This document shows, one piece after another, positions 1 through 64,000 of a stretch of DNA of 64,000 nt (within the stretch, counting starts at the first letter, position 1; each line of letters begins with the position of its first letter). The position numbers and the translations under genes were made by a program. The notes beneath the pieces were generated by a model. That model made no database searches. It had not been told where the DNA came from and saw only the letters and a list, made by a program, of their open reading frames with translations. The stretch is from a virus (taxonomy: Duplodnaviria > Heunggongvirae > Uroviricota > Caudoviricetes), in the IMG/VR virus record IMGVR_UViG_3300031853_000017, positions 2,397-66,396 of that record; one strand, given 5' to 3'.

Positions 1-2
1 AC

Positions 3-365
3 CAGAAATTCAAGGCAATTGCGGAAAAATATCGTCCTGACATAAAGGTATCACAGCATGGCGATTATTGCAATGGAAAATCTAAATATACGCTTGGAAT
101 CATTTTCTACCGCGACGGCAAAGAGTCAAAGGTGTATAACTATTCCGGCACATATGCGGAAATTCTCAACCGTTTGGGCATTCCGGTAATCACCAAATCA
201 GACTATATGACGACCATGAGTCAGTTGGAATATTACAAGGAAAATCACGGAACAATTTGCCCGTTTTTTGGAATTACTACCGATTATTCGGAACAGATCA
301 AAGAATACGAGGAAAAAATAAAATATTTCAACAGTGATAAAGTAATCAGAGAATGGGAGCTTTAA
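3..365 (+). CDS. hypothetical protein, 5' partial (ORF open from window start)
   Basis: Frame open from nt 3 to stop at 365; no motifs recognised. Confidence 0.5.
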   Translation, partial: QKFKAIAEKYRPDIKVSQHGDYCNGKSKYTLGIIFYRDGKESKVYNYSGTYAEILNRLGIPVITKSDYMTTMSQLEYYKENHGTICPFFGITTDYSEQIKEYEEKIKYFNSDKVIREWEL

Positions 366-392
366 TCATAAAAACAAAAGGAGGAAAACACA

Positions 393-614
393 ATGAAAAA
401 ATTTATTGAAGCGTTAAATAACGGAAAAGGTTTTGACTTCTTGACCGATTATGAGAAGTATTCCGAACTCACAAAAGACCAAATCCGCGACATTGCAAAA
501 GAACTCATTTATGCGATCGAGGAATCCGGGCTTATCAAATCGGACATTCAAGCAGTTTATGAGACCGCAACGGAAGAATTGACGGAACAATACAGTTATG
601 AATTTGAAGAATAA
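393..614 (+). CDS. hypothetical protein
   Basis: ATG preceded by AAAGGAGG SD; acidic 73 aa. Confidence 0.6.
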   Translation: MKKFIEALNNGKGFDFLTDYEKYSELTKDQIRDIAKELIYAIEESGLIKSDIQAVYETATEELTEQYSYEFEE

Positions 615-704
615 GATTGAATGTTTGCAACAGCGGCGGAAAATCTAATCCGCCGTTGTAACAAGTATTCAATACTTAAAAAGCAATAAGAAGGAGGAAA
701 CTCA

Positions 705-986
705 ATGAAAAAGTATTATATCCGCTATCCGCGAAATTTCGGCAATGAATACGACTTGCGATTTGTTGACGGCGTAGATGATGAACTCAGAGCAATAGAA
801 CAAGGCTATGAGAGAATCACTAAAAAGGAAGCATTGGAAAAATGCAGAGCCGAACGATGGGCGCGGAAAAACGACCCTGCATTTTCCGGCTATGGTAGTG
901 CGATCATTGTACGCCTTGATTTTGAAGGCGGAGAATCCGAAGCCCGCGAACAATTGACAACATCCGATGGATATATCTACGAATAA
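705..986 (+). CDS. hypothetical protein
   Basis: ATG with GAAGGAGG SD. Confidence 0.6.
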   Translation: MKKYYIRYPRNFGNEYDLRFVDGVDDELRAIEQGYERITKKEALEKCRAERWARKNDPAFSGYGSAIIVRLDFEGGESEAREQLTTSDGYIYE

Positions 987-1033
987 TCGGCGGAGCTGCC
1001 AAATAAAAAAATATGGAAAATTTCAAATAACGC

Positions 1034-1062
1034 TTGACATACTGTTATAAGTATGCTATAAT
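1034..1062 (+). promoter_or_regulatory. sigma70-like promoter TTGACA-17-TATAAT (copy 1 of identical 30-nt promoter)
   Basis: cgcTTGACAtactgttataagtatgcTATAAT; same 30-mer repeats at 5457 and 6468. Confidence 0.6.
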
Positions 1063-1145
1063 CTAACTGTAGACAACACGGCGGGAGAAATCCCGCCTAC
1101 ATCAAAAAGCAGAACGGTAAACATAAAAAACACAACAAGAAAATC

Positions 1146-1502
1146 ATGGAGGTATGGACTATGGCAAGAAGAAATTTAAAGCGCGATTATATCAAAAAGA
1201 TTTTGGCGATCAAAGCGCCGAACGGCTATAGATTCGATTTGGCAAATTACCTCGGAAATCCCGCGTATGACTATGACTATCCGTCATTTTACAAGGTGAT
1301 CGCGGAAACCGAAACGGAAATCACGAAGCGCCGCGTCTATTACATGAAATACTACAACGGCGGCGGCGAGTATTGCGCGGAAACCTACACGCTGGACAAG
1401 AGCGGCGAGAACGAATGGCGCATAGCGCGGAATGTCAAGACCGAAACGCTGGAAGAAGCAAGCCGATTCAATATCAATAAACTTTTGACATTTTGTGAAT
1501 AA
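1146..1502 (+). CDS. hypothetical protein
   Basis: ORF with GGAGG SD; alternative ATG at 1161. Confidence 0.55.
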   Translation: MEVWTMARRNLKRDYIKKILAIKAPNGYRFDLANYLGNPAYDYDYPSFYKVIAETETEITKRRVYYMKYYNGGGEYCAETYTLDKSGENEWRIARNVKTETLEEASRFNINKLLTFCE

Positions 1503-1516
1503 AGGAGGACGACAAC

Positions 1517-1798
1517 ATGACAATCAAGGAATTTTTCGCAGACTACAGCGAGGAATATGCCGATGTTTTTATTCTGGATTCAGAGGACGACGGGGACGCA
1601 TACAGAGGCACGGTATATCCTTTTAATGGAGAAATATCAATTGATTTTTCGGACGAAACGCCCAATCCGGCGGCTATGCGAAAAGCTAAACAGACCGCGC
1701 AGCAGCAACAATACGAAATTACCAGAGCATACCGGAGCGGCACAATTCAGACCGGCTACAGAGCAACAGACATCACGGCGGAATTTTTAAGAGCCTAA
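1517..1798 (+). CDS. hypothetical protein
   Basis: AAAGGAGG SD + ATG. Confidence 0.6.
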   Translation: MTIKEFFADYSEEYADVFILDSEDDGDAYRGTVYPFNGEISIDFSDETPNPAAMRKAKQTAQQQQYEITRAYRSGTIQTGYRATDITAEFLRA

Positions 1799-1880
1799 AC
1801 GGTAAACAAAAAAAGGTTAATAAGCAATTACACCGATAATTTGGCGAATTGCTAAAAATAAAAAAGTGAGGTATTTGAAA

Positions 1881-2087
1881 ATGGTATTGAACATCATCAT
1901 CGGAACACTTGCAGTGGCATACATTACTTTTAATTTTGTTGTCAGTAACAGAATGGACATAAAGGCAATGACCGCAAAGTTTATCACGGGACAGAATGTT
2001 GTCGGCAAGATCGCGACAAACATCTTCTATGCGCCGGCATGGGTTCTGAAAGGATTAAAATTCCTTGCAGTAAAACTAATCAAATAA
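1881..2087 (+). CDS. small membrane protein
   Basis: GTGAGG SD; one hydrophobic helix. Confidence 0.5.
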   Translation: MVLNIIIGTLAVAYITFNFVVSNRMDIKAMTAKFITGQNVVGKIATNIFYAPAWVLKGLKFLAVKLIK

Positions 2088-2200
2088 TTACATAAAGCTG
2101 AGCTAACGGCTATACGGGCAAATTAAAACACAATTAAAGCGATTATATATTGACCGTTTTAATTATGGTTTAACGGAAAAAATACAAAGGAGTGAACGAA

Positions 2201-2365
2201 ATGGCAAAGGGAATTAAATGTACAGTAATTTGCAATACAAAGTGGGGCTATTGTATGACTCCGCGTGAATGTAAGAGCATTAGAGAAGCCGTCCGATACG
2301 CGAAAGACCTGGGAATGGCTTATAGAGTATTTGTTGACGGAAAAGTTGTAAAATCAGGGTGGTAA
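2201..2365 (+). CDS. small hypothetical protein (54 aa)
   Basis: AAAGGAG SD + ATG; below 60-aa ORF cutoff. Confidence 0.45.
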   Translation: MAKGIKCTVICNTKWGYCMTPRECKSIREAVRYAKDLGMAYRVFVDGKVVKSGW

Positions 2366-2379
2366 ACAAGGAGGAAAAT

Positions 2380-2565
2380 ATGGCATACAGGAAATATTAT
2401 AAAACATTTGAGTTTTGCGACACCGAGCAGGAAGCGCAAACAATGTGCGAAAACATCAACCGCACGGCAACCAGACACATAAGAATGAAACATCCGGCGC
2501 ATTATACGCCGTGGAGCAGCACGGACGGAAAAGAACACAAATTTATAGTTTGGTTTGTGAGGTGA
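2380..2565 (+). CDS. hypothetical protein
   Basis: AAGGAGG SD + ATG. Confidence 0.5.
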   Translation: MAYRKYYKTFEFCDTEQEAQTMCENINRTATRHIRMKHPAHYTPWSSTDGKEHKFIVWFVR

Positions 2566-2569
2566 TAGA

Positions 2570-2743
2570 ATGCCAATAGTTATTATTATTGCGGTTCTGA
2601 TCGCCGCAGGGGTTGCAAACGTTGCCGGACAGGACAAACGGAAATCATACGATTCAGACACTACGCGGCAAATGCTGAAAGACATGACAGGAAAAACCAA
2701 ATCGGAATGCCGCCGGATTATTAAAAGATACGGCAAAAGATAA
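2570..2743 (+). CDS. small membrane protein (57 aa)
   Basis: GTGAGGTG SD; N-terminal TM helix. Confidence 0.45.
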   Translation: MPIVIIIAVLIAAGVANVAGQDKRKSYDSDTTRQMLKDMTGKTKSECRRIIKRYGKR

Positions 2744-2756
2744 AGAGGTGAATACA

Positions 2757-3104
2757 ATGAAACCTATGAGATTAACAGAAACAGACAAGAAGCAATTAAT
2801 CGAAAACGGACATACCGAAAGAGATTTCAAACAAATCGAAGAAGCTATGCAGAAATCAAAGACGAAGTATAGCGCCGTCAATATCCAGACCGGAAAGGAA
2901 GAAACGATCCCCCCCCCCCGTGAAAGAGCAATCGAAATCTTAGGGCGCGAAACATGGTTGAGCGGAATTTCAAGAAGCGCATTTCATTGGACTGCTACAC
3001 GAGATAACATGCGCGGATATTTCAAACCGAAATCAGCGGATTATGTTGTTACTCAAATGCCGACATATATAGTGCATTTTGATTCTTCAAATCTTTTCAA
3101 ATAA
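2757..3104 (+). CDS. hypothetical protein containing in-frame C10 homopolymer (PPP)
   Basis: AAGAGGTG SD + ATG; poly-C at 2911-2920. Confidence 0.5.
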   Translation: MKPMRLTETDKKQLIENGHTERDFKQIEEAMQKSKTKYSAVNIQTGKEETIPPPRERAIEILGRETWLSGISRSAFHWTATRDNMRGYFKPKSADYVVTQMPTYIVHFDSSNLFK

Positions 3105-3119
3105 GGAGGAACAGAAAAA

Positions 3120-3407
3120 ATGACAAGAAGTGAAAAGAAAAAACTCATTGCAAACATTCAAACAACAATATGTCTATTTTACAAGGCATTGTTTTCTATG
3201 CCTAAATATGAAGGGTATCAGAAAGACTTGTTATTCGTCGGTTTTGACGTTGAGCAGGCGCGGAAAGAAGTGAGAAGAATCAGCAGCGATTTGAATTGCG
3301 ATACCACACCGGATTATAAACTGACTGCGTACTTTACCAGAACATTGGGAATACTTGCAGAATTATTATCCGCTCAAATGACAGTGCAGGATATTAAAAA
3401 TATATAA
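3120..3407 (+). CDS. hypothetical protein
   Basis: AAGGAGG SD. Confidence 0.55.
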   Translation: MTRSEKKKLIANIQTTICLFYKALFSMPKYEGYQKDLLFVGFDVEQARKEVRRISSDLNCDTTPDYKLTAYFTRTLGILAELLSAQMTVQDIKNI

Positions 3408-3423
3408 CAAGGAGGATTTCAAA

Positions 3424-3786
3424 TTGAAAGCAAAAAAGTTTGAACTGTTTATGTGTTGCTTGGGCAACGGAACAACTGTTTGCAATAAAGCCGTCAGAGA
3501 AGATGGCGATTATAAAACCGTAGCTCACATTTCAGCCGGAGGAAATATCAAATTCTATGTTCCGGAAGATTATATCCCGCAAGAGGATATGCAGATAATC
3601 CGCAAATGTGCAGACAGCGACAAAGCAAAATTCCGCGCGGATTTTGAGAAGATGGGCAAATACGAGCAATATGAAAAAATCCTTGACAGTTTGAACCATG
3701 CGGATTTTCTGAAAGTAACCGCAGACAAAAGACCATTTGACGAGCGTTTGCCGGAACTGCGAGAACACTACTATTCAATAGCATAA
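3424..3786 (+). CDS. hypothetical protein (TTG start)
   Basis: AAGGAGG SD then TTG. Confidence 0.5.
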   Translation: MKAKKFELFMCCLGNGTTVCNKAVREDGDYKTVAHISAGGNIKFYVPEDYIPQEDMQIIRKCADSDKAKFRADFEKMGKYEQYEKILDSLNHADFLKVTADKRPFDERLPELREHYYSIA

Positions 3787-3797
3787 AGGAGGACACC

Positions 3798-3974
3798 ATG
3801 AAAATCTATGCAGAAATTACCATGATGGTTGCGATCGAAACGCAGGAAACCGACGAGGACACAATTAAAGATAAGTTTGCCGATTGCGTTAGATACGCGC
3901 TTGACAATTCAGAAATCACAGATTATGAATACATCAACGTTTTGGAGCTGAGAAAGGCGGTGGAGCAGGAATGA
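3798..3974 (+). CDS. small acidic protein (58 aa)
   Basis: AAAGGAGG SD + ATG; ATGA overlap with next gene. Confidence 0.45.
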   Translation: MKIYAEITMMVAIETQETDEDTIKDKFADCVRYALDNSEITDYEYINVLELRKAVEQE

Positions 3975-4192
3975 AGAAATTGAAAGAATTAATTGACAAA
4001 ACATACGATACAGGAAAAATGCCGGTCAAAAATATGTCACTGAACGATTTCCGCTATCTGGAATACATTCATGACGAGCTGATGAAGGGCAACAGGGTTT
4101 ATTACTGTTTTGCTACGGAAATCATCAATCCGATTTTGAAGAAATGCGGAATCGCGTTCAAGCAGCACCACATGGGCTACATTGCCGGTTAA
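3971..4192 (+). CDS. hypothetical protein
   Basis: translationally coupled ORF. Confidence 0.5.
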   Translation: MKKLKELIDKTYDTGKMPVKNMSLNDFRYLEYIHDELMKGNRVYYCFATEIINPILKKCGIAFKQHHMGYIAG

Positions 4193-4221
4193 TCAAATCA
4201 GAATTTTATGGAGGTGATTAC

Positions 4222-4626
4222 ATGAAAAACGATAAATACATTTACATCGGAATTTTTGTTGACTACGATACGTTGCAGAAATTTGTCAACGATAATATCA
4301 CAAAAGACAAATTATCGCGCGTGATTGATAAACCACACGTAACATTCGCATTCAGACCTAAAGAATACAATCCTGATTTAATCGGAAAACTTGTAATGCT
4401 GAAAGTTGTCGGCTACGCTTGCGACGGCAAGAACCAGGGCTTACAGATCGAGATGGACAACACAAGTATTCCCGAAATTTTGGCAGAGTTTAAGAAAATC
4501 AAGAATCCGCATATCACGTTATCGACAAGCGAGGACGGAAAGCCGGTTGACACCGGAAAGATGAAATTCGAGCCGATTGACAATCCGTTCTACATTATGG
4601 GTACATATGACGGCTTTTCAAAGTAA
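4222..4626 (+). CDS. 2H phosphoesterase family protein (LigT / cyclic phosphodiesterase / Acb1-like)
   Basis: Two H-x-T/S-x motifs (HVTFAF, HITLST) about 80 aa apart in a 134-aa protein; GGAGGTG SD. Confidence 0.55.
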   Translation: MKNDKYIYIGIFVDYDTLQKFVNDNITKDKLSRVIDKPHVTFAFRPKEYNPDLIGKLVMLKVVGYACDGKNQGLQIEMDNTSIPEILAEFKKIKNPHITLSTSEDGKPVDTGKMKFEPIDNPFYIMGTYDGFSK

Positions 4627-4752
4627 ACATAAAAAACACAATAACGCTAAAATGCCGAGAATTTGTCTATATCGCATTTTCTCGGCAAGGAATATAATTA
4701 CACTAACATTACATAAAAACGCGATATGAGCGAAAACAAAGGGGTTTATGAC

Positions 4753-5271
4753 ATGAAGAAAATTATTTGTATGGTAATCACAATCATTATGGTTATTTCT
4801 CTTGTGGGTTGCGGAGCGAAAGACACAGCGGAAAATCAGCCGAAACAAATGGCTGCAAAATCCATTGACGAGAAATTCACATACACAATCGACGGAGAAC
4901 AACAGAAAATAACGCCGTATTATCCGATCGAGGACAATTATGTTATGAACATGGTCGAGGTTGGCTATAGTAATTTCCACATTTATGATTCACGCAACGT
5001 CACCGGCGGGATGTTGGCAAACCGCACGAAATCAGAAAAAATCATTATTGAGCGCGTTATTGCGATCATCACTAACAGAAATCGCGAAGGCGACGCAAAG
5101 GTTCTGAACACAAACGGTGATTACAATTATATCAGTTATTACGATACTGATTTGGACTACACAACGGGAACAGTCATGATTACATACCTGATGTACAATC
5201 CGGAAACAGACTATGAGGATGACATAATCGAGCGCTATGATTATGTGCTTGACCGGAATTTTGAGGATTGA
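4753..5271 (+). CDS. lipoprotein
   Basis: Signal peptide + lipobox LVGC. Confidence 0.6.
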   Translation: MKKIICMVITIIMVISLVGCGAKDTAENQPKQMAAKSIDEKFTYTIDGEQQKITPYYPIEDNYVMNMVEVGYSNFHIYDSRNVTGGMLANRTKSEKIIIERVIAIITNRNREGDAKVLNTNGDYNYISYYDTDLDYTTGTVMITYLMYNPETDYEDDIIERYDYVLDRNFED

Positions 5272-5456
5272 GGTGATTTTGTGTCTTTGCTTGCAGTCGT
5301 ATTAATTTTAATCGTTTGGGCAGTAATTGACATAATAAATGCTGCAAAACCTACAAATCCGCCAATAAAAGACATCAAAAACCATTGTAAAACAATTCAG
5401 CAACTACCAAACAAAAAAGCACGACGAAAATATTTGAATAATCTATCAAAAATTCA

Positions 5457-5485
5457 TTGACATACTGTTATAAGTATGATATAAT
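5457..5485 (+). promoter_or_regulatory. sigma70-like promoter (identical copy 2)
   Basis: TTGACAtactgttataagtatgaTATAAT. Confidence 0.6.
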
Positions 5486-5533
5486 GTTTTCAACTATATG
5501 GCAAGTTGAAAATATCCATAAGGAGGAATATCC

Positions 5534-5923
5534 ATGATTGAAAAAGAATTGATGTTGAAAATATTCAACTATGCAAACAAAGCAAGACAGAAATATATGC
5601 CAGACGTAAAAGATGAAGATTTGTGCGAAAACGGAGCTTTTTATTACATGAACGGTAACGACGGCACAGATTTTGATTGGGAATGGAACGACAGAGTTTG
5701 CGAGATAATGCAATTCTACAAATCCACCGAGTATGGCTTACTGAAAGTATATCCGCACAAAGATGGATATATTTATGGCTATATATATGGCGACGAAGGA
5801 CGAGGAAAAGCCATAGAGATTGAGCCGGAATATATCGGCATTGAGGACGCGGATTTAATTAAAGACTATTTACAAAATGAATTTGACGATCATAACATCT
5901 GGGATGGAGTTATTATCATTTAA
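5534..5923 (+). CDS. hypothetical protein
   Basis: AAGGAGG SD + ATG. Confidence 0.55.
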   Translation: MIEKELMLKIFNYANKARQKYMPDVKDEDLCENGAFYYMNGNDGTDFDWEWNDRVCEIMQFYKSTEYGLLKVYPHKDGYIYGYIYGDEGRGKAIEIEPEYIGIEDADLIKDYLQNEFDDHNIWDGVIII

Positions 5924-5944
5924 TAGTTAGAGAGGAAAAGTAAA

Positions 5945-6193
5945 ATGACATCAAAACTGCAAGAAGAAGCAAAGCAGCGCAAGAATGATTATAACGCAGA
6001 ATATGTAAAGATAACCAAAAGAGCAGCACAAAAGAAATGGGACGAAGCAAACAAAGGAAGAAAAAAACAAAAGATTTTCGTTCTATGGTTGCCGCAAGAT
6101 CAGGATATTGCTGACCATTTGCAGAAAATCAAGAATTTTTCCGATTATATTAAAGGTTTAATTCGTCGCGATATGGAGAACGAGCATGAATAA
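5945..6193 (+). CDS. basic K/E-rich small protein
   Basis: GAGAGGAAAAG SD; paralogous to next ORF. Confidence 0.5.
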   Translation: MTSKLQEEAKQRKNDYNAEYVKITKRAAQKKWDEANKGRKKQKIFVLWLPQDQDIADHLQKIKNFSDYIKGLIRRDMENEHE

Positions 6194-6413
6194 AGATGAA
6201 GCAAAAGAACGGAAAAAAGGCTATCAAAGAGAGTATGAGAAAAAGACCGGTTATGCCGCGCAAATAAAATACAGTAAAGAAAAAACAAGACGTTATACAA
6301 TCAGCGCTATGACTAATACGGAGCAAGATATAATCCAAAAGCTGGATAGCGTAGAAAACAAGAATGGATATATCAAGGCTTTAATCCGAGCAGATATAGC
6401 AAGATCAAAATGA
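6186..6413 (+). CDS. basic small protein (paralog of 5945-6193)
   Basis: Shared KERKKGYQREYEKKTGYAAQ-type motif. Confidence 0.5.
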   Translation: MNKDEAKERKKGYQREYEKKTGYAAQIKYSKEKTRRYTISAMTNTEQDIIQKLDSVENKNGYIKALIRADIARSK

Positions 6414-6467
6414 TATTGGGTTCTCTGCAAAGAGAGCCTAATATTTTTATCTTTTTTCGGAAAACGC

Positions 6468-6496
6468 TTGACATACTGTTATAAGTATGTTATTAT
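6468..6496 (+). promoter_or_regulatory. sigma70-like promoter (copy 3; -10 TATTAT)
   Basis: TTGACAtactgttataagtatgtTATTAT. Confidence 0.55.
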
Positions 6497-6524
6497 TAAA
6501 CCATAGTAAAGGAGCTGATGATTT

Positions 6525-6719
6525 ATGACGATCACAAATGAAACCAAAAGGAAAATGTATAAAGCAGCAAACGCAATTTGCGGAAAATCATATCTTCTTG
6601 ATAATAATGCTATAGTAACCAAATACAGCAAAGAATGGCAAAAGATGACGAAGATTGAACGGATAGCACACACAATTGGATTTTATGACAGCAATTCCCG
6701 CGTATTGAAAATCTTTTAG
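6525..6719 (+). CDS. hypothetical protein
   Basis: AAAGGAG SD + ATG. Confidence 0.45.
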   Translation: MTITNETKRKMYKAANAICGKSYLLDNNAIVTKYSKEWQKMTKIERIAHTIGFYDSNSRVLKIF

Positions 6720-6834
6720 GAGGTGCAGGAAAATAACTAAACTTTTCGGCGAAGCATTAGCAAACCAAATCAGAGAAACCATAGAACAGAACAAAGCCGC
6801 GATAGCTAATCGGATTGAAAGAATCAATGCCGGC

Positions 6835-7215
6835 TTGACAGACCTTGGTGATTGTTTTCTTTCCGACAAGTTAGAGCACGGAAAAATCAAAGAATGCGAA
6901 ATGCAGCTTGCTATTCTTTCCGGCGACGGTTGCGAAGAACGAGAAATCGTAATTGACGAGAACGGCGACGAAGTAGGTACACGATGGGTACAAACCAGAT
7001 ACGGAAACCGAATTGTAGGTCGTGGAATCTTTGCAAATTCCGTCAAGGCATTATGCAAGAAAACCGGATGGACAATAACGAGAAGAAGGGTTCCGGTATG
7101 GACGAAGTTTGAAACCTATACGAGCGGAATGGCTGGCGTTTATAGCGGATATTATAAGACCGTGAGATGGCACACGAACATGAAAACAGGCGAATATGTC
7201 GGCTATCCAGAATGA
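6835..7215 (+). CDS. hypothetical protein (frame open upstream to 6709; true start uncertain)
   Basis: ORF from TTG 6835; AGGAGG at 6718 with in-frame ATA 6733 but no canonical start. Confidence 0.45.
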   Translation: MTDLGDCFLSDKLEHGKIKECEMQLAILSGDGCEEREIVIDENGDEVGTRWVQTRYGNRIVGRGIFANSVKALCKKTGWTITRRRVPVWTKFETYTSGMAGVYSGYYKTVRWHTNMKTGEYVGYPE

Positions 7216-7560
7216 GGAAATATATAATTACTATACTTTGATTAAAGTACAGTCAAGAAATACTAAACATCAAAGTATAGTAATTATTAAAATAATAAGG
7301 TATGCTATACATAAGTGATTAGTATAAAGTATAGCTAATCATTTATGTATAGTATATATATATGTTTCCCAAAGGGAAACATATAATATATTATATACGT
7401 TTTTATTGTTATACTATTCTTTATTCCTTAACGTATAGTATATAATATATTATTATATAATGTATTGCTATTCATTAATGTATAGTATAATAAAGAATAG
7501 CTATTCATTAATGAATAGTATATAATATATATATATATATATAAGAGCAATTTCTGACGC
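7216..7560. repeat. AT-rich iteron region (GTATAGTATA-like repeats, palindromes, (TA)n); candidate replication origin or regulatory region
   Basis: At least 6 copies of (A/T)GTATAGTATA(T/A)AAT; perfect palindrome ATGTTTCCCAAAGGGAAACAT at 7362-7382; ATTCATTAATGAAT palindrome; (TA)10 tract. Confidence 0.45.
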
Positions 7561-7766
7561 GGCAATCAATCGAGCGGAATTTTCCTCTATGGTTTTTAAT
7601 CAGATTGATTCCCTTGTCTATGTGCCGTCTTGCGACAACACATAATATATTGTTAAAATCGTTTATTTTGGCTTGTATTGGATTTTTGCTTTAGCAATAT
7701 AATTTCATTACTTTTAGATAAAAATGCGATACAGGCGATTCTGGCTTATTTTAGAGGTGGTTTAGA

Positions 7767-8174
7767 ATGACAAAGGAAGTTTATAATAAACTGATAAGAA
7801 TTAAATCGGAGCTTGACCGCAAAATTTCCGGCGCATATTCTACTATGGATTTATTCGACATCATCATATATGTTGATTGGTGTAAGCAATATCACAAAGC
7901 ACCGGACAAGGTATTGGACACGCTTATTCTGTACATTATCGCCGTGCAGGACGGAAATTCAGACCAGATAGACAAATACTATGCCTATGACATTAAAAGC
8001 GATATGGAGGCTTATAAGCCGCGCAGCAAATATCAAGTGAGAATGAGGTCTAAGAAGCCATATAGTTCATGGGCAGTAATCAAGACGTATGACACGGAAT
8101 CCGCAGCAAAAGCATACGCCGAAAAAGCAAGCAAATCTCATTCCGATATGGTTTATAAAGTTTTTCAAAAATAA
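7767..8174 (+). CDS. hypothetical protein
   Basis: GAGGTGG SD + ATG. Confidence 0.55.
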   Translation: MTKEVYNKLIRIKSELDRKISGAYSTMDLFDIIIYVDWCKQYHKAPDKVLDTLILYIIAVQDGNSDQIDKYYAYDIKSDMEAYKPRSKYQVRMRSKKPYSSWAVIKTYDTESAAKAYAEKASKSHSDMVYKVFQK

Positions 8175-8197
8175 TCACAGTAAATATAAAAAAGTTA

Positions 8198-8226
8198 TTG
8201 ACAAATCAAAATCATTGTGATATACT
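8198..8226 (+). promoter_or_regulatory. sigma70-like promoter with upstream AGTAAATATAAAAAAG element
   Basis: TTGACA-17-TATACT. Confidence 0.55.
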
Positions 8227-8267
8227 TGTTATAGTAAAGAAATTACTACAGAAAAGGAGCAACAACA

Positions 8268-8786
8268 ATGAGAGATTTAATTGATTTCACAATCCAGTGC
8301 ATGAACGAGCTTGACAGAATCGGGATTCCGTATGGAAACGTAATTGATGTAACAATCAATACCCGCGCGAAGAAAAGATGGGGTCAATGCCGCAAGGTTC
8401 CCGGCGGGTTCACTATCAATATCAATGTGGTTCTTCTGGACGAGAAAAACGACGTTGACGGGCTGAGAAACACAATTTTCCATGAGTTGCTGCACACTTG
8501 CCCTGATTGTTGGAATCACGGTACACAGTGGAAAGCATACGCCGCAATGATTCGCCGCGAATTGGGATATAACATTCAGCGCACGAGCAGCGCCGAAGAA
8601 AAGGGCGTTATCACTGAGCCGGAAACGGAGCGCACGCCGAAATATCAGATTGTCTGTAATAGTTGCGGGCATATCTGGGAAAGATACAAGATGTGCAAGG
8701 CTATCAAGAGAATCGAAAATTTCAGATGTGGATATTGCAACGGTAGGTTATCCGCGTTCAGTGATGGATTCAAAATCGCGGGCTAA
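8268..8786 (+). CDS. SprT-like zinc metallopeptidase domain protein
   Basis: HELLH (HExxH) motif plus C-terminal CxxC...CxxC zinc ribbon. Confidence 0.5.
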   Translation: MRDLIDFTIQCMNELDRIGIPYGNVIDVTINTRAKKRWGQCRKVPGGFTININVVLLDEKNDVDGLRNTIFHELLHTCPDCWNHGTQWKAYAAMIRRELGYNIQRTSSAEEKGVITEPETERTPKYQIVCNSCGHIWERYKMCKAIKRIENFRCGYCNGRLSAFSDGFKIAG

Positions 8787-8832
8787 ACGGTAAACATAAA
8801 AAACACAACAACGAAAGCGAGGTATAAATATT

Positions 8833-9183
8833 ATGAAATTATCCAAAAGATTAACTACAATGATTGAAAATGCTGATTTTAGCATTTATTACGACGATGA
8901 AAACGTGATTGATTTTGGCAAGTACAGCTCCGCAGGGCAGGATTTTCATTTCTGTATCGACACCGAAAACAATCTTGACTATTTCCTCATGAACATCTTG
9001 TCCTATTATCAGGATTTTGATGTATCTTATGAAACGTCGCTCTGGATAGGAAGTGACGGACACGGGAAGAACGGCGCTCCGTATGAAATCAAAGACATTT
9101 ACGAGGACATGGAGGAATGTCACGAGTTCATCATGGAGTTATACAATATCGTCGGGAAATACATCAAGCAGATTAGGAGGTAA
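8833..9183 (+). CDS. hypothetical protein
   Basis: GAGGTAT SD. Confidence 0.55.
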   Translation: MKLSKRLTTMIENADFSIYYDDENVIDFGKYSSAGQDFHFCIDTENNLDYFLMNILSYYQDFDVSYETSLWIGSDGHGKNGAPYEIKDIYEDMEECHEFIMELYNIVGKYIKQIRR

Positions 9184-9187
9184 CACA

Positions 9188-10111
9188 ATGTCATTACTAA
9201 ACGAATTGAAACTGTTTTGTGAATCGGAACAGTTAAACACAATCATTCATCACGGCAGAACGATTGTCAAGCTGACGAAGGACAATATCGGCAAATGCTC
9301 CATTATTTACGGCTGTTATCGTTTCTACGGCGCGGACGAATCGGATTTCTTCATGGATTTGGAAAATCAGTTGTCAATCTTGGCAATTTACGCAAATCAG
9401 ACTGTCTATGTTTGCAACGAATCAATTTTTGACACATTCAATTACAGACATAACAAAATCCCGTTTCCGGACGGAATAACCACATGGGGAATCTTCAAAA
9501 AGGAAATGAACGAGCGCATGGAAAACGTCGAATTTCCGAAGTATTACGACACGTTAGAGCCGAGCGAATTATCCGAGCGCAGCGACGTTCTCAAAGAAGC
9601 AAAGCGCCGCATTCTGTATTCCGAGATTTCAAGGAAGCCGCATATTTCAAAAGATTCTTTCCTTGAAGATAGAGAGCTTATCAAAATTCTTGCTGGAATC
9701 AGCGACGAGGCGGAGGCTATTCATTCCGCGTTTGAACGTGTGCGCGGCAGTTACGAATATATGAAAGCATACGAGATTGCTATTCAGGAGCTTGTCAAAT
9801 CAGGCGATACAGTAAAGGATTTCGAGCGGAAAATTGCGGCGGCGCTTGATAGCATTGAAGCGAAAACGGTTACAGTTGAATTTGAGTATCAAGGCAAACG
9901 AGCCGGGCAGAAGATTGAGCCGGAAACGATAAGGCATAGAATGCTTGATGGCTATGGATTCAGTAGTTATGATTTCGTTTCTTACACCGGCGGCGAACGT
10001 CTGATGGACGCATTGGGAATCAGCAAATTCGACGAAAAGATTTTTGTGAAGGACATCACGCGGATTATGTATCGCGGAAAATCTATCTACGAGAGGGAGG
10101 AAACGACATGA
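9188..10111 (+). CDS. hypothetical protein
   Basis: AGGAGGTAA SD + ATG 9188 (listed ORF 9053 probably starts here). Confidence 0.55.
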   Translation: MSLLNELKLFCESEQLNTIIHHGRTIVKLTKDNIGKCSIIYGCYRFYGADESDFFMDLENQLSILAIYANQTVYVCNESIFDTFNYRHNKIPFPDGITTWGIFKKEMNERMENVEFPKYYDTLEPSELSERSDVLKEAKRRILYSEISRKPHISKDSFLEDRELIKILAGISDEAEAIHSAFERVRGSYEYMKAYEIAIQELVKSGDTVKDFERKIAAALDSIEAKTVTVEFEYQGKRAGQKIEPETIRHRMLDGYGFSSYDFVSYTGGERLMDALGISKFDEKIFVKDITRIMYRGKSIYEREETT

Positions 10112-10537
10112 CAGGCGAACACGAAATGACCAGAGATGAATGCCTTGAAATCTTAAAAAAGTATGACAATGACCTTTATGAATACTATTGCGAAAACGCT
10201 TGGTCTTTCGGAATCCATGCGTACAATTACGCAAGGTATTTGTTGGAAAAGTTTGGGGGAAAAATCAATTTCGGTGGAGCAATTCAAAAACGGAATTAAA
10301 TTAGTGTTAAAAACTGATGATGAAGATTTATCGTTTTCAACAATGAGCAATATGTTCTATGCCGATTATCACCCTAAATATCCGGAAAAATCCGCAGCAG
10401 ATATGACGATTTCATATAATTGGGTTACGCGCGAAGGAGAAATTTGCGGCAACTTGCAAGCGCTAATCCCGACAATCAAAAAATATAATAGCTTTTTGTT
10501 TATGCTTAAAGATTTGAAAGAGATGGAGGTCGAGTAA
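10108..10537 (+). CDS. hypothetical protein interrupted by +1 frameshift at GGGGGAAAAA (10255-10264)
   Basis: ORF 10108-10299 (GGGAGG SD) and ORF 10163-10537 overlap; second has no SD; frames join at G5A5 tract. Confidence 0.35.
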
Positions 10538-10538
10538 A

Positions 10539-10727
10539 ATGAAAGCCGAAAATAAACCGATGAAAACAACATATGCAAGCGATATGGACACGGTTGTTGC
10601 TTGTGCTGCTTGCGGAAAATCTCTGAAATTCGGCGACGCATACACTTCACGGAAAATTTTGAGCAATGCCGGATTCGGATATGCCGTGTGCAAGGATTGT
10701 TATGAAAAGGAGTTTGAAGTCAAATAA
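10539..10727 (+). CDS. zinc-ribbon small protein
   Basis: CAACGK...CKDC. Confidence 0.5.
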   Translation: MKAENKPMKTTYASDMDTVVACAACGKSLKFGDAYTSRKILSNAGFGYAVCKDCYEKEFEVK

Positions 10728-11005
10728 TGGAGAAAACATTAACCAAACAGATTACAAAAGAATTACTTGAAAGATATGGTTGTACAAATGACGGCGTATT
10801 CTTTTGTCAATCAGAGAAGAAACCAGTTTTACTGAGAATCAACAATGAAAGCAATACGGATTTTGAAATCGTATTCGATGAAAGCATTGGATTGCCGCCA
10901 ATAACAGTTTGCGGAAACAATCACGCGAATGTAGTAACCGTGGAATGTTCCGAGATTGTTTACAAGGCAATAACCGATGGAAAATACAAGATTATTCATA
11001 ATTAG
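10727..11005 (+). CDS. hypothetical protein
   Basis: coupled ORF. Confidence 0.5.
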   Translation: MEKTLTKQITKELLERYGCTNDGVFFCQSEKKPVLLRINNESNTDFEIVFDESIGLPPITVCGNNHANVVTVECSEIVYKAITDGKYKIIHN

Positions 11006-11016
11006 GAGGAATTGAA

Positions 11017-11295
11017 TTGATTACACCAGAAGAATTGAAACAATACGAAATTGCGAATGTCAACATCGAATCAATCATTGTTGATATTGACACGGCAATT
11101 AAGAGAAGCCACGGGAATTATTCATACGAGAACGCTATATTGCTAAAGGAATATCCCGTATCAGTGAGAGATGAAATCGCCCGCAGATACCGCGAAGCTG
11201 GCTGGAAGTATGTAATCCACAGAACATCATCTGAAAACGGAGAAAGACCGGGGCTGACCCATTTCAAATTATCAATGACACCTATCGAGTGGTAA
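11017..11295 (+). CDS. hypothetical protein
   Basis: AGGAGG SD; TTG start. Confidence 0.5.
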   Translation: MITPEELKQYEIANVNIESIIVDIDTAIKRSHGNYSYENAILLKEYPVSVRDEIARRYREAGWKYVIHRTSSENGERPGLTHFKLSMTPIEW

Positions 11296-11309
11296 AGGAG
11301 AGAGCACAA

Positions 11310-12479
11310 ATGATTTTCAAAATGTTATCAAAAGATTTCAAGAATATTATTGACCGTTTATACATCGTCGTTCCGAAAGTGAGCGTTATTCCGGCGCTGC
11401 ACGGCGTTCAGATTATCGCCGATAAGGAAAACGACACATTATCATTCCGCGTTTCCGATTTGGAATCATATCTCACGATTAACGCAAATATGCGTGATGT
11501 TGAAATCGTCGAGGGCGGAAAAGTTATCATTGACATTGATTGCGTTAAGAAACTGTTTCCCGTCGAAGGCCGGGTAACATATGAGCGCAAGAGCAATTCT
11601 TTCAGCGCGGCAAACGAGAAGAAAAAGAACAGAGTATCATGTTTCAAGAGCGAAGATGATGATTCTATGGTTAATTTTCCGGAAAATCCAAAGGAAGATT
11701 CAATCATTATGACAATTCCCGACAGGAAGAATTTTATCACCGTTCTGGAAAATCTCGCGCCTTGCCTGAGTGTCGAGCAACACAAGCCGATTTATACAGG
11801 ATATAATTTCAACAGCGGCAAATACGGAATCATTGCTATTGACGGCTATCACGCTCTGAGTTATTTCAATCCGTGGTGCGCGGAGGGTAAGACTTTCAAC
11901 TTTGGAGTGCATGGAATCGCGTGCAAGCAGTTAAAAAAGATTGCAAGCAACAAAACGGAAAATTCCGAGCTTAAAGTTTATTTCAGCGGCAGACACGTTC
12001 ATTTTGTCGGTGATGATTTTACCCTTACGCAGTGCATTATTGAAGGAAATTTTGTTGATTTCGCGCAGACAGTAGATATGAATGACTCTGATTATACTGT
12101 TACCCTGAACTGCGCTGAGTTTTTGAAAATTGCAAAGGAATATGCTATGCTTAACAAGAAAACGCCCATTATTCATTGCGTTGAATGTTCCGGAAAACTT
12201 GCAACAGAAACGCATAGCAGCGATTTTCAGACTGCGGACTGTATTTCTATTGAGGATGGCAAATTGTCGGAAAACTTGCACATTGCCTTTAATGCGAAGT
12301 ATATGGCTGATGTGCTGAAAGTGTTTAAGGACACAAACACTACAATTTCCGGCGGAAAAGAAATCTATCCGTGGAAATTTCTTAACGAAAATTATGTTGC
12401 CCTTGTCGTTCCTATGCGACTTGGAAAGGAAAGTAAAGAGTTTTCGGAATCATACATAAAAGAGGCGTTTTGCAGTTGA
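11310..12479 (+). CDS. dnaN: DNA polymerase sliding clamp (beta-clamp, DnaN-like)
   Basis: About 390 aa; C-terminus ...VALVVPMRL matches the DnaN C-terminal PMRL motif; three-domain-sized; AAGGAG SD. Confidence 0.6.
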   Translation: MIFKMLSKDFKNIIDRLYIVVPKVSVIPALHGVQIIADKENDTLSFRVSDLESYLTINANMRDVEIVEGGKVIIDIDCVKKLFPVEGRVTYERKSNSFSAANEKKKNRVSCFKSEDDDSMVNFPENPKEDSIIMTIPDRKNFITVLENLAPCLSVEQHKPIYTGYNFNSGKYGIIAIDGYHALSYFNPWCAEGKTFNFGVHGIACKQLKKIASNKTENSELKVYFSGRHVHFVGDDFTLTQCIIEGNFVDFAQTVDMNDSDYTVTLNCAEFLKIAKEYAMLNKKTPIIHCVECSGKLATETHSSDFQTADCISIEDGKLSENLHIAFNAKYMADVLKVFKDTNTTISGGKEIYPWKFLNENYVALVVPMRLGKESKEFSESYIKEAFCS

Positions 12480-12504
12480 CATGATTATGTAGGCAGGGTA
12501 TAAT
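12476..12504 (+). promoter_or_regulatory. sigma70-like promoter
   Basis: TTGACA-17-TATAAT. Confidence 0.5.
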
Positions 12505-12532
12505 TATCATATCTTGCGGAGAGGAAGATTTT

Positions 12533-12835
12533 ATGACGAAAAAGAGTAATCTTGCCGCCGAAATCGTAAACCTACATGACACATGGACAAAAATGACAAA
12601 AACGGAAATTGCGAATAATGTTGAATCTCAATTATACGCAAAATATCCAGATTGTCAAAATTCATTTAACGAAAAAATGACCGCGTTAATGGATATTACA
12701 GGAGCAGGGAAACAAACTGTTTATTCATGGTTCAATCATAGCCGCGAAAAGGTTAAAATGCCGTTTTATCGAGTTTGCCAAATCGCGGCTGCGCTTGGCG
12801 CGGATATTCATGAGATATTGGCGGAAAATAAATAA
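12533..12835 (+). CDS. putative HTH DNA-binding protein
   Basis: C-terminal helix-turn-helix-like segment (QTVYSWFNHSREKV). Confidence 0.4.
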   Translation: MTKKSNLAAEIVNLHDTWTKMTKTEIANNVESQLYAKYPDCQNSFNEKMTALMDITGAGKQTVYSWFNHSREKVKMPFYRVCQIAAALGADIHEILAENK

Positions 12836-12855
12836 AAATATTTTTATATTTACCA

Positions 12856-12884
12856 TTGACAGTTTACCTAAAAGGTGCTATAAT
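12856..12884 (+). promoter_or_regulatory. sigma70-like promoter driving about 180 nt of non-coding RNA or leader
   Basis: TTGACA-17-TATAAT; hairpin CCGATAGG-N9-CCTATCGG at about 12968-12992. Confidence 0.5.
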
Positions 12885-13062
12885 TAATTTGTATCAAAGA
12901 TACACCTATAAAGAGTGTGCAAGGGAGCAAGCCCGATGACCGTACACCAACCTACTTTATGCAAGGTGGTAATGCTTGACCGATAGGTTTTTTAATCCTA
13001 TCGGTGACGATAGGGTTTTATCTTTTACGGCTCAAATCTAAAATTTAAAAGGATTTGAAACA

Positions 13063-13377
13063 ATGGAAAGAACAATCAAGAATTTAGCAAACATGGACGG
13101 CAGAGTATATGTATTCCTGGAAAACGTCGAAATCGGTGAAAAATTTCTCCAACAGGCAGAATCCGAGGGATTTACATTCGGTGACGGAGCAAAGCCCACA
13201 GAACGCTGCTACGCTGAGATTATGGCGGTCAACGGCGATTTAACAATCAACTTTGTCGGAACGAACGGAAGAATCGCATTTGGCGGCGGCGCTGCGACTG
13301 TCGGCGGAAAAAAGCTAATCCGCATTGATTTTAAGAAGTACGTAGCCGGCGTGGAAAACTACGAGTACAAGAGGTAA
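13063..13377 (+). CDS. hypothetical protein
   Basis: AAAGGA SD + ATG. Confidence 0.5.
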   Translation: MERTIKNLANMDGRVYVFLENVEIGEKFLQQAESEGFTFGDGAKPTERCYAEIMAVNGDLTINFVGTNGRIAFGGGAATVGGKKLIRIDFKKYVAGVENYEYKR

Positions 13378-13383
13378 CAAGAT

Positions 13384-13641
13384 ATGCAAGACAAGATTGA
13401 AAATAACCTTTTGAGATTGCAGGAAGCAACAAATAATTATAAGGTTATCAATCCGCTTGCTGATTGGGTATTATTCGCGGTATCAAGATACATTTCTTCA
13501 AGAAAAGCGCCGAAAGATTTTGAAAGAGCATTTGCAAATTTTGATTCAAAAAAGTTTGGCGATTTGGTTAAGGAATGTTTGCGCGGAGATAAATCTGACG
13601 ATGGAATAATTAAAACTTGCAAGCGGATAATGCTTTGTTGA
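13384..13641 (+). CDS. hypothetical protein
   Basis: ORF. Confidence 0.5.
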   Translation: MQDKIENNLLRLQEATNNYKVINPLADWVLFAVSRYISSRKAPKDFERAFANFDSKKFGDLVKECLRGDKSDDGIIKTCKRIMLC

Positions 13642-13650
13642 GGTAGATAA

Positions 13651-13818
13651 ATGCCGAAGATTCAGCGCAGAGGAATAATATTCTTCATTGAGAGAAATAT
13701 TCGCGGAGCTTGGATTGTCTATGGCAAAGAAGGTATTAAACAATACTATGGATATACCAAAGAACAGGCACGGCAAAAATATCTTGATGAAGCGCGAACA
13801 ATAATAAATGAGAAATGA
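13651..13818 (+). CDS. small protein (55 aa)
   Basis: GAGGTAG SD + ATG. Confidence 0.4.
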   Translation: MPKIQRRGIIFFIERNIRGAWIVYGKEGIKQYYGYTKEQARQKYLDEARTIINEK

Positions 13819-13825
13819 GGTTTTT

Positions 13826-14155
13826 ATGGCAAAACTGAGAGTGTGGTGGATTCCGCAAGTTCCAATGGAAGCCTTTTACGTCCCTGTTGAATCGCCCGAA
13901 GAAGGTCAAAAGGTAATGAATATTCTGGCTACTTATGATTGTTTTCAATATAACCATAATGTAAAGCCGGATTATGCTAATACTGGCGGTTTGCAATACT
14001 TCAATGAAGAAGATAATGAGTGGGAAGATTGGTACTTTGAGGATGACAATTCCTACTATGACGACCTTGATGAATATATTGAGGAACAGTCCGACCGCGC
14101 GGCTGAAATTGAAGCTCAGAACAAGGCTTTACTCGAACAGGTACATTTCGATTAA
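13826..14155 (+). CDS. acidic hypothetical protein
   Basis: GAGG SD + ATG. Confidence 0.5.
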   Translation: MAKLRVWWIPQVPMEAFYVPVESPEEGQKVMNILATYDCFQYNHNVKPDYANTGGLQYFNEEDNEWEDWYFEDDNSYYDDLDEYIEEQSDRAAEIEAQNKALLEQVHFD

Positions 14156-14158
14156 GAG

Positions 14159-14377
14159 GTGTTACGAATGTTAAACGTTGAAAGACGGACAGACAAAAAA
14201 TATTTTAACTGCAATAATTGCGGAGCAACGAATTATGAATCGGAATGGAATGATGCTGTTGATTATTTAACGCATATTTCCACCGAAAACGGCAGCGGTT
14301 CATTTATTTGTATTAGGCTTTGTGATAAATGTCTTAAAGAGTTGAAAAATAAACTCAACGATATTCAAACGGATTAA
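14159..14377 (+). CDS. zinc-ribbon protein
   Basis: CNNCG...CDKC. Confidence 0.5.
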   Translation: MLRMLNVERRTDKKYFNCNNCGATNYESEWNDAVDYLTHISTENGSGSFICIRLCDKCLKELKNKLNDIQTD

Positions 14378-14385
14378 GAGTTATT

Positions 14386-14513
14386 TGCGGTGGCGGAATA
14401 GGTAGACGCAAGCGTTGCTGTGGGTAACAGACTGCAATTAAAACCGAGACGTTATGTACGGGATTTTTTGGAGGATACTAAGGCACATGTGAGGTGCAAA
14501 TCCTCACCCGCAT
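14386..14513 (+). ncRNA. degenerate tRNA-like element (class II D-arm + T-arm, ~70-nt insertion, imperfect acceptor)
   Basis: GGCGGAATAGGTAGACGC D-arm (Leu/Ser-like) ... GTGAGGTGCAAATCCTCAC T-arm ... CCGCA. Confidence 0.3.
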
Positions 14514-14533
14514 TCTATTTGAAAAATGGAGGT

Positions 14534-14767
14534 ATGTTTATGGTATCAAAAGAAAAAATCGAAGAATACAGAACTTGCTATAACAATCAAAAAGAATATA
14601 ATAAACATCGTATCAGCAATTATGACGGCGGGTGTTGTGGATATATTGGTGGGAATTGCAAACAATGTATTTTCAGAAGTTTAGAATCAGAAGATTTTTC
14701 TATGTTCGGAGATACTGACGAATTGGTTTATGATAACAAATTCTTGGGTTGCTTACAAAGGAGATAA
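14534..14767 (+). CDS. Cys-rich small protein
   Basis: GGAGGTATG SD; CCGYIGGNCKQC. Confidence 0.45.
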   Translation: MFMVSKEKIEEYRTCYNNQKEYNKHRISNYDGGCCGYIGGNCKQCIFRSLESEDFSMFGDTDELVYDNKFLGCLQRR

Positions 14768-14771
14768 AACA

Positions 14772-14957
14772 ATGAAACCAGAGTGTAAACTTATTGGAGA
14801 GGACGGAAATATTTTTAACCTTTGCGGAATTGCCCGCAGAGTCTTGAAGCGAGAAAAAATGTATGATGAAGCCGATGAAATGGCAGACAGAGTTGTGAAA
14901 GCTGAATCTTACGATGACGCATTATCAATCATCGGAGAATACGTTGATATTTGTTAA
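14772..14957 (+). CDS. hypothetical protein
   Basis: AAGGAG SD + ATG. Confidence 0.45.
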   Translation: MKPECKLIGEDGNIFNLCGIARRVLKREKMYDEADEMADRVVKAESYDDALSIIGEYVDIC

Positions 14958-14969
14958 TTTGGTGGCGTT

Positions 14970-15509
14970 ATGAAGTATTCAGACATTCCACAATTCACAC
15001 GCAGCGGAACATATCAGGTGAATGTGCCATTAAATCATATCAAGAGAGCAATAGATGATTACATTGATAGCGGTTTGCAGATGAACCCAGATTTTCAGAG
15101 AGGGCATATCTGGACAAGAGAGCAACAAATCGCGTTCGTTGAATTTCTGTTACGCGGAGGAAAATCATCAAGAACAATCTATTTTAATTGTCCGTGGTGG
15201 CTTGGAAACTCAAAAGTCAATTCTTATAATGACTTTGTTATTGTTGATGGATTACAGCGTATAACTGCCGTTCTCGCGTTTATGAATGATGAAATACCAG
15301 CGTTTGGCGTATATCATAAAGACTATGAAGGTAGAGTACCTTTGGGCATTGATTTGATTTTTAATGTTAATGACCTGAAAACTAAAAAAGATGTTTTGAA
15401 ATGGTATATTGAAATCAATTCCGGCGGAACTCCACATACGAATCAGGAAATCGAGCGAGTCAAGCAACTATTGAAGGAAGAACAGGAAAAAAACAGTGAA
15501 CAGGCTTAA
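14970..15509 (+). CDS. ParB/Srx-fold nuclease-like protein (DUF262-like, DGLQR motif)
   Basis: PDFQRG and VDGLQRITA motifs typical of DUF262/ParB-like NTPase-nuclease domains. Confidence 0.5.
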   Translation: MKYSDIPQFTRSGTYQVNVPLNHIKRAIDDYIDSGLQMNPDFQRGHIWTREQQIAFVEFLLRGGKSSRTIYFNCPWWLGNSKVNSYNDFVIVDGLQRITAVLAFMNDEIPAFGVYHKDYEGRVPLGIDLIFNVNDLKTKKDVLKWYIEINSGGTPHTNQEIERVKQLLKEEQEKNSEQA

Positions 15510-15567
15510 CCTCTGAAACATGGGGTTAAACTTTTGAAAAAAAAATTTCAGTAATTATAAAAAACAT

Positions 15568-15596
15568 ATTGACAAATTCGGCGGGGTATGCTATAA
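15568..15596 (+). promoter_or_regulatory. sigma70-like promoter
   Basis: TTGACA-17-TATAAT. Confidence 0.55.
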
Positions 15597-15643
15597 TATA
15601 ACCATAGTAAATAAGTTACTACAAACATTAAGGAGGAATCACA

Positions 15644-17479
15644 ATGAAAGCAACAATTACAATCAACAACGAAAAGAATGGTATTGAAGTAGCATTTGCC
15701 GCAAAACCGGAAACTGACGTTCTGACCGCGCTGAAAGAAGCCGGATTCCGCTGGCACAGACAGAAGAAAGTATGGTACGCAAAGAACACCGACGAAAGAA
15801 TGACATTCGTTCAGGGTATCGGCGAAGTATCTTCTACTGCCGCGAACGGTAAAGATAAAAAAGTTAATGTCGATTTGTGGGAAATCACCCGCACAGATGA
15901 TATTCCGTATTTCTATGGCGAGAATCACGAACACAGCGCAAAGGTTATCGCTATGAATGTCAGAAAGCACCTCCGCGCGAGATTCCCGTTCTGCAAATGG
16001 TCTGTTACCAGCAGTAGAGATAGCGTCGATGTCAGCTTGCTTAAAAGCCCGTTTGAAAAGGGTAGCGACGAGTTAATGGCAATCGCGGAATATGCGTACC
16101 GTTATACTCAGGCGTATAACTACGATAACAGCGATTCTATGTCTGACTATTTCGACGTAAATTTCTACGGCACTTGCTCCGCTCATTCGATTGTCCATTG
16201 GAATTACGAGCAGACAGAAATGACCGACGAATACGCGGAAATGGCAGAGGTATTCAAGGCTAAGAAGGCGGATTTTGAGAAGGCAGAAGCCGAACGGCAG
16301 GAGCGCGAATCTCAGGAACGCAAGAAGCAGTATGAAATCGAGAAGGCAGAAGCCGAAAAGAGAGCAGAGGAAGAAAAGAGAATCATTGCTGACATCGAAG
16401 CGTCGGCGGTCATTGTGAATGACGTTGATTACACTATCACAAATGCCCGCTTGGTCTGCAACAAGTGCAGCACATTTGAGGATTATTATAATGAGCACGA
16501 AACCAGAGAGGATTGCAAGGTCGCAAGAGAGGTCTATATGACCGCAGAGCAGTATGAGCAGTTTACACATCTTTTTATTTCTGATTTCTCATTCCTTGCG
16601 AGAATGGGCGGCACAAACACAGATGACCGCAGAATCACCGATATGGAAGATTACACCAGAATGTCTAAAGAAGAACGTGAAACAGTCCATTTCTACCGCG
16701 ACAAATGCGTTGCTATCTTTGCCGGCAATGAATTGAAGCTTGCTATTGACCCGCAGGGATTCTCTTATGCAAGATATGTCTATTTGGTTGACGAGCAGAC
16801 GGAGCGCGTCGGTGACTACCATACCGATTATGTAATCAGTGAAGAAGAAGCGGCGGAGAATCGCGCGGCTGCTGAAAAGGTTGAGGAATTTATTTCTGAA
16901 ATCATCAGAGAAAACAACATGATTGGCACATGGGATTCCGAGGATATGGAGAAATTCAGAGAGATTTTTACCGACACCATCAAGGAACGCGGCATTCGTT
17001 TTGATGTCGGTGTCGTCAGAGCGATGGAAAATCTCAGACTGAAATATTCATTGTACAGACTGTTGAATGAGCCTATCCAGATTCGCCGGCAGTTTGACCG
17101 CGCAGGATTTACAGAAGGACAAAAATTGACAATTTTTCAAATTTCGTCTTTTGGAATGTTTACAACGACAAAAGTAAAATTTGACCATTATGAATACGCA
17201 ACATACGCGCAGTATGATAATGCGGTAAAAATGGTTATGGCGTTGCCGAGAAAGCGCGGATTGTATAAAACGTATTTCTATAACGAGGTAATCATCGTTG
17301 ACGGCTGGCAGGATATTCCGCGCGAATTGTTCTTTGAGAGAATCGAGAGTGTGAACGGCGTTATTTGCGAAAAGAGCAGGTTTACCTCTTGCGACAAAGC
17401 TCACTATGAGGTCGTGTTAGACTATTTCAAGAGTCAGGGAATTGAGCCGCTTGTAAACACATTCAAGCCGGTATTCTGA
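15644..17479 (+). CDS. large hypothetical protein (611 aa) with central E/K/R coiled-coil
   Basis: AAGGAGG SD; no catalytic motifs recognised. Confidence 0.6.
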   Translation: MKATITINNEKNGIEVAFAAKPETDVLTALKEAGFRWHRQKKVWYAKNTDERMTFVQGIGEVSSTAANGKDKKVNVDLWEITRTDDIPYFYGENHEHSAKVIAMNVRKHLRARFPFCKWSVTSSRDSVDVSLLKSPFEKGSDELMAIAEYAYRYTQAYNYDNSDSMSDYFDVNFYGTCSAHSIVHWNYEQTEMTDEYAEMAEVFKAKKADFEKAEAERQERESQERKKQYEIEKAEAEKRAEEEKRIIADIEASAVIVNDVDYTITNARLVCNKCSTFEDYYNEHETREDCKVAREVYMTAEQYEQFTHLFISDFSFLARMGGTNTDDRRITDMEDYTRMSKEERETVHFYRDKCVAIFAGNELKLAIDPQGFSYARYVYLVDEQTERVGDYHTDYVISEEEAAENRAAAEKVEEFISEIIRENNMIGTWDSEDMEKFREIFTDTIKERGIRFDVGVVRAMENLRLKYSLYRLLNEPIQIRRQFDRAGFTEGQKLTIFQISSFGMFTTTKVKFDHYEYATYAQYDNAVKMVMALPRKRGLYKTYFYNEVIIVDGWQDIPRELFFERIESVNGVICEKSRFTSCDKAHYEVVLDYFKSQGIEPLVNTFKPVF

Positions 17480-17490
17480 TAGAGGTGAAC

Positions 17491-17877
17491 ATGATATATT
17501 TTTGGATAGATAAAAAGAAATCCAGTGTTTATAATGCAACGGATGAAAACGATATTTCAAATTCGTATTATCCGATTGCTTCTACCGATATGGAAAAACT
17601 TAAAGGAATGATCGCGGAGATTGGCTATAGCACATCTGTAAAAGGGTGTGCTGAAAGCCGTCTTTCGTCGGAAGAAATCAAACATATCGCCTTGTTTTGC
17701 AATATGTATGAGGTAGAGGGAACAAAGGAAATCGGAATCTTTATTAGCATTTCCGACAGCAAAGATTTGATTTTTGTTGGTTATTATCCAGGCATTGAGC
17801 TTGATGACCATAAAAAGATTTTTGAAAAATTCTGTGAGTGGTTAAAAATTAACAGAAAAACGAATAAATATACATAA
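17491..17877 (+). CDS. hypothetical protein
   Basis: AGAGGTG SD + ATG. Confidence 0.5.
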   Translation: MIYFWIDKKKSSVYNATDENDISNSYYPIASTDMEKLKGMIAEIGYSTSVKGCAESRLSSEEIKHIALFCNMYEVEGTKEIGIFISISDSKDLIFVGYYPGIELDDHKKIFEKFCEWLKINRKTNKYT

Positions 17878-17908
17878 ATAACGAATAAATATTCATCAGG
17901 AGGACAAA

Positions 17909-18094
17909 ATGCGTAGGCTTGGATTATTCAGTGGAACGGTTTATTCAAGTGAAGATTTTGAGAATGACAGAATCAAAGAGTGCGCCGTACAAATTCCGGA
18001 AAAAATGAAAGATTCAGAACTCAAAGATTTTCACAAAGAGCATAGAGGACGTTGTAAGGGTTGCTATGGCTGCCCAGAAGCGCGGAGAGGTTAG
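17909..18094 (+). CDS. small hypothetical protein
   Basis: AGGAGG SD. Confidence 0.4.
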   Translation: MRRLGLFSGTVYSSEDFENDRIKECAVQIPEKMKDSELKDFHKEHRGRCKGCYGCPEARRG

Positions 18095-18099
18095 AAAGA

Positions 18100-18516
18100 A
18101 TGTCCAGAAGAGGGAAAGACAAGGAATACAGGATAATTTCAAACAGCACTGATTATGTTGAGTTTATCATTGACGATTATGAATACTTCCGAAAAGATTT
18201 GAAAAGGCAGAATCCCGAACTATCCGAACAGAACATAACAGAAATTCTCAAATATATTTCTCTTCCATTTAAGGGTAAATTTAAGATCAGCGAGAATGGT
18301 AAGAATGAACTATTGACAGATGATAAAGATAGACTTATTTCTCGTACTACATTAAACGGTTATCAAAAGGGCGTTATCTTGCGCGAATGTGAAAGGTATG
18401 CAAATTATCTGTTCAATAACGATTGGGAAACGCCTTTGCCGGAGAAATTTACAACGATGGATTCAACGAACGATATGCCTTGTGGCGTAGTTAAAATAAT
18501 TTTTCATCGTGGATAG
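18100..18516 (+). CDS. hypothetical protein
   Basis: GAGG SD + ATG. Confidence 0.5.
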   Translation: MSRRGKDKEYRIISNSTDYVEFIIDDYEYFRKDLKRQNPELSEQNITEILKYISLPFKGKFKISENGKNELLTDDKDRLISRTTLNGYQKGVILRECERYANYLFNNDWETPLPEKFTTMDSTNDMPCGVVKIIFHRG

Positions 18517-18689
18517 GAGGAAATAATAATGTTGGTTTGGAGAACATGGACAAAAAAGACAAGATACGCATGTGGAGCGATTAAAGATATAAAGCAATGT
18601 CGAATGTTATTACTATTTGGCTTTATTCCAATTTTCTTTTCAATTAAGAGCCAATAAATTTCAAAAGCAAATTAGCGGGAGAAAATCAC

Positions 18690-19154
18690 ATGAAAACATA
18701 TATCCACTATGGTTCAAAACAATTTGACAAAGAGCGCTTTGTACCCATTCAGAATTGTTATCCGCGAAATAAGCCTATTGGTGGTTTGTGGGCTTCCGAA
18801 GTTGACGCTCCGATTAGTTGGCGTAATTGGTGTGAACAAAATGAGTTTTATACCGAACGCAACACAGAAGATAATTGTTTTCGATTTAAGATCGCAGATA
18901 ATGCAAAAATTCTTACTTTGCGTTGTGAAAATGATGTAAAACTTTTACCGCAATTATCGAATAAAAGATTTGGAAAATATTATCCTGATTTTCAAGAAAT
19001 TATCAAACAAGGATATGATGCGATTGACTATCGGCTGAGTGATGATACTGGTGCAAACTGCAATTTGTATCACGGTGATTTGTATTATGCTCTATATGGC
19101 TGGGATTGTGATTCAATTCTTGTATTGAATCCAGATGTGATTATACCAATTTAA
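18690..19154 (+). CDS. hypothetical protein
   Basis: GGGAG SD. Confidence 0.55.
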   Translation: MKTYIHYGSKQFDKERFVPIQNCYPRNKPIGGLWASEVDAPISWRNWCEQNEFYTERNTEDNCFRFKIADNAKILTLRCENDVKLLPQLSNKRFGKYYPDFQEIIKQGYDAIDYRLSDDTGANCNLYHGDLYYALYGWDCDSILVLNPDVIIPI

Positions 19155-19167
19155 GCGAGGTATATTT

Positions 19168-19443
19168 ATGACTAAAAGAAATATTTATCAATGTTCGGTG
19201 TGTGGTAAGGAAAGTAATAGCTATTCAGAAATATATAATTGTGAATTGAATCATTTACAATTATCAGCGGAAGAACTAAAAGAATGGAAAATTTTGAAAG
19301 CAGAATGTAGACGAAAAGGGCAATTAATATATTATTGCAAAAACGAAACAACAGAAAATGATTTTGACAAGGCAATTTCCGATTTGGTTAAATTTGAAGT
19401 AACCCATAACCTGAATGGTAAAAGTATTCCTGCGTTAATGTGA
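19168..19443 (+). CDS. zinc-finger small protein
   Basis: CSVCGK... Confidence 0.5.
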   Translation: MTKRNIYQCSVCGKESNSYSEIYNCELNHLQLSAEELKEWKILKAECRRKGQLIYYCKNETTENDFDKAISDLVKFEVTHNLNGKSIPALM

Positions 19444-19454
19444 GGTGAAAATGT

Positions 19455-19736
19455 ATGGAATCGGAGAACTTTGTTAAAACATTAGTAACTCATATTAAGC
19501 AAAACACTTCAACCGAACATATAGTTTTTATGTTTAAGACAAGTGTTTATATTTTGGTTCGTAATAGAACAAGTTTGGAAAAACATCTTGCTGTAAGGCA
19601 TATATTTCAAACATTTGAAGAAGCAAAAGGTTTTATGAATGGATATATCACTGCACACAATCAGTTTAATTTATTTCCTGCTCCTGTGTATATGGAGTTG
19701 ATAAGTATAGATGGATATACAATTCAAAATCATTAA
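19455..19736 (+). CDS. hypothetical protein
   Basis: GAGGTG SD. Confidence 0.5.
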   Translation: MESENFVKTLVTHIKQNTSTEHIVFMFKTSVYILVRNRTSLEKHLAVRHIFQTFEEAKGFMNGYITAHNQFNLFPAPVYMELISIDGYTIQNH

Positions 19737-19770
19737 GGAAAAAGAATGAAGCGCGAAATGGAGAAAGACA

Positions 19771-20580
19771 ATGAAACCAATGAATTATAAAGAATTAGTT
19801 TTAAGACCATGTATGGTAAAGACCATTGGAAAAGCGTTGTTTCATCTTTGGGAACAATATAGTAAGCCGATTCCGGCAGGAGTGACTATCGGCAGCTATC
19901 CCGCAGGAATTGTAAGTTATACCGTTGGAATCGTTGAAGATAGCAATGGACAAATTCATAGAGTACCGCCGGAAGAAATCAAGTTTTTAGGCGATATAAT
20001 GAGGGAATACGATTTTGGCGAAGAAAATGACTTTGGCGAAGAAAACAGTGATTTGGTTTATCCTTTTATGTCTGGCACATGTTTTATGTTTGATAGCCCA
20101 CTACGTTTTTATGAATATGCTATATCCATAGATTACGGAACAGTAAATCCATGCTCCGCAGGAATTTGGGGACACAACAAAAAACATTGGTATAGAATAT
20201 CAGAATATTATTTTGACTCTCGAAAAGAAGGTTATCAAAGAACGGATAAAGAGCATTTTGATGAAATTTGCCGATTGATTGGCGATAAACGCATTAAAGC
20301 ATTTGTTATAGACCCATCTGCGGTGAGTTTTATTGAGCTTGTAAGAAGAGATGGTAGATTACCTGTTGTGGTTGCGGTGGATAATATAGGGAAAGGAATT
20401 TCACAAGTAGAATCTGCTATAAAGAGTGGTGAAATTAGAATTTGTAGGTGTTGTCGAAACGCCATTAGAGAGTTTAATGAATATAAAATAGATTCATTAA
20501 CTCATAAACCAATCAGAGAAAACGACCACGCAATGGATGATATTAGATACTTTGTGTCGGCATTGGAAGAATTGAAATAA
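19771..20580 (+). CDS. terminase large subunit nuclease-domain-like (RNase H-fold) protein without ATPase domain
   Basis: C-terminal AFVIDPSA ... ENDHAMDDIRY resembles the TerL nuclease-domain signature; no Walker A; internal DFGEEN tandem duplication. Confidence 0.4.
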   Translation: MKPMNYKELVLRPCMVKTIGKALFHLWEQYSKPIPAGVTIGSYPAGIVSYTVGIVEDSNGQIHRVPPEEIKFLGDIMREYDFGEENDFGEENSDLVYPFMSGTCFMFDSPLRFYEYAISIDYGTVNPCSAGIWGHNKKHWYRISEYYFDSRKEGYQRTDKEHFDEICRLIGDKRIKAFVIDPSAVSFIELVRRDGRLPVVVAVDNIGKGISQVESAIKSGEIRICRCCRNAIREFNEYKIDSLTHKPIRENDHAMDDIRYFVSALEELK

Positions 20581-20596
20581 ATATGGAGGATAAAAA

Positions 20597-21091
20597 ATGG
20601 GAACGTTAATTTTTTGTATTGTCGCGGCGATTATAACATTTTGCATTATTTTCGGCAAGAATGATTCACTTGATATTGGTGAAATTTTTATGACAGTTAT
20701 ACTTGGATTGATGGTGGGTGGCATGATAGGTTTGTTTGGTGGTTGCATTCCGTCAATGATAGTTAATAATAACTTGGATTATTATTCGTTGGAATCCAGA
20801 AGTAATTATGAACTTATTCAACAAACAGTTGACGATAAAACTTACTTTGTTAAAGAAACAACAAGACATAAAATTTGCTATAAATTTGAATATGCAATAT
20901 CCGATAATACCAAGATTGTTAAGACTTATGATGATGTTTTAATTGAATACGGCAGAGCGGAAAAGCCGAGAGTTACCGTTGAACATTATGAACCTAATAT
21001 CTGGCTTAGACTATTTACTTTTTGTCAAGCAGAGGACTATTACTACATCACACTGCCCGACCATAATTGTTTATCAATGAGTTTTGATTAA
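20597..21091 (+). CDS. membrane protein
   Basis: Two N-terminal TM helices. Confidence 0.55.
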   Translation: MGTLIFCIVAAIITFCIIFGKNDSLDIGEIFMTVILGLMVGGMIGLFGGCIPSMIVNNNLDYYSLESRSNYELIQQTVDDKTYFVKETTRHKICYKFEYAISDNTKIVKTYDDVLIEYGRAEKPRVTVEHYEPNIWLRLFTFCQAEDYYYITLPDHNCLSMSFD

Positions 21092-21120
21092 CTAAATATG
21101 GAGGAAAATAGGAGATCAAT

Positions 21121-21518
21121 AATGAAAGCAAAAGAATATTATGCAAAAATTAAAGAGCAAAATCCTCAGACAGCAGAAGAAATGGCAAATGCCATAGGTG
21201 ATGTTGTTGATGGTCTGAACAACGAAGCTAAAAGTTAATCAAAAAACGCCATGTTACTCGTGGTGATGGTTACCGAGCAATTATCCGCGAACTCAATAAC
21301 AAATGGAATGCCATTGCCACGCTGTTTGAAAAAGATTACGGTATGTCGCCTATTTCACGCAACCGGTTTTTAGAATTGTGGACAGAGAAAATTCCAGAGC
21401 TTGCTCCCGATTGCGGAAAACCTGCCGCAGATGATTCTAATAGGGTTGTTTTTGACCTTGATAATCCGAATTGTTTGACGACTTTGGCTATGCTTGGCAG
21501 CGCCGCGTTTGGAAAATA
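21121..21518 (+). pseudogene. disrupted gene: three consecutive reading-frame segments (21121-21201, 21182-21238, 21232-21518)
   Basis: Protein-like translation continues across a +1 then -1 frame change; last segment lacks a start codon. Confidence 0.3.
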
Positions 21519-21582
21519 ATGAATAAATATTCATAATAATGTATAAATATACACTTTGAAACGAAAAGAAAGGATTTCACGA

Positions 21583-22041
21583 ATGATTATTTTAATGATT
21601 GCAATAGGGATTTTGCTGGTTGCCGTAGGAATTATTATTGATATAAAGACGGACAGTTTGGAAATGGGTGTTATGATTTCTGCTATAGGTGGCGCTCATG
21701 CTATTCTTTGGATTCTTCCTTGTATTTTTGTGGGAATCGCAATCAGCAGCGGAACAACACTTGAAGAAAAAATATCCTTAATGGAAGCGGAAAATTCCAA
21801 CATAGATACTCAAATTTGCGAAATCGTCGAGGGATATAAAGATTTTGAAAAATCAACTCTTGAAGGTGTTTCTAACAAAAGCGCAAACGTTTTGATTCAG
21901 CTTTATCCGGAATTAAAGTCTGATGAACTTGTCGCAAAACAGATGGACATTTATATGGATAACAAAAGCAATATTGTTTCGCTAAAGAAAGAATTAATAG
22001 ACCAAAGACCGCTCAAATGGTGGTTATATTTTGGCGGATAA
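21583..22041 (+). CDS. membrane protein
   Basis: AAAGGA SD + ATG; 3 TM helices. Confidence 0.55.
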   Translation: MIILMIAIGILLVAVGIIIDIKTDSLEMGVMISAIGGAHAILWILPCIFVGIAISSGTTLEEKISLMEAENSNIDTQICEIVEGYKDFEKSTLEGVSNKSANVLIQLYPELKSDELVAKQMDIYMDNKSNIVSLKKELIDQRPLKWWLYFGG

Positions 22042-22084
22042 TTGTATGCCTAATCAAAATAATTATTCAATGAAATAAGGGGGA

Positions 22085-22279
22085 TTGGAAGTGCCGACCT
22101 GTAAAGACTGTTTGCATATTGACGCTTGCAAAAACGCAATCAGAGAGTTATTCCCAATGTTGAAAATAAATGGGAAACTCACTCACAATATTATTGATGA
22201 ATTTGGCGATTATAAAGTCAATAGCTGCAAATCTTTTGTTTCCAGCAAAGAATATGCTATTATGCGACGCGAAAAATAA
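22085..22279 (+). CDS. Cys-rich small protein
   Basis: GGGGGATTGGAAGTG alt start. Confidence 0.45.
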   Translation: MEVPTCKDCLHIDACKNAIRELFPMLKINGKLTHNIIDEFGDYKVNSCKSFVSSKEYAIMRREK

Positions 22280-22293
22280 ATATAAAAATTTTT

Positions 22294-22322
22294 ATAATTA
22301 CTATTGACTCTTGGCGCGGGTT
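22294..22322 (+). promoter_or_regulatory. sigma70-like promoter (TTGACT)
   Basis: TTGACT-17-TATAAT. Confidence 0.5.
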
Positions 22323-22358
22323 GTGCTATAATAATTATAGTAAATAAATTACTACGAG

Positions 22359-23321
22359 GTGACTATTATGAAAACCAATACAATGACAATTTCATCTCCG
22401 TTATTATTTGGCAATATGACGTTTACGGCGGAAGTTCCCGCGCAGAGTCAGCCGAAACTCAAAAAGGACGGAATGCCTAAAATCATCGTGCAGAACAAGA
22501 AGCGCGGAAGAAAATCCGAGGTCTATCCGATTCAGGTGTCTGACATTCGCCGCTTTATGGATTGGTTCGAGAGCAACAAGAAATGGGAATGTTATCTTAT
22601 TTTCGTTATCTCTTGTAATCTTGCCCGCAGAATCGGCGATACGCTTTCCTTACAGTGGAAACATTTCTATGACACTAAAACAGGCAGATTCCGCAAAGAT
22701 TTGCTTGAAATCATCGAGGATAAAACCGACAAACTCGCAAATCCGCACATTAACACGGCTGTTAAAAATGCAATCGTGAAGTATCTTGCCGAAACCAACG
22801 TTGACCCATCTGAAAACAATTACGAGAACTATGTTTTTACTCAGGTGAGCGGAAACTATAAGGGCAGAGTAATGACCGCAGACGGTTATCGCAAATGCTT
22901 GAAAAAGGCTGCTGTTGCGCTCGGAATTGATTACAATGTCGGAACTCACAGCACAAGAAAAACGTTCGGTATGCTGTCCCGTATGCTCCATGCAGGAGAT
23001 TATGATAGCATGGCTCTGCTTGGCGTTATCTATAACCACAGAGATGAAAAGACGACAAGAAGATACACCGGCTTGACAAAGCAGAAGGTTGACACATATT
23101 TTGACGATATGGGAACATTCTTTGACGATTATGTAACTGGCGGAAAAACCTTTACAGAAGTTGCGGAAACTCCCGTCGTTCACATTGATGTCAACGATTT
23201 GCGCGATATTATCAAAATGGCTTATACTGCCGGCGCAGAAAATTCAACCACAAATGACCCAACGGTTCACATTGACGCAATCAATGAAATCTGGGCTATG
23301 ATTGACGGATTAAAGAAATGA
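22359..23321 (+). CDS. int: tyrosine site-specific recombinase/integrase
   Basis: ARRIGD (box I Arg), HSTRKTFG (HxxR), TTRRYTG (catalytic Tyr) motifs. Confidence 0.7.
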   Translation: MTIMKTNTMTISSPLLFGNMTFTAEVPAQSQPKLKKDGMPKIIVQNKKRGRKSEVYPIQVSDIRRFMDWFESNKKWECYLIFVISCNLARRIGDTLSLQWKHFYDTKTGRFRKDLLEIIEDKTDKLANPHINTAVKNAIVKYLAETNVDPSENNYENYVFTQVSGNYKGRVMTADGYRKCLKKAAVALGIDYNVGTHSTRKTFGMLSRMLHAGDYDSMALLGVIYNHRDEKTTRRYTGLTKQKVDTYFDDMGTFFDDYVTGGKTFTEVAETPVVHIDVNDLRDIIKMAYTAGAENSTTNDPTVHIDAINEIWAMIDGLKK

Positions 23322-23330
23322 GGTGATTAT

Positions 23331-23504
23331 ATGGTTTTAGCTTCTCTTGCATTTGGCGTAAATGTCGCTGCCGCAATTTTTTGTTCATTAGTAGGCATTA
23401 AAAATAAGAACGCAATGTGTATTTCACTTGGCGGTCTTAATGCCGCGCTTGCAGTTGTAAACCTTATCAGAATAATTACAATGGCAGGTTCGAGCGTTGG
23501 TTAA
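23331..23504 (+). CDS. small membrane protein
   Basis: GAGGTGA SD + ATG. Confidence 0.4.
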   Translation: MVLASLAFGVNVAAAIFCSLVGIKNKNAMCISLGGLNAALAVVNLIRIITMAGSSVG

Positions 23505-23714
23505 AGGCATACCGAAGTCGGAAACAATATGGGTTCAGACGACCGCTGCGGACGGAACAGTCTACTACACGACGGCAAAGACAAACAACAGGGAATTTTA
23601 TTTTCTGTATAAGATGGTAGACGGAAAAGCCGTTAAGCTCGGAAAAGCGCGGAATCCCAAAGACCTCGATGATAAATATATTTTATAAAAACAAAAATAA
23701 ATATAAAAAACACA

Positions 23715-23743
23715 TTGACAACCGACAGCTTTTGTGATATACT
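23715..23743 (+). promoter_or_regulatory. sigma70-like promoter
   Basis: TTGACA-17-TATACT. Confidence 0.55.
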
Positions 23744-23892
23744 ATATTTACAAGGTAATTAAGTAGCCAATAGGCTGGAAGGGATGTGTTGAGAAGAAAA
23801 AAATCGAGTAACTACAATTTAATATTCACACTACTGGTATGAATCCAGCCTATTGCGTTACATATTCCATAATATAAGGTAGGTGCGGATTT

Positions 23893-24261
23893 ATGCTGAA
23901 ACAAAAACCACATTTTGGCGAAATCTGGATGTGCCATTTGACTGATAGGAGTGGCAGCGTTCAGAGCGGTTATAGACCTGTGTTCGTCATTTCCAACGAC
24001 AAAAATAATACATACAGTAACACGTTTAACATCATTCCTATTACGTCAAAGTTTAACAAAAGGAATTTACCGGTTCATGTGGTGCTGCTAAATTATTGGG
24101 TATATGGTTTGAGAGAACCAAGTACAATATTGGTGGGGCAGACAACAACCGTCGGGATTAACTGTCTTGACAAAAGAATCGGAAAAATTATTGATAGGAA
24201 CATCTTGCTTGAAATAAGTAAGGCTATGATGATTCAATTTCCCATCTTTTCTTTGAGTTAA
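23893..24261 (+). CDS. MazF/PemK-family endoribonuclease toxin-like protein
   Basis: PHFGEIWMCHL...G.RPVFVIS...IIPITS pattern typical of MazF/PemK/Kid. Confidence 0.6.
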   Translation: MLKQKPHFGEIWMCHLTDRSGSVQSGYRPVFVISNDKNNTYSNTFNIIPITSKFNKRNLPVHVVLLNYWVYGLREPSTILVGQTTTVGINCLDKRIGKIIDRNILLEISKAMMIQFPIFSLS

Positions 24262-24276
24262 ATAAATATAAAAATA

Positions 24277-24305
24277 TTGACAAAAACCGAGAATGCTGTT
24301 ATAAT
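24277..24305 (+). promoter_or_regulatory. sigma70-like promoter
   Basis: TTGACA-17-TATAAT. Confidence 0.55.
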
Positions 24306-24341
24306 GAGTGTGTAGAGATTGTTTTTGTAGAGGTGTGAATT

Positions 24342-25355
24342 ATGGGTGCTATGACGACCAAAGAGTTATTCGATGGATTTTTCGCAAGTCCAGAAGGGGA
24401 AAAATATTCCTTTAACCGAAAGGCTACAAAAGAAGAACAGTTATATGCGTTTGAGATTGAAATAGGCAAAGAATTAGTCGATATGACTGTTGATGATTTT
24501 ATCAAATTCTTGTCTAATGCTAATTTCCGTAGATTTGAATTGGATTCCAATATCATTCCAAATCGCGCTTCATTGGATTTCCTTATATCATTATATAAGA
24601 AAATAATCAATTTCTACATTGATTATTGTGCCGAAAACAACTATCCAATTATCAGAAATATTTTTTACGATAAAAGGCTGTCAATAGGAGCCAATCTTCT
24701 TATTGAATTGTCAGAAGAAAAAGAGAGATTTTCTTGGACAATGGTAGAAGATATTATCAAAAAACTTCATAAGGACAGAACACCGGATAGAGCGGATTAT
24801 ATTGAATTGATAATCTTGTTATATTATTCCGGCTTTGAATCGGCAGCAGAAATTACCGAATTAAAAGAAAACGATATAAACCATAATTCCAAAACTGTAT
24901 ATTTGCAGGGAAGAACGGTGCATTTATCGGATAGGTGTTATTTTCTTCTGACAAAATTCAATGGAAAATATGAGTTTGATGAAAGTGTAAAATTTGTTTT
25001 CAGCAGTTGGGAAAATAGTTATTTTAAGTTTTTGGTTTCCAAGGCGCGACAATCGGATATTGATAAAAGAACGAGCGCACATATGTGTCAGTATATCAAT
25101 GCACAGTTAAGCAAGTATGTTAATGCTCAATATGGAACTCAAATTAACGGAAGTAATCTCTATAAACTTGGATTCTATGATTATTTGGTTAAGAAATACG
25201 GAGAAAAAGAGGTTAATGCCATTCTAATATCTAATTATGATAAAGAAAGAGTGCAAAAGCTTCGACAATCCGCCGTTGAGTATGGATTCAGGTTTAGTAG
25301 CATATCTCAGTTAAAACGACACATGAGAATGTTTATTGTAGCAGAGAATAAATGA
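24342..25355 (+). CDS. divergent tyrosine-recombinase-like protein (box I-like segment, catalytic residues unclear)
   Basis: RADYIELIILLYYSGFESAAEITELKENDIN resembles recombinase box I. Confidence 0.35.
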   Translation: MGAMTTKELFDGFFASPEGEKYSFNRKATKEEQLYAFEIEIGKELVDMTVDDFIKFLSNANFRRFELDSNIIPNRASLDFLISLYKKIINFYIDYCAENNYPIIRNIFYDKRLSIGANLLIELSEEKERFSWTMVEDIIKKLHKDRTPDRADYIELIILLYYSGFESAAEITELKENDINHNSKTVYLQGRTVHLSDRCYFLLTKFNGKYEFDESVKFVFSSWENSYFKFLVSKARQSDIDKRTSAHMCQYINAQLSKYVNAQYGTQINGSNLYKLGFYDYLVKKYGEKEVNAILISNYDKERVQKLRQSAVEYGFRFSSISQLKRHMRMFIVAENK

Positions 25356-25432
25356 TTGGGCTGCCGTTTGGCAGCCTATATCAAAGAATAGAACAGTAAA
25401 CAAAAAAAACATAATAAGCAGAGGATAGAAAA

Positions 25433-26071
25433 TTGGGATATTATGTTATGACGGATGGCAATGACACATTCATAACACTCGACAAAAGCACAAATAAATA
25501 TGTTCCAATCAAAGGAGAGAAATATGCCTTTAGGTGGGACGACAGACAAAAGGCTGTCAACATACATAAAAGCTCTTTATCTAAAAAGATTAGACCCATG
25601 TATTCCGTTGAATATCGCAATGAAAGTGACGCGATCGTAAATAAAAAGAATCTTGAACAGCAAAATCTAATAACCTCAGAAAAATTTGAAGAAAATGCTA
25701 TTGATAAACTCGAAGCAATGCTTCAAAGTGTAGTAACCATAATCGGGGGAGTTGACGAACGATTTGACGAACTATCCAGCAAATTAAGTGTTGTGGATAA
25801 GAAGATTGTTGATATTGAACATTTCATTGAGTTTGGAAAATTTAATTGTTATCAAGGTTGGATTTGCTTTAAGATTTTACAAAATTTATTACAGCAGCGC
25901 CGGCAGTACAAGAACGAAATGGAAGTGATCGGAAAAATCAGAGGTTGCAAGATTGAGAGCAAAGAGGTTGATATACTGAAAGCAAGCATTGAGCAGATCA
26001 AATTCAAGAAATACACACCGAGAGCGTTCAAAGAATTGTTCAATGGGTATTGTAATCAGAGTAGTGAATAA
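25433..26071 (+). CDS. hypothetical coiled-coil protein
   Basis: ORF after AGTAAACAAAAAAAAC motif. Confidence 0.55.
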   Translation: MGYYVMTDGNDTFITLDKSTNKYVPIKGEKYAFRWDDRQKAVNIHKSSLSKKIRPMYSVEYRNESDAIVNKKNLEQQNLITSEKFEENAIDKLEAMLQSVVTIIGGVDERFDELSSKLSVVDKKIVDIEHFIEFGKFNCYQGWICFKILQNLLQQRRQYKNEMEVIGKIRGCKIESKEVDILKASIEQIKFKKYTPRAFKELFNGYCNQSSE

Positions 26072-26288
26072 AACAGGCTTTTTATTGTTAAAAAATAGCA
26101 ACATAGTACATTAAAACAAGCACATATTAGCAACATAGTACATAAATTTTTGCAAAAATATTAGGAGTTTGCATGAAACGACTGAAATTATGGCTTTATT
26201 ACAATAAGCCGCGAATCCAGATACACAGACATATGTATTACATAAGGTGGCGGGATTTTGAATGGATTCTGCCGCGAAGGAGATAGCA

Positions 26289-26888
26289 ATGACAGGATTA
26301 TTTGAAATAGATGATATTGTTGAAGTTTTGAGCCGTTGCCAAAGTTACGGAAAAAGAGGAATTGTTGTTGGGCATTTTACAACTCCAAGCTATCCGGAAT
26401 GTTTAGTTATACGAGTAAAATTGGATTCAGGCGAAACAAGATTTTACAATGAATCATCGTTAAAGAAAGTCGATGAAATTGAAAGAGAGGCTAAAGAAAT
26501 GGCATTAACAGAAGATTTTAGAGTTGCAAATGTAAAATTTCTTGACGGATATAATGGTGATAAGCTTTACAGATTTGCATTGTTCGACGATGATGTTACA
26601 GAGGGCGATTGTGTTGTTTGTGATACTCAGAACGGCTATTGTGTGGCAGAGGTCGTCAGCATTATATCTGCGGATAGTTACGGAAAGAACGTAACCAAAG
26701 AAATTGTCAGCAAGATTGACTTTTCGGAATTTAATCGCCGCAAAGAAATTCGCGCGAAGAAAGCAGAACTCAAAAAGAAACTCGACAAGGCAGTAAAAGA
26801 GAATCAAGACATTTTCCTGTATGAAACAGTTGCGAAATCAAACTCGGTTGTCGCGGAGCTGCTTGAACAGTATAAGGCATTGTTATAA
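26289..26888 (+). CDS. hypothetical protein
   Basis: GAAGGAG SD + ATG. Confidence 0.55.
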   Translation: MTGLFEIDDIVEVLSRCQSYGKRGIVVGHFTTPSYPECLVIRVKLDSGETRFYNESSLKKVDEIEREAKEMALTEDFRVANVKFLDGYNGDKLYRFALFDDDVTEGDCVVCDTQNGYCVAEVVSIISADSYGKNVTKEIVSKIDFSEFNRRKEIRAKKAELKKKLDKAVKENQDIFLYETVAKSNSVVAELLEQYKALL

Positions 26889-26901
26889 ATCAGGAGGAAA
26901 A

Positions 26902-27267
26902 ATGAGAGATAATAAACTTGGCTGTTTAGGATTTGTGTTGGTTGTTTTCTTGATAATAGGCGTAATTATTTTTAGTGCGTCTGCAAGCTATAACGAGCAC
27001 ACTTATACAGTTACAATCACAGACAAAGAACGTGTCTATGATAAAGATAGCAGTAAGTATTTGGTTTTCGGAGAAGATGTCGAAACCGGAGAAACAAGAG
27101 TATTTCAAAATACCGATTCGTTTTTTAGAGGAAAATTTGATAGCTCAAATGTCTATGGGAGTTTGAAAAAGGGAGAAACCTATACGGTTACTGTTGTTGG
27201 GTATAGAATCCCACTGTTTAGTTGGTATGAAAATATTATCAAATACGAAAAGGAGAGCAATAAATGA
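26902..27267 (+). CDS. membrane-anchored protein
   Basis: AGGAGG SD + ATG; N-terminal TM. Confidence 0.5.
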   Translation: MRDNKLGCLGFVLVVFLIIGVIIFSASASYNEHTYTVTITDKERVYDKDSSKYLVFGEDVETGETRVFQNTDSFFRGKFDSSNVYGSLKKGETYTVTVVGYRIPLFSWYENIIKYEKESNK

Positions 27268-27809
27268 AGAAACTACTGGTCTTAGTAGATTTTCAAAATG
27301 ATTTTATTGACGGTGCGCTCGGAACACCGGAAGCTATGGCAATCGTGCCGAATGTTATCAAGAAAGTAAAAGAATGGGACGGCGATATTTGGTTTACCGC
27401 AGATACACATAATACAAACTACTTAAATACAAATGAGGGTAAGCACCTTCCCGTTCCTCATTGTATCAGAGATACCGAAGGTTGGGAGTTACAGAAAGAC
27501 GTTGCAGAAATTCTCAGAGAGAAAATGTCACAAGAAGAATTTGAGCAAAATACATTTATTAAATATACATTTGGTTCTGAGAGATTGTGTTTGAGCATTA
27601 AGTTGTTACAATATGATTATGTTGAGTTTATTGGGCTTTGCACCGACATCTGTGTTGCAAGTAATGCAATTATGTTAAAGGCATTTATGCCTGAAACTCA
27701 GATTGCAGTTGACCCCTCATGTTGCGCCGGCGTAACTCCTGAAACTCACGAAGCGGCATTAACTACAATGAAAATGTGCCAGATTGATATTTTGGAGGTA
27801 GTAAAGTGA
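27264..27809 (+). CDS. isochorismatase-family cysteine hydrolase (nicotinamidase PncA-like)
   Basis: VLVDFQNDF (Asp), GLCTDICVASN (catalytic Cys) motifs; ATGA overlap with upstream gene. Confidence 0.65.
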   Translation: MKKLLVLVDFQNDFIDGALGTPEAMAIVPNVIKKVKEWDGDIWFTADTHNTNYLNTNEGKHLPVPHCIRDTEGWELQKDVAEILREKMSQEEFEQNTFIKYTFGSERLCLSIKLLQYDYVEFIGLCTDICVASNAIMLKAFMPETQIAVDPSCCAGVTPETHEAALTTMKMCQIDILEVVK

Positions 27810-28663
27810 TTCAAGTAAACCGCAAAACTGTTGAATTATCACGTTTTCCAGACGGAACACTTCATCTTGTTCCCGAAATTGATTTATCAAGTGCAGAATA
27901 TCACATTACAATTTCGTGGTATTATGAAGATGATAGTGAAATGGCAGCGTTACTGTTTTTGACAAGGTATTTCAAGGAAAATGGCTTTGAAGTTATTCTG
28001 TTCATGCCATATATCCCAAACGCAAGAATGGATAGGGTTAAAAATGAGAATGATGTTTTCACGCTCAAATATTTTGCGGACTTCATCAATTCACTTCATT
28101 TTTCTCTCGTTATAGTTCTCGACCCACATTCAGCTGTTAGTGAAGCCTTAATTAATAATATTATTGTTTTCACTCCTATTGATTACATAGAAAAAGCATT
28201 TGAAAGAGTCAATAAAGAAACGAATGGGGAAATCATTGCATTTTATCCCGATGAAGGCGCAATGAAACGATATTCCGAAATCATTGATTGCCCGTATGCG
28301 TTTGGAGTTAAAAGGCGCGATTGGTCTACCGGAAAAATTCTCGGATTGGACATTATCGGCGATGAAAACTATTTGCGCGGGAAAAATATAATCATTATTG
28401 ATGACATTAGCAGCAAGGGCGGTACATTCTATCATTCAGCAAAGAAACTCAAAGAGGTTGGCGTAAACAAAATTTTCCTCTATGTTACTCATTGTGAGAA
28501 AACAATATTAGAGGGGGAAGTGTTTACAAGTGGGTTGATCGACAAGGTATTTACAACAAATTCTATCTTTACTCCTGCCGCGCTTGAAACGGCAAAAAGT
28601 AAAGGTTTATCGGATAAAATTGAGGTGTTTGAAATTGAAAACGAATCCTATGCTACTGATTGA
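27806..28663 (+). CDS. ribose-phosphate pyrophosphokinase (Prs)-like protein; candidate ADPR-PP synthetase (Adps) of NARP1
   Basis: PYIPNARMDR (Prs PYxxYARQDR-like) and IIIDDISSKGGT PRPP-binding motif; overlaps flanking genes (coupled). Confidence 0.7.
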   Translation: MIQVNRKTVELSRFPDGTLHLVPEIDLSSAEYHITISWYYEDDSEMAALLFLTRYFKENGFEVILFMPYIPNARMDRVKNENDVFTLKYFADFINSLHFSLVIVLDPHSAVSEALINNIIVFTPIDYIEKAFERVNKETNGEIIAFYPDEGAMKRYSEIIDCPYAFGVKRRDWSTGKILGLDIIGDENYLRGKNIIIIDDISSKGGTFYHSAKKLKEVGVNKIFLYVTHCEKTILEGEVFTSGLIDKVFTTNSIFTPAALETAKSKGLSDKIEVFEIENESYATD

Positions 28664-30104
28664 TTTTTATAAGGCTGTTCATGCGGAAATGTTGCCGCAG
28701 AATATCACAAAATCAGTATCTTATTTTACACCACGCATGAGCCGCGTTAAGCGTTGGGATAAGGTTGTGATGTTTGGATTGCAAGGTTTTATCAAGGAAT
28801 ATCTAATTGATTTTTTCAATGATAATTTCTTCAATGTCCCGCTCGAAACCGTTATGGGCGAATACACAAGAATCATGGACAACACGCTTGGCAAAAATGC
28901 TTATAATCCAAAGAAGATTGAGAATTTACACAATCTTGGATATTTGCCGATTGAGATTGTAGCATTACCAGAGGGAACGCTTGTGCCTATGCACGTTCCG
29001 ATGTTCGGGATTACTAATACCCACAAGGATTTTGCGTGGCTTCCGCAGTCGCTTGAGTCTTTGATCTCGGCAGAAATGTGGCATCCGATGCTTGCGGCGA
29101 ATGTCGGTTATACATACCGTCAGATTGTCAACAAGTATTATGACGAAACCTGTGATGATAACATTCCACGAGCAAAAGCACTTGGAGCGTTTGATTTCCG
29201 TGGTGAGGAATGTTTGCAGAGCGCGACAAAGGCTGGCGCGGGTTGGCTGTTATCTTTCTTGAATACCGCAACGGTTCCGGCAATTCCGTACCTTGAAAAT
29301 TATTACAACTGTGATTGCACAAAAGAGCCTGTCGGTTTTGGTTCACCATCCACGGAACATTCCGTTATGTGTAGCAATTTCGCGGTTGACGGAGATGAAA
29401 TCACGCTGCTCCGCAGATTGTTGACAGAAATTTATCCGAACACTTCTTTCTCGGCGGTGCTTGACAGCTACGATTATTGGAATGTCATTGACAATATCCT
29501 TCCTCAGTTAAAGCCTGAAATTCTCGCACATAATGGCTGTATGCTCATGCGCGGAGATAGCGGCGATTGCATTGAGGTCGTAACCAAGACGGTATTTAAG
29601 TTGTGGGATATTTTCGGTGGCACGGTCAATAGCAAGGGTTATAAGGTACTTGACCCGCATGTTAAAGCTATTTACGGCGATTCTATCACTGTGCAGCGTT
29701 GCGAGATAATCTATGAAATCCTCAAAGAAAATGGATTTGCTTGCTCAAATGTTGCACTCGGCGTTGGTTCATTCTCATTCCAGTGCATTGAAGAAGATGG
29801 AATATTGAAGCCGTTCACACGCGACACGTTCAGTTCTTGCATTAAGGCTACTTATTGTGAGATTGATGATAAGCCTGTTCCGATTTTCAAGAATCCAAAA
29901 GATGGCGGATTTAAGAAATCTCAAAAGGGTTGTTGTGTTGTTTATAAATTTATGAACAACATTGTTTATAAGGACGAATATACTTGGAAAGAGGCAAACG
30001 AATTACCCTATCAGTTGCTTGAAACCGTATTTAAGGATGGAAAAATCGTTAAAGAGCAAACGCTTTCAGAAGTGCGCTCAGTATTGCACGGAGGTAAGTT
30101 TTAA
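28650..30104 (+). CDS. NAMPT-family phosphoribosyltransferase; candidate Namat of NARP1
   Basis: Colinear similarity to NAMPT: LLIDFYKAVH, LPIEIVALPEG, NSKGYKVLDP...GDS, conserved His in HSVM. Confidence 0.75.
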   Translation: MLLIDFYKAVHAEMLPQNITKSVSYFTPRMSRVKRWDKVVMFGLQGFIKEYLIDFFNDNFFNVPLETVMGEYTRIMDNTLGKNAYNPKKIENLHNLGYLPIEIVALPEGTLVPMHVPMFGITNTHKDFAWLPQSLESLISAEMWHPMLAANVGYTYRQIVNKYYDETCDDNIPRAKALGAFDFRGEECLQSATKAGAGWLLSFLNTATVPAIPYLENYYNCDCTKEPVGFGSPSTEHSVMCSNFAVDGDEITLLRRLLTEIYPNTSFSAVLDSYDYWNVIDNILPQLKPEILAHNGCMLMRGDSGDCIEVVTKTVFKLWDIFGGTVNSKGYKVLDPHVKAIYGDSITVQRCEIIYEILKENGFACSNVALGVGSFSFQCIEEDGILKPFTRDTFSSCIKATYCEIDDKPVPIFKNPKDGGFKKSQKGCCVVYKFMNNIVYKDEYTWKEANELPYQLLETVFKDGKIVKEQTLSEVRSVLHGGKF

Positions 30105-30892
30105 TGGGATTCAATGCAAATAAAGTTAAAGACGATATTGTTGTCTGGATTCGCAAGATGTTTGAAGAAAACGGTAAAGGTTGTAATGCAGTTATCGGAA
30201 TCTCAGGCGGCAAAGACTCAAGCGTAACCGCCGCATTATGCGTTGCTGCTTTAGGCAAAGATAGAGTAATCGGCGTTCTTATGCCAAATGGTAAGCAAGA
30301 GGATAAAAACGTTGCAGTTGAATTGTGTAACCATTTAGGCATTAACCATATCGAGATAAATGTCAAAAATGCGTTTGATTCCATTTTGGAGCAGATTGAC
30401 GAAATTTATATTTCAAAAGTGGATTCTTATATCCCGATTTCTATTTCCGATCAAACCACTATCAACCTTCCTCCGAGATTGCGCATGGCTACGTTATATG
30501 CAGTATCTCAATCTGTTGGTGGTCGTGTCATGAACACTTGTAATCTATCAGAGGATTATGTTGGATATGCGACCAGATACGGCGATTCTGCCGGAGATTT
30601 TGCACCTTTGGCTAATCTGACATCTGATGAAGTTATCGCGGTTGGTGCTGCTTGCGGACTACCAAATTCATTCATCTATAAAACTCCGTCAGATGGGCTT
30701 TGCGGCAAAACTGACGAAGATAATCTTGGGTTTACCTATAAAGTTCTTAATAAGTATATTAGGACTGGTATTTGTGAAGATAGCAAGATCAAGGAAAGAA
30801 TTGTCGCTATGCACAAGAAGAATAGGTTTAAGTTGCAGCCTATGCCGGCATTTCCATACAATGCCGGAAATGGAAGAAATAAACTACGATAA
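30104..30892 (+). CDS. nadE: NH3-dependent NAD+ synthetase (NadE)
   Basis: PP-loop GISGGKDSS; C-terminal similarity to NadE; TAATG overlap. Confidence 0.75.
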   Translation: MGFNANKVKDDIVVWIRKMFEENGKGCNAVIGISGGKDSSVTAALCVAALGKDRVIGVLMPNGKQEDKNVAVELCNHLGINHIEINVKNAFDSILEQIDEIYISKVDSYIPISISDQTTINLPPRLRMATLYAVSQSVGGRVMNTCNLSEDYVGYATRYGDSAGDFAPLANLTSDEVIAVGAACGLPNSFIYKTPSDGLCGKTDEDNLGFTYKVLNKYIRTGICEDSKIKERIVAMHKKNRFKLQPMPAFPYNAGNGRNKLR

Positions 30893-30931
30893 ATAAATCA
30901 AAAATAAATATAAAAAACTTTATAAAAACCG

Positions 30932-30960
30932 TTGACAAACGGAAAAATATGTGATATACT
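30932..30960 (+). promoter_or_regulatory. sigma70-like promoter followed by ~290-nt structured leader
   Basis: TTGACA-17-TATACT; hairpins CATCTCCCTTCAAAGGAGATAG and CCACAGGTGAAAGTCCTGTGG. Confidence 0.5.
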
Positions 30961-31253
30961 ATAAGAGAAGTCAGGAGATAACACCTTGACTTAAAAAATT
31001 CTCTTGTAAAGTAAACATAAAAAACATAATTAAATAATCGTAAGTAGTGAGTATAGAGCCTTTTGAAAAATAGCGAAACATCATTAGAATAATTAGTTCA
31101 TCTCCCTTCAAAGGAGATAGTCTTGGTTAAAGTCCGAGGTGTTGTTTCAAAGTTTGGATAAAGAAAAAGATAACATCGCGCGGGTTATCTCCCACAGGTG
31201 AAAGTCCTGTGGCTTACGTTGATATAGATATTACATTACAAAGGGAGTTACAA

Positions 31254-32873
31254 ATGTTAAACATTCTTATTCCAATCGGCATTGCGGTTGCGGTGCTTGC
31301 GTTTATAGTCATTTTCCTCTGTCGAATTTACAGAGTAGCAGACATTGACAAGGCGCTGATTATCACCGGAGGTAAAGAACCAGTCATTAAAGTATCAGGT
31401 GGTAGTTTTGTCGTTCCGATTTTCCGAAAAGCTCAGTATTTTGATTTATCAATGCTGACTGTTACAGCAGACCGTGATGAAGTAAAGACTAAAACATCAG
31501 TTCCTATCGTTATTGATTGGACAGCCCAGATTCGACCAGATACAATGAATCACGATAATTTACGTAAAGCAATTATTTCATTCAAAGAGCGAGGTCAAAA
31601 GGGCATTATCAATGACATCAAATTGACACTAACAGGTGCGGTTCGAGATATTGTTGCCGGAATGACACCGGAAGAAGTTCTCCGCGACAAACAGGCATTT
31701 GCCGAGAATGTAAGAGAAACAGTAGCAGATGAAATGGTCAATATGGGTATGGAGCTTGTTTCGCTCAATATTCAGGATATTTCAGACCAGAACGGCTACT
31801 ATGACAACATTGCTGCGCTCGACATGGAAGATAAACGTCAGGCTGCGGAAAAGAAGAAGGCAGTAATCAATGAATCCGTTCGTTCCCAGAATGCAGAATC
31901 AGAGAGAATTGCTTCACAAAACGAATTAGCCGCTGCATTGGCTGTCGCTGAAAAGCAGAGAGATAACAATATTAAGAAAGCGGCGTACAAGGCAGAAACA
32001 GATAAGGCTAATGCCGATGCGAACATTGCCGGCGAGTTGCAACGTACAATCAGGCAACAGGAAGTTGCAGAGCAACAAGGTCGTGTTGAGGTTGTAAAGC
32101 AGGAACAGGCTAATCTTGCGGCGATTAAAGAGCAGGAAGTAATTGCGACAAAAGCCGAATCCGAGAAAAAGAAAAAGCGGATTGAAGCAGAAGCAGACGC
32201 AAATGTTCAGACCATCGGCGCAGAAGCAAGGGTAAAGGTTGCCGAAAATGAAGCAAGCGCTGTAAAGATTCAGGCAAATGCACAGGCTGAAAGACTTAAA
32301 ACAGAAGGTGATGCCACTGCCGCAGTTATCAAGCAAAAGGGTATTGCGGAGGCTGATGTAACCAAACAGAAAGGTCTTGCAGCGGCGGAAGTCGAAAAGC
32401 AACAGGGTCTTGCACAAGCAGAAGTAATTAAGCAGAAGGGTCTTGCAGAGGCGGAAGTTGAAAGACAGAAGTTGATGGCACAGGCAGAAGGCGAGAGAGC
32501 ATTGGCGGATGCTCGTGCTTCAAATGAGAAAGTAAACTTTGAAATTGAGAAGTTGAAGCTCGAAACACAGGCAAGAATCACCATTGCTACCAAGACTGCG
32601 GAGCTTATGGCTGATGTAGGTAAGAATGCGGAGTTCGTTAATATTGGTGGCGGTGCTGCCAACGGCGGAACTGGAAACGTATTGACCGACACACTTTCAA
32701 GCATTCCAGTGCTGATGAAGAAATTAGACGCGGAAAATACCGCTCTAAACGGAAAGCCTTTCAATGATGAACTGCGAAACCTGATTGCAAGTATTGCAGA
32801 ACCAGTCAAGGGATTGCTTTCAACGACGGTGAATGAAGCACCGAAAACTGTGGAAGATACCGACGCAGAATAA
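31254..32873 (+). CDS. flotillin/SPFH (band 7) domain protein
   Basis: N-terminal TM + SPFH core + long Ala/Glu/Lys-rich QKGLAEAEV repeats typical of flotillins. Confidence 0.7.
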   Translation: MLNILIPIGIAVAVLAFIVIFLCRIYRVADIDKALIITGGKEPVIKVSGGSFVVPIFRKAQYFDLSMLTVTADRDEVKTKTSVPIVIDWTAQIRPDTMNHDNLRKAIISFKERGQKGIINDIKLTLTGAVRDIVAGMTPEEVLRDKQAFAENVRETVADEMVNMGMELVSLNIQDISDQNGYYDNIAALDMEDKRQAAEKKKAVINESVRSQNAESERIASQNELAAALAVAEKQRDNNIKKAAYKAETDKANADANIAGELQRTIRQQEVAEQQGRVEVVKQEQANLAAIKEQEVIATKAESEKKKKRIEAEADANVQTIGAEARVKVAENEASAVKIQANAQAERLKTEGDATAAVIKQKGIAEADVTKQKGLAAAEVEKQQGLAQAEVIKQKGLAEAEVERQKLMAQAEGERALADARASNEKVNFEIEKLKLETQARITIATKTAELMADVGKNAEFVNIGGGAANGGTGNVLTDTLSSIPVLMKKLDAENTALNGKPFNDELRNLIASIAEPVKGLLSTTVNEAPKTVEDTDAE

Positions 32874-32939
32874 GTAACGGTATTATACATAATAGGAGAG
32901 TGTGGAAACACTCTGCACTCTCCAATACCTCTTATATAT

Positions 32940-33015
32940 TGGGCTGTAGCCAAGCGGTTAAGGCATCGGTCTTTGACACCGTGATTCGTTGGTTCAAATC
33001 CAACCAGCCCAGCCA
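32940..33015 (+). tRNA. tRNA-Gln(TTG)
   Basis: Acceptor TGGGCTG/CAGCCCA, anticodon loop CTTTGAC, T-loop TTCAAAT, encoded CCA. Confidence 0.65.
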
Positions 33016-33021
33016 ATACAT

Positions 33022-33111
33022 TCTCGTGGAGTTCGGTAATGTCGCATGTGATACTGGACGAAGGCAAAATCGCCGTGGTTTATGTGGGTTCAAATCCCAT
33101 CACGAGAGCCA
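33022..33111 (+). tRNA. tRNA-like, 90 nt, anticodon unresolved
   Basis: Perfect 7-bp acceptor TCTCGTG/CACGAGA, T-arm GTGGGTTCAAATCCCAT, CCA; internal arms atypical. Confidence 0.4.
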
Positions 33112-33546
33112 GACCCGCCGTTACAAGTAAACACAGAGTTGAATGTAGCGGAATGAACCTAATAATTGGTCATTAGTCAGTGGGTAGAATAGCCACACGG
33201 GTCAAACTGCCCGTAGCCAAAAGAGTTTGTTTTCATACTTTTGTTTATCAGAAGTAAGGTTTGTACGTTTTACTTTATAAGAGCGTGGAATACGGTTTCA
33301 ATTTAAGCCGAGGGAAGTTTATTCATTCTGACCTATGGAAAGTGAATGAGTAAGGTGGGATTCGCGCCTTGCAGTAACGTGGCAAGTGGAAACATTTCGG
33401 GTTGGCTACCGAAATTGGGAACACACCGATTAGGATGACAACCTACTTTCAACTGCAAAAGATAACAATAGTCAATAAATTTAATGGCTCGCGGCTCGCA
33501 AAGAGCGACCACATATTATGACTTTGGCGGAAGTCGCGGGTTATAT

Positions 33547-33639
33547 GGCGCAGTAACCCTAATAGGCAAGGGAGCAGTTTGCTAAACTGTGAGTAGCCGA
33601 GCAATCGGTGTGTTGGTTCGAGTCCAACCTGTGCCGCCA
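33547..33639 (+). tRNA. tRNA-Ser(GCT)
   Basis: Acceptor GGCGCAG/CTGTGCC, anticodon loop TTGCTAA, long variable arm GCCGAGCAATCGGT, CCA. Confidence 0.6.
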
Positions 33640-33813
33640 TAAGGTTCTTGTTGACCGAAGAATAACAAGCGATGCCCAATGAGAAGCGGGCGTGAAGTCT
33701 GTCAGTCGGACAATGCTGAGATAGCGGCTGCGTGTTATGTGTGACTTTTCGGCGGGTTTTCAATAGGACTTTAGCGTGAATAAAGTTGAAGTAATAATCC
33801 GCCCACGACATAT

Positions 33814-34216
33814 GGGGCTGAAATAGATTCGACAGGGCACAGAAAACATATAACTTCGCAGGAATGTAACATCCTTAAAGTACACCTTAAAAAATAAACG
33901 ACACTACTGTTGTTACACTTCATCCCGCGCTTTTAGCAGTTCTCGGTCAGAGAGCCGTAGCGTGAGATTCCGATAAGTACCTGCTATTCGGTCTAACTTG
34001 TCGGACGGAAATAGAATAGCAACCAATGGTTTCTTACTTCCGCAAAAAGTAAGTGGTGGAGTGGGTGTAAATCTTTACATCTCCATTCGTTTCCCGCGAA
34101 TTAAAACAAAGTTGTGGTTTGCAGGTTTCCACGGAGAAAAATCGGCTATTGCGTAAGAAAAGTTAGTGTGAGTATGTGTTTTGGACACGGAGGGCAGTTC
34201 TCCGTCAGCTCCACCA
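33814..34216 (+). ncRNA. ssrA: tmRNA (ssrA)
   Basis: 5' GGGGCTGAAATAGATTCGACAGGG matches tmRNA 5' consensus; 3' GGACACGGAGGGCAGTTCTCCGTCAGCTCCACCA matches tmRNA T-arm/acceptor/CCA; ends pair. Confidence 0.7.
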
Positions 34217-34242
34217 ATTTATAAATAAGGGGTTTAATTCTC

Positions 34243-34899
34243 ATTTCATATATTTATAAGATTACAAATCTTGCAAATGGCAAGATATATGTCGGCAATA
34301 CCAGTAGGGATATTCAGACACGTTTGAAGGAGCATTTAAGAGAATCTAAAAAAGAAAGAAATAGAAATAGACCTTTATCTATTGCTATAAGAGAATATGG
34401 TCAGGAAAATTTTCAAATTGATTTAATTGAAGAATGTCCTATTGAAATTGCACCGGAACGTGAAAGATATTGGGTTGATCGTTATAATAGTTTCAAAGAT
34501 GGATATAATGCGACCTATGGTGGGTTAGGCAGTAATAGCGTTGATTATGACAAAGTAGTTGATACATATTTGCAAGTTAGGAGCCAAAAAGAAACTGCGG
34601 AATTATTGAATATTTCACCTTTTACTGTAAGTAGTATATTACAACAAAAAAATGTAGACTATGATACAAGTTATGAAGTATTAGCAAAAAGATGCAGTAA
34701 ATCAGTTGATATGTTGTCTATGAGTGGCGAATTTATAAGACAATTTCCTTCGATACGCAAAGCAACTAAATATATTATAGAAACCGAGAATAAACCTTAT
34801 AAGCATATATTTGGTATAGAACAACACATTATAAATGTTTGTCAAGGAAAAAGAAATTCAGCTTATAACTACAAATGGAAATATTCAAATGTAGTTTAA
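34243..34899 (+). CDS. GIY-YIG homing endonuclease (I-TevI-like), probable non-ATG (ATT) start
   Basis: SYIYKITNLANGKIYVGNT...RLKEH...YGQENF...YWVDRYNSFKDGYN; GIY-YIG motif lies upstream of first ATG/TTG (34324), directly after tmRNA. Confidence 0.6.
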   Translation: MSYIYKITNLANGKIYVGNTSRDIQTRLKEHLRESKKERNRNRPLSIAIREYGQENFQIDLIEECPIEIAPERERYWVDRYNSFKDGYNATYGGLGSNSVDYDKVVDTYLQVRSQKETAELLNISPFTVSSILQQKNVDYDTSYEVLAKRCSKSVDMLSMSGEFIRQFPSIRKATKYIIETENKPYKHIFGIEQHIINVCQGKRNSAYNYKWKYSNVV

Positions 34900-35052
34900 C
34901 TAAAAGATGAACCAAATCCACATCTATAAAAAGGATTGGTGGTAGTGGAATCTTGTATTCACCTGATGAACTTAACTCACATCATTAAAAAGAGTTAGTG
35001 GTGGGATTCGAGGATAAACCTCGCGGGAGAGTCAATTATACTCTCCCAAAAC

Positions 35053-35127
35053 GCAGACATAGTGTAATTGGTAACACACCGTCCTTCCAAGCCGGATTTG
35101 CGGGTTCAAGTCCCGTTGTCTGCTCCA
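35053..35127 (+). tRNA. tRNA-Gly(TCC)
   Basis: Acceptor GCAGACA/TGTCTGC, loop CTTCCAA, CCA; one mismatch in anticodon stem. Confidence 0.5.
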
Positions 35128-35133
35128 TAAAAT

Positions 35134-35208
35134 GTGGTTGTTAGTGTAGTGGTAGCACGACAGATTGTGACTCTGTTAGGATAGGTTCAAATCCTGTACT
35201 TCCACCCA
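35134..35208 (+). tRNA. tRNA-His(GTG) with G-1; two T-T mismatches in acceptor stem
   Basis: 8-bp acceptor GTGGTTGT/ACTTCCAC, loop TTGTGAC, CCA. Confidence 0.55.
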
Positions 35209-35211
35209 TAT

Positions 35212-35284
35212 GCCGATGTAGCTCAGAGGCTAAGAGCAGTCCGACGAACGGGATATGTCGATGGTTCGAGTCCATCCATTGGTA
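35212..35284 (+). tRNA. tRNA-Arg(ACG)-like with 5-nt anticodon loop (possible pseudo-tRNA)
   Basis: GCCGATG acceptor, GCTCAGAGGCTAAGAGC D-arm, GTCCG-ACGAA-CGGGA, T-arm GATGGTTCGAGTCCATC. Confidence 0.35.
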
Positions 35285-35390
35285 AACGTAGTTAGTAGCA
35301 CTACGGTCAATAAGCTACACGCGATTGGTGGTTATCGCAGAGGTTGACAACTAAAAACCATCTGACACTTCGGAAAGACGGGGCATATGC

Positions 35391-35466
35391 GGCGGGTTAG
35401 TCAAGAGGTGAAGATACGCGGCTTTCAATCGCGTGACGCTGGGTTCGATTCCCGCACCCGCTACCA
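35391..35466 (+). tRNA. tRNA-Glu(TTC)
   Basis: Acceptor GGCGGGT/ACCCGCT, D-arm GTCAAGAGGTGAAGAT, loop CTTTCAA, CCA. Confidence 0.65.
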
Positions 35467-35470
35467 ATAT

Positions 35471-35545
35471 GCGCCAGTAATTCAGTGGAAGAATAACGCA
35501 CTTTTAATGCGGAGGTCGGAGGTTCAAATCCTCTCTGGCGCACCA
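35471..35545 (+). tRNA. tRNA-Lys(TTT)
   Basis: Acceptor GCGCCAG/CTGGCGC, loop CTTTTAA, CCA. Confidence 0.7.
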
Positions 35546-35589
35546 TCTCATACACAACCAGCAATATTAAAGGCACAGTCTGTCAAACT

Positions 35590-35700
35590 GTATTACCTCA
35601 CTTGTGTATGGTTCATAAGGCACATTAACAGCAAATTTACAATGGTAAACAAGAAGTCTGGAAAATTTTAAGTGAGTAGGTTCAAATCCTGCAACCGTGC
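35590..35700 (+). ncRNA. tRNA-like element with insertion carrying AACAGCAAATTTAC motif
   Basis: T-arm GTAGGTTCAAATCCTGC with possible acceptor TATGGTT/AACCGTG; motif at ~35626. Confidence 0.25.
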
Positions 35701-35798
35701 TATGCACGTTCTTAAATGTGTCTTGATTACAAACAAAAAAAGATACGAACAGCGAAAGCTCCTAAGTGTCTTGAAAAGAAAGAAAAGGAGAAAAAGAA

Positions 35799-37352
35799 AT
35801 GTCATTTTTTACTGAACTTCAAAACAACATTAACGAGATCAACAATTTGCAGCGTACCGAAAATGGCGCTCTTGGTTACAAATCGACCGGCAAGACTATC
35901 CTTGACATGAACTTTGACGTTCCGAAATATCGTCATTCTTCGCCGGAAGAGATTCTCGCCAAGTTTAATCAGGCGCGTTCGGAAAATCCCACGCTTGCTA
36001 TCCTGTGGACATTCTTTGCAAGAGATGTTCGCGGCGGTCTTGGAGAAAGAAGATTGTTCAGAATCCTGTTCCGCGAAATCTGCAATTCTGATACCGAAAC
36101 TGCAAAGAAGGTTATTCCTTTGGTTTCTGAATACGGCAGATGGGACGATTTGATTTATTCTACAATCAATACTCCTGCATGGGAAAAGACCATTGAGGTT
36201 GTCAAGGCGCAGTTGCTTGAAGATACCGATAACGTTAAGGCAAACAAGCCTATTACGTTGCTCGGAAAGTGGCTGCCCAGCGAGAGAACTTCAAGCGTAC
36301 AAACAAGAGAAACCGCGCGGAAGATTGCACACGACATCGGTTTGCCGATTAAGGATTACAACCGTATGCTTGTCGCTTTGCGTAAGTATTCAAATGTCGT
36401 TGAGGTAAAAATGAGCGCAAGAGAATGGGGCGCGATTGATTATTCAGCCGTTCCTTCCTATGCAAACTTGAAGTATAACAGTGCTTTCCTTCGCAACGAC
36501 GAAGAAAGACGTAGAAAGTACCTTGCGGCACTCACAAAGGGCGAAACCAAAATCAATGCTTCTACTGCTTATCCGCACGACATTGTGAGGAAGTACAAGA
36601 TTGGTTGGAGTTATGCCAATCATGCAGACGAAGCGATCGAAGCAATGTGGAAAGCGTTGCCTGACATGGGCGGCTTGGAAAACACAATCGTTGTTGCAGA
36701 TGGTTCCGGCTCAATGTATGGCGGTGGAAATCCTTCGCCGATTGACGTTGCGAATGCCCTTGCGATTTACTGCGCCGAGCATAACAAAGGTGAGTTTTAC
36801 AACAAGTATATCACATTCTCGCGTACCCCGAAGTTTGTTGATTTAAGCAAAGGCAAGACTTTGTTGGATAAACTCAACATTGCAAGTCGCCATAATGAGG
36901 TTGCCAACACGAATATCGAGGCTGTCTTTGACATTATTCTTGATACGGCGATCGAGAGCAAGGCGGCGCAAGAAGATATTCCGAAGTCAATTCTTATCAT
37001 TTCCGATATGGAATTTGATAGTTGCGCGGAATCTAATTCATCATCTCGTCGTGGAACGACAAGTTATTATTCCATGCGCAGTTACAACCGCCCTGATTCA
37101 ACTCTGTTTAAGCAGATTGAGAAGAAGTATGCGGCGGCTGGATATAAAATTCCGCGCGTGGTATTTTGGAATGTTGCTTCAAGAACAAGCACAATCCCAA
37201 TGATTGAAAATGATTTGGGTGTAACGCTTGTCAGCGGTTATTCCGTATCAATCTTCAAGATGATTATGGACGGAGAAACAGACCCATTCCAGAATCTTGT
37301 TAATATGCTGATGTCTGAGAGGTATCAGCCGGTTTACAAGGCAATTCAATAA
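35799..37352 (+). CDS. Ro60/Rsr-like protein (TROVE-like N-terminal region + vWA MIDAS domain)
   Basis: 517 aa; C-terminal MIDAS VVADGSGSM and ILIISDME; overall size and domain order as Ro60/Rsr. Confidence 0.5.
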   Translation: MSFFTELQNNINEINNLQRTENGALGYKSTGKTILDMNFDVPKYRHSSPEEILAKFNQARSENPTLAILWTFFARDVRGGLGERRLFRILFREICNSDTETAKKVIPLVSEYGRWDDLIYSTINTPAWEKTIEVVKAQLLEDTDNVKANKPITLLGKWLPSERTSSVQTRETARKIAHDIGLPIKDYNRMLVALRKYSNVVEVKMSAREWGAIDYSAVPSYANLKYNSAFLRNDEERRRKYLAALTKGETKINASTAYPHDIVRKYKIGWSYANHADEAIEAMWKALPDMGGLENTIVVADGSGSMYGGGNPSPIDVANALAIYCAEHNKGEFYNKYITFSRTPKFVDLSKGKTLLDKLNIASRHNEVANTNIEAVFDIILDTAIESKAAQEDIPKSILIISDMEFDSCAESNSSSRRGTTSYYSMRSYNRPDSTLFKQIEKKYAAAGYKIPRVVFWNVASRTSTIPMIENDLGVTLVSGYSVSIFKMIMDGETDPFQNLVNMLMSERYQPVYKAIQ

Positions 37353-37395
37353 GGTAGCAACTGTATAGCTTGACGGCGGGAAAGACCGCAAATAT

Positions 37396-37514
37396 AAGGG
37401 TGTAGTCTAATGATAGGACACTGGTGATAAATGACGTGTCATGGCGCGGCACAAACAGCAATCAACTATTATCGACCCAAACCAGAAATGTAGGTTCAAA
37501 TCCTGCCGCCCTTG
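37396..37514 (+). ncRNA. tRNA-like element A with ~50-nt insertion (motif ACAGCAATCAAC)
   Basis: Acceptor AAGGGTG/CGCCCTT, D-arm, T-arm GTAGGTTCAAATCCTGC. Confidence 0.35.
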
Positions 37515-37521
37515 TCAATAT

Positions 37522-37648
37522 TGGGATGTAGCTCAGTTGGTTAGAGCAACGTAAAAATACAAAAGGTGTTTTGTAAAAGCACTTGCAGCAATTTTAACGT
37601 AAAGCATGTTAAGCCGTAGGTCGCAGGTTCGAGTCCTGCCATCCCAGC
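37522..37648 (+). ncRNA. tRNA-like element B: Ala/Val-type acceptor+D-arm, ~55-nt insertion replacing anticodon loop
   Basis: TGGGATGTAGCTCAGTTGGTTAGAGC...; 10-bp helix ACGTAAAAAT/ATTTTAACGT encloses ACAAAAGGTGTTTTGT hairpin and CTTGCAGCAATTTTA; T-arm GCAGGTTCGAGTCCTGC. Confidence 0.4.
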
Positions 37649-37653
37649 CTATA

Positions 37654-37758
37654 TGCGGGTGTAGCTCAGTTGGTAGAGCGTATAAATATAATGTTTTGCG
37701 AAAACATTAACAGCAATTTTATTATAATGTCAGCAGTTTAAATCTGTTCGCCCGCACC
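37654..37758 (+). ncRNA. tRNA-like element C with 29-36-nt insertion in anticodon region
   Basis: GCGGGTGTAGCTCAGTTGGTAGAGC; stem TATAA/TTATA; insert AATGTTTTGCGAAAACATT hairpin + AACAGCAATTTTA; T-arm AGCAGTTTAAATCTGTT; acceptor CGCCCGC. Confidence 0.4.
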
Positions 37759-37759
37759 G

Positions 37760-37935
37760 TTTTCATACGCTAACAGCAACCATTATTTACATCAGACCAT
37801 GTATGCCTGAACCGTGAATTTTTAGCGTATGGTTTATATAAGACACACGCAGCAATTTTACATACGGATAATAATTAAAACTGCAAACTTTAATTTAGGT
37901 GGTTCAAATCCACCAAACTTAGTGTCTTGAATACA
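37760..37935 (+). ncRNA. repeat units with ACAGCAA...TTTAC motifs and a T-arm-like GGTGGTTCAAATCCACC
   Basis: CATACGCTAA...TTAGCGTATG 10-bp inverted repeat around motif; second motif CACGCAGCAATTTTACATAC. Confidence 0.25.
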
Positions 37936-37945
37936 ATTACATATG

Positions 37946-38077
37946 GGTGGCGTAGCTCAGTTGGTAGAGCGGTTTTACTTTTCTATTCCCGTGTCTTAGA
38001 GAGTCACGCACAGCAACTTTACAGAATTATGCTTTAGGAGCAGCGTGTCGCAGGTTCAAGTCCTGTCGTCACCCCCC
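37946..38077 (+). ncRNA. tRNA-like element E with ~60-nt insertion (motif CACAGCAACTTTAC)
   Basis: GGTGGCGTAGCTCAGTTGGTAGAGC ... T-arm GCAGGTTCAAGTCCTGT, acceptor CGTCACC. Confidence 0.4.
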
Positions 38078-38178
38078 AACATCTTGCGCAAACAGCAATT
38101 TTACATTTACATCAAACTTTTAATTTGACACGTAGGTAAGCGTAAGGAAAAAATATTACAGTAAATATAAAAAACTTA

Positions 38179-38207
38179 TTGACAAACTCAAAGGTTTGTG
38201 ATATAAT
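38179..38207 (+). promoter_or_regulatory. sigma70-like promoter
   Basis: TTGACA-17-TATAAT. Confidence 0.55.
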
Positions 38208-38285
38208 AAGATTGTCAATTAAGGAAAGCCGCTTTTCAGCGGAAAAACTTAAAGCAAAGAACAGTAAACATAAAAAAGTTAATAT

Positions 38286-38362
38286 GTGGGTGTGACGGAA
38301 TTGGCATACGTCCTTGTCTTAGAAACAAGTTTTTGTGGGTTCAAGTCCCACCGCCCATACCA
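38286..38362 (+). tRNA. tRNA with anticodon TAG (Leu by anticodon) but short variable arm
   Basis: Acceptor GTGGGTG/CGCCCAT, anticodon arm CTTGT-CTTAGAA-ACAAG, CCA. Confidence 0.55.
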
Positions 38363-38372
38363 AGAGGTAGAA

Positions 38373-38660
38373 ATGAAAAGATTGAGTATTCTAATTGGAA
38401 TTTCGTGTATCTCTATTACAGTTTTTGCTGTTATGAGAACAATTCTTATTTCTGTAAGAGGAACGGTAACTTTCGGCGGAGAAGCATTGATTCTTATTAT
38501 TCCGCTTTTGGTTTGGTTGGTTTTTAAGAATATTGATTTAACCAAAGAGGAAATGAAAGACGCTGAACTTTCAAAAGAAGCAGAAAACGCAAGTCGCATT
38601 AAAGTTGAAGATTGCGGCGGAGCGGTTCAAATTACTGATATTCACGTTATTGATAAATAG
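38373..38660 (+). CDS. small membrane protein
   Basis: AAGAGGTAG SD + ATG; two TM helices. Confidence 0.45.
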   Translation: MKRLSILIGISCISITVFAVMRTILISVRGTVTFGGEALILIIPLLVWLVFKNIDLTKEEMKDAELSKEAENASRIKVEDCGGAVQITDIHVIDK

Positions 38661-38730
38661 ATTCACCTCCTTTCTTAATGTGTAGTGACAAATCGGATAG
38701 ACGGTTGACAGCCGGGCAGACGGCATAAAT

Positions 38731-38807
38731 GGTCGTATATCCCAATAGGCAGAGGAAGCGGACTTAAAATCCGCACAGTGTCGGTTCGAGTCCGACTACG
38801 ACTACCA
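38731..38807 (+). tRNA. tRNA with anticodon TAA (Leu by anticodon), short variable arm
   Basis: Acceptor GGTCGTA/TACGACT, arm GCGGA-CTTAAAA-TCCGC, CCA. Confidence 0.55.
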
Positions 38808-38815
38808 CAATAAAT

Positions 38816-38893
38816 GTTGTGATAGGCTCAATAGGTTAGAGCTTTCGCCTTATAAGCGAAGGGCTGGTGGTTCGAGTCCACCTCACAACACCA
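38816..38893 (+). tRNA. tRNA-Ile(TAT)-like
   Basis: Acceptor GTTGTGA/TCACAAC, D-arm GCTCAATAGGTTAGAGC, arm TTCGC-CTTATAA-GCGAA, CCA. Confidence 0.5.
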
Positions 38894-38959
38894 TTATCCA
38901 AATTTATCCTATTCAAATCCTAATTAAAGGTTGACCGCCGAGAATAGTTCGGCACATAT

Positions 38960-39035
38960 GCTCCGATAGTACAGCAGGTTAGTACGCTCGGCTGATAATC
39001 GAGTAACTATGGTTCAAATCCATATCGGAGTACCA
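38960..39035 (+). tRNA. tRNA-Ile(GAT)
   Basis: Acceptor GCTCCGA/TCGGAGT, D-arm GTACAGCAGGTTAGTAC, loop CTGATAA, CCA. Confidence 0.65.
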
Positions 39036-39201
39036 TATAACAATAAAAAGGTTTTGATAAATAATATCAGGTTATTGCAATGATGTATGTATTATTTGTG
39101 GCAAGAGATTAACTCGTCGTCACAAAACACCTTATTGCCGATTTCATTATGATATACAACGAAAAGAAGAAAAGATAAAGAAATGGTTAGAAACAGGTGA
39201 T

Positions 39202-39537
39202 ATGGGATTGGGCGCAGATACTACCGTTCGCGGTACTATTAGAGAATACATACTAAATGAGCAAGGTGGAAAATGTGCTATTTGTGGTATTTCAAATATG
39301 TGGAACAATAAACCTTTGGCATTTATATTAGACCATATAGATGGTAATGCCGCAAATTCAGCAAGAGAAAACGTAAGACTTGTATGCCCAAACTGTGATA
39401 GTCAATTAGATACATATAAATCTAAAAATAAACATTCAGCACGTTCTGGAAGAAAAAAGTATCTAAAAGAAGTAAGAAATGAAAAAATGGCTGGTGAAGC
39501 AGACAAGCGTGCTGCAACCGACTTGAAATCGGATTGA
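39202..39537 (+). CDS. HNH homing endonuclease (conserved zinc-finger-like N-terminal extension encoded in frame upstream from 39061 without canonical start)
   Basis: LDHIDGNAANSARENVRLVCPNCDSQ HNH motif; upstream in-frame CNDVCIICGKRL... Confidence 0.6.
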   Translation: MGLGADTTVRGTIREYILNEQGGKCAICGISNMWNNKPLAFILDHIDGNAANSARENVRLVCPNCDSQLDTYKSKNKHSARSGRKKYLKEVRNEKMAGEADKRAATDLKSD

Positions 39538-39544
39538 CCCGCAA

Positions 39545-39577
39545 GGGTTGGGGTGCAAGTCCTCCGCCAGTCGCCAA
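39545..39577 (+). ncRNA. tRNA-like 3' fragment (T-arm-like + CCA) overlapping the end of HNH gene
   Basis: GGGTTGGGGTGCAAGTCCTCCGCCAGTCGCCA. Confidence 0.2.
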
Positions 39578-40116
39578 AATTGAATGTTGTTCGCTGCGAA
39601 AATAGGCGGGGCAAATTAAAAAGGTTATGAGCGTAAGAAATTACGTCCGCAAAGTCCTCGTTAGCGGGATGCGTGGGTACTGCACCTATGCTGATGGTAC
39701 TCGGCAACATCTGAAATCAATGAGAAGTCATTAATCTGTTCAGGTTGAAATGATATATACCTGTTCGGTACTGAAACCTATCAGGCATTGGTTTTGGCGT
39801 TATAGCCCTACCGATACGTTAAATCGGGGAATCACAAACAGAGGGATAATTAGATTGTAGCCAAATTAAGGTCAATTAGCGAAAGCGAGTAATTCAATCA
39901 ATCCATTACAAGCGGTTGTGCGCTTGGTTCGGGCTATGGATTTAGATAGGGGAGATTGATTGCGGTGAAGTTAATATCGTGCCGGCGGAGTCGGTTAAAG
40001 TTATTACTTGATAATTCCGAGGCGGGGAACGTGGTTAAAGAAGGCAATGCAAACCAACCAACGGTGTTTAGGCATTGAGTAGGAGCTATCCCATCGGCGC
40101 GGTATTAACAACATTT

Positions 40117-40201
40117 GCTGGTGTGTCGGAATAGGCAGACGAGGCAGACTCAAAATCTGTTGCCGAAAGGCGTGTGGGTTCAAGTCCCACCACCAGCACC
40201 A
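40117..40201 (+). tRNA. tRNA-Leu(CAA), class II
   Basis: Acceptor GCTGGTG/CACCAGC, loop CTCAAAA, long variable arm TGCCGAAAGGCGT, CCA. Confidence 0.7.
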
Positions 40202-40221
40202 AAGAAAAGGAGTTTTTGAAA

Positions 40222-40488
40222 TTGACAGCTAAAACCAGACGAGAATCAAATAAAAAAGTTGAGCGCGAGAAAAGATACGCACAAGTTATGAGCATATTGA
40301 AAGGTCGTATAATGACGGCAAAAGAAGTTGCTATAGAAATGAATTTGCGTGGATTTGCGCCAACATCTGAACGTAATTTTGCCGCGCCAAGACTTACTGA
40401 GTTAGTTGATCGCGGGATAGTTGAAGTTGTTGGAAAACGAAAATGCCAATATTCAAATAAAATGGTGGCTATGTATAAATTAGTTTAG
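40222..40488 (+). CDS. putative winged-helix DNA-binding protein (TTG start)
   Basis: AAGGAG SD then TTG. Confidence 0.4.
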   Translation: MTAKTRRESNKKVEREKRYAQVMSILKGRIMTAKEVAIEMNLRGFAPTSERNFAAPRLTELVDRGIVEVVGKRKCQYSNKMVAMYKLV

Positions 40489-40690
40489 TTTATTCCTCGC
40501 AGTAAGAGTTTGCGGAATGCTCAAACTGCTTTCGTATAAAATGTTGTTTGTGTTGTTGTGGTTAAAATTCGTTGTTGTTGACATTCCAAAATTATTCCGA
40601 CAAAGGGCATTGAGCAGAGCCTATGTGGTGGTGATAACTCTATTCCACCTATCAAGTGTGGCGGTCACTTATACAAAAACCGCTAAATAT

Positions 40691-40765
40691 TGCGGGATAG
40701 AGCAGCGGTAGCTCGTTAGCCTCATAAGCTAAAGGTCGTAGGTTCGATTCCTACTCCCGCAACCA
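40691..40765 (+). tRNA. tRNA-Met(CAT)
   Basis: Acceptor TGCGGGA/TCCCGCA, D-arm GAGCAGCGGTAGCTC, loop CTCATAA, CCA. Confidence 0.7.
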
Positions 40766-40768
40766 TAT

Positions 40769-40844
40769 CTGGGTGTAAGTCAATGGTAGACGGCTTGATT
40801 TGGGGTCAAGTAGTTTGGGGGTTCAAGTCCCTTCACTCAGACCA
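40769..40844 (+). tRNA. tRNA-Pro(TGG)
   Basis: Acceptor CTGGGTG/CACTCAG, arm CTTGA-TTTGGGG-TCAAG, CCA. Confidence 0.6.
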
Positions 40845-40863
40845 TCTCAAATGAGAATATTTT

Positions 40864-41724
40864 TTGACGGGAGAATACATAGTGAGTAAGAAGCGAAGCG
40901 AATTTGATAAACGGATGAAAAAATACGAATATGTTAGCCGGACATATTTGACAACACGAACGCCCGTAATTATTAGAATTGACGGCAAATGCTTTCATTC
41001 CTTTACTCGCGGATTTAAGAAACCATTTGATGAAATTCTTTCCGGCACAATGCAAGAAACAATGAAATATCTTTGCGAGAACATCCAGGGCTGCGTTCTC
41101 GGCTACACACAGTCGGACGAAATCACATTGATTTTGGTTGATTATAAAGATATTGATACTTGTGCTTGGTTTGATTACAACATTCAGAAATGCGCAAGTG
41201 TTGCCGCGAGTATGGCTACTATGGCTTTTAACACATTATTCAAGGAAATAAATGATGATTGGTGGTTTGGTTTAACGAATAAATGGGTCGAGTCAGGAAT
41301 GACTAAAAATACATTTATTCCAGAGCCAGATATAGAACTATATAACAAGCATAGTTTAGCTATAAATCAAAAAGGCGCAATGTTTGATGCTCGTGTTTTC
41401 AACATTCCTAAAGAGGAAGTATGCAACAACATTTTATGGCGACAACAAGACGCAACCCGAAATTCAATTCAAATGGTGGGTCATGCAAATTTTTCTGATA
41501 AGCAAATGCACGGCAAAAACACAAGCCAAATTCAGGATATGCTTATGTTTGAAAAAGGCATTAACTGGAATGATTTCCCGACAAAATATAAGCGCGGAAG
41601 TTGTTGCGTCCGTAAAGTGAATGAACAGACCGGCAGAAGTGAATGGGTTATCGACAATGAAATCCCGATATTTAAGGGCGAGGGAAGAAAATATATTGAT
41701 AATCTCGTTTTTGTCGGCGATTAA
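40864..41724 (+). CDS. Thg1-like tRNA-His guanylyltransferase / 3'-5' polymerase (TLP)
   Basis: KYEYVSRTY...IIRIDGKCFHSF...GYTQSDEITLIL colinear with Thg1 N-terminal catalytic region. Confidence 0.7.
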   Translation: MTGEYIVSKKRSEFDKRMKKYEYVSRTYLTTRTPVIIRIDGKCFHSFTRGFKKPFDEILSGTMQETMKYLCENIQGCVLGYTQSDEITLILVDYKDIDTCAWFDYNIQKCASVAASMATMAFNTLFKEINDDWWFGLTNKWVESGMTKNTFIPEPDIELYNKHSLAINQKGAMFDARVFNIPKEEVCNNILWRQQDATRNSIQMVGHANFSDKQMHGKNTSQIQDMLMFEKGINWNDFPTKYKRGSCCVRKVNEQTGRSEWVIDNEIPIFKGEGRKYIDNLVFVGD

Positions 41725-41833
41725 AAACCTATAGACAAAATATGACAATAATTAGCGAAAAAAACATATAAAAATACGCTAAAAAGACAATAAATAACAA
41801 TAAAAATGACAATAAAAAAGGAGAATTTTATTT

Positions 41834-42475
41834 ATGACTAACAAATTTGATTGTGAACCAAAAATTTATCCAAACGGCTTTGTGAAATTTAGCCTTATGC
41901 CCTCTCCGATGACGGAAAAATCTACACTTACAGCTTCTACAAGTGTTATAAGCGAAATAATGAATAAAGTAGATGAACTTAAATGTGAGAAACCATATAA
42001 CAAAATGTTCGTCAACTCCAATTCAATTGTGTTTGATTTTGTTCGTCCTGGTTATTTAGGACAGACACGCGAAGTTATCCCCCGAATCACAGACGTTAAG
42101 ACATACGATGATAAGGTTGTTAAGGTTTTGTTTGCCGACGGCACTTACGAAAAGGCGGTTCTCAGCGAAAACGATACATTCTCACTCGAACAGGGCGTTT
42201 CAATCTGTTTGACAAAGAAACTGCTTTCAAAGATTGTCGGCAGCGATTTCAGCGGCTCGGTGTATAACAAGATTGTCGATTACGCTCTGGGCGTTTATGA
42301 CGACAAGGTAAAGGCTGCGAAGGAAGCAAAAGAAAAGGCGGAAAAAGAAAAGGCTGCGGCAAAAGAGAAAGCAGAAAAAATCAAGGCAATAAGAGCAAAA
42401 CGCAAGGCACAGCTACGCGAGGAACAAATCGAAATTCAGGCAGAAGCGTATCGCCGCGCTATGCAAAAAGACTAA
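41834..42475 (+). CDS. hypothetical protein with K/E/A-rich tail
   Basis: AAAGGAG SD. Confidence 0.55.
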   Translation: MTNKFDCEPKIYPNGFVKFSLMPSPMTEKSTLTASTSVISEIMNKVDELKCEKPYNKMFVNSNSIVFDFVRPGYLGQTREVIPRITDVKTYDDKVVKVLFADGTYEKAVLSENDTFSLEQGVSICLTKKLLSKIVGSDFSGSVYNKIVDYALGVYDDKVKAAKEAKEKAEKEKAAAKEKAEKIKAIRAKRKAQLREEQIEIQAEAYRRAMQKD

Positions 42476-42617
42476 GCGTTAGGGGGTGCTTTATGTACCC
42501 CCTTTATTTTGTTGGTGAAAAGAATGAATGATACATTTTTATGGTTTTTGATTATTCCGGCGCTAATTTATGTCGTTTGGGCTTTGTTATCAGATGATTC
42601 AGAAAGCGAGGATAACA

Positions 42618-43385
42618 ATGATTTGGATAACGGGTGACTGTCATGCAGAATTTAATAGATTCAGCACAAAGAGATTTCCCGCGCAAAAGGAAATGACAAA
42701 AGATGATTTCGTCATTATCTGCGGAGATTTCGCCGGAATTTGGGATTATAAAATATCAAGTAATGAGGAACGATATTGGCTTGATTGGCTAAACGAAAAA
42801 CCATTTACAATTTTATTTGTTGACGGCAATCACGAAAATCACGAAAGACTCAAGCATTTTCTGCGAGTAAAATTTCATGGCGGTATGGCACATAGAATCC
42901 GCCCAAATATTTATCACTTAATGCGTGGTTATGTTTTTGAATTTGAAGGTAAGAAATTCTTTACTTTTGGCGGCGCTCAAAGCCACGATATTCAAGACGG
43001 AATATTATATATAAAAGATTATGAAAGTCTTACCGCAACGGTTGATGATTACAATAAGAGAACACGCAAAGGACAAATGCTGCGGATTGACGGTATTTCT
43101 TGGTGGAAAGATGAATTACCAACTGCGGCAGAAATGAAGCGCGGAATCGCTAATCTCGAAAAGGTAAACTGGAAGGTCGATTATGTAATTACGCATTGTC
43201 CGCCGAGAGAAGTTTGTAAATGGTTTGGATATTATTCTACTGATAAATTGATTGATTATTTTGATGAATTGCTTGATAAAGGATTGAAATTTAAGCAATT
43301 TTGGTCGGGACACTTACACAAGAACCAATACAACATATACGGTAAATACAATGTTTTATTTGAGGATATTGTGAGGTTGTTGTAA
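42618..43385 (+). CDS. calcineurin-like metallophosphoesterase
   Basis: ITGDCH, ICGDFAG, VDGNHENHE motifs. Confidence 0.65.
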   Translation: MIWITGDCHAEFNRFSTKRFPAQKEMTKDDFVIICGDFAGIWDYKISSNEERYWLDWLNEKPFTILFVDGNHENHERLKHFLRVKFHGGMAHRIRPNIYHLMRGYVFEFEGKKFFTFGGAQSHDIQDGILYIKDYESLTATVDDYNKRTRKGQMLRIDGISWWKDELPTAAEMKRGIANLEKVNWKVDYVITHCPPREVCKWFGYYSTDKLIDYFDELLDKGLKFKQFWSGHLHKNQYNIYGKYNVLFEDIVRLL

Positions 43386-43642
43386 TGTGGTTAATGTGGT
43401 TAATGATGAAAAATACATTAGGAGATGAATTGATGTATAATTCAAACTCAGTACGCAATAACGAGAATGTGATTATTGTTGGCAATAAGGGTGTTTTCAT
43501 AAACGGTAAAGAATATCCTTTGCCGGACGGGAAAAGCACAAACAGCACAATCATAGACAATCATGTTTTTGTTAATGGATATGAATTGAAAAACGGAAAA
43601 TGGAAGAAAACACTGAGGGCAATCTTCCACAAGTATTTTTGA
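43385..43642 (+). CDS. hypothetical protein
   Basis: ORF. Confidence 0.45.
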   Translation: MWLMWLMMKNTLGDELMYNSNSVRNNENVIIVGNKGVFINGKEYPLPDGKSTNSTIIDNHVFVNGYELKNGKWKKTLRAIFHKYF

Positions 43643-43673
43643 TGTTTGGAAGCAGATAAAAGAGGGCTGTAAA

Positions 43674-43985
43674 ATGTTTCATACGTTAAATAAAGCTTGG
43701 GCAACTATTTTAGTTAAACAATCGTTAGAAAACAAAAACAAAATGTTTTTATTTGTATGTGATAAGAATAACTCAGAAGCAATCATGATTACCGATTTAT
43801 TGGAACAATATTCTGCAAGTGGAATATATATGACGAATTATACGCTTGCTCAATTTTTCAAAGATATAAACTCAAATGGGAATGATAGATTTCCTATGTT
43901 TGATGATATTTTGGTATCAAAGAATATTCACGATTGTATGCTACTTGATTTTTTGAGTAAACATTGCAAAAGGAGGTGTTGTTAG
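43674..43985 (+). CDS. hypothetical protein
   Basis: ORF. Confidence 0.5.
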   Translation: MFHTLNKAWATILVKQSLENKNKMFLFVCDKNNSEAIMITDLLEQYSASGIYMTNYTLAQFFKDINSNGNDRFPMFDDILVSKNIHDCMLLDFLSKHCKRRCC

Positions 43986-44254
43986 TGAATAATAGACCGG
44001 AAGATATTTTATGGTCGCTTGAAATGATTAAAAGAGCCGCGAATAGTCCGAATGGCTGTACAATCAAGCATACAGGCGGATTTATTGCCGACGGACAAAT
44101 TGATGACTTAATCGAGCTAATCAGCGATTGTATTAAAATGAAGGAACAATATAAAGCCCAATCTGGCGGTTCAGAGCCAAGTGAAAAAGAAATCAAGAAA
44201 CTGAAAATATTTAATGAATATTGGAGTGGCAAAAGCATGAAAAAGAATGAATAA
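43985..44254 (+). CDS. hypothetical protein (GTG start)
   Basis: AAAGGAGGTG SD. Confidence 0.45.
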   Translation: MNNRPEDILWSLEMIKRAANSPNGCTIKHTGGFIADGQIDDLIELISDCIKMKEQYKAQSGGSEPSEKEIKKLKIFNEYWSGKSMKKNE

Positions 44255-44265
44255 GGAGGGATTAT

Positions 44266-45045
44266 TTGCGGAAAGGAATAATGAGAGCAACCGCGCTTTT
44301 TATATTGATTATAACTTTAGGGTTTATCATAGGCTCTGCTTTGGTTACTATTTATAACCCGCAAATTTCAAGTGTTGCAACTGCGGATTCTGCGACCATT
44401 GATTCAGCAACATTTGATTCAGTAGCAACTATTGATGAACCTTTGGCAAGGGTCGTGATTACAACTATTCCTAATACAAGGGTAGAAACAACTGCGGAAA
44501 ATACGGTGTCTGTAACACAAAATCACAGTGAAAAAGTGCAGGAAACTACACAAAATTACAGCGAAAAAACGCAAAAACCAACGCAAAAGTCCGTAGAAAA
44601 AGTTGAAGAAACAACTGTTGAAGAAACCGAGCAAGAAGATACATACGAAGAAGAATATCTTTTGGATATTGATAACCCAGACGATAGCTACATTCCTGCA
44701 AAAATCAATCTAACTGATGAAGAAGTAGAGGAATTGGCGCGGATTGTAGAAGGTGAGTTTGGCGGCGGCGGTTTTATCGGTTGTGCGTTGATCGCTCAAT
44801 CAATTCGTGACGCTATGGTTACATTTGGATATTCTGCTATGGAAATCCGCGAAAACATGCAATATTACGGTTATGCAAACCCTGAAAGTATGGGGGTTTA
44901 CGAAGCAATAAAATGGATATTTGATGGACACGCTGTTGTGCAACATAGAATTTTGGTGATGAATAACTCTCCGGGCGGTTGGCACGGGACACAGAACTTT
45001 GTTGTGTACTATCAAGGCGTGTGGTTTTATGATATGTGGGTATAA
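44266..45045 (+). CDS. cell wall hydrolase (SleB/Hydrolase_2-like); candidate lysin
   Basis: N-terminal TM, Thr-rich linker, C-terminal LARIVEGEFGGGG...CALIAQSIRD resembles the SleB-type hydrolase domain. Confidence 0.5.
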   Translation: MRKGIMRATALFILIITLGFIIGSALVTIYNPQISSVATADSATIDSATFDSVATIDEPLARVVITTIPNTRVETTAENTVSVTQNHSEKVQETTQNYSEKTQKPTQKSVEKVEETTVEETEQEDTYEEEYLLDIDNPDDSYIPAKINLTDEEVEELARIVEGEFGGGGFIGCALIAQSIRDAMVTFGYSAMEIRENMQYYGYANPESMGVYEAIKWIFDGHAVVQHRILVMNNSPGGWHGTQNFVVYYQGVWFYDMWV

Positions 45046-45046
45046 G

Positions 45047-45232
45047 ATGTTAGGAATATATAGAAAAAGCGAGAAATTGTTCATTAATGATGAATACTAT
45101 GGAGTTCTTCACGGTGCTGAGATTATAGACGATTCAGAAGCTATTGAAACAGTAAATATTTTTTCAACTTGGGAAGAATTTTCAGAATATGCAAAAAATA
45201 ATTCTTCCATGTGGACGGAATCATTTTTTTAA
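45047..45232 (+). CDS. hypothetical protein
   Basis: ATG in frame of listed ORF. Confidence 0.4.
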   Translation: MLGIYRKSEKLFINDEYYGVLHGAEIIDDSEAIETVNIFSTWEEFSEYAKNNSSMWTESFF

Positions 45233-45716
45233 GTATAAATATATATGTAGCCATTTAGGAAATATAGAGCAAAGAAAATTCAAAAACGCAAAAGTTGAAA
45301 TTTCTTATACTAAAGAAGATAGTTATTCCCTTAAATATGTAATTGAAAACTTTAGCCATGAAAAAGCTATTAAATATCTGCACCAATTTATTGAACCACA
45401 AAATGATTCTACAAAAATAATCAAAATCAAAGAAATTAAAAAAGATGAATTATCAGACTTTATCAATAAGACTGTAATTGATGAAAACCCAAAAGAAAAG
45501 AAGAAATTCATTTTTCAGCTTTCAGACGAGCAACAAGAAAAGTATCGCAAATGGGCGAGAACACATGATTGTGTTATCCGCAATAAAGACGGTATAAGAT
45601 ATGTCGGTGCTGCCGGCGGTGCAGATACATTTCAGATTACAAGTACAGGATTGGGCTGGATTGTTAAGGTTAAATGTTCTTGTGGCTCGAAGCTGGATTT
45701 AACGGAGGATTTTTAA
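45189..45716 (+). CDS. hypothetical protein
   Basis: ORF. Confidence 0.45.
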   Translation: MQKIILPCGRNHFFKYKYICSHLGNIEQRKFKNAKVEISYTKEDSYSLKYVIENFSHEKAIKYLHQFIEPQNDSTKIIKIKEIKKDELSDFINKTVIDENPKEKKKFIFQLSDEQQEKYRKWARTHDCVIRNKDGIRYVGAAGGADTFQITSTGLGWIVKVKCSCGSKLDLTEDF

Positions 45717-46027
45717 TGAAGAAAATAATTGTTTTTGTTTTAGCATTAGTTATGTGTGCCGCTATTTTTGTTGGTTGTGATACATCAATACCAAAATTAG
45801 ATGATGGTGGTGGAATTTCAATACCAAATAGATTTATTGAAATCGCTAACAACAGTGGTGGATTAATGGATAATTCACATAAGATTTATGTAGACAAAGA
45901 AACCAATGTAATGTATTGGTATATATATGGTGGTTATCACGCTGGATTAACAGTTATGTTAAATTCTGATGGAACACCAATGCTTTATGATTTTGAAAAT
46001 AATAAAATCATTGAAAAGGAGAAATAA
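45717..46027 (+). CDS. lipoprotein
   Basis: GGAGG SD; signal + FVGC lipobox. Confidence 0.55.
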
Positions 46028-46029
46028 TT

Positions 46030-46158
46030 ATGGGATTTGTTATCGGCTTATTTGTTGGTGGATTCATTGGCGTTTCTTTAATGTATTTAATGGCTTATGC
46101 TAAAGATGATTCTACTAAACCAAATAAGAAGGACGAAACAAAAGAGGACGATAAGTAA
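46030..46158 (+). CDS. small membrane protein (42 aa)
   Basis: AAGGAGAAA SD; single TM. Confidence 0.35.
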   Translation: MGFVIGLFVGGFIGVSLMYLMAYAKDDSTKPNKKDETKEDDK

Positions 46159-46751
46159 TGAATTATTATATTTCTGATACACATTTCGGTCATAAAAATA
46201 TCATTGGTTTTGATTGTCGTCCATTCAGAAATACGCTCGAAATGAAACAAACGCTAATCAAAAATTGGAATAGCAGAGTAGTCAAAGAAGATGTAGTTTA
46301 CATTTTGGGTGATTTCTGTTGGAGCAAAGAAAAAAGTGATTGGCTAAAAATCCTCGACCAACTAAACGGTAGTAAGTATTTAATTCGCGGAAATCACGAT
46401 TTGAAGAACTTTCCTGTGGAAGTTAAAAATAAATTTTGTCAAATCACGGACTATAAAGAAATCACTGATAATGGCAAACGAATTATTATGAGCCATTATC
46501 CGATTATGTTTTATCGGTCAAGCTATGGAAATGATGTTTGGCATTTTTGCGGTCATACGCATAACAGAACAGCCGAGGAATACAAGCGGAGAGAATATGT
46601 CTTAGATTTAATCAAAAACAGAAAACAAGACTTTGATAACAAAGGTCATATCATCAATGTAGGTTGTATGATGGATTACATGGGTTATACTCCGCGAACG
46701 GCTGATGAACTAATTGACTGGTGGAACGATTATTACAAAAGCTATATCTAA
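46158..46751 (+). CDS. calcineurin-like metallophosphoesterase
   Basis: ISDTHFGH, LGDF, RGNHD motifs. Confidence 0.65.
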   Translation: MNYYISDTHFGHKNIIGFDCRPFRNTLEMKQTLIKNWNSRVVKEDVVYILGDFCWSKEKSDWLKILDQLNGSKYLIRGNHDLKNFPVEVKNKFCQITDYKEITDNGKRIIMSHYPIMFYRSSYGNDVWHFCGHTHNRTAEEYKRREYVLDLIKNRKQDFDNKGHIINVGCMMDYMGYTPRTADELIDWWNDYYKSYI

Positions 46752-46763
46752 AAGGAGAATATT

Positions 46764-47039
46764 ATGGGTACTAAAAGATTTATTGAACTTGCAAAACAGG
46801 CTCTTGTTACATACGTTAATGAGCACTTAGATAAGACGGATAAAAAAGAAATTACAACTGATGATGTTTATGTTGTATGGCTGTCTAAGGTATTACAGAA
46901 TAACAAAGGTTTATTCAGCACGACCCTACCGGACGGAATGTACTATGAAATCACTTATAACGGTGACAAAAACGAGATGTATGTAGACGTTTATAAAAAG
47001 TGGGAAAATATTTGTTTAACAACTTCACCACAGGACTAA
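46764..47039 (+). CDS. hypothetical protein
   Basis: AAGGAGAA SD. Confidence 0.5.
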   Translation: MGTKRFIELAKQALVTYVNEHLDKTDKKEITTDDVYVVWLSKVLQNNKGLFSTTLPDGMYYEITYNGDKNEMYVDVYKKWENICLTTSPQD

Positions 47040-47057
47040 ACATGAGGGATTGATACT

Positions 47058-47255
47058 ATGAAAGATAGAAGCACTGGCATGGGCTGTTTGGACGTATTTG
47101 TAGTCTTGCTGCAAATAGTTTTTATTGTACTTAAACTTTGCGGAGTAATCGCTTGGTCTTGGTGGTGGGTATTAGCCCCGATTTGGATTTATATAATCTT
47201 GATTTTACTTGTGGTTATTATATGCGCCATAGTTTATCACGATAAGGAGAAATAG
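47058..47255 (+). CDS. small membrane protein
   Basis: two TM. Confidence 0.45.
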   Translation: MKDRSTGMGCLDVFVVLLQIVFIVLKLCGVIAWSWWWVLAPIWIYIILILLVVIICAIVYHDKEK

Positions 47256-47256
47256 A

Positions 47257-48204
47257 ATGATTTGTTTTTATCACGCCGACAATGACGGCAAATGTGCAGG
47301 ATTTTGGGTAAATAAATGTGGCAAACGTGATAGTTTTGGAGAAACATTCTTTAAGATTGATTACGGTATTGACTTTCCGTTTGATAAAATCCATGAAAAT
47401 GAGATTGTCTACATAGTGGACTATTCAATCCCGACAGAGCAAATGGACAAATTGCTTGAAATTACTCCAAATGTTATTTGGTGTGACCATCATGTGTCTG
47501 CGATTGAAAAGTACAAAGATTACGACAAGGAAGTTGCCGGATTGAGATATGATGGAATCGCGGGTTGTATGCTGACCTATATCTATCTTATTGAAATGAC
47601 AAATTCAGATGGTAAGATTGTTCGTGATTTCAAGCCAATGTTAGATAAAAATGCTCCGTGGTTTACGAAGTTTATCGCAGATTATGATGTATGGAAGTTT
47701 GAATATGGAGATAACACAAGGTTTTTTGAAAAAGGATTTTCGCTTTTTCCGCACGAGCCGCAAGATGATATTTGGAAAACGCTCTTAACAGAGGATTCCC
47801 TGTTCAAGATTAAATATCGTGGGTCAACTGATGAAGAAGTTTTGCCAAAAAACATTCAAACAATAATTGACAACGGCAAGACTATTACGGCGTACCGACA
47901 TAATATTATGAAGGACTATTGCGAAAAGAAGGGTTTTGAAACCACATTAGACGGACATAAATGCTATGCAGTCAATATGGCGTTAATGGGAACAGATGAT
48001 TTTGTTATCCCGAATGTTAATGACTATGAGTTGTTGGTTTCTTTCTCTTATGACGGTAAAATTTGGTCTTATTCTTTGCGTTCTGAAACCGTTGATTGTT
48101 CGGAACTTGCGGCAAAATATGGTGGCGGCGGTCATAAAGGTGCTGCCGGATTTAGCACTGATACTTTAATTTTGGAGGGTTCACCGAATGAGCAGACTGA
48201 TTGA
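47257..48204 (+). CDS. DHH-DHHA1 family phosphoesterase (NrnA/GdpP-like)
   Basis: IWCDHH (DHH motif) and GGGGHKGAAGF (DHHA1 GGGH motif). Confidence 0.7.
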   Translation: MICFYHADNDGKCAGFWVNKCGKRDSFGETFFKIDYGIDFPFDKIHENEIVYIVDYSIPTEQMDKLLEITPNVIWCDHHVSAIEKYKDYDKEVAGLRYDGIAGCMLTYIYLIEMTNSDGKIVRDFKPMLDKNAPWFTKFIADYDVWKFEYGDNTRFFEKGFSLFPHEPQDDIWKTLLTEDSLFKIKYRGSTDEEVLPKNIQTIIDNGKTITAYRHNIMKDYCEKKGFETTLDGHKCYAVNMALMGTDDFVIPNVNDYELLVSFSYDGKIWSYSLRSETVDCSELAAKYGGGGHKGAAGFSTDTLILEGSPNEQTD

Positions 48205-48332
48205 TGTTGACAAACTAATTGAAGAAGTTGACAGAGTTATCAATTATACTCCGCGCGGTGATATTCCTCCAACCGCACAAGATATTCTCGATATAATTGA
48301 AAAAGCGCCGATTGTTCAGAATTAGAGGAAAA

Positions 48333-48527
48333 ATGGAAAGAAAAGAATTTAAGAAACTAATGGAAGCTACAGATGTGTTGTATCACATGATTTGGCGACA
48401 TCCGAGCGGCGGATATTATAAAGACGGTAAAGAGTATGTTTGCACAAATCAAATCGAAACTGATGAAGATATTAAACGTGCTCTTGCCATAGTTGCCAAT
48501 TTTGTGAATAAAATTTTAGGCGAATAA
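48333..48527 (+). CDS. hypothetical protein
   Basis: AGAGG SD + ATG. Confidence 0.45.
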   Translation: MERKEFKKLMEATDVLYHMIWRHPSGGYYKDGKEYVCTNQIETDEDIKRALAIVANFVNKILGE

Positions 48528-48528
48528 A

Positions 48529-48807
48529 ATGAAGATTGAAGAAGCAATTAAACACTGTTATGATGTAGCCAACCAATTAGACACTTGCGATGATTGTAGG
48601 GATAATCATTTGCAACTCGCGCATTGGCTTGAAGAATTGGTTTATTTACGAAAGTTATTGAGCGATTCAAAAGAATTGGCTAAACATGAGATTACGGTTG
48701 AGTCAAATATTTTTGATAAAGAGGAAATCATTGAGAACTGCACAGTTCAAATTTTAGAGAATAGTGTTACCGGCGAAGTGTCTGTTGGTTGGTGGAGGAA
48801 TGAATAA
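48529..48807 (+). CDS. hypothetical protein
   Basis: ORF. Confidence 0.5.
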   Translation: MKIEEAIKHCYDVANQLDTCDDCRDNHLQLAHWLEELVYLRKLLSDSKELAKHEITVESNIFDKEEIIENCTVQILENSVTGEVSVGWWRNE

Positions 48808-49268
48808 TGCGTTGTATTTTATCACAAAAACCAATAGCAGTTTTCTTTCAAGCCGAAAACAAAACAGAATACGCTTATAACAGCAATTATTTTTCAATCA
48901 AAACAGATGTGAAAAAGAATGATATTTACGACAAGTTATATGCTTGGGTAGATTGGTATGCGATATTTGATAATAAACCGCTATTTCTCTCTGTTATGAC
49001 AAACAAATTTTGGTTTCGTAATGTTAATGAATCGGAAAGCATAAGAAGAAGTGTTTTATTCGCAAATTGGGGCAATATTCCATCTAATAACTCACAAATT
49101 GACTCTAATAAATTCAAAGAACCTTTAGTAATAAACTCACGATTATGGAATGATTCTTCATACTTTGAAGCAATTTGCGAAGTAATTAAATCCAATAATT
49201 TCAATAAAACCGAAATGATTGAGATAAAATTGGACGGTGTAGCAAATGAATTATACAGAATGGGCTAA
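48807..49268 (+). CDS. hypothetical protein
   Basis: ORF. Confidence 0.5.
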   Translation: MRCILSQKPIAVFFQAENKTEYAYNSNYFSIKTDVKKNDIYDKLYAWVDWYAIFDNKPLFLSVMTNKFWFRNVNESESIRRSVLFANWGNIPSNNSQIDSNKFKEPLVINSRLWNDSSYFEAICEVIKSNNFNKTEMIEIKLDGVANELYRMG

Positions 49269-49467
49269 TGATTATCTTGAAACTGCAAACAGATTTAATG
49301 ACAGGATAATTAGCCTAAAAGAACGTAAGAAACACACCGATAATTTCATTGATAAGTTAAACATAGATTATAATATCAACCAATTTAGATTACGCCGTGA
49401 TGAATGTATAAGAATAGCTAACATGCTATTCAAAAGAACAGAAAAGAGCAAAGAGCAAGATGTATAA
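49246..49467 (+). CDS. hypothetical protein
   Basis: ORF. Confidence 0.45.
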   Translation: MNYTEWANDYLETANRFNDRIISLKERKKHTDNFIDKLNIDYNINQFRLRRDECIRIANMLFKRTEKSKEQDV

Positions 49468-49867
49468 GAATTATAAATTTGATTTCACAGCATTTGATCT
49501 CTTGGGTGAACCAATAGAAAATAAACCTCAGAAAAGTGATAAATCTGATAAGGTAAAAAGAAATTGGGAGAATAGATTCCAGCGCTGGTGCAATAAAATG
49601 TTTGACAATGAAGAAACGAGCATTGGAAAGTGCGGCAACGGAGAAATATGTGACTATTGTGCTGATAATAGTTATGGCAGACCTTGCGTTAGAGCATTAA
49701 ATCTAATGTTGCGTGAGAAACAGCTATCTATTGATTATTCCAATACTGACTTCTTGCAAGTGTGGAATGGCTCATGTTGGAAATATGATAAATCTAAATT
49801 TGCAAGTAGTGAAACTGCCGACAATTCCAAAATAGAAATAGAGCGATTTGTTAAGGGGGTGAGTTAA
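49460..49867 (+). CDS. hypothetical protein
   Basis: ORF. Confidence 0.5.
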   Translation: MYKNYKFDFTAFDLLGEPIENKPQKSDKSDKVKRNWENRFQRWCNKMFDNEETSIGKCGNGEICDYCADNSYGRPCVRALNLMLREKQLSIDYSNTDFLQVWNGSCWKYDKSKFASSETADNSKIEIERFVKGVS

Positions 49868-50166
49868 TGACACCAAGAGAAGCTATTATAGAGTTAAATC
49901 GTTATATTGGTACTGAAAAGGTTTCTGTAGACCAAAAAAGATTAAATCAAGCACTTAGATTAGCTATAAAGGCGTTAAGGCTTATGATTGAGTTAGAGGA
50001 TAAACCAGAAGCACTAAAGAAAGCAGAATCCATTTTGCCGCCGATTGAAGAAATGCGATATTTAACAGAAGAAGAAAAAGCCGAGTTTAATAAACATCTT
50101 GAAGAAATAAGCACTCCGATTATTGGGGTTGACGGAAAGCCTGTGAATATAAATGACGTTATTTGA
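49867..50166 (+). CDS. hypothetical protein
   Basis: ORF. Confidence 0.5.
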   Translation: MTPREAIIELNRYIGTEKVSVDQKRLNQALRLAIKALRLMIELEDKPEALKKAESILPPIEEMRYLTEEEKAEFNKHLEEISTPIIGVDGKPVNINDVI

Positions 50167-50170
50167 ATCC

Positions 50171-50310
50171 ATGAAAACTATGACGGTTGAAGAATTAGCG
50201 CGAAAAATCGCAGCTATTGCTACAGATTGTGACGAATGTGGCGGTTGTTTTGATTGCGATGGTAATTGCTTAACTTGTATTGAAATGCAACTTGAAGCGG
50301 AGGTGGAATA
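50171..50310 (+). CDS. Cys-rich micro-protein (46 aa)
   Basis: CDECGGCFDCDGNC. Confidence 0.35.
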
Positions 50311-50589
50311 ATGACTTTGAGAAGATTATGTTCTAAATGTGCCAAATGTCCAAAGGTTGAAACTTGCAATCACAAGCGTATGGAAATGGTCGGATTTTTA
50401 GAGCCAACATCGGCAACGGCTAATTCAGAGTTGTCTAATTCTGCAATAGTTCCACACAAATACAGGCAAGTGAAAATTGCTCCGAACACAACCGTAACGA
50501 TAGATTTAGAGGATATAAAAAAAGAGATAGAACAGTCTATAGCAAAACAAGCCGGACTATATGGAGACTTTTTCAAAAGTTGTACTTGA
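50311..50589 (+). CDS. hypothetical protein
   Basis: GGAGGTGG SD. Confidence 0.5.
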   Translation: MTLRRLCSKCAKCPKVETCNHKRMEMVGFLEPTSATANSELSNSAIVPHKYRQVKIAPNTTVTIDLEDIKKEIEQSIAKQAGLYGDFFKSCT

Positions 50590-50596
50590 TGGAGGC

Positions 50597-50791
50597 GAGC
50601 GAGTAATGGCAAATTTAACGAAAAGTATAAAGAAATGCCCGTTCTGCGGTGGCAAAGCAGGACTATATCAGGATTATATGGGCTTCTGGCATGTTCAATG
50701 TGATAATTGCGGTATAGGTACATCAAAAAACGACATTAAAGAATTGGCAGTAAAATCTTGGAACCGGAGGGTTGAAAATGGCAAGTTGTAA
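50597..50791 (+). CDS. zinc-ribbon protein
   Basis: GGAGG SD; CPFCGG...CDNCG. Confidence 0.45.
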   Translation, partial: ERVMANLTKSIKKCPFCGGKAGLYQDYMGFWHVQCDNCGIGTSKNDIKELAVKSWNRRVENGKL

Positions 50792-51104
50792 AAACTGTGT
50801 GCACGTTAAGGTGTGCCAAAAGACGAGAATAATGAACCCTGCATTCGACTATGCACCAAAATGTAATGACTTCAAAGATCGCTCCCGTTTTGTCGAGTTA
50901 CCTATCAAGCCAGGCGAGAAAATCTATTATTTCGATACGGCAGGGCGCATATATGAATCAACAGTAACTCAGTTGGTTTATGGCGCAACCGGATTTTTGA
51001 TTGATTCAGATGTGATGTTTAATAGTAATTTGATTGGCGAGAGATTTTTTCTCACCCATGAAGCCGCCGAACGAGCCTTTAAGGAGCATGAAATAAATGA
51101 CTAA
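50778..51104 (+). CDS. hypothetical protein
   Basis: GGAGGG SD. Confidence 0.5.
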   Translation: MASCKNCVHVKVCQKTRIMNPAFDYAPKCNDFKDRSRFVELPIKPGEKIYYFDTAGRIYESTVTQLVYGATGFLIDSDVMFNSNLIGERFFLTHEAAERAFKEHEIND

Positions 51105-51510
51105 TCATGAAACTATATTATTTATTTTAATTCCAATAATGATATTCTGTCATGTTGTTGACGATTATTATTTACAAGGTTGGCTTGCTTCGGCTAAACA
51201 AAAGAAATGGTGGGAAGAAAATGCACCTGACAACTTATACAAGAATGATTATAAAGTAGCTTTGTTAGTCCATTCTTTTTCGTGGGCTTTCTCAATTAAC
51301 CTTCCTGTTTTGGTTTATGCTTTATTCTTTCACATACTGCCGGCAATTATATTACCTTATTTTATTTTGTTGGTTGTTAATATGATTATTCATTGCATTG
51401 TTGATAATTTGAAAGCTAATAAATTAGAAATAAATTTGATTGCAGACCAAAGTATTCATTTGTGTCAGATTTTGATTTCATGGGTTGTTTATATGTTTGT
51501 GATTCCGTGA
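51097..51510 (+). CDS. membrane protein
   Basis: 4 TM helices. Confidence 0.5.
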   Translation: MTNHETILFILIPIMIFCHVVDDYYLQGWLASAKQKKWWEENAPDNLYKNDYKVALLVHSFSWAFSINLPVLVYALFFHILPAIILPYFILLVVNMIIHCIVDNLKANKLEINLIADQSIHLCQILISWVVYMFVIP

Positions 51511-51518
51511 GGTAAATA

Positions 51519-51812
51519 ATGAAAAGTTTTACAGTGAAAATTGCTTCAATTGCCGATAATTTAACCGAGGACAGTTTGAATTATCTTCTTGAAAATGTAA
51601 AAGACACTCCTTTTAAGGACGAAAAAGGTGAACATATTGGTGTATTCACAAAAGGATATATTTCTGAAAGTTGTGGCAAAAAGACTTTATATGGCAAAGG
51701 ATATTTATTTGATGGTTTTTATAAACCACCCGAAATAACAGAAAACACTTCTACATCTTTTTCGATTTATTGTTCTAATGGGAAATTGGCAGAAGTATGT
51801 GTTGAAAGATAG
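51519..51812 (+). CDS. hypothetical protein
   Basis: ORF. Confidence 0.5.
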   Translation: MKSFTVKIASIADNLTEDSLNYLLENVKDTPFKDEKGEHIGVFTKGYISESCGKKTLYGKGYLFDGFYKPPEITENTSTSFSIYCSNGKLAEVCVER

Positions 51813-51822
51813 GTGAAATTAA

Positions 51823-52305
51823 ATGAGAATTTATAACATGAATAATATTTCAATAGGCGTTCTCAGTAGATTTGACGCTTCACAATATTGTAAAGAGCCG
51901 CACAAAACCGATTCTGCAATCATTTCGATTTCTACGCCCAATATTGACTATTTTTATTTAAAAGTTGAACCAACTGACGAAAATAGGGTTGTGGCTATTT
52001 TGAATCTTGAATTTATGGACGCTGACCGTCCGGGAGATAATGATGTTTATGGAAATCCCACAACAATCAGTGATCTTATGAGTGACAAGGACGCTAAAAC
52101 AGTTGTCGATTTTGTTGAGACGTATAAGGACAAGAGGATATTGGTTCATTGTGACGCTGGAATTTCACGTTCATCTGCGGTAGCTGCGGCGATACTGAAA
52201 CATTATACGGGCGACGACAGCATGATTTTTGATAGCCGTTGGTATAATCCGAACAGATGGGTTTACCGCAAAGTGCTTGAGACATTTGAGAGTGAGGTTG
52301 ATTAA
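51823..52305 (+). CDS. Cys-based protein phosphatase (PTP/DSP-like)
   Basis: HCDAGISRS = HCx5R(S) active-site signature. Confidence 0.6.
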   Translation: MRIYNMNNISIGVLSRFDASQYCKEPHKTDSAIISISTPNIDYFYLKVEPTDENRVVAILNLEFMDADRPGDNDVYGNPTTISDLMSDKDAKTVVDFVETYKDKRILVHCDAGISRSSAVAAAILKHYTGDDSMIFDSRWYNPNRWVYRKVLETFESEVD

Positions 52306-52605
52306 ATGATTAATGCAGAAGAAGCATATAAAATGACAAATGATTTAGTGCAAAAGAAATTCAAAAGAATACAAAACAAAATCAACAAAAAGATTAAACA
52401 CCAAATCAGATGTGGGAAATATAGCCTTAGTTTGTATTATGAATGTTTTACTAATTGCGAGATACGCAAATCGCTATTAGAATATTACAGAAATATGAAT
52501 TACAATATAAAAATAGACCTTGTACGTTATGATATTTATTCCCGACACTATGAGTTGTTTATATCTTGGCAAAATCCGCGAAATGCAGAGGGTAAGATGG
52601 AATGA
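52306..52605 (+). CDS. hypothetical protein
   Basis: ORF. Confidence 0.45.
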   Translation: MINAEEAYKMTNDLVQKKFKRIQNKINKKIKHQIRCGKYSLSLYYECFTNCEIRKSLLEYYRNMNYNIKIDLVRYDIYSRHYELFISWQNPRNAEGKME

Positions 52606-52610
52606 GGAAC

Positions 52611-52810
52611 AAATGAGAAAAGCAAAAATCCCAAAAGTTGACCCGCCATATTTTTATGGTGGTTCGTCTTATCTCTTTACTTTACAAAAAGCACATAACG
52701 AACTATGCGATTACGTTCAAAGGTTAGAACGCAAAGTCGCTCTGTTGGAAGTGAGGTTAAAGGCTTGTGAAAACAGCGAAAGAAATGAGAAAAATAACAC
52801 GAAAACATAA
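52611..52810 (+). CDS. hypothetical protein
   Basis: ATG after GAGG. Confidence 0.4.
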
Positions 52811-53033
52811 ATATGATAACAGTAGAGTTATTGGTTTAATCATTGAATTGAATAGTCAAATCAAAAACGCAGCCAAAGACGGCGGGTATTCCATAAGAAG
52901 AATAACAAATCTTTATAATAAAGAGGAAGCAGAATACATTAGGCAATACTATGAAAAATTGGGATATGTGGTTGAGTACAGTTACGTATGGCGTGAAATC
53001 ATTATAAATTGGGAGGAGAAATCCAATGAATAA
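52767..53033 (+). CDS. hypothetical protein
   Basis: ORF. Confidence 0.4.
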   Translation: MKTAKEMRKITRKHKYDNSRVIGLIIELNSQIKNAAKDGGYSIRRITNLYNKEEAEYIRQYYEKLGYVVEYSYVWREIIINWEEKSNE

Positions 53034-54261
53034 TAAATGGATTAGGGCTGCGATTCCTGCGCTTTTGATACATTGCTCCGTCGGCACGGTCTATTGTTGG
53101 TCAACATTCAAACAATCCATAGCAGAACAAATTGGAATGTCACCGTTTGCTGTTGGTTGGGCATTTTCCCTTGCAATATTCTTTCTCGGAATGAGCGCGG
53201 CATTTGTCGGCAAATTTGTTGAAAAAGACATACATAAATCATCATTGATTGCTTGTATTTGCTTTACTACAGGTATGATTGGAACAGGGTTGTCTATTCA
53301 ATTCCTAACTGGCTGGGCGGCAATGATAGGAATATATTTATGTTACGGCGTGATTATGGGAATCGGTTTAGGAATAGGCTATTTAACACCCGTGAAAACG
53401 CTTATGTTATGGTTTAGCGAAAATAAAGGTCTTGCAACGGGTATCTCGATTATGGGATTTGGTTTAGCAAAGGCAATAGCGACACCAATTATGGAATGGT
53501 TACAAGGAAGTTTCGAAATTGCGCCAATGTTTATTATCCTCGGCGCGGCATATTTCTGCTTGATGTTCCTCGGACACATTTTGCTCAAAAAACCGGAAGG
53601 CTGGATTGAGCCGAAAGATAATCAAGGATTTAATGTATTATCAATGTTTAAGGATAAACAATTTGTCGGAATATGGTTGATGTTCTTTATCAACATACAT
53701 TGTGGTCTGATGATTATTTCATATGAAAAGCAAATTTTAGGCGTTGCATTTGCAACATTCTCAGGATTGGCATTGATTTTAAGTATTATCCCATCATTTA
53801 CGGCAGGATTTAATGCTCTTGGGCGAATTGGTTATTCAACACTCTCAGATAAAATGAAAGAGAGAAATACGATTTATAAAATTATTTTCACAAGTTGCAT
53901 TGCAATTTCCGCATTGACATTATTAACTCATTCAATTTCTGGTGTTACAAATATTGTGCTTTCAATAATAGTAATCGCATTTTTGTTTATTGTTAATGCT
54001 GGATATGGCGGCGGATTTTCAACACTTCCTGCGCTTTTGTCAGAACGTTTTGGAATGAAGAAGATTAGTCAGATTCACGGATTGGCTTTGTCAGCATGGG
54101 CTATTGCCGGATTAACAGGAAATAATACGTCTGAAATCATTCTTGGAGCAACTAATAACTACGAAAACATCTTAATTGTCGGCTCGATTCTGTATGCTGT
54201 AGCACTGATTATCAGTTTATTTATTGTCGGCAAGAAAAGGAGTACATATGACCAGACTTGA
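53026..54261 (+). CDS. polytopic membrane transporter (MFS-like, ~12 TM)
   Basis: 411 aa with ~12 hydrophobic segments. Confidence 0.55.
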   Translation: MNNKWIRAAIPALLIHCSVGTVYCWSTFKQSIAEQIGMSPFAVGWAFSLAIFFLGMSAAFVGKFVEKDIHKSSLIACICFTTGMIGTGLSIQFLTGWAAMIGIYLCYGVIMGIGLGIGYLTPVKTLMLWFSENKGLATGISIMGFGLAKAIATPIMEWLQGSFEIAPMFIILGAAYFCLMFLGHILLKKPEGWIEPKDNQGFNVLSMFKDKQFVGIWLMFFINIHCGLMIISYEKQILGVAFATFSGLALILSIIPSFTAGFNALGRIGYSTLSDKMKERNTIYKIIFTSCIAISALTLLTHSISGVTNIVLSIIVIAFLFIVNAGYGGGFSTLPALLSERFGMKKISQIHGLALSAWAIAGLTGNNTSEIILGATNNYENILIVGSILYAVALIISLFIVGKKRSTYDQT

Positions 54262-56302
54262 TGATATTAAAAAACTGATTACAAGATTAAACAAATACCG
54301 CGATTTCTACTATAACAAAAACGAAAGTTTAATTACAGATATGGAATACGATAAACTTTATGACCAACTTGTGCAACTCGAAGAAGAAACTGGAATTATT
54401 CTGTCAAATTCTCCTACGCAAAATGCGGGATATACGGTTGTGAGCGGATTGAAAAAAGTTAAGCATAACCACCCATTGTTGTCTTTGGATAAAACCACAG
54501 ATGAAAAGGAATTTATAAAGTTTTTCGGTACAAAAGATTGTTTGCTTATGGCTAAACTCGATGGATTGACTTGCTCGTTATATTATAATAACGGAAAGTT
54601 AATCCGCGCTGAAACTCGTGGTGATGGCGAAACGGGAGAAGATATTACAAACAACGCAAGAGCTTTTTCCAATATCCCACTAACCATTGATTATCAAGGA
54701 GAATTGATTGTTGATGGAGAATGTATCATCACTCAGGAAGATTTCGCAAAAATCAATAATCCTATGATTCTCAAAGCAGTAGATGAGGCAAAAGCAAAAG
54801 GCTTATCTGGTGATAGTCTTGATGTATATGTACGCAAACATTCATTCGCTAATCCGCGCAATCTTGTGAGTGGTACTGTCCGGCAGCTCAATAGCCAGAT
54901 AGTCAAAGATAGGAATGTTAAATTTATTGCGTGGAAACTCTATCATATAGATAAAGACATTAATTCACAGATTTATAGGTTGGAAAAATTATCTCAATTA
55001 GGGTTTGATGTTGTACCTAAATATTACGCGCGGAATGAATCAAATCCATTAAGCAAATCTTTTAATGGAGGAATTGATTTCATTAAATTATACTGCGAAG
55101 TAGAGAATATTCCTATTGATGGATTAGTTGGAATGTTTGACGATGTTAAATATGGTGAATCGCTCGGAATGACAGGTCATCACCCACGACATTCTCTTGC
55201 TTTCAAATTTTATCAAGATGAAAATGAAACCATATTGAGAAATATTGAATGGAATACAAGTAGAACAGGATTAGTAAATCCGGTTGCAATTTTTGACCCC
55301 GTTGAAATTGATGGCACGATTGTTGCCCGTGCAACACTTAATAACGTGAGCATAATTAAGGAATTGGAACTTGGAATCGGAGATACAATTACAGTTATCA
55401 AATCTAATCAGATAATTCCTATGATTACTCAGAATTTGACGAGAAGCAATACATACCAGATTCCGAAGGTTTGTCCTTCTTGCGGAAAACCAACTGCTAT
55501 CAAAAATGATAACGGCAGAGAAATGCTTTATTGCCAAAATCCAGATTGTAAAGCTATTCTGCATGATAAAATTGCAAACTATGCAAGCAGAAATGCTATG
55601 AATATCGTCGGCATTTCCGATGAAAGATTAAAAGCGCTTATTAATAACGGATTTGTCCGCCGCTTCAAAGATTTGTATTATTTGGATTCGCATAGGTCGG
55701 AAATTGAGAAATTGCCGGGATTTGGCAAAACAATAGTGAATAATATCATCAAATCGGTAAACGAAAGCCGCAAGTGTAAACTATCCAATGTGATTGTTGC
55801 GATTGGTATTCCAAATATCGGTAAATCAACGGCAAGAACTATCGCGGAGTATTGCGAGAAAAACTATACAGATAGTGATGGCACCTTGCTTGATACATTT
55901 TTATCTTTGGTTGAATGGAGAGAAAATTGGAGCAAACTTCCGGCTATTGGTGAAACAACAAGTGATTTGATTGATAATTATGTCAATGCACATATGAGTG
56001 AAATAGCTTCTTTGATTAAAGAGTTAGATATTCAATTTGAATTTTCCAATAGTTCCAATTCTGCTGTTTTTGCCGGAAAAAGCTTTTGCATTACAGGTAA
56101 ATTAACGGTGTTTGAAAACCGCAATGCGCTTGTAAAAGATATTGAAAGCAAGGGCGGTAAAGTTGTTTCTTCCGTGACAGCCAAAACAGACTATTTGATA
56201 ACAAATGATAAAACGTCTGGAAGTTCAAAAAATAAAGCAGCCGCGAAGTATGGAACAAAGATAATTGATGAAGAAGATTACATCAAAAATAATTTACAGT
56301 AA
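54247..56302 (+). CDS. ligA: NAD+-dependent DNA ligase LigA
   Basis: KLDGLT (KxDG adenylation), Zn finger CPSCGK...C..C, HhH region, C-terminal BRCT; AAAGGAG SD. Confidence 0.8.
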
Positions 56303-56316
56303 ATATAAAAATCTTA

Positions 56317-56345
56317 TTGACAAAATATATTGTTTGTGTTATAAT
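56317..56345 (+). promoter_or_regulatory. sigma70-like promoter
   Basis: TTGACA-17-TATAAT. Confidence 0.55.
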
Positions 56346-56376
56346 CTAATTAGTAAGGAAAAGAGGTGAAATAATA

Positions 56377-56658
56377 ATGAGCAAATTTAGATACAAGGTT
56401 GAACTCAACACTATTGATGATGTAAAGAAATTCACGGACGCAGTTGCACAGGTCAAGGATTGTGACGTTAGACTGATTGGCAAAGACGAAAACGGCGCGA
56501 ATTGGGATATTTCCGCTAAGTCGCTGTTCTGTTCTCTGATGATGTCGCAGCGTTTGCAGACCGAGCGTCCTCATACCGCGCATGAAGTTGATTGGAATAC
56601 TACTTGGTGCGAATGCGAAAGAGAGATTTACAATCTTATCATGGATTTTGTAAGGTAA
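56377..56658 (+). CDS. hypothetical protein
   Basis: AAGAGGTG SD. Confidence 0.5.
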   Translation: MSKFRYKVELNTIDDVKKFTDAVAQVKDCDVRLIGKDENGANWDISAKSLFCSLMMSQRLQTERPHTAHEVDWNTTWCECEREIYNLIMDFVR

Positions 56659-56813
56659 GCAGTAAACATAAAAAACAACATAAGCAGATAAATCAAATAT
56701 TATTTTTATTGTACATTATATGTCTTAATTACCCATCTTTCTGATTTTCTTATGTAATAAATTATTCTTTCGTTAAATTTTAACTCCGAAACTTTGAGGG
56801 TTATTCGTGTTAA

Positions 56814-58694
56814 AACGACGATAAAAATAATAATTCAAAGCCACGCGGATATGAACTTACTAATTTTTGTGAATTTGATAAATTTGCCACAACAAGTTAT
56901 TGTGCGATTCATGGCGTAGATGAAAGTCTGAATCTCGGCGATATTACACAAGTTGATGAAACAAAAATAAAGCCATTCACAATGATTTGTGGCGGTTCTC
57001 CGTGTCAAGATTTTAGCGTTGCCGGAAATCAAGCTGGTAGTAAATGGAAATGCTCGGATTGTGGTTGCGAATACAATCCATTAACCGTGCATTATTCAGA
57101 ACGACATAAATGCCCACAGTGCGGAAGTGAAAATATTGATAAAACACGCAGTTCTTTATTGGTTGAATGGTTGCGCGTCATTCGCGCAAATAAGCCAAAG
57201 TGGGGGATTTATGAAAACGTTAAAAACATCGTCGGAAAAAGATTCAAGGAAACATTTCAAATGTTTATTGATGAATTGCACGAATACGGTTACAACACGT
57301 ATTATCAAGTTTTGAACGCCAAGGATTACGGAATCCCTCAAAATCGTGAGCGTGTTTATTTAATTATCATTCTTAAAGAATTGGATAATGGAAAGTTCAA
57401 ATTCCCAAAAGGTTTTGATAACGGCAAACGCCTCAAAGATATGCTTGAAGATGAAGTTGATGAAAAATACTACATTAACACGCCCAGAGCAAAAGAATTA
57501 ATTGATGATTTAATTCGCAGCGGCAAGTTAGATAAGGAATACTCTAACACCGTAAGGAGCGGGGGAGAGGAAGCATAGACAGGCACCAATGGGATGTTAT
57601 TCAGACATAACCTGTCTATTATCCAATCAGTGTGGTTATTTTGATAAAGAAACTGATGTTGCCAACACTTTATGTGCAAGAGATTACAAAGGATTTGGCA
57701 ATCAGCAAATGAATGGAGTTATAACAAAACTTGAATAAGCAGCGAATAATTAGATTGGCTCATAAGGGTTCGGGGGACAAAAAGGTTGGATTTATTCTAT
57801 ATTCGGAATCATATCCACGCTTCCAGCAAGCCAATATAAAGACCCTTCATTGATTGTGGTTTATGATGAAAGAAATTGCGACCACAATCACCGAACAGAC
57901 AGGCAATGTCGTTAAACTTGGCAATGTATATGGTGATTATTCAGGAATGAATTATGCCGGCAACGTGTGGGATGTAAACTATTTTTGTCCGACAATACGA
58001 ACGTGTCAAGGCGGCGGCAATCAGCCAATGATTATAGTGAGTGAAAGAAATGATAATATTAATCGGCGGTTTACAGAAAAATCAAGCCATTAAAACTGAT
58101 GGGATATGCACTACGCTTACATCATCAATGGGAATGGGCGGGGGTATATTCCGTTGGTTATAAAAATTGAGAAAGATGAAACAAATGCAAATCACGAGGT
58201 AATAGATGGACGTTAAGCATACGGAAATTCCCTGCTTTTATGATGACCGAGATAAGGGCTGGGGGGAGAAAACAACAGATTATTGTCCCACACAAAGAGC
58301 AAGTAGGAGTGGAATAAAAATGATAGATAATTCTTCTGTTGGTTATCGTATTAGAAAACTATCTCCGAAAGAGTGTTTTCGACTGATGGGATTTTCTGAT
58401 GACCAATTTGAAAGAGCGCAAAAAGCATTGAATGATAAATTTTACAATGGCAAAGACAGGGCAAATTCACAACTTTACAAACAGGCTGGAAACTCTATTG
58501 TTACAGATGTTTTATTTTACATATTTTATGAGCTTTATCAAGCAATGCCATATTTATTTGATGACCTAAAAGTTAGTAGTTATTTTTCTGGTATTGGGGC
58601 ATTTGAAGTCGCGCTCGACAGATTATTTGATACGATAAATGGCTCTAATCAAAGTAACACTGTTCCCGCAGCGTTCGGGGGAGAAATACAGTAG
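56814..58694 (+). pseudogene. fragmented multispecific-type DNA C5-cytosine methyltransferase (motif I absent; pieces in 3 frames)
   Basis: Motifs IV GGSPCQDFSVAG, VI ENV, VIII QNRERV (56814-57578); three TRD-like segments at 57607-57739, 57854-58093, 58092-58165; motif IX/X KQAGNSIV (58206-58694); frame switch at G5 57560-57564. Confidence 0.5.
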
Positions 58695-58815
58695 TATATG
58701 ATGACTACAATAGCAGAATAAGAGCCGACCAAAACACAATAGGCACTTTAACTACTATGGTTGGTAGTTCTTCACTGAGAAGTTCATATAAACTTATAGA
58801 AAACGAGGGTAATGA

Positions 58816-59292
58816 ATGTACTTAGAAGAAACTGGAAAGATTATTGTTGGCTATCAAGGAGTTGGCAAATCGGCGCTTGCTTTTCATCACATTCAAGTAA
58901 TTGATTTGGAAAGCAGCAATTTCTTTGTAGATGGCGTAAGACAAGGCGATTGGTATAAAGCATATTGCAATATTGCAAGAAGCTTGTGCCGGCAAGGTTA
59001 CATTGTTTGCGTTTCTTCTCATAAAGAAGTGCGTGAGGAATTGGCAAGAAAACCTGCCGAAAAGCAGGTGATTGTCTTTCCTTCGCTTTCTCTTAAAGAG
59101 AAATGGATTAATATGCTCAGCTATCGTTATGAACGGTGCGATACCAGCAAAAACTATAAAGCATGGAGAAATGCGGTAGATTGTTATGAATCAAACATAA
59201 CAGATTTAATGAAACAAGAGGGATTTGAACATATTGAAATTCCGGACATGAATTACAATTTGGCAAATCTCTTGAAGATAGACACGAGGTAA
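58816..59292 (+). CDS. P-loop NTPase/kinase (small, nucleotide-kinase-like)
   Basis: Walker A GYQGVGKS near N-terminus, 158 aa. Confidence 0.5.
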   Translation: MYLEETGKIIVGYQGVGKSALAFHHIQVIDLESSNFFVDGVRQGDWYKAYCNIARSLCRQGYIVCVSSHKEVREELARKPAEKQVIVFPSLSLKEKWINMLSYRYERCDTSKNYKAWRNAVDCYESNITDLMKQEGFEHIEIPDMNYNLANLLKIDTR

Positions 59293-59433
59293 AGAATGAA
59301 ATGTAAACACGCTATGAAATCAATTCTTGGCAAAAAATATGTAAAGTGTGCGCTCGACAGTTCTGCCCGCATAGCACCTTGCAAATGCCCAAAATATCAG
59401 CCGAGAATATGGGAACGAATCAAGAGGTTTTTC

Positions 59434-59951
59434 AAATGGTCATAAACCGCACTTGGGCAATGCCAAATAGTAAAACCTTTTCGATTAAGCCAATCGGCGA
59501 ATTGGTAAGCAAATATGCTTCGGGGGAGAAAGTTATAATCGACCCATTTTCAAATGATTGCAAAATTGGGACTATAACTAATGACTTGAATCCGAAATAT
59601 GATACGGATTACCATTTAGACGCTTTGGATTTTTTGAAAATGATGAAAAGCGAATCTGCCAATGTGGTTTTATACGACCCGCCGTACTCACCGCGCCAAG
59701 TTAAAGAATGTTATGAGGGCGTTGGTATAACTGTTACTGCCGAACACACAAAAGCCTCATGGAGAGCGAAACATTTAGATGAAATCGCTCGAATAGTAAA
59801 ACCAAACGGATTATGTTTGAGTTTTGGTTGGAATACAAATGGAGTTGGCAAAAAGCGTGGGTTTGAAATTATTGAAATTTTAATTGTTGCTCATGGCGGT
59901 AGCAAGAATGATACATTGTGTACCGTTGAAAGAAAAATACAAAGAAGTTAA
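59434..59951 (+). CDS. DNA N6-adenine/N4-cytosine methyltransferase (DPPY)
   Basis: KVIIDPFSN (motif I-like) and VLYDPPYSP (motif IV); AAGAGG SD. Confidence 0.55.
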
Positions 59952-59964
59952 AGGAGAAAGAGAA

Positions 59965-60250
59965 ATGAATACTTATAATCCTAATCCGATTGATACGTCA
60001 GATGTAGTTCTCACCCCACGAATTATTGGCGCTTACTGAAAAGTTGGCAGAGAATACGCATGATGTATGGGCAAAGGGAAGAATTGAACAAGGTTGGAAA
60101 TACGGCAAAATCAGAGATGATAACAATAAACTTCATCCTTGTTTAATTCCTTATTCTGAATTACCCGAATCAGAAAAAGAATACGATCGCAATACTGCGC
60201 TCGAAACAATCAAACTTATCCAAAAACTTGGATATTTTATCGGAAGTTAA
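59965..60250 (+). CDS. RyR-domain protein with +1 frameshift at CCCC (60014-60017)
   Basis: AAAGGAGAAAG SD + ATG 59965 (PIDTSDVVL) then frame 60026 (LAENTHDVWAKGRIEQGWKYG...PYSELPESEKEYDR) = RyR domain; removing one C joins them. Confidence 0.45.
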
Positions 60251-60267
60251 TAAGAGAGGTAAAAATA

Positions 60268-60879
60268 ATGAATTTTATGAATAGTATGAACGGAATGTTT
60301 GGAAAAGTACAGTCCGGAAAATGTAGACTTTCCATGACTGGCGGTATTGCCGTACAGACAACTGGCGGCTATAAGACATACAATGTCAAAACGGGCAGAC
60401 TGACGAATTGCAGTAACTTTGTTTTTGATGCTTGCGATGATTTCTTTTTTGTTATCCCGACAAACAAGGTTGAGATTGGTGACATTATTTTCGTCAATAA
60501 ACTTCCCAAATGCGTTATTGGTATCAATAAAAAGAGCATCAAGGTTATCAACTACGAAGATTCTACTGTTGAGGAAATCTTGCCAGAGCGTCATGTATTT
60601 ATGGGTAATACATATTTCTACGGAAAAATCGTTTCTGCATTTGGAACGGATTTGTTAAAGGGCAAGGGCGGTATGAAGAATATCATGTCCTACATGATGA
60701 TGTCCGAAATGATGAAAGGCAATTCTGGAAACGGCGGTGGATTAAGTTCTGTTTTTCCGCTCATGATGTTAAATGGCGGCATGACAAATATCTTTGATGG
60801 TATGTTTGATTTCGGTGATGATAATGACGACGAAACAGAAATAGATAATGATATAGACGATGATGAGGTGGATAAGTAA
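60268..60879 (+). CDS. hypothetical protein with Met-rich and acidic C-terminus
   Basis: GAGAGGTAAAAATAATG. Confidence 0.5.
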   Translation: MNFMNSMNGMFGKVQSGKCRLSMTGGIAVQTTGGYKTYNVKTGRLTNCSNFVFDACDDFFFVIPTNKVEIGDIIFVNKLPKCVIGINKKSIKVINYEDSTVEEILPERHVFMGNTYFYGKIVSAFGTDLLKGKGGMKNIMSYMMMSEMMKGNSGNGGGLSSVFPLMMLNGGMTNIFDGMFDFGDDNDDETEIDNDIDDDEVDK

Positions 60880-61751
60880 TGGGTAGCGGTGCTTGGACAG
60901 CTTCAAATTATGCTAATTATACAAAATCAATTGGACGTAAAGTGACAACAGATTCTTCCGGTTGTTTCTCGTTCATCGCAGATAATATGTCTGCACAGGA
61001 TATTTATAAGTCAAGAAATATTCAACAGGAACTAAATCCAAAAAATGTAATGCGCGAATGCTGTGATTCTGAGGAACATCCGAATACAATACCTGTTATT
61101 CTTGCTCTCGATGTAACTGGAAGCATGGGTGGTGCTGCTATCGAAGTAGCAAAGAAGCTTAATGAAGTAATGACAAAGCTTTACCAGAAGGTAAGCGACG
61201 TTGAGTTCTGTGTTATGGGGATTGGCGATTTGGCTTATGATGAAGCACCGGTTCAGATTTCTCAGTTTGAATCTGATGTAAGAATTGCCGAGCAACTTGA
61301 TAAGATTTATTTTGAGGGCGGCGGCGGAGGAAATGGCTTTGAGTCATATACAGCAGCATGGTATTGTGGTTTGCGCCATACATCTCTTGATTGTTGGAAG
61401 CGCGGTAAGAAAGGTATCATCATTACTATGGGCGATGAACCGTTAAACCCATATCTTTCAAAGAGCAAAATCCGCGCATATATTGGAGATCATCTCGAAG
61501 CAGATATTGAAACGAAAGATTTATATAAAGAAGTTTGTAAAAAATTCGACGTATATCATTTGGTTGTAAATGACAGAGAAACGTCCGCGAGATATTATGA
61601 GGAAAGGATTCAAAAGTCGTTCGGAAAATATTTTGATAACAAGCACTTATTTACTGTAACACTGGATGATATTGCAAATAAGATTGTAGATATTGTAGCC
61701 GGAAAACAGGAAACAGAAACTATTACAACAAATACAGAAATTACTTGGTGA
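60879..61751 (+). CDS. vWA domain protein
   Basis: MIDAS-like LALDVTGSMGG. Confidence 0.55.
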   Translation: MGSGAWTASNYANYTKSIGRKVTTDSSGCFSFIADNMSAQDIYKSRNIQQELNPKNVMRECCDSEEHPNTIPVILALDVTGSMGGAAIEVAKKLNEVMTKLYQKVSDVEFCVMGIGDLAYDEAPVQISQFESDVRIAEQLDKIYFEGGGGGNGFESYTAAWYCGLRHTSLDCWKRGKKGIIITMGDEPLNPYLSKSKIRAYIGDHLEADIETKDLYKEVCKKFDVYHLVVNDRETSARYYEERIQKSFGKYFDNKHLFTVTLDDIANKIVDIVAGKQETETITTNTEITW

Positions 61752-61755
61752 TAAC

Positions 61756-62946
61756 ATGAAAAAAGTTGAGGTCAAAGTAGTAATTGGAAGTAACTATGGT
61801 GACGAATGTAAAGGATTGGCAACACATTATTTCTCCGCAGAAGCCGCAAAAAATGAAAAGAGTTGTCTTAATGTTTTGTTCAACGGTGGTTGCCAAAGAG
61901 GTCATACCGTAGAAACAAAAGATACTCAATTAAGGCATATTTTCCATCATTTTGGAAGTGGTACATTCGATGGTGCTTATACCTACTTTGACCAAAACTT
62001 TATTGTAAATCCTATTTTCTTCTGCATAGAAAAAAGTAATCTTAACGACATGGGATATTCACCAATTTCCTATATTTCTCCTGAGTGTAAAGTATCAACG
62101 CCATATGACGCATTTTTGAATCAAATCATAGAAGCTAATAGGGGCGCTAAAAAACATGGCTCTTGTGGGTTGGGAATTTGGGAAACTCAAAAAAGATACA
62201 AAAACTCACACTTCAATTTCTCATATATAGAAATGGCAAAAATGAGAGAAAAAGATTTATACTTTTATTTGTGGAGTATTGCACATATTTATTTTCCTGC
62301 AAAATTATTGGAGTATGGAATCGAAGAAATCCCGCCTGAGTATATGACATTGATTGATAGCAAAGAACTAATCAATAGATATATTGCAGATTTCCAGATG
62401 ATGAAAAATAGTGTAATTGTTTCTACGTTTGAAGAAATAGCGCAATTATACGATGTCATTGTGTTTGAAGGAGCACAGGGTTTATCATTGGATGAAAACA
62501 ATATGGCAGAATATCCAAATGTAACCGCAAGTAGCACAAAATCAAAAATACCTATTGAACGTTCAAATTCCCTTGATGGTAACGTTGAAATATGTTATAT
62601 TACACGGTCTTATTTTACGCGGCACGGAGTTGGTAGACTGCCTGATGAATGTGATAAATCTAAAATAAACCCAAACATTGAAGATTTAACAAATGTTCAT
62701 AATGATTATCAAGATTATATTCGTTATGCTCCGTTTAATTGTGTGGATTTTTGTGAAAGAGTAATGATGGATTCAATATTGGCTAAATGTATATCGACCA
62801 ATCCAGTTAAAACTTCTATTTTTGTTTCTCATTTGAATTATACAGATGGTGAAATATTCGGGGATTGTACAATAGATGATTTGGCAAAGAAATTTGATAT
62901 AACATATCGTTCATCAAGTAAATACGCAGAGGATGTTATTAAATGA
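61756..62946 (+). CDS. adenylosuccinate synthetase (PurA) homolog with divergent GTP-binding motifs; candidate PurZ
   Basis: Colinear with PurA (GDECKGL vs GDEGKGK P-loop; NGGCQRGH; FEGAQGLSLD...YPNVTASST); guanine-specificity TKLD replaced by SHLN. Confidence 0.65.
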   Translation: MKKVEVKVVIGSNYGDECKGLATHYFSAEAAKNEKSCLNVLFNGGCQRGHTVETKDTQLRHIFHHFGSGTFDGAYTYFDQNFIVNPIFFCIEKSNLNDMGYSPISYISPECKVSTPYDAFLNQIIEANRGAKKHGSCGLGIWETQKRYKNSHFNFSYIEMAKMREKDLYFYLWSIAHIYFPAKLLEYGIEEIPPEYMTLIDSKELINRYIADFQMMKNSVIVSTFEEIAQLYDVIVFEGAQGLSLDENNMAEYPNVTASSTKSKIPIERSNSLDGNVEICYITRSYFTRHGVGRLPDECDKSKINPNIEDLTNVHNDYQDYIRYAPFNCVDFCERVMMDSILAKCISTNPVKTSIFVSHLNYTDGEIFGDCTIDDLAKKFDITYRSSSKYAEDVIK

Positions 62947-63101
62947 AAAACGAATACACTATGCCAACATTCCAGAAGGAAAAAGTAAAAATAACAAATA
63001 CAGTTCTTTCAAGTGATGTTGAATATTTTAGTAGTTATATTGCAGGTGGCGATGATTGGGGCGACCCGATTTTCGACCCTGACGACGAAATTAATTGGTG
63101 A
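62943..63101 (+). CDS. small acidic protein
   Basis: ATGA overlap. Confidence 0.35.
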   Translation: MKNEYTMPTFQKEKVKITNTVLSSDVEYFSSYIAGGDDWGDPIFDPDDEINW

Positions 63102-63106
63102 GTTAA

Positions 63107-63475
63107 ATGAGAACAATTAACCCAATATTTACAAGTTTTTCCGTTGTTTCAATGAAAGCAGTAATAAATTACTGCAAAACGTTTCCGCGCTTTAAGGCTT
63201 TGGTCGTTTGCAAGAATTTACAGGAAATGGCTATTTTCTTTACCGATGTTCCTACGAAAGAATTTTTTGGCGGCAAGGTTAGAATTGACCGGATTAACGG
63301 CAAAATAAATATATCATTTGACAATGGAAGCTGTATAGACTTCTTAATATCAAGTGGCAATTTGATTGGGCGCAGGGTCAATGCTGTGCTTTATTCTAAC
63401 AGCATAAACCAAGACACACTATATTCGGCGTATAGCCCAATGCAAGTTCCTTATTATTTGACGGAGAAACAATGA
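63107..63475 (+). CDS. hypothetical protein
   Basis: ORF. Confidence 0.45.
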   Translation: MRTINPIFTSFSVVSMKAVINYCKTFPRFKALVVCKNLQEMAIFFTDVPTKEFFGGKVRIDRINGKINISFDNGSCIDFLISSGNLIGRRVNAVLYSNSINQDTLYSAYSPMQVPYYLTEKQ

Positions 63476-64000
63476 AAAGGTGGCTATTAACACTTGAAGG
63501 ATTCCGTTATCAACCAAAGATTTATGCTGAAACTGCCGAAAAAGCTGCAAATTTTTTCATAAATGAGAAAGTTATTAAAGTTGAGCCATATACGGACACT
63601 TCTTTTATGGATTCAATATCCGAAATAAAACGTAAATCTGAGCTTATCGCAGTTCAGTATGTATCAGATAATCGTACACGTCAATGGTATAAAAGTGTTC
63701 TGTCGGATGGCACATTAAGAATAAGACTTTATAAAGACTTAAACGATAATACATTTTATGATATTGCAGAATATCAATTTATGCCAAACGGAAGGCTTAT
63801 TTATCCTTGCACGTTTACTTGCTCAAATCCAAAGGATGTTTGCAAATTGTTTTTGGCTTCTCAAATTTCTTGTGAAGTGGTTTCGTATAGATTTTATGGT
63901 CAACCGAAGTTAGCTAAACCATCAGAATTAAAAGGCATTAAACAGAGTTTTTCAGCGGATTATATTCCAAAGAAATGTTCTTGCCCTTGTTTTGTTGCCG
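63472..64000 (+). CDS. hypothetical protein, 3' partial
   Basis: ATGA overlap; open to window end. Confidence 0.45.
   Translation, partial: MKRWLLTLEGFRYQPKIYAETAEKAANFFINEKVIKVEPYTDTSFMDSISEIKRKSELIAVQYVSDNRTRQWYKSVLSDGTLRIRLYKDLNDNTFYDIAEYQFMPNGRLIYPCTFTCSNPKDVCKLFLASQISCEVVSYRFYGQPKLAKPSELKGIKQSFSADYIPKKCSCPCFVA

Follow-up and report, generated by a model that had tools for sequence, protein, structure and literature searches.

A genuine one-piece tmRNA gene lies in the tRNA array of a large phage, probably one of a rumen or gut Firmicute, within the 64-kb stretch of DNA analysed here (hereafter the window), and a reading frame for a GIY-YIG homing endonuclease follows it. We consider it likely that the locus as a whole joins a phage tmRNA with a long tag to a homing endonuclease that arrived by break repair. 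The following features belong to the tmRNA gene:

33814-34216, + strand: one-piece tmRNA (ssrA) gene, 403 nt, Rfam RF00023
33814-33820, + strand: 5′ strand of the acceptor stem, GGGGCUG, pairing with CAGCUCC at 34206-34212
33833-33840, + strand: 5′ strand of helix 2a, pairing with 34176-34183
33861-33883, + strand: pseudoknot PK1 (S1 33861-63 / 33872-74; S2 33866-68 / 33881-83)
33889-33899, + strand: A-rich element AAAAAAUAAAC, directly 5′ of the resume codon
33900-33965, + strand: tag frame with resume codon GAC 33900-33902, 21 codons DTTVVTLHPALLAVLGQRAVA and stop codon TGA 33963-33965
33970-34020, + strand: pseudoknot PK2 (HB 33970-77 / 33997-34004; HA 33983-89 / 34014-20)
34033-34053, + strand: hairpin CUUACUU/AAGUAAG followed by conserved UGGUGGAG, in the 3′ pseudoknot region
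34187-34205, + strand: variant T-arm, 6-bp stem ACGGAG/CUCCGU with the 7-nt loop GGCAGUU at 34193-34199
34206-34216, + strand: acceptor 3′ strand CAGCUCC, discriminator A and encoded CCA

The identity of the gene rests on its match to RF00023, on the ARAGORN call of an orthologue with the same tag and on compensatory covariation. The original prediction had named a one-piece tmRNA and suggested checking it with the Rfam model, with ARAGORN and by folding the pseudoknots PK1-PK4. The RF00023 covariance model matched the window with 60.7 bits (E 2.8e-21 for all of it, well outside chance), above its gathering score of 47, and this score together with the covariation among relatives bears the prediction out. 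The alignment runs end to end, placing 33814-34216 on model positions 1-374, with low posterior probability across the middle. ARAGORN, by contrast, left the window copy at 33814-34216 uncalled, and within the 12-member family it called only the orthologues in L001/L011, L030 and L032. As it did call one permuted tmRNA with the variant T-arm (L062), the T-loop is not the sole cause of its misses.

The gene begins with GGGGCTGAAATAGATTCGACAGGG at 33814 and finishes with GGACACGGAGGGCAGTTCTCCGTCAGCTCCACCA at 34216. Of the ends described earlier as universally conserved, the acceptor pairing GGGGCTG/CAGCTCC and the encoded CCA are present, but the T-loop reads GGCAGTT and not the universal TTCRANN. 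Protein-coding capacity between the ends, thought to be absent, amounts to short reading frames overlapping the RNA only (52 aa on the plus strand, 50 and 41 aa on the minus strand).

Secondary structure was evaluated in an alignment of 12 family members, the window and 11 relatives. Across the family, 3 pairs of the 7-bp acceptor helix are altered on both sides and G3:U70 is retained in 12/12 sequences; with the A discriminator and the 3′ CCA, all these alanine identity features are present. A D-loop analogue GAUUCGAC leads into the long helix 2, which joins the 5′ and 3′ parts. In helix 2a, 7 of the 8 bp covary, 5 of them with both sides altered, and the same is true of both sides of 3/4 pairs in helix 2c (33853-33856 / 34160-34163). 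The pentanucleotide UUCGA is invariant. The hairpin at 34033-34053 comprises 7 bp, 4 of which are altered on both sides.

For PK1 and PK2 the strands were set explicitly by hand, replacing an automated picking of strands that was rejected because its regular expressions failed and its shuffle control was meaningless. With these hand-assigned strands, 70/72 cells pair in PK1 and 154/156 in PK2, in total 224/228 in a pseudoknot topology with compensatory changes. The middle pair of PK1 S2 occurs as U-A, U-G, C-G or A-U and the third pair as A-U, G-C, C-G or U-G, while both PK2 helices are swapped for other complementary sequences in L004, L031, L015, L030 and L032. The pairings assigned in this way account for PK1 and PK2 of the four pseudoknots proposed for folding. 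The interval 34025-34160 also gave a weak match resembling wcaG RNA (28.7 bits vs a gathering score of 42).

An A-rich segment AAAAAATAAAC had been placed at about 33885-33896. The element exists, but its position is 33889-33899; it aligns with the Rfam consensus AAAAAAUAAuUGCa, and AAAAUAAAC within it is unchanged in 12/12 family members. An unusually long tag ending in AVA had been suggested in what proves to be the correct frame, and its resume codon is GAC 33900-33902. On L001/L011, whose tag region is identical, ARAGORN predicts this frame as well. The C-terminal end of the tag reads ...HPALLAVLGQRAVA, its last residues AVA being replaced by AAA or TAA in relatives. Frame and length are maintained across the 12 sequences, the third codon positions are the most variable (variable sites by codon position 10/8/15) and H-P-A is preserved through synonymous changes, all of which speaks for translation of the tag. 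This substitution pattern indicates selection at the peptide level. The tags of the family have 20-21 codons with the core D-x-T-V-V-x-L-H-P-A-[LF]...R-A-x-A, and the tmRNAs carrying them were found on viral contigs of 39-251 kb.

The canonical T-arm has a 5-bp stem and the loop UUCRANN. The window copy is non-canonical in both respects; the hairpin is present, preceded by GGAC and next to the acceptor 3′ strand, and its stems are compensated, and the orthologue in L001 has the canonical GGGTTCGATTCCC instead. The Rfam consensus of alpha_tmRNA shows the same kind of loop as GGCAGUU, and the same U-to-G replacements in the T-loop have been described for alphaproteobacterial tmRNAs (PMC1168896). 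By this comparison, the 6-bp stem with the GGCAGUU loop is a variant known from functional alphaproteobacterial tmRNAs. The full variant architecture is common to 57/79 inspected matches on viral contigs. A new structural class was considered for this arm and rejected: it has more than 119 viral matches, yet these correspond to the alphaproteobacterial type (Rfam, PMC1168896). Many of the viral matches are permuted tmRNAs, and some may be host ssrA ends.

The tmRNA gene sits within the phage tRNA array among phage-type genes. Its neighbourhood, all genes of which are carried by a single strand, contains NAMPT, PRPP synthetase, NAD synthase, a Ro-like protein, Thg1, a ligase and a terminase-like gene. 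The relatives are IMG/VR viral contigs, and the position of the tmRNA among phage tRNAs is kept in many of them, in agreement with the phage-borne tmRNA that had been predicted. Among deposited phages, blastn found matches to the tRNA-Ser region alone; the phage has no cultured relative there. An identical tmRNA was found on a contig of Ruminococcus sp. YE282 (207 kb, of which 8 kb were seen), and family-specific scans of metagenome and genome contigs returned only this and the already known contigs. From this single assembly contig, the host is probably a Ruminococcus-like Firmicute. SmpB was not found by tblastn in the 64 kb, which are part of a probably larger genome (best E 0.23, with approximate query sequences). 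Recoding of TGA, suggested by a tRNA(UCA), gave no signal, and a promoter and terminator scan of 33000-35800 yielded nothing above shuffled expectation.

Downstream of the CCA the following features were identified, of which the last two extend into the flanks:

34217-34902, + strand: homing-endonuclease cassette, 686 nt
34227-34232, + strand: Shine-Dalgarno-like AAGGGG, read from the sequence (AAGGAG in L021 and L022)
34243-34899, + strand: GIY-YIG homing endonuclease ORF, 218 aa, probable ATT start, stop codon TAA 34897-34899
33919-33977, + strand: recombination-breakpoint interval, within the invariant part of the tag region
33978-35127, + strand: tract of ~1.15 kb common to the endonuclease-bearing L022/L023, comprising the tmRNA 3′ part, the cassette and a downstream block

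The endonuclease matches Pfam PF01541 (GIY-YIG; E 2.7e-12, residues 8-94) and PHROG homing-endonuclease families, and it possesses the YIY...YVG motifs as well as the nearly invariant R, E and N columns. Its C-terminal part gave a sub-threshold match to HTH_28 (19.8 bits vs a cut-off of 25); some homologues carry NUMOD1 or PF22083. A GIY-YIG gene beginning 9 nt after the CCA had been claimed. The gene type was correct and the frame does open there, at 34225 after the TAA at 34222-34224, but the probable start lies 27 nt after the CCA. In the window, as in all four closest copies, no ATG, GTG or TTG precedes the GIY motif, the first being TTG 34324, and gene callers shorten the protein to 191 aa. 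Homologues begin with M[S/A]YIYKITN, placing the start at ATT 34243, and this ATT is conserved in L021-L023; we regard it as the probable start codon. A hairpin sequestering the start, as in segB, received no support from the predicted fold (z = -0.16, not significant). The frame is intact in four genomes. Comparison with L021 gives a dN/dS of 0.14 for the entire ORF; in the 27 codons that precede the first canonical start, 3 changes are synonymous and 0 non-synonymous, a pattern indicating purifying selection.

The cassette stands in for ~365 nt of non-coding, structured-looking DNA in L001 and L002, which are without the endonuclease. Homology to these two ends at the CCA and restarts at AAAGATGAACC, position 34903 of the window. 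The replaced segment had no match in Rfam and no copy in the window. L021, L022 and L023, which come from three other samples, also carry this cassette, while the endonuclease is absent at this site from L004 and L015 as well as from L001 and L002. We infer that the tract of ~1.15 kb is a co-conversion footprint. Between 33918 and 33978 the informative sites flip from the pattern of the endonuclease-less L002 to that of the endonuclease-bearing L022, with 14/15 sites in tmRNA positions 165-403 and 61/64 sites downstream matching L022. In the downstream block, identity is 98-99% with L022/L023 vs 82.5% with L002; upstream the respective values are 80-83% and 95.5%. Past 35127 the identity to L022 falls. 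Ordinary recombination between co-infecting phages could yield the same mosaic without endonuclease activity.

Following the established tmRNA mechanism, the RNA would be excised from a tRNA/tmRNA precursor, charged with alanine by the host AlaRS via the G3:U70 identity pair and brought to stalled ribosomes by host SmpB and EF-Tu. Translation would resume at GAC 33900, adding Ala plus 21 residues ending in AVA. Infected cells would thereby keep or gain ribosome rescue, though with a tag specified by the phage. Regarding the endonuclease, the pattern of presence, absence and mosaicism is observed; the gene would have entered by double-strand-break repair from an endonuclease-bearing relative, replacing the ~365 nt of non-coding DNA and co-converting the 3′ 240 nt of the tmRNA together with ~225 nt downstream. 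The AUU start codon probably holds its expression low. A more far-reaching version, in which the long tag is a phage-specific signal reprogramming ribosome rescue and not just another SsrA degron, and the endonuclease spreads this allele, appears unlikely to us. If true, the tag, conserved among phages with otherwise diverged tmRNAs, may let the phage determine what becomes of rescued chains or may outcompete the host tmRNA, and the endonuclease would spread an accessory tmRNA allele among co-infecting phages, as SegB does with T4 tRNA genes.

Other readings of the tmRNA and of its neighbour have to be weighed against this. A decoy or decayed tmRNA, binding SmpB or AlaRS without tagging and thereby inhibiting host trans-translation, would fit the departure of the T-arm from the canonical loop and the rejection of the gene by ARAGORN. 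It would also fit the failure of approximate queries to find SmpB nearby in the 64-kb window, and phage elements consisting only of a TLD do exist (L025 375-456 and that of mycobacteriophage DS6A, whose RNA is thought to inhibit host trans-translation; PMC4131195). However, diverged phages share the tag frame, the resume context and the stop, with synonymous substitutions among them, every tested helix covaries and functional alphaproteobacterial tmRNAs have this type of T-loop as their consensus, so that we find a decoy very improbable. The hotspot idea for ssrA concerns integrase-mediated insertion of islands into bacterial ssrA. It had been put forward as the rationale for this locus. Spelled out, it would make the tmRNA a host ssrA at the edge of a prophage or island, with the gene after it integrated site-specifically at the ssrA 3′ end. 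The window has an integrase-family gene (22359-23321), one relative is on a contig from a bacterial assembly and ssrA is a known integration site (PMC11915505). Yet the 3′ end of ssrA is not duplicated, its 20-mer being single in 64 kb with up to 3 mismatches allowed, and the integrase gene, the nearest of its kind, is ~10.5 kb off with phage genes between. Moreover, the tmRNA is embedded among phage tRNAs in a position kept in many viral contigs, and the inserted gene is a homing endonuclease and not a recombinase. This rationale failed, and we give an integrated host ssrA next to no probability.

Two further readings concern the endonuclease. The gene may be inactive, an untranslated remnant deprived of its start codon or a domesticated DNA-binding protein, the mosaic then reflecting ordinary homologous recombination. 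The four closest copies have no ATG, GTG or TTG before the GIY motif, gene callers trim the ORF to 191 aa, and the L021 copy and its flanks have diverged together, pointing to long residence rather than recent homing. We nevertheless judge inactivity improbable in view of the dN/dS of 0.14, the lack of non-synonymous changes in the N-terminus preceding the TTG, the frame intact in four genomes, the conserved Shine-Dalgarno sequence, the ATT conserved at the Met position of homologues and a high-identity tract centred on the cassette. The variant T-arm could instead be an immunity allele against a SegB-like endonuclease recognizing GGTTCRANTCC...CCAR at the tmRNA 3′ end, since SegB recognizes this motif and cuts just 3′ of CCAR (PMC2330249). 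At the cassette boundary the endonuclease-less L001 has GGTTCGATTCC...CCAG, a block swap of the T-arm distinguishes L001 from L002, and within the long-tag family the variant arm is found in 5/5 endonuclease-linked copies vs 1/7 others. This 5/5 association stems from two clades only, though, and the endonuclease and SegB are not orthologous (36% identity across 61 aa, catalytic domain only). The same loop is found in phage tmRNAs without a nearby endonuclease (L002, L026-28) and is the alphaproteobacterial norm, whereas L176 combines a canonical tmRNA T-arm with a following endonuclease homologue. Deviant T-loops are not enriched among tRNAs beside homologues (7/29 vs 24/152, p = 0.29), and all tRNAs of the window are canonical. 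On the lack of enrichment, the canonical tRNAs, the loop in phages without a nearby endonuclease, the alphaproteobacterial norm and L176 we rejected immunity, to which we assign only a very slight probability. A tagging tmRNA joined by an endonuclease that arrived through break repair remains our preferred reading.

Both kinds of element are already known; the locus adds a further well-documented case of them, not a novel type of system, and current understanding is not overturned by it. Full ssrA genes in large phages with many tRNAs are likewise present in the Bxz1-group mycobacteriophages, in Bacillus phage G and in the "huge phages" (PMC4131195, PMC7162821). Those tmRNAs presumably also use host charging and delivery factors, and their tags differ from typical host tags. 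In contrast to them, the window tmRNA represents a different sequence family with a 20-21-codon tag (TVV.LHPA[LF]...RAAA), has the alpha-type T-arm in a one-piece tmRNA and belongs to a phage with a different likely host group. It also escapes ARAGORN, the tool of the huge-phage survey. Phage tmRNAs are probably under-counted, since this tmRNA family from large gut or rumen-type phages is largely missed by ARAGORN-based surveys. The selection on the tag peptide raises the question of what a phage gains from a tag of its own. The tmRNAs of alphaproteobacteria and jakobid mitochondria share the T-arm in which G-G stands for U54-U55, giving GGCRGNN (RF01849; PMC1168896), but these are two-piece (permuted), whereas the window tmRNA is one-piece, phage-borne and has close relatives with canonical loops.

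Mobile elements at the 3′ part of tmRNA genes are known as group I introns in the T-psi-C loop of bacterial tmRNAs, mostly of Bacillota, some of them with LAGLIDADG genes (PMC11915505). The window endonuclease differs from these in being free-standing, of GIY-YIG type and located beyond the CCA, with no intron or splicing. By the position of its homologues it belongs to a subfamily sitting after ordinary tRNA genes of phage tRNA arrays, for which T4 SegB is the correct analogue. Close homologues usually lie 17-83 nt after tRNA genes, as SegB does; a same-strand tRNA 3′ end was found ≤100 nt upstream at 26/80 homologue loci and tRNAs within 1.5 kb at 24/24 of the closest. Like the window endonuclease, SegB is a free-standing GIY-YIG protein encoded within a phage tRNA array, a few tens of nt downstream of a tRNA-type gene, is absent from close relatives that have other DNA at the site, is co-inherited with flanking markers and appears restrained in its expression (PMC2330249). 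In BLASTP the similarity of 36% over 61 aa (E 1e-4) covers the catalytic domain only; the DNA-binding part is unrelated to that of SegB, so the target is not inferable from it. Differing from SegB, the endonuclease neighbours a tmRNA gene, altered T-loops are not enriched beside its homologues, which gives no sign of a link to the T-psi-C motif (p = 0.29), and it would be the AUU start, not a sequestering hairpin, that restrains expression. As a clear case from nature, the locus shows how a free-standing homing endonuclease can take a portion of an RNA gene along, with a breakpoint mapped to within 60 nt inside the tmRNA, and it would extend the model of SegB and its tRNA cluster to tmRNA genes and another subfamily of endonucleases.

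The Rfam tmRNA model (RF00023) matched the 64-kb window over its full length at 33814-34216, scoring 60.7 bits (gathering score 47; E 2.8e-21). These are exactly the boundaries of the original prediction, whose description of this stretch was borne out on reading the sequence. The acceptor stem GGGGCUG/CAGCUCC contains G3:U70 and is followed by the discriminator A and an encoded CCA. The predicted A-rich element is present as well; its position is 33889-33899, about 4 nt away from the earlier estimate. ARAGORN, which had been proposed as a check, called 15 tRNAs and no tmRNA in the window. Pattern scans and contig look-ups yielded a long-tag family of 12 non-redundant phage tmRNAs, consisting of the window and the related loci L001, L002, L004, L015, L021-L024 and L030-L032 (L numbers denote mostly IMG/VR viral contigs). 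Within this family, ARAGORN called tmRNAs in L001/L011, L030 and L032. A covariation scan tolerant of pseudoknots was run on the family alignment and supported four helices, listed here with two pseudoknots.

Helices and pseudoknots of the tmRNA
Acceptor stem: 7 bp, both-side changes in 3 pairs (covariation scan)
Helix 2a: 8 bp, both-side changes in 5 pairs (covariation scan)
Helix 2c: 4 bp, both-side changes in 3 pairs (covariation scan)
Hairpin at tmRNA positions 220-240: 7 bp, both-side changes in 4 pairs (covariation scan)
PK1, 33861-33883: strands assigned by hand, pairs checked by script
PK2, 33970-34020: strands assigned by hand, pairs checked by script

For PK1 and PK2, 224 of 228 cells pair, several pairs are changed on both sides, and the strand order is that of a true pseudoknot. 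Because the strands were picked by hand from printed sequences, which biases toward the proposed structure, we regard this evidence as good, yet not independent. Additional hairpins are present in 34021-34150. The original prediction had named a sub-threshold Rfam score together with the lack of any foldable pseudoknot as grounds against a tmRNA; the score lies above threshold and both PK1 and PK2 can be folded.

The Rfam alignment and ARAGORN on orthologues place the resume codon (GAC) at 33900, from which the tag frame extends over 21 codons to TGA at 33963. The frame guessed originally is the same as in the ARAGORN tags of L001/L011, L030 and L032. Counting the tmRNA-borne alanine, the tag comprises 22 residues, and tags in the tmRNA database most often have 10 (PMC11915505).

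Tag peptides of the long-tag family
DTTVVTLHPALLAVLGQRAVA: window, L001, L002, L021
DNTVVT[LF]HPALLAVLGQRAVA: L022, L023
DNTTVVFHPALVAALSKRTAA: L004
DNTVVSLHPALVAVLSKRAAA: L031
DKTVVTLHPALVATLSQRAAA: L015
DNTTVVLHPALVALSQRAAA: L024
DTNTVVLHPAFSAACARAAA: L030
DNTIVMIHPAFANMLSERAAA: L032

Variable sites in the family tags fall on codon positions 1, 2 and 3 in 10, 8 and 15 cases, respectively, and H-P-A is unchanged despite codon variation (CCC/CCG/CCT and GCG/GCT/GCA). This pattern shows selection at the peptide level, which argues that the tag is translated and that its C-terminus is not the sole part that matters. The tmRNA gene of the phage is structurally intact, and its long tag is conserved.

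In tRNAs and most tmRNAs the T-arm has a 5-bp stem and a UUCRANN loop. The T-arm of the window is non-canonical, with a 6-bp stem (ACGGAG/CUCCGU) and the loop GGCAGUU. The tmRNA body of L001 is ~94% identical, but its T-arm is canonical (GGGTTCGATTCCC), and the T-arm differs as a block between the two. A relaxed pattern gave >119 viral-contig matches; 79 were inspected, and in 57 of these GGAC was combined with a 6-bp stem with compensated pairs, a loop of the form GGCRGNN and a 3' end of Ala type. The 57 include one-piece as well as permuted tmRNAs. That this T-arm is something new was rejected: the Rfam consensus of alphaproteobacterial tmRNA has the similar T-loop GGCgGUA, and U-to-G replacements were recorded in Caulobacter and jakobid mitochondrial tmRNAs in a 2005 modelling paper (PMC1168896). 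GGCAGUU is therefore a known, function-compatible variant. What is unusual is the GGCRG loop in one-piece phage tmRNAs with canonical close relatives.

A second phage tmRNA family, with the short tags DEYEYALVA and DEFDFALAA, was observed in L026 (1833-2133), L027 (4645-4969) and L028 (6578-6865) (minus strand); its members lie within tRNA arrays, have a GGCAG T-loop and were missed by ARAGORN. The tmRNA 3' ends of L027 and L028 are almost identical to that of the long-tag L024, suggesting that phage tmRNA families swap T-arm modules. On the 107-kb viral contig L025, an 82-nt element at 375-456 amounts to the tRNA-like domain (TLD) of a tmRNA and lacks a tag region; its acceptor is GGGGCUG, followed by GUUUCGAC, a short helix, a T-arm with GGCAGUA and finally CAGCUCCACCA. 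A TLD-only RNA that inhibits tmRNA is known from mycobacteriophage DS6A, and the L025 element is similar to it.

The GIY-YIG gene that had been predicted directly after the tmRNA was confirmed: in the reading frame that follows the CCA, open from 34225, Pfam finds a GIY-YIG domain (E 2.7e-12), and its PHROG matches are homing-endonuclease families. Upstream of the GIY motif, this frame contains no ATG, GTG or TTG, and the closest homologues are likewise truncated by gene callers. Full-length homologues start with M[S/A]YIYKITN, their Met aligning with ATT 34243, and this ATT is kept in L021-L023 together with a Shine-Dalgarno sequence (AAGGGG/AAGGAG). Compared with L021, dN/dS is 0.14, and in the 27 codons before the first canonical start all 3 changes are synonymous. 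From the Met alignment, the conserved ATT and Shine-Dalgarno sequence and the dN/dS we conclude that the gene is probably functional and AUU-initiated. An AUU start should limit expression; no start-sequestering hairpin was found over the start region. The C-terminal ~88 residues of the endonuclease recur with 99% identity in the 293-aa metagenomic protein P0007, whose N-terminus is unrelated; P0007 is a relative with a swapped domain or else a chimera of assembly.

The endonuclease gene is absent from L001, L002, L004 and L015. In L001 and L002, homology to the window ends at the CCA and restarts at 34903, with ~365 non-coding nt at the site of the 686-nt cassette. The order tmRNA-then-endonuclease is common to L021-L023, from three other samples; L024 has a 62%-identical homologue upstream of the tmRNA instead. 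Flank identities around tmRNA and cassette are discordant.

Identity to the window upstream of the tmRNA and downstream of the cassette
L002 (without endonuclease): upstream 95.5%, downstream 82.5%
L022 / L023 (with endonuclease): upstream 83% / 80%, downstream 99% / 98%

At informative sites, the type switches sharply between 33918 and 33978: L002-type sites make up 106/117 upstream and 18/18 in tmRNA positions 1-105, L022-type sites 14/15 in tmRNA positions 165-403 and 61/64 downstream. Identity to L022 drops again past 35127. Taken together, the discordant flanks, the switch and this drop show a cassette-centred tract of ~1.15 kb with a history unlike the rest of the genome. The GIY-YIG gene is selectively maintained, present or absent at its site, and surrounded by a recombinant tract. 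The ~365-nt segment (L001 1377-1744; L002 7461-7825, minus strand), a candidate structured RNA, has a consensus fold with both-side changes in 6 base pairs between the two sequences compared; Rfam gave no match to it, and the window contains no copy.

The tract is the footprint expected from homing with co-conversion; ordinary recombination is a possible source too. The original prediction had viewed the ssrA 3' end as an integration hotspot. Had an integrase inserted DNA at ssrA, a second copy of the ssrA 3' end and a recombinase next to it would be expected. This rationale fails here: the ssrA 3' 20-mer occurs once in the window, with no second copy, and the sole integrase-family gene of the window is ~10.5 kb upstream of the tmRNA. 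T4 SegB, the GIY-YIG endonuclease of the T4 tRNA cluster, targets GGTTCRANTCC...CCAR, with cleavage immediately 3' of CCAR (PMC2330249). Among the long-tag tmRNAs, 5/5 endonuclease-linked copies have the variant T-arm vs 1/7 others, and this association led us to examine protection against a SegB-like enzyme, i.e. immunity. We rejected it on stronger contrary evidence. The 5/5 association stems from two clades only, the GGCAG loop occurs without a nearby endonuclease in L002 and L026-28, and in L176 a canonical tmRNA is followed by an endonuclease homologue. Moreover, all tRNAs of the window are canonical, and deviant tRNAs are not in excess beside homologues (7/29 vs 24/152 others in the same loci, p = 0.29). 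Deviation from the near-universal GTTCRA T-loop, often at T54, affects ~16% of distinct phage tRNAs (24/152) in the arrays of L157-L236, irrespective of an adjacent endonuclease gene.

All long ORFs of the window are on the + strand, and the neighbours of the tmRNA, itself contained in a tRNA array (31077-40844), are auxiliary genes of phage type.

Genes near the tmRNA
27806-28663 (+), PRPP synthetase
28584-30104 (+), NAMPT
30104-30892 (+), NAD synthase
31209-32873 (+), SPFH protein
35799-37352 (+), Ro/TROVE-like protein
40864-41724 (+), Thg1-like protein (tRNA-His guanylyltransferase)
Also nearby: NAD-dependent ligase, sliding-clamp-like protein, terminase-like ORF

No DNA-level similarity to deposited phages was found; relatives come from among the viral contigs of IMG/VR and are 39-320 kb long. 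A contig of the Ruminococcus sp. YE282 assembly carries the same tmRNA as L001 and may be taken as a host lead, not proof. The related phages L013, L014 and L016-18 share the neighbourhood and lack the tmRNA, so it is an accessory gene within the clade.

The tRNA array is flanked by an NAD+ salvage/synthesis cluster (PRPP synthetase, NAMPT, NAD synthase; 27806-30892) and the Thg1-like gene; with the Ro-like protein, the phage has an extensive RNA-maintenance gene set. Directly after the Ro/TROVE-like gene, 37396-38074 contains four tRNA-like elements (102-129 nt), each with a long insert at the anticodon position, and ~7 copies of ACAGCAAYTTTA scattered among them. They match Rfam tRNA at 40-51 bits and YrlA (Y-RNA-like) below threshold (35.4 bits vs gathering score 69), and resemble phage tRNA mimics of the Y-RNA/YrlA type that partner a Ro orthologue. 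After the endonuclease gene, 34903-35012 contains two tandem modules (CCAAATCC...GGATTGGTGGT and CTTAACTC...GAGTTAGTGGTGG), each made up of a 7-bp hairpin, whose loop is A-rich on its 3' side, and then UGGUGG. The same module, a weak wcaG-RNA match (28.7 bits vs gathering score 42), occurs in the tmRNA pseudoknot region (34030-34060) and in other phage tmRNAs (L004, L031, L036). The ARAGORN 'tRNA-SeC' (anticodon UCA) at 31077-31148 looks like an opal-suppressor-type tRNA because it is only 72 nt long. The tmRNA tag stop is TGA, and there was no sign of TGA recoding in the window. Among tRNAs of relatives (L004 285-357; L022 3356-3429, 6969-7040), one has the anticodon UUA, and others have 8-nt anticodon loops. 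A SAM (S-box) riboswitch aptamer at 12903-13016 (49.5 vs Rfam gathering score 44.4) precedes small ORFs without Pfam match (13063-13377, 13384-13641) and a gp17-like superinfection-exclusion protein (13808-14155); it fits a Firmicute host. An adenylosuccinate-synthetase-family protein at 61756-62946 (best PHROG the PurZ-type phrog_1211, E 4e-45; Pfam Adenylsucc_synt, E 3e-26), adjoined by ORFs without Pfam match, could mean 2-aminoadenine (Z-base) DNA.

Following the established tmRNA pathway, the RNA would be cut from a precursor, alanylated via G3:U70 and delivered by host SmpB and EF-Tu, with tagging starting at GAC 33900; no SmpB gene was found in the window. The likeness of the endonuclease to SegB is limited to the catalytic domain, so it is an analogue, not an orthologue. 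Its homologues adjoin tRNA or tmRNA genes in L033, L036 and L037, a same-strand tRNA 3' end lies <=100 nt upstream of 26/80 viral-contig homologues, and tRNAs occur within 1.5 kb at all 24 closest homologue loci. Typical tRNA-to-homologue gaps are 17-83 nt (27 nt in the window), and the subfamily is associated with tRNA arrays. Phage tmRNAs (PMC4131195, PMC7162821), endonucleases within tRNA clusters (PMC2330249) and mobile elements at tmRNA T-loops (PMC11915505) are already known; the tmRNA and endonuclease described here are a fresh, well-characterised example of these kinds of element.

Follow-up and report, generated by a model that had tools for sequence, protein, structure and literature searches.

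A divergent Ro60-like gene in a tailed phage and its associated tRNA-like RNAs: a probable Ro60/Y-RNA-type ribonucleoprotein

Introduction

The 64,000-nucleotide stretch of tailed-phage DNA analysed here (the window) carries a Ro60-like gene surrounded by elements that resemble tRNAs interrupted by a recurring motif. Are these elements tRNAs, and do they belong with the gene? Ro60 binds Y RNAs and misfolded RNA; Y RNAs tether it to PNPase, and the YrlA class of these RNAs mimics tRNA. A first-pass annotation of the sequence had suggested a phage version of such a pair. Its observation is confirmed and proves larger than first described. The locus probably codes for a divergent ribonucleoprotein of the Ro60/Y-RNA type, whose protein family is divergent and whose RNA family had not been catalogued before.

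The Ro60-like protein

The open reading frame found initially is present and codes for a protein of 517 amino acids:

35799..37352, + strand: Ro60-like gene; N-terminal alpha-helical solenoid (Pfam DUF2828), C-terminal vWA domain (DUF7788)

Its MIDAS motif DGSGSM, which has the DxSxS pattern, occupies residues 301-306; D301, G302, S303, S305 and M306 are invariant and G304 nearly so in 31 homologue sequences. The alpha-helical HEAT-like ring domain followed by the vWA domain is superposable on solved Ro60, and solved Ro60 proteins are full-length fold matches ranked above every vWA-only match. A ring solenoid with a vWA/MIDAS domain is common to this protein and to Ro60 (Rsr; Chen et al. 2014, PMC4201824). 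Unlike Ro60, however, the phage protein is of the DUF2828/DUF7788 type and has no HMM-level similarity to TROVE or PDB Ro60. Pfam at E<=1 gave DUF2828, DUF7788 and a weak VWA_2 match but no TROVE, a profile search of PDB sequences did not find Ro60, and the NCBIfam search gave no match. The initial description as Ro60/TROVE-like holds for the fold but not for the Pfam family: the product is a divergent relative of the Ro60 type, with a fold like Ro60 and a sequence outside TROVE. The corresponding PHROG 850 is named 'RNA-binding protein', and homologues of mycobacteriophages are annotated 'Ro-like RNA binding protein'. A phage precedent is the Ro60 of Thermus phage phiLo, which is accompanied by Yrl1/Yrl2 (PMC12135203). 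Recurrent neighbours of the gene (Band_7, RlaP, a KTI12-like kinase and Thg1) fit with the RNA-repair setting described for Ro/TROVE (PMC7824862).

The RNA module

The sequence CAGCAAYTTTA, with at most one mismatch, occurs eight times in the 64 kb, and seven of the matches lie within 35559-38103, all on the + strand (chance expectation ~0.1 for one strand of this segment). The eight motif copies listed by the first-pass annotation are all present within 10 nt of where it had placed them, with CAGCAA starting at 35629, 37456, 37586, 37711, 37774, 37850, 38011 and 38093. Two further copies had been missed, one at 35559 and the CAGCGA variant at 35750. The ten copies are contained in 2.6 kb, each less than 800 nt from the Ro60-like gene and all on the + strand.

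The motif is part of a larger module in which the 5' strand of a 7-bp helix (P1) is followed by the bases YNA, the invariant CAGCAA and a U-rich run, and the 3' strand by a G. The motif had been taken for 13 single-stranded nucleotides; it is conserved, but its 5' part is one strand of P1, which covaries. There are 53 distinct P1 helices. A perfect 7-bp partner plus the G is found in 188 of 294 core instances, compared with 1.0% in shuffled and 14.8% in swapped-partner controls. In a set chosen for perfect pairing all seven P1 pairs vary on both sides and the covariation score is 1.01 versus 0.24 for shuffles; conditioned solely on a P1-like helix, CAGCAA is located exactly at +10 in 82/123 cases. 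The fold is defined for P1 only, because no support was found for a second helix flanking the bulge. The module matched no family of Rfam 15. The RNAs that bear it are a real, structured family, previously uncatalogued and tied to the Ro60-like gene.

The module units of the window are:

35549..35611, + strand: U1, free-standing 63-nt module RNA; P1 CATACAC/GTGTATG, then AAC-CAGCAA, closing G; contains an anticodon-arm-like hairpin ACAGT-CTGTCAA-ACTGT, Asp GUC-like
35617..35725, + strand: U2, 109 nt; P1 AAGGCAC/GTGTCTT with one G.U pair; T-arm-like GTAGG-TTCAAAT-CCTGC, then small hairpin GTGC-TAT-GCAC; no D-arm
35740..35773, + strand: U3, minimal 34-nt unit; AAGATAC-GAA-CAGCGA-AAGCTCCTAA-GTGTCTT-G, variant hexamer
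37396..37514, + strand: element A; acceptor AAGGGTG/CGCCCTT, D-arm, T-arm; Rfam tRNA 47.3 bits
37522..37647, + strand: element B, tRNA-Asn(GUU)-like; Rfam tRNA 51.2 bits; 63 nt between anticodon-stem strands
37655..37756, + strand: element C; acceptor GCGGGTG/CGCCCGC, canonical D-arm; Rfam tRNA 50.4 bits
37764..37832, + strand: free-standing unit, 69 nt; CATACGC-TAA-CAGCAA ... GCGTATG-G
37840..37929, + strand: element D, 90 nt; P1 AAGACAC/GTGTCTT, ACG-CAGCAA
37946..38074, + strand: element E; acceptor GGTGGCG/CGTCACC; Rfam tRNA 40.3 bits; 70 nt between anticodon-stem strands
38083..38147, + strand: unit F, free-standing, 65 nt; CTTGCGC-AAA-CAGCAA ... GCGTAAG-G; contains hairpin TCAAA-CTTTTAA-TTTGA, a Lys UUU-like arm

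U1 begins 4 nt after an ordinary tRNA-Lys (35471-35545), and U3 ends 25 nt upstream of the start codon of the Ro60-like gene. A close relative (L184) keeps U3 and has U1 and U2 replaced. U2 has the layout of L100/L166-type units; its assignment is less certain than that of the other units because its linker, ATTAA, has 5 nt instead of 3 before CAGCAA. The body of element D combines a Cys(GCA)-like anticodon arm with a T-arm (GGTGG-TTCAAAT-CCACC) and lacks a D-arm, a layout found also in L089, L157 and L159. Where at least five canonical tRNAs had been counted, four are complete (A, B, C and E), while D and U2 are partial, having a T-arm but no D-arm.

The tRNA-like bodies are not ordinary tRNAs

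Elements A, B, C and E all exceed the gathering score of the Rfam tRNA model (RF00005, 29 bits), and ARAGORN calls none of them. Their anticodon arm is interrupted by 29-56 nt. CCA is encoded in 2 of 56 module-bearing elements versus 200 of 241 ordinary tRNAs in the loci of the same phages (0/4 versus 13/15 within the window). A single acceptor scaffold bears differing anticodons across phages. The module-bearing elements are therefore not ordinary tRNAs.

The position of the module can be placed in B and E, where it interrupts the 5' strand of the anticodon stem, outside the loop, as an insertion closed by a hairpin. In B the insert is a 52-nt module (37552-37603) after nt 29, with P1' GTGTTTT/AAAGCAC and TTG-CAGCAA. 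The loop of this element, ATGTTAA, had been thought replaced by a 10-bp helix; it is in fact intact 3' of the insertion, and the strands of the proposed helix, ACGTAAAAAT and ATTTTAACGT, do pair, with one A.A mismatch. Removal of 37552-37603 is the unique excision solution and restores a perfect arm, ACGGC-ATGTTAA-GCCGT (Asn GUU); the 75-nt tRNA from such an excision would bear the junction ...GAGCAACG|GCATGTTAAGCCGT.... G73 is present in B, CCA is not encoded, and tRNA-Asn genes with the same arm, uninterrupted, are found elsewhere. Element E, also without encoded CCA, has a 56-nt module after nt 28/29, and its excision would yield GTTGC-TTTAGGA-GCAGC, with UAG as the anticodon and a short variable loop. 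In A, 55 nt including the module (CAGCAA at 37456) separate the anticodon-stem strands CTGGT/ACCAG; the residual loop GACCCAA has no U33, CCA is not encoded, and a clean excision solution was sought and not found. Element C has 34 nt between TATAA and TTATA, where the module hairpin ATGTTTT-GCG-AAAACAT-TAA-CAGCAA is located. Placing the block 5' of the loop does not give C a canonical anticodon loop; the only solutions have a cut at the loop 3' end.

Taking all loci together, about 20 distinct elements have a unique solution in which removal of a single 41-57-nt block leaves a perfect 5-bp stem and a 7-nt loop with U33 and R37, most frequently with CG|TA at the 5' boundary of the block. The embedded copies resemble introns in this respect, and it is not obvious why a pure mimic should have such an arm.

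This raises the alternative that working tRNAs are made from the tRNA-like elements, with the module as a processing signal. A protein endonuclease and an RNA ligase (e.g. host RtcB) would excise the hairpin-closed module of B-type genes and circularise or re-open permuted genes, with the Ro60-like protein as platform or chaperone. The archaeal bulge-helix-bulge motif, which serves introns, permuted tRNAs and leader-trailer helices, would be the parallel: the module likewise is found in three settings, inserted in cis, terminating permuted tRNAs and forming a leader-trailer helix round whole cloverleaves. Both systems have non-self-splicing insertions of ~30-60 nt at or close to the anticodon arm, non-canonical stem positions among them. 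Together with the unique excision solutions and their CG|TA boundary, the bodies keep U8, A14, G18G19 and the T-loop, the D-stem of A has a compensatory change relative to close relatives, and RNA-repair genes are nearby.

Several points speak against this, though. No bulge-helix-bulge arrangement is evident on inspection of the junctions. The module stands 6-14 nt from the boundary on its 5' side, and on its 3' side 8-13 nt follow CAGCAA, a variation that makes a ruler-type enzyme unlikely. The setting is phages of bacteria, for which no splicing endonuclease is known to us. In agreement with the first-pass annotation no such enzyme, nor an RNA ligase, was recognised among the ~30 ORFs scanned in the 64-kb window. 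Most module copies lie outside tRNAs, in mini-units that offer nothing to splice into a tRNA; A and C have no clean excision with the block 5' of the loop; and encoded CCA is lacking, unlike in the neighbouring ordinary tRNAs. Anticodons drift within orthologous scaffolds, and locus L001 already has an ordinary tRNA-Asn beside its module-bearing Asn element. It is thus unlikely that the elements are tRNA precursors. The bulge-helix-bulge route by which archaea and eukaryotes process tRNA introns and tRNA genes that are permuted or split has been reviewed (PMC4090602).

Bacterial group I introns also interrupt tRNA genes, including tRNA-Asn, in the anticodon loop (PMC3984707; PMC13011429). Like them, the phage insertions interrupt tRNA genes of bacterial type, tRNA-Asn among them, in the anticodon region, but they are 29-57 nt long and lie in the 5' strand of the stem, unlike group I introns (~200 nt or more, in the loop). 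No Rfam intron family, group I included, matched the elements at E<=10, as the first-pass annotation had anticipated from their size. GOLLD and ROOL, large phage-associated non-coding RNAs, are likewise located in phage tRNA islands and gave sub-threshold matches in the same tRNA arrays. They differ from the module units in size (400-600 nt), in their unrelated structures and in having no linked Ro60-like gene.

Linkage of module and gene in other phages

The module had been predicted to recur beside Ro60 homologues in related phages, and it does: 58 of 62 homologous loci have one on the gene's strand, no more than 600 nt upstream. The bin from -500 to 0 relative to the gene holds 147 modules. 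Scans with the motif only recover the gene too, in 53/120 short IMG/VR stretches and, in bacterial genomes, less than 8 kb from 35/42 structured versus 1/78 unstructured matches. Gene and module are again found together in cultured phages that infect E. coli, Listeria, Staphylococcus, Campylobacter and Mycobacterium, hosts from four bacterial phyla, with 2-4 units adjoining the gene. Their P1 sequences are unrelated, but all keep CAGCAA, the closing G and a 3-nt linker that ends in A. This adjacency could also reflect some other partner.

In most loci units directly precede the start codon, and the last open unit ends most often 28-42 nt before the ATG, a position that would also fit a cis-acting element of a polycistronic tRNA/gene transcript rather than a part of a stable ribonucleoprotein. 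The module could then mark where an endonuclease enters to separate transcripts, or act on the Ro60-like mRNA as an autoregulatory leader. The stretch from the upstream tRNAs to unit F has no strong promoter or terminator, and a perfect sigma-70 promoter lies 3' of F; the region is therefore likely one transcript that needs processing. Yet a cis-acting role is rather improbable, as units come in tandem sets of 2-4, lie also downstream of the gene (in Felixounavirus, Staphylococcus phage CF1, mycobacteriophage Vetrix and the window) and are found inside tRNA bodies. It would leave the elaborate tRNA-like bodies unexplained. The core is conserved although its hosts, from four phyla, differ in their RNase sets, as would be expected if the phages encode its reader.

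Many copies per locus, their presence inside tRNA genes (a common target of integration) and a copy number that differs among relatives (the downstream cluster A-F is missing from L187) would also be expected of repeats that act as DNA, such as a small mobile element or recombination site inserted in tRNA genes and intergenic DNA. Module orientation, however, is strictly strand-specific and co-directional with the genes, P1 covaries where a terminal inverted repeat would be conserved, unit interiors are not conserved and no transposase is associated. The permuted and leader-trailer arrangements make sense at the RNA level only, which leaves a DNA element highly improbable.

Topologies and likeness to Y RNAs

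In related phages the module closes tRNA bodies that are circularly permuted, whole cloverleaves, or anticodon-arm hairpins on their own. Permuted bodies closed by P1 occur in L069, L072, L085, L110 and L181; the break point of L069 (after ACG) is at the place where B-type elements bear the hairpin. In the window A, B, C and E have the normal topology, and most units have only an anticodon-arm-like hairpin.

YrlA, too, is a circularly permuted tRNA, a layout that it shares with those family members. As in the Ro60/YrlA system, the phage RNAs lie a few hundred nucleotides from the gene (within the ~4 kb, on the same strand, expected of YrlA), often in multiple copies. They have a stem of their 5' and 3' ends beside a conserved unpaired motif, and their second module mimics tRNA. 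The YrlA model (RF02553, gathering threshold 69 bits) scored 43.7 bits over its full length on the permuted unit of L069 (6155-6267) and 35.4 bits on 37597-37704 of the window, a stretch that covers B in its 3' half and C in its 5' half, both below threshold; it matched nothing in the loci of phages garuso, P100 and Vetrix. The terminal stem is kept, but the GNCGAA(N)G motif is replaced by YNA-CAGCAA with its 3' G, CAGCGAA occurring as a variant in U3 (35750) only. The anticodon arm, replaced in YrlA by the Ro-binding stem, is retained. The handle appears in several topologies, including a hairpin inserted in a normal-topology tRNA, which to our knowledge is undescribed for Y RNAs. The published Ro60-contact motif of Y RNA is GNCGAA (PMC4201824).

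The permuted tRNAs in YrlA layout and the lack of encoded CCA support the Y-RNA-like reading first proposed. The Ro60-like protein, an alpha-solenoid ring with a vWA/MIDAS domain, would bind a portable RNA handle made of the 7-bp P1, its 5' strand continued by YNA-CAGCAA-(U-rich) and its 3' strand by G. The handle would have been grafted onto variable tRNA-derived bodies: bare anticodon-arm hairpins (U1, F), an anticodon arm with a T-arm (D, U2), whole cloverleaves and circularly permuted tRNAs. In A, B, C and E it would be closed by a loop on normal-topology tRNA bodies, projecting from the 5' strand of the anticodon stem in B and E, and these RNAs would remain unspliced. By analogy with Y RNAs, the handle may dock the protein while the tRNA-like body recruits or decoys factors that bind tRNA, for example host anticodon nucleases or enzymes that repair or process RNA. 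Gene and elements are probably transcribed together with the tRNA array upstream.

There is a slim chance that the P1/CAGCAA module is instead a portable signal for protein-catalysed RNA cutting and rejoining in phages of bacteria; in a related variant the tRNA-shaped RNAs may serve, in connection with RNA repair, to sense host anticodon nucleases or act as their decoys. Under the first of these readings, working tRNAs would be obtained from module-bearing and permuted genes through excision, ligation or circularisation on the Ro60-like protein as a platform, and the bulge-helix-bulge splicing of archaea would have a counterpart in the bacterial world.

The Ro60-Like Protein

The ORF at 35799-37352 (+) codes for a 517-amino-acid protein in which Pfam recognizes DUF2828 (E 4e-28), DUF7788 (E 4e-43) and, weakly, VWA_2. 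The VWA domain proposed in the first-pass annotation is thus recovered, while Pfam yields no match to TROVE. NCBIfam gives no sequence-level tie to Ro60, and a sequence search of the PDB with a profile of 31 homologues matched no solved structure, Ro60 included. An AlphaFold2 model obtained from a 31-homologue alignment (pLDDT 79, pTM 0.70) has Ro60 in all of its top twelve Foldseek entries, with about 520 aligned columns and E from 4e-7 to 4e-4. These entries come from Thermus phage phiLo, Deinococcus Rsr, Xenopus and human, and they favor the Ro60-like layout first read from the sequence. The C-terminal MIDAS motif reported there (DGSGSM) is present at residues 301-306 and conserved. Since Ro60 occupies the top Foldseek ranks while Pfam and profile searches find neither TROVE nor Ro60, the predicted fold and architecture are Ro60-like and the protein is placed outside the TROVE family by sequence models.

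The protein matches PHROG 850 (E 2.7e-126), labelled 'RNA-binding protein'. Homologues with 30-39% identity are found by tblastn in 710 of 50,697 cultured-phage records, including Felixounavirus, Listeria P100-like, Staphylococcus, Campylobacter and Vibrio phages and mycobacteriophages, and at least 8,000 occur in genome- and metagenome-derived proteins. The mycobacteriophage homologues are annotated 'Ro-like RNA binding protein', and most others in the listed records 'hypothetical' or 'vWFA protein'.

RNA Elements Flanking the Gene

The gene sits inside a phage-type tRNA island, with all genes on the + strand, where ARAGORN identifies 15 ordinary tRNAs between 31 and 41 kb of the window. Four additional elements (A, B, C and E), all uncalled by ARAGORN, exceed the threshold of the Rfam tRNA model, which accepts large local insertions. 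Ten copies of a shared RNA module flank the gene:

35549-35611, + strand, U1: free-standing unit, upstream of the gene
35617-35725, + strand, U2: T-arm and small hairpin, upstream
35740-35773, + strand, U3: CAGCGA variant, upstream, ending 25 nt short of the ATG
37396-37514, + strand, A: tRNA-like body, downstream; Rfam tRNA 47.3 bits; 55 nt between anticodon-stem strands
37522-37647, + strand, B: tRNA-like body, downstream; 51.2 bits; 63 nt between these strands
37655-37756, + strand, C: tRNA-like body, downstream; 50.4 bits; 34 nt between these strands
37764-37832, + strand, unnamed: free-standing unit, downstream
37840-37929, + strand, D: anticodon arm and T-arm, downstream
37946-38074, + strand, E: tRNA-like body, downstream; 40.3 bits; 70 nt between these strands
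38083-38147, + strand, F: free-standing unit, downstream

At least five canonical tRNA-like elements had been proposed; this holds for A, B, C and E, but D and U2 have only partial bodies. The shared motif is real and clustered: CAGCAAYTTTA, with at most one mismatch, has 8 matches in the window, 7 of them within 35559-38103 and all 7 on the + strand.

No convincing promoter or terminator was found inside the module stretch. A perfect sigma-70 promoter (38179-38207; TTGACA, 17 nt, TG-TATAAT; 12/12) lies only after it, directly 3' of unit F, and precedes a tRNA-Leu (38286). Co-transcription of the gene and the module RNAs with the upstream tRNAs is therefore probable. The promoter marks the 3' boundary of the transcription unit of the cluster and suggests a host with canonical sigma-70 promoters.

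A Covarying Helix Adjoins the CAGCAA Motif

Alignment of all CAGCAA occurrences, from the window and from 63 loci gathered by way of the protein, reveals a 7-nt strand (commonly AAGRCRC) followed by YNA, CAGCAA and N-U-U-U. Most copies have the exact complement of this strand plus a G 30-150 nt downstream, forming a helix termed P1. With the core defined independently of the helix, 188 of 294 distinct instances have a perfect P1 partner and G, compared to 14.8% when partners are swapped between units and 1.0% when the downstream sequence is shuffled. There are 53 distinct P1 helices. Across 73 units that differ in their P1 strands, every one of the seven pairs varies on both sides, with 177 double-change cells versus 35 ± 6 in shuffles; only such covariation measures are informative for this set because it was picked for perfect pairing. 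Conditioning on a P1-like helix alone places CAGCAA exactly ten bases from the helix start in 82 of 123 cases. The 13-nt motif of the first-pass annotation is thus genuine but only part of a larger structured module.

The motif (about 20 nt) is ruled out as a promoter: P1 covaries with a partner 30-150 nt away and the core is identical across phages whose hosts use different promoter types. A second helix beside the bulge, between the U-rich segment after CAGCAA and the A-rich one before the P1 3' strand, is not claimed because its pairing equals the expectation from base composition.

Linkage of the Module to the Gene

The motif recurs next to Ro60-like genes in related phages, as a search proposed at the outset was to establish. 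At least one module lies within 600 nt upstream, on the same strand, in 58 of 62 protein-anchored loci; the bin from -500 to 0 holds 147 modules and every other bin at most 34. The last open unit (P1 closed by the RNA ends) terminates most often 28-42 nt ahead of the ATG. Scanning IMG/VR with the motif alone gave at least 120 stretches and, among the matches listed, 132 hits, of which 104 have a perfect P1 partner and G; for 103, tRNA genes lie no more than 2 kb away and in each case on the same strand. The Ro60-like gene is present in 53 of the 120 stretches listed, although they are short. Bacterial genomes are the cleaner control since chance and real hits are expected there in about equal numbers: among 120 hits the gene lies within 8 kb of 35 of the 42 with a P1 partner, compared to 1 of the 78 without.

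In five cultured-phage lineages P1 is wholly different, while CAGCAA, the closing G and a 3-nt linker with a final A are constant; one P1 per phage is given as an example:

Escherichia phage garuso (Felixounavirus): 4 units by the gene; P1 AGACCAA/TTGGTCT
Listeria P100: 3 units; P1 AGGAATC/GATTCCT
Mycobacterium phage Vetrix: 3 units; P1 TGGACGC/GCGTCCA
Campylobacter F368: 2 units; P1 ATGGTAC/GTACCAT
Staphylococcus CF1: 3 units; P1 AAGACAC/GTGTCTT

The Module within tRNA-Like Bodies

In embedded copies, found inside tRNA-like bodies, the AAGRCRC-like strand pairs with a complement about 20 nt upstream (GYGYCTT-G-loop), so that P1 is closed by a loop and not by the RNA ends. All cases with the order D-arm, CAGCAA, T-arm were searched for a single deletion that recreates a stem of 5 bp and a loop of 7 nt bearing U33 and R37. 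The solution is unique in about twenty distinct elements: an excisable block of 41-57 nt, which mostly follows nucleotide 28 or 29, within the anticodon stem's 5' strand, and in a few elements sits at 31/32, just before the loop. Its commonest 5' boundary falls between CG and TA. The anticodon loop is intact and 3' of the block in all these elements. This includes B, whose loop had been described as replaced by a helix: removal of 37552-37603 leaves ACGGC-ATGTTAA-GCCGT (Asn GUU), and the predicted excision junction in this phage joins GAGCAACG to GCATGTTAAGCCGT. Excision from E gives GTTGC-TTTAGGA-GCAGC, while A and C have no clean solution with the block placed 5' of the loop.

Excision restores a canonical arm, as removal of an intron would, and the elements might be interrupted tRNAs matured by splicing. 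The arm of B is also that of genuine tRNA-Asn genes, and relatives at 95% identity show a compensatory change in the D-stem of A, which indicates structural selection on the bodies. For these reasons splicing is retained as a minority rival, though an improbable one in view of several contrary findings. Module-bearing tRNA-like elements rarely encode the 3' CCA (2 of 56; 0 of 4 in the window) that ordinary tRNAs carry in 200 of 241 cases in the loci and 13 of 15 in the window. One related locus (L001) holds an ordinary tRNA-Asn with G73 and CCA alongside a module-bearing Asn-like element with C73 and no CCA. Depending on the phage, the same acceptor scaffold bears GUU, UGU or UUU; orthologues vary between UGU and UGA, and the distance from module to putative junction varies between elements. 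No RNA ligase or splicing endonuclease was found among about 30 window ORFs, in line with the absence of such an endonuclease noted initially. The discriminator base agrees with anticodon identity for Lys and Pro and disagrees for Asn, a mixed outcome that does not inform the choice. Nucleotide identity between the 95%-identical relatives (96.7% in the RNA region, 92.1% in the gene, 98.6% in a neighbouring ORF) is not diagnostic.

The orthologous tRNA-like elements of L011, L018 and L040 (about 2996-3108) and of L017 and L021 differ only in their anticodon, UGU or UGA. The free units at L011 3834 and L021 2161 are likewise orthologues differing only in the triplet, UUU or UGA, so that L021 has UGA in both element types.

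Topologies and Relation to YrlA

The module is also found in longer units of different organization:

(a) P1-module-[complete cloverleaf]-P1: L080, L113, L168, L170
(b) P1-module-[anticodon arm and T-arm]-P1, like D: L089, L157, L159
(c) circularly permuted tRNAs: L069 6132-6256; L072, L085, L110, L181

L069 runs from the module through the anticodon loop and 3' strand, variable loop, T-arm and acceptor 3' strand, and continues with a loop, the acceptor 5' strand, the D-arm, 'ACG' and the P1 3' strand. Its break point is the exact position of the hairpin in B-type elements, and it has the flanks ACG-AATTAAA...CAGCAA-T(C/T)TTCTTAA in common with the embedded element at L009 3584. The family is therefore an RNA of tRNA shape that bears an additional arm at the 5' side of the anticodon stem and has its chain ends at either the acceptor or P1, together with reduced forms. 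A 5-bp/7-nt YU-NNN-R hairpin is carried by 122 of 303 distinct open units, versus 11.7 in shuffles; about 35 of the 122 are T-loops. The commonest anticodon-like triplets in open units are UUU and GUU.

The circularly permuted units have the topology of YrlA, the bacterial Y RNA that mimics tRNA, and L069 matches the YrlA model over its full length, at 43.7 bits, under the threshold of 69. The window match (35.4 bits) combines the 3' half of B with the 5' half of C. A real permuted RNA at 37597-37704 was rejected, as cognate acceptor stems pair 7/7 and cross-pairing gives 5/7. Rfam 15 has no family matching the module elements of the window or of the cultured-phage loci. No group I intron or other known ribozyme was matched at E ≤ 10, which agrees with the initial view that the insertions are not group I introns.

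Neighbouring Genes and RNAs

Unrelated phages, mycobacteriophage Vetrix (gp52) among them, repeatedly have a Band_7/SPFH gene no more than a few kb from the Ro60-like gene, and its product could be a third component of the system:

window 31209-32873: Band_7/SPFH gene
L197 11743-12612: Band_7/SPFH gene
L198 14662-15708: Band_7/SPFH gene
L201 1048-2007: Band_7/SPFH gene

Genes for RlaP, a KTI12-like kinase and Thg1-like proteins are also found near the Ro60-like gene. An Endonuclease VII/HNH-like ORF (39202-39537) and a Thg1-like gene (40864-41724; tRNA-His guanylyltransferase family, 3'-5' polymerase) lie among the downstream tRNAs of the window, the latter being kept in the close relatives L184 and L185. 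L184 has a Ro-like protein of 95% identity; in place of U1 and U2 it carries (1764-3467 and about 3620-3900) a gene coding for a 567-amino-acid Cas12f/TnpB-like protein and five 36-nt direct repeats, GTTTTAGAACACTATGAAATTACATAGGTGCAAAAC, with spacers of about 30 nt, an arrangement that looks like a phage-borne mini CRISPR array.

The tRNA island has a tmRNA (33814-34216; Rfam 60.7 bits, gathering score, GA, 47), as do the related tRNA arrays L100 and L166. A tRNA at 31077-31148 with anticodon UCA (ARAGORN 'SeC'; Rfam tRNA 40.3 bits), one of only two ordinary window tRNAs without encoded CCA, is a possible opal suppressor and may point to recoding of a stop codon. Just upstream of the island an NAD+ salvage/synthesis block (27264-30892) codes for an isochorismatase-family (nicotinamidase-like) protein, PRPP synthetase, a NAMPT-like enzyme and NAD synthase; L198 has a similar set near its Ro-like gene. 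A SAM riboswitch (S-box) aptamer is found at 12903-13016 (49.5 bits, GA 44.4) in this apparent phage genome. Module-bearing tRNA arrays (L072 1447-1903, L181 2558-3014, L200 1423-1974, L085 1222-1302) hold sub-threshold matches to other phage-associated RNAs: GOLLD at about 103 bits (GA 150), ROOL at 86 (GA 99) in Listeria P100, and twister-P1 at 42 (GA 67).

Proposed Mechanism and Significance

Ro60 and Y RNAs form a long-studied RNP whose bacterial and phage functions are unclear. To our knowledge, tRNA chimeras occurring as insertions, permuted and reduced forms are unusual for any RNP. Known Y RNAs have a terminal stem adjoining a bulge with a conserved motif and are encoded beside the Ro60 gene (PMC4201824; PMC12135203). 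By analogy, the Ro60-like ring would bind the P1/CAGCAA handle, and the tRNA-derived body would serve as tether or decoy for factors that bind tRNA. Which factors these are, and whether the purpose is repair, processing or evasion of defences, we can only infer. In a review of jumbo phages, ROT/TROVE proteins with a tRNA-like partner are described, beside RlaP and Thg1, as an RNA-repair platform (PMC7824862).

The initial observation as a whole is confirmed with corrections, and its reading as a Ro60-like protein with tRNA-like ligand RNAs is supported as far as computation can go. The locus differs from the Ro60/YrlA system in its protein family, its conserved RNA motif, the retention of the anticodon arm and the multiple graft topologies. 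Literature searches on DUF2828, DUF7788, phage permuted tRNAs and Ro-like ncRNAs turned up no account of the RNA family. The locus is a variant of the Ro60/YrlA system not previously known, widespread and directly testable in model phages.

The protein family far exceeds the set of phage Ro60 proteins studied to date, and its pairing with an RNA handle that can be found by sequence supplies a concrete candidate ligand. With this handle, hundreds of so far unrecognised ncRNAs can be annotated in the tRNA islands of phages, where the module elements escape ARAGORN or would be wrongly annotated as tRNAs with introns. E. coli, Listeria, Staphylococcus and M. smegmatis are tractable systems for RIP-seq, knock-outs and structural work. 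The chimera architecture bears on how phages answer tRNA-targeting host defences and on RNA repair.

Follow-up and report, generated by a model that had tools for sequence, protein, structure and literature searches.

A putative phage cytosine methyltransferase with rearranged motif order, SPR-like tandem recognition domains, an invertible start-codon segment and polymorphic poly-G tracts

We describe here a locus of a large uncultured gut phage that, judged from its sequence, encodes a DNA cytosine methyltransferase with a rearranged motif order and an SPR-like series of target-recognition domains (TRDs). The locus lies within a stretch of 64,000 nucleotides that was analysed as a whole (hereafter the window), and its features are collected in Table 1. 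Our preferred reading, to which we assign a probability of roughly 0.7, is that the gene is a phase-variable, split and permuted anti-restriction C5-methyltransferase and not a decaying pseudogene.

Motif order, fragment architecture and selection

The N-terminal fragment matches the Pfam family DNA_methylase (PF00145, E=8.8e-46), in keeping with the initial annotation, which had described motifs IV, VI and VIII as intact in frame 0 up to 57578, and the block it had delimited at 58206-58694 by motif IX/X (QAGNSIV) is likewise recovered by Pfam (E=2.3e-10). By tblastn, the locus has 37-43% identity to enzymes of Bacillus and Streptococcus phages, including that of phi3T, and its intact relatives carry SPR-type tandem TRDs in one ORF, with TRD sets that differ from relative to relative; the resemblance to SPR/phi3T-like multi-TRD enzymes that had been proposed is thus borne out. 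A megablast search of GenBank for a near-identical phage gave no match.

The gene is circularly permuted, with the motif order II..VIII-TRDs-IX-X-I. It had been claimed that no FxGxGG motif I exists; the motif (FSGIGAFEVALDRL) is, however, encoded behind motif X, and both the motif and its fusion to motif X are invariant across homologues. Motifs I, IV, VI, VIII, IX and X of PF00145 are all present, in the order II..X, I and not as I-X on one polypeptide. In HMMER alignments, residues 404-421 of protein P0232 correspond to M.HhaI 13-30 (motif I), and residues 4-68, 101-236 and 330-391 to M.HhaI 32-93, 94-228 and 270-317, respectively. Indeed, M.HhaI was the top Foldseek match of an AlphaFold model (E=4e-15), in which the C-terminal motif-I strand has a pLDDT of 81-95.

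Comparison with intact homologues, which the initial annotation had recommended, showed that a single ORF does exist in relatives, with motif I not absent but C-terminal. Of 45 related loci, 27 have an uninterrupted ORF that runs from motif II through to motif I, and in 18 the gene is split; intact single-ORF members have 385-574 aa, and 42 full-length proteins can be aligned over their entire length. Members of the family occur in large gut phages and in certain bacterial elements, with at least 595 loci in IMG/VR alone. An N-terminal motif I was found in no family member, and even the "on" copies of the window lineage are split.

Table 1. Features of the methyltransferase locus and of a distant recombinase gene in the window.
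Feature	Position	Strand	Remarks
Tyrosine recombinase (Phage_integrase family)	22359-23321	+	PF00589, E=3.9e-12; 34 kb away
Left inverted repeat TATTATTTTTATTGT	56698-56712	.	Perfect 12-bp core 56698-56709
Invertible core, 105 bp, OFF orientation	56713-56817	-	Gene ATG on minus strand 56716-56714
Right inverted repeat ACGATAAAAATAATA	56818-56832	.	ON state: encodes codons 3-6 (NKNN)
N-terminal fragment	56814-57578	+	Frame 0, open after TAA 56811-13, to TAG 57576-78
Motif II	56850-900	+	Within N-terminal fragment
Motif IV GGSPCQDFS	56991-57017	+	N-terminal fragment, frame 0; PCQ catalytic cysteine
Cys4 zinc-ribbon insert	about 57045-57125	+	N-terminal fragment
Control G5 run	57202-57206	+	Catalytic core (KWGI); G5 in 24/24 near-identical contigs
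Motif VI YENVKN	57210-27	+	N-terminal fragment, frame 0
Motif VIII QNRERV	57339-56	+	N-terminal fragment, frame 0
SNTVRSGG	57543-66	+	N-terminal fragment end, then EEA and TAG
Tract 1	57561-57565	+	G5 here, immediate-stop frame; G6 a-frame; G7 or G4 b-frame
Module b ERKHRQAPMGCYSDITCLLSNQCGYFDKETDVANTLCARDYKGFGNQQMNGVITKLE	57565-57738	+	Frame 1, then stop; tract 1 G7/G4 gives 308-aa P0122/P0123
Module a tail RGSIDRHQWDVIQT	57566-57610	+	Frame 2, then stop; read if tract 1 is G6, giving 265-aa P0345
Module c	57731-57915	+	Split by tract 2: NKQRIIRLAHKGSG frame 2, QKGWIYSIFGIISTLPASQYKDPSLIVV frame 1; G6 joins
Tract 2	57772-57776	+	G5 here; contigs G5 x17, G6 x6, G7 x1
Module d ..KLGNVYGDYSGMNYAGNVWDVNYFCPTIRTCQGGGNQPMIIV..	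57854-58093	+	Frame 2
Module e LIGGLQKNQAIKTDGICTTLTSSMGMGGG	58041-58216	+	Frame 0, contains tract 3
Tract 3	58140-58144	+	G5 here; contigs G5 x13, G6 x5, G7 x2
C-terminal fragment	58206-58694	+	162-aa ORF; own Shine-Dalgarno GAGG, 7 nt before ATG
Module f	58236-325	+	Inside C-terminal fragment
Tract 4	58261-66	+	G6, in frame here; contigs G5 x8, G6 x7, G7 x1
Motif IX RIRKLSPKECFRLMGF	58347-94	+	C-terminal fragment
Motif X QAGNSIV	58482-502	+	C-terminal fragment
Linker AMPYLFDDLKVSSY	58542-83	+	C-terminal fragment, motif X to motif I
Motif I FSGIGAFEVALDRL	58584-58625	+	After motif X, same ORF; FSGIGAFE 58584-58607
C-terminal fragment end SNTVPAAFGG, EIQ, TAG		+	3' of motif I
Tract 5	58677-58681	+	G5 here, which leaves module g outside the frame; with G6, g is fused to C-terminal fragment
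Module g VYDDYNSRIRADQNTIGTLTTMVGSSSLRSSYKLIENEGNECT	58694-58825	+	Frame 2, then stop

In the window lineage, whatever the tract state, the motifs are spread over two or more ORFs, and no combination of tract lengths gives one polypeptide holding them all; activity would therefore depend on the presumed assembly of fragments. A C-fragment ORF with its own start occurs in 987 homologues and mostly has 112-284 aa among those listed. As candidate explanations for the interrupted frame, alternative genetic codes or stop read-through were rejected, there being no sensible continuation when the stops were translated, as were introns, the gaps between pieces being too short. No relevant tandem repeats were found at the locus.

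Purifying selection acts strongly on both fragments: among members of the split lineage, each has a pN of 0.06-0.18 and a pS of 0.67-0.95; dN/dS is at most 0.1 in the N- and C-terminal parts, and at most 0.07 in the N-terminal fragment of the split lineage. Dozens of independent contigs carry the same backbone, which is found in each of the switch states. The arrangement is that of a split C5-methyltransferase: two adjacent ORFs, a break in the variable region, and both parts maintained by selection. These values bear on the reading preferred by the initial annotation, in which a methyltransferase rendered useless, for example by PurZ-type modification, decays under relaxed selection and gathers frameshifts. 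Such decay would fit a window copy that lacks a start codon and whose frame is broken several times, a lineage with no single all-motif ORF, the nonsense codon in module d of L101, and the PurZ-like gene 3 kb downstream. It does not fit selection of this strength in both fragments across split-lineage members whose synonymous sites are saturated, and with the evidence of the following sections we consider it very improbable.

An invertible segment carries the start codon

The segment that carries the start codon inverts, and the window holds its OFF orientation. The whole segment is about 135 bp (56698-56832), bounded by 15-nt arms with one mismatch and a 12-nt perfect core. When the core is flipped, it reads ATG TAC AAT AAA AAT AAT (MYNKNNNSKPRGYE), and proteins P0343 and P0345 indeed begin MYNKNNN. 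Because the segment is inverted in the window, the gene is left without a start codon, and the N-terminal fragment has no in-frame start before 56982. The initial annotation had noted a stop at 56811 upstream of motif IV; the TAA is there, but the missing start is not a sign of decay, since the ATG lies in the inverted segment. A start by slippage on the A4 run at 56809 from GTG 56806 was also entertained and dropped, as inversion accounts for the missing ATG exactly.

Window positions 56695-56832 are the reverse complement of L100 and L101 (99.3%) and of L102 (94.9%). Both orientations are found in four lineages, the arms of the inverted repeat covary between lineages, and the tabulated contigs comprise 14 ON and 9 OFF; in one scaffold (L110), from one sample, an ON and an OFF junction are joined. 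A segment bounded by inverted repeats that occurs in nature in both orientations has the features of an inverton, and so clean an inversion, which restores the start, argues against decay. The inverted-repeat 12-mer forms a single exact pair, with no copies elsewhere in the window that would indicate a regulon, and consensus scans for a promoter inside the segment, run for both orientations, gave results no better than those from shuffled sequence. No phmmer match to Hin or gamma-delta resolvase, and hence no serine invertase, was found in the window; the tyrosine recombinase at 22359-23321 is a candidate for the invertase.

Poly-G tracts and TRD modules

The poly-G tracts are polymorphic on an identical backbone. 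All five vary in length from G5 to G7 among contigs that are 99-100% identical, and tracts 2-5 do so while the G5 run of the catalytic core is fixed. At tract 1, a run which the initial annotation had correctly seen but placed one base off (57560-57564), L102 has G6 and L100 and L101 have G7, with G5-G9 among relatives. Across 23 contigs compared with the window, there are 55 substitutions in 30,134 nt and 21 gap openings, 17 of the latter inside tracts 1-3. The two orientations combined with the stop, a and b frames of tract 1 make six states, all found with identical protein sequence (P0343, P0345, P0122, P0342, P0346 and P0347; 23, 47, 10, 21 and 7 contigs for P0343, P0345, P0342, P0346 and P0347, respectively), and P0361 (206 aa) shows module g in frame at tract 5 on an identical backbone. 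The density of G>=5 runs is 2.31 per kb over all 18 split genes and 0.21 per kb in their flanks, an approximately 11-fold enrichment, and 25 intact phage genes have none, every poly-G-bearing gene being split; 6 of the 15 such runs in the window sit in this 2 kb, which exceeds chance. A homopolymer within an ORF, varying in length on otherwise identical sequence and shifting the frame, is what characterises a contingency locus. Both the concentration of 17 of 21 indels in three tracts, with an equal core run that never changes, and the enrichment over the flanks again speak against decay; the alternative of phase variation, which had also been raised, is favoured by the data. Classical contingency tracts are usually at least 8 units long and those here are shorter, so that switching rates may be modest, and some of the differences between contigs could stem from co-existing fixed strains and not from ongoing switching.

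Homopolymer miscalls together with a misassembled inverted repeat could in principle produce such a picture, as the frame breaks at G runs are all single-base length differences, and resequencing had been advised. We find this scarcely credible: the states are seen repeatedly, across tens of contigs that stem from several studies and from more than one assembler (MEGAHIT k119/k141, scaffolds, Logan, JGI), an identical 198-aa OFF/stop product is present on 10-14 contigs, and the core G5 is never miscalled. Moreover, the repeats (12-15 bp) are shorter than the assembly k-mers, which makes an artefactual flip of the segment impossible.

The tracts lie among seven TRD-like modules (a-g). Three had been recognised from peptides of the TLxA...GGG type, all of which are present (TLCARDYKGFG in frame 1, PTIRTCQGGGNQP in frame 2 and TTLTSSMGMGGG in frame 0), but the count was too low, and module g lies beyond the end coordinate first given for the gene. 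When modules a-g are each read in their own frame, most of the divergence is at third codon positions, with the reservation that tblastn-selected pairs are biased toward synonymous change; for the tail of module a in frame 2, the codon-position differences are 49/13/70. Intact relatives have module b as a TRD within the frame, and L006 has module c in frame; module d has a homologue in the "GNINRPDFGTGYAGGVWD..PTLTTMQGGGRQP" TRD that intact members carry. In module e, G5 at tract 3 leads to IFRWL and a stop, and G6 to YIPLVIKIE..VIDGR and a stop in frame 2. No convincing ribosome-binding sites were found for modules c-e, which may be silent relics. The position of module g after motif I counts against our preferred reading, as regards access to the DNA-recognition domain.

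Could the pieces instead be joined at the G runs, either by programmed ribosomal frameshifting or by slippage during transcription, with DNA variation secondary? A purine-rich, Shine-Dalgarno-like sequence follows the G runs (GGGGGAGAGGAAG), and GC-rich relatives without a G run still keep modules a and b in separate, overlapping frames. The DNA-level length changes are, however, seen directly and are sufficient; the direction of the a-to-b offset varies by lineage, and in P0193, from one relative, the two modules share a frame; and there is no slippery site at the b-to-c or e-to-f junction. A search of 56300-59300 against Rfam gave no match at E<=1, and so no known frameshift or other RNA element. 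We therefore regard such joining as improbable.

A further account, possible though rather unlikely, treats modules c, d, e and g as a silent reservoir of TRD cassettes, with specificity changed mainly by recombinational shuffling and not by slippage. Mosaicism is indeed evident: downstream of 58206, L088 and the window share 98-100% identity, with other modules upstream in L088, whereas L100 is 99.6% identical up to 58205 and only ~85% in the C-fragment. Likewise, modules a and g, 1.1 kb apart here, are contiguous in P0137, where g directly follows a as one TRD; an SNTV..GG repeat precedes each, and TRD sets vary among intact relatives. The mosaicism is, however, observed between strains, no recombinase sites lie beside the modules, and shuffling would complement the inversion and poly-G switches without excluding them.

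Under the phase-variable reading, the N-terminal piece would supply the catalytic motifs II-VIII and a TRD piece, and the separately translated C-terminal piece a TRD piece with motifs IX, X and I, the two presumably assembling as in natural and engineered split C5-methyltransferases. Site-specific inversion of the ~135 bp segment would give or remove the start codon and 5' end of the N-fragment, and slippage at five tracts in or beside the TRD modules would set the polypeptide ends and the TRD piece attached. Tract 1 would select a stop, module a or module b, tract 4 would turn the C-fragment on or off, and tract 5 would add or omit module g. The window would then represent a state in which the segment is OFF, tract 1 is set to the stop, and the frame is kept at tract 4 but lost at tracts 2, 3 and 5.

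Implications and comparison with known systems

We infer m5C activity, assembly of the fragments and a change of specificity with tract state, and the switches would plausibly serve bet-hedging between evading Type II restriction and avoiding methyl-dependent restriction. More tentatively, and at somewhat less than even odds, the locus may be a combinatorial device, in which the inverton gates expression and the five tracts reprogramme the TRD pieces, such that one lineage yields progeny with different specificities or none. If true, progeny would hedge between hosts armed with Type II and with methyl-dependent restriction. Should the switches work in this way, phages would share the bet-hedging logic of their hosts in the restriction-modification arms race, and the family would offer natural modular, split and permuted C5-methyltransferases for engineering. 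Annotation pipelines will label such loci pseudogenes.

Phase-variable methyltransferases are a bacterial paradigm, and multispecific phage methyltransferases a classic of the 1980s; in the literature searchable here, we found no phage enzyme that is both. The locus adds an inversion that moves a start codon and a motif I behind motif X, an arrangement that a 2018 survey had not found in nature.

The closest counterparts are M.SPRI, M.phi3TI, M.rho11sI and M.H2I of Bacillus phages, which are likewise phage-borne and likewise combine one core with tandem TRD units of ~40-50 aa between motifs VIII and IX, as found here; the phi3T enzyme has 37% identity to the window gene. The TRD GN(I/V)NPSG.GMNGNV...PT.TTNKGEG of intact relatives is one that we take to be SPR-type. 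In contrast to these enzymes, the window gene is permuted with a C-terminal motif I and has a Cys4 zinc-ribbon insert between IV and VI, its family has up to seven modules, and its lineage is split and, on our reading, switchable.

Motif X also precedes motif I in Type H enzymes (M.BssHII, M.Alw26I, M.Esp3I and M2.BsaI), the only natural permuted C5-methyltransferases listed in PMC5944983, and the duplication-and-truncation model of their origin fits the window gene too. The N-terminus of the window family, however, lies between motifs I and II, so that only the ~25-residue motif I segment has moved to the C-terminus. Compared with split M.AquI (alpha/beta) and with engineered fragment pairs, the C-fragment here holds motif I as well, and the break would be movable through the poly-G tracts.

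Phasevarions (Type III mod, Type I hsd) likewise switch a methyltransferase on and off through repeat tracts within the ORF, but their enzymes are N6-adenine methyltransferases encoded on the chromosomes of bacteria, each gene having a single tract, whereas this is a putative phage C5 enzyme with five short poly-G tracts at its TRD modules and an inversion switch. Invertons, among them fimS, the invertible promoters of Bacteroides and the "epigenetic invertons" of hsdS, are, as here, short segments bounded by inverted repeats and found in both orientations, one of which cuts the gene from its 5' end (PMC7672463, PMC9881135); viral invertons have so far only been "suggested" (PMC13501310). The present one differs in residing in a phage genome with no adjacent invertase gene, and in having its right repeat within the first codons of the gene, so that the start codon itself is moved.

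Layout of the locus and its neighbours

Every piece of the phage DNA C5-cytosine methyltransferase locus lies on the + strand, and Pfam DNA_methylase matches both the N-fragment (E=8.8e-46) and the C-fragment (E=2.3e-10). Beyond motifs II and IV, the N-fragment encodes a Cys4 zinc-ribbon insert, motif VI (YENVKN), motif VIII (QNRERV) and then SNTVRSGG-EEA-stop; downstream of it, seven TRD-like modules (a-g) are spread over three frames. GAGG stands seven bases upstream of the C-fragment ATG. The initial annotation is partly confirmed: the motifs it listed are real, whereas the motif I it had reported absent follows motif X in the C-fragment, and its count of three TRDs was too low. No RNA element was found at the locus, and a promoter search gave none that could be assigned.

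Features of the methyltransferase locus and related elements (run-length counts are across near-identical contigs)
Feature	Position	Strand	Detail
N-fragment	56814 (after TAA 56811-13) to TAG 57576-78	+	frame 0
Motif II	56850-900	+	YELTNFCEFDKFATTSY; N-fragment, frame 0
Motif IV	56991-57017	+	GGSPCQDFS; N-fragment, frame 0
Module a		+	RGSIDRHQWDVIQT
Module b		+	..TLCARDYKGFGNQ..
Module c		+	NKQRIIRLAHKGSG / QKGWIYS..STLPASQYKDP
Module d		+	..CPTIRTCQGGGNQP
Module e		+	..TTLTSSMGMGGG
Module f		+	FYDDRDKGWGEKTTDYCPTQRASRSG
Module g		+	VYDDYNSRIRADQNTIGTLTT..
C-fragment ORF	58206-58694	+	162 aa; module f, motif IX, motif X, linker AMPYLFDDLKVSSY, motif I
Motif I	58584-625	+	FSGIGAFEVALDRL
Left inverted repeat	56698-712		TATTATTTTTATTGT
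Right inverted repeat	56818-832		ACGATAAAAATAATA
Tract 1	57561		G5 stops at once; G6 reads module a and then stops; G7 or G4 reads module b
Tract 2	57772		G5 x17, G6 x6, G7 x1
Tract 3	58140		G5 x13, G6 x5, G7 x2
Tract 4	58261		G5 x8, G6 x7, G7 x1
Tract 5	58677		G5 x8, G6 x1
Core control run	57202		G5 in 24/24 contigs
Tyrosine recombinase gene	22359-23321		candidate invertase only

Just downstream, a 201-aa ORF (59346-59951) carries a DPPY motif (VLYDPPYSPRQ), which is typical of N6-adenine/N4-cytosine methyltransferases; a Pfam search with it gave no match at E<=0.001. A 396-aa protein (61756-62946) is PurZ/PurA-like because it matches adenylosuccinate synthetase (PF00709, E=3e-26), a match that does not by itself separate PurZ from PurA. 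The phage genome also encodes a Major Facilitator Superfamily transporter (53026-54261; PF07690, E=6e-24), directly upstream of and overlapping an NAD-dependent ligase gene. Beside the locus in related phages (L007 5800-6894; L103 1405-2445) lie S-adenosylmethionine synthetase (MetK) and more C5-methyltransferase genes, which suggests a methylation module.

A circularly permuted gene family

The gene family is circularly permuted, with the cut between motifs I and II. The C-fragment ORF has 987 homologues; of the listed 120 best, the majority are 112-284 aa long, and many come from contigs of 100-200 kb. Homologues share an invariant motif X-to-motif I junction. Relatives are encoded at at least 595 loci in IMG/VR. 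A single ORF of 385-574 aa that spans motif II to motif I and contains several TRD-like units in tandem is present in 27 of the 45 loci analysed, and 42 full-length database proteins can be aligned over their whole length. The permutation is made explicit by HMMER comparison of the relative P0232 with M.HhaI, in which residues 404-421 correspond to HhaI 13-30, 4-68 to 32-93, 101-236 to 94-228 and 330-391 to 270-317. An AlphaFold model (mean pLDDT 72; 81-95 across the C-terminal strand and helix) returned M.HhaI as its top Foldseek match (E=4e-15). No phage methyltransferase permuted in this way was found in the literature searched.

In three relatives (P0243, P0323, P0200) the methyltransferase sequence contains intein/Hint Pfam domains (PF14890, PF13403). 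P0232 itself is an intact single-TRD permuted member whose gene (L104/L105) lies between FtsK/SpoIIIE, AAA_10 and SNF2-helicase genes, a context more suggestive of a conjugative element than of a phage; annotation places further intact members in Anaerobutyricum hallii and an uncultured Eubacterium. In the cultured prophage Streptococcus phage Javan179 (L003 1929-3207), a non-permuted relative is likewise split, through a frame change within the TRD region, and carries an annotation as two CDSs.

Inversion and frame switching

The ATG lies on the minus strand in the window (56716-14), leaving the N-fragment without a start, and this missing start codon is the result of an inversion. Window positions 56695-56832 are reverse-complemented in three contigs 99.5-99.6% identical to the window, the inverted segment itself being 99.3% identical in L100 and L101 and 94.9% in L102; upright, it reads ATG TAC AAT AAA AAT AAT.. 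(translated MYNKNNNSKPRGYELTNF). Similar inversions, about 150-170 bp in BLAST, occur in three more lineages between otherwise collinear relatives (L037/38 vs L022/23; L012/15 vs L014/16; L019/29 vs L020); the repeat sequence varies by lineage and its two arms change together. Among 23 scorable near-identical contigs, 14 carry the segment upright (ON) and nine inverted (OFF, as in the window). In scaffold L110 (ena:ERZ914904:scaffold_25926) the two ends of the core carry different junctions, one ON and one OFF, so both orientations were present in one sample; the scaffold's order at 1180-1420 (left flank, upright core, reverse complement of the left flank, Ns) is an assembly chimera of the kind expected from such a sample. 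We found no inverton acting on a phage methyltransferase in the literature searched. A 26-nt imperfect inverted repeat (56685-56710 and 58313-58338, 77% complementary) pairs the left-arm region with a site in module f, just upstream of motif IX. This pairing probably arose by chance in AT-rich sequence, although a larger inversion through it is conceivable.

The poly-G tracts are frame switches. Six of the 15 G>=5 runs in the 64-kb window fall within the 2-kb locus, and 17 of the 21 gap openings between the window and 23 contigs of the same phage fall in tracts 1-3, against 55 substitutions in 30,134 aligned nt. Exact-sequence look-ups recovered all six combinations of inversion and tract 1 on one identical backbone: ON with stop (P0343, 23 contigs), module a (P0345, 47) or module b (P0122/P0123), and OFF with stop (P0342, 10, the window state), a (P0346, 21) or b (P0347, 7). 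Among C-fragments, P0361 has module g in frame, and in P0359 tract 5 is in frame but tract 4 is not. Across the family, each of the 18 split genes carries 2-6 G>=5 runs (lengths 5-9), at 2.31 per kb vs 0.21 per kb in the flanks; 25 intact phage genes have none. These data support the phase-variable alternative of the initial annotation, and multi-tract poly-G control of TRDs was not found in the literature searched. Elsewhere, the window's longest G/C run, a C11 homopolymer (2909-2919), lies in frame within ORF 2748-3104 (..GKEETIPPPRERAIE..), possibly a second slippage-prone gene.

In the relative P0137, module a runs straight into module g as a single TRD; in the window they are 1.1 kb apart, each preceded by an SNTV..GG repeat. 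Strains are mosaic with breakpoints at module borders, and modules c-e may be silent cassettes. In several strains (L100 2673-3173, L106, L111-L113, L116-L119) an HNH-endonuclease ORF (PF01844, weak) directly 3' of a shorter C-fragment (116-118 aa) replaces the window's module g region.

Constraint and fragment assembly

The locus is not a pseudogene. Comparisons among members of the split lineage show saturation at synonymous sites (pS 0.67-0.95), pN is 0.06-0.18 in the N-core and the IX-X-I part alike, and dN/dS, where computable, is 0.04-0.10. The initial annotation's reading of a decayed gene lacking motif I is not supported. In a test biased by tblastn-selected pairs, every module diverges mainly at third codon positions of its own frame, and where a and b overlap, constraint falls on the a-frame (49/13/70). 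No tract combination in the window lineage puts all motifs on one chain, so function needs fragment assembly; we infer that the N- and C-fragments would assemble into a functional methyltransferase. Among characterised enzymes, those of Bacillus and Streptococcus phages, including phi3T, are the closest relatives (37-43% identity), and M.AquI and engineered fragments are precedents for such assembly.
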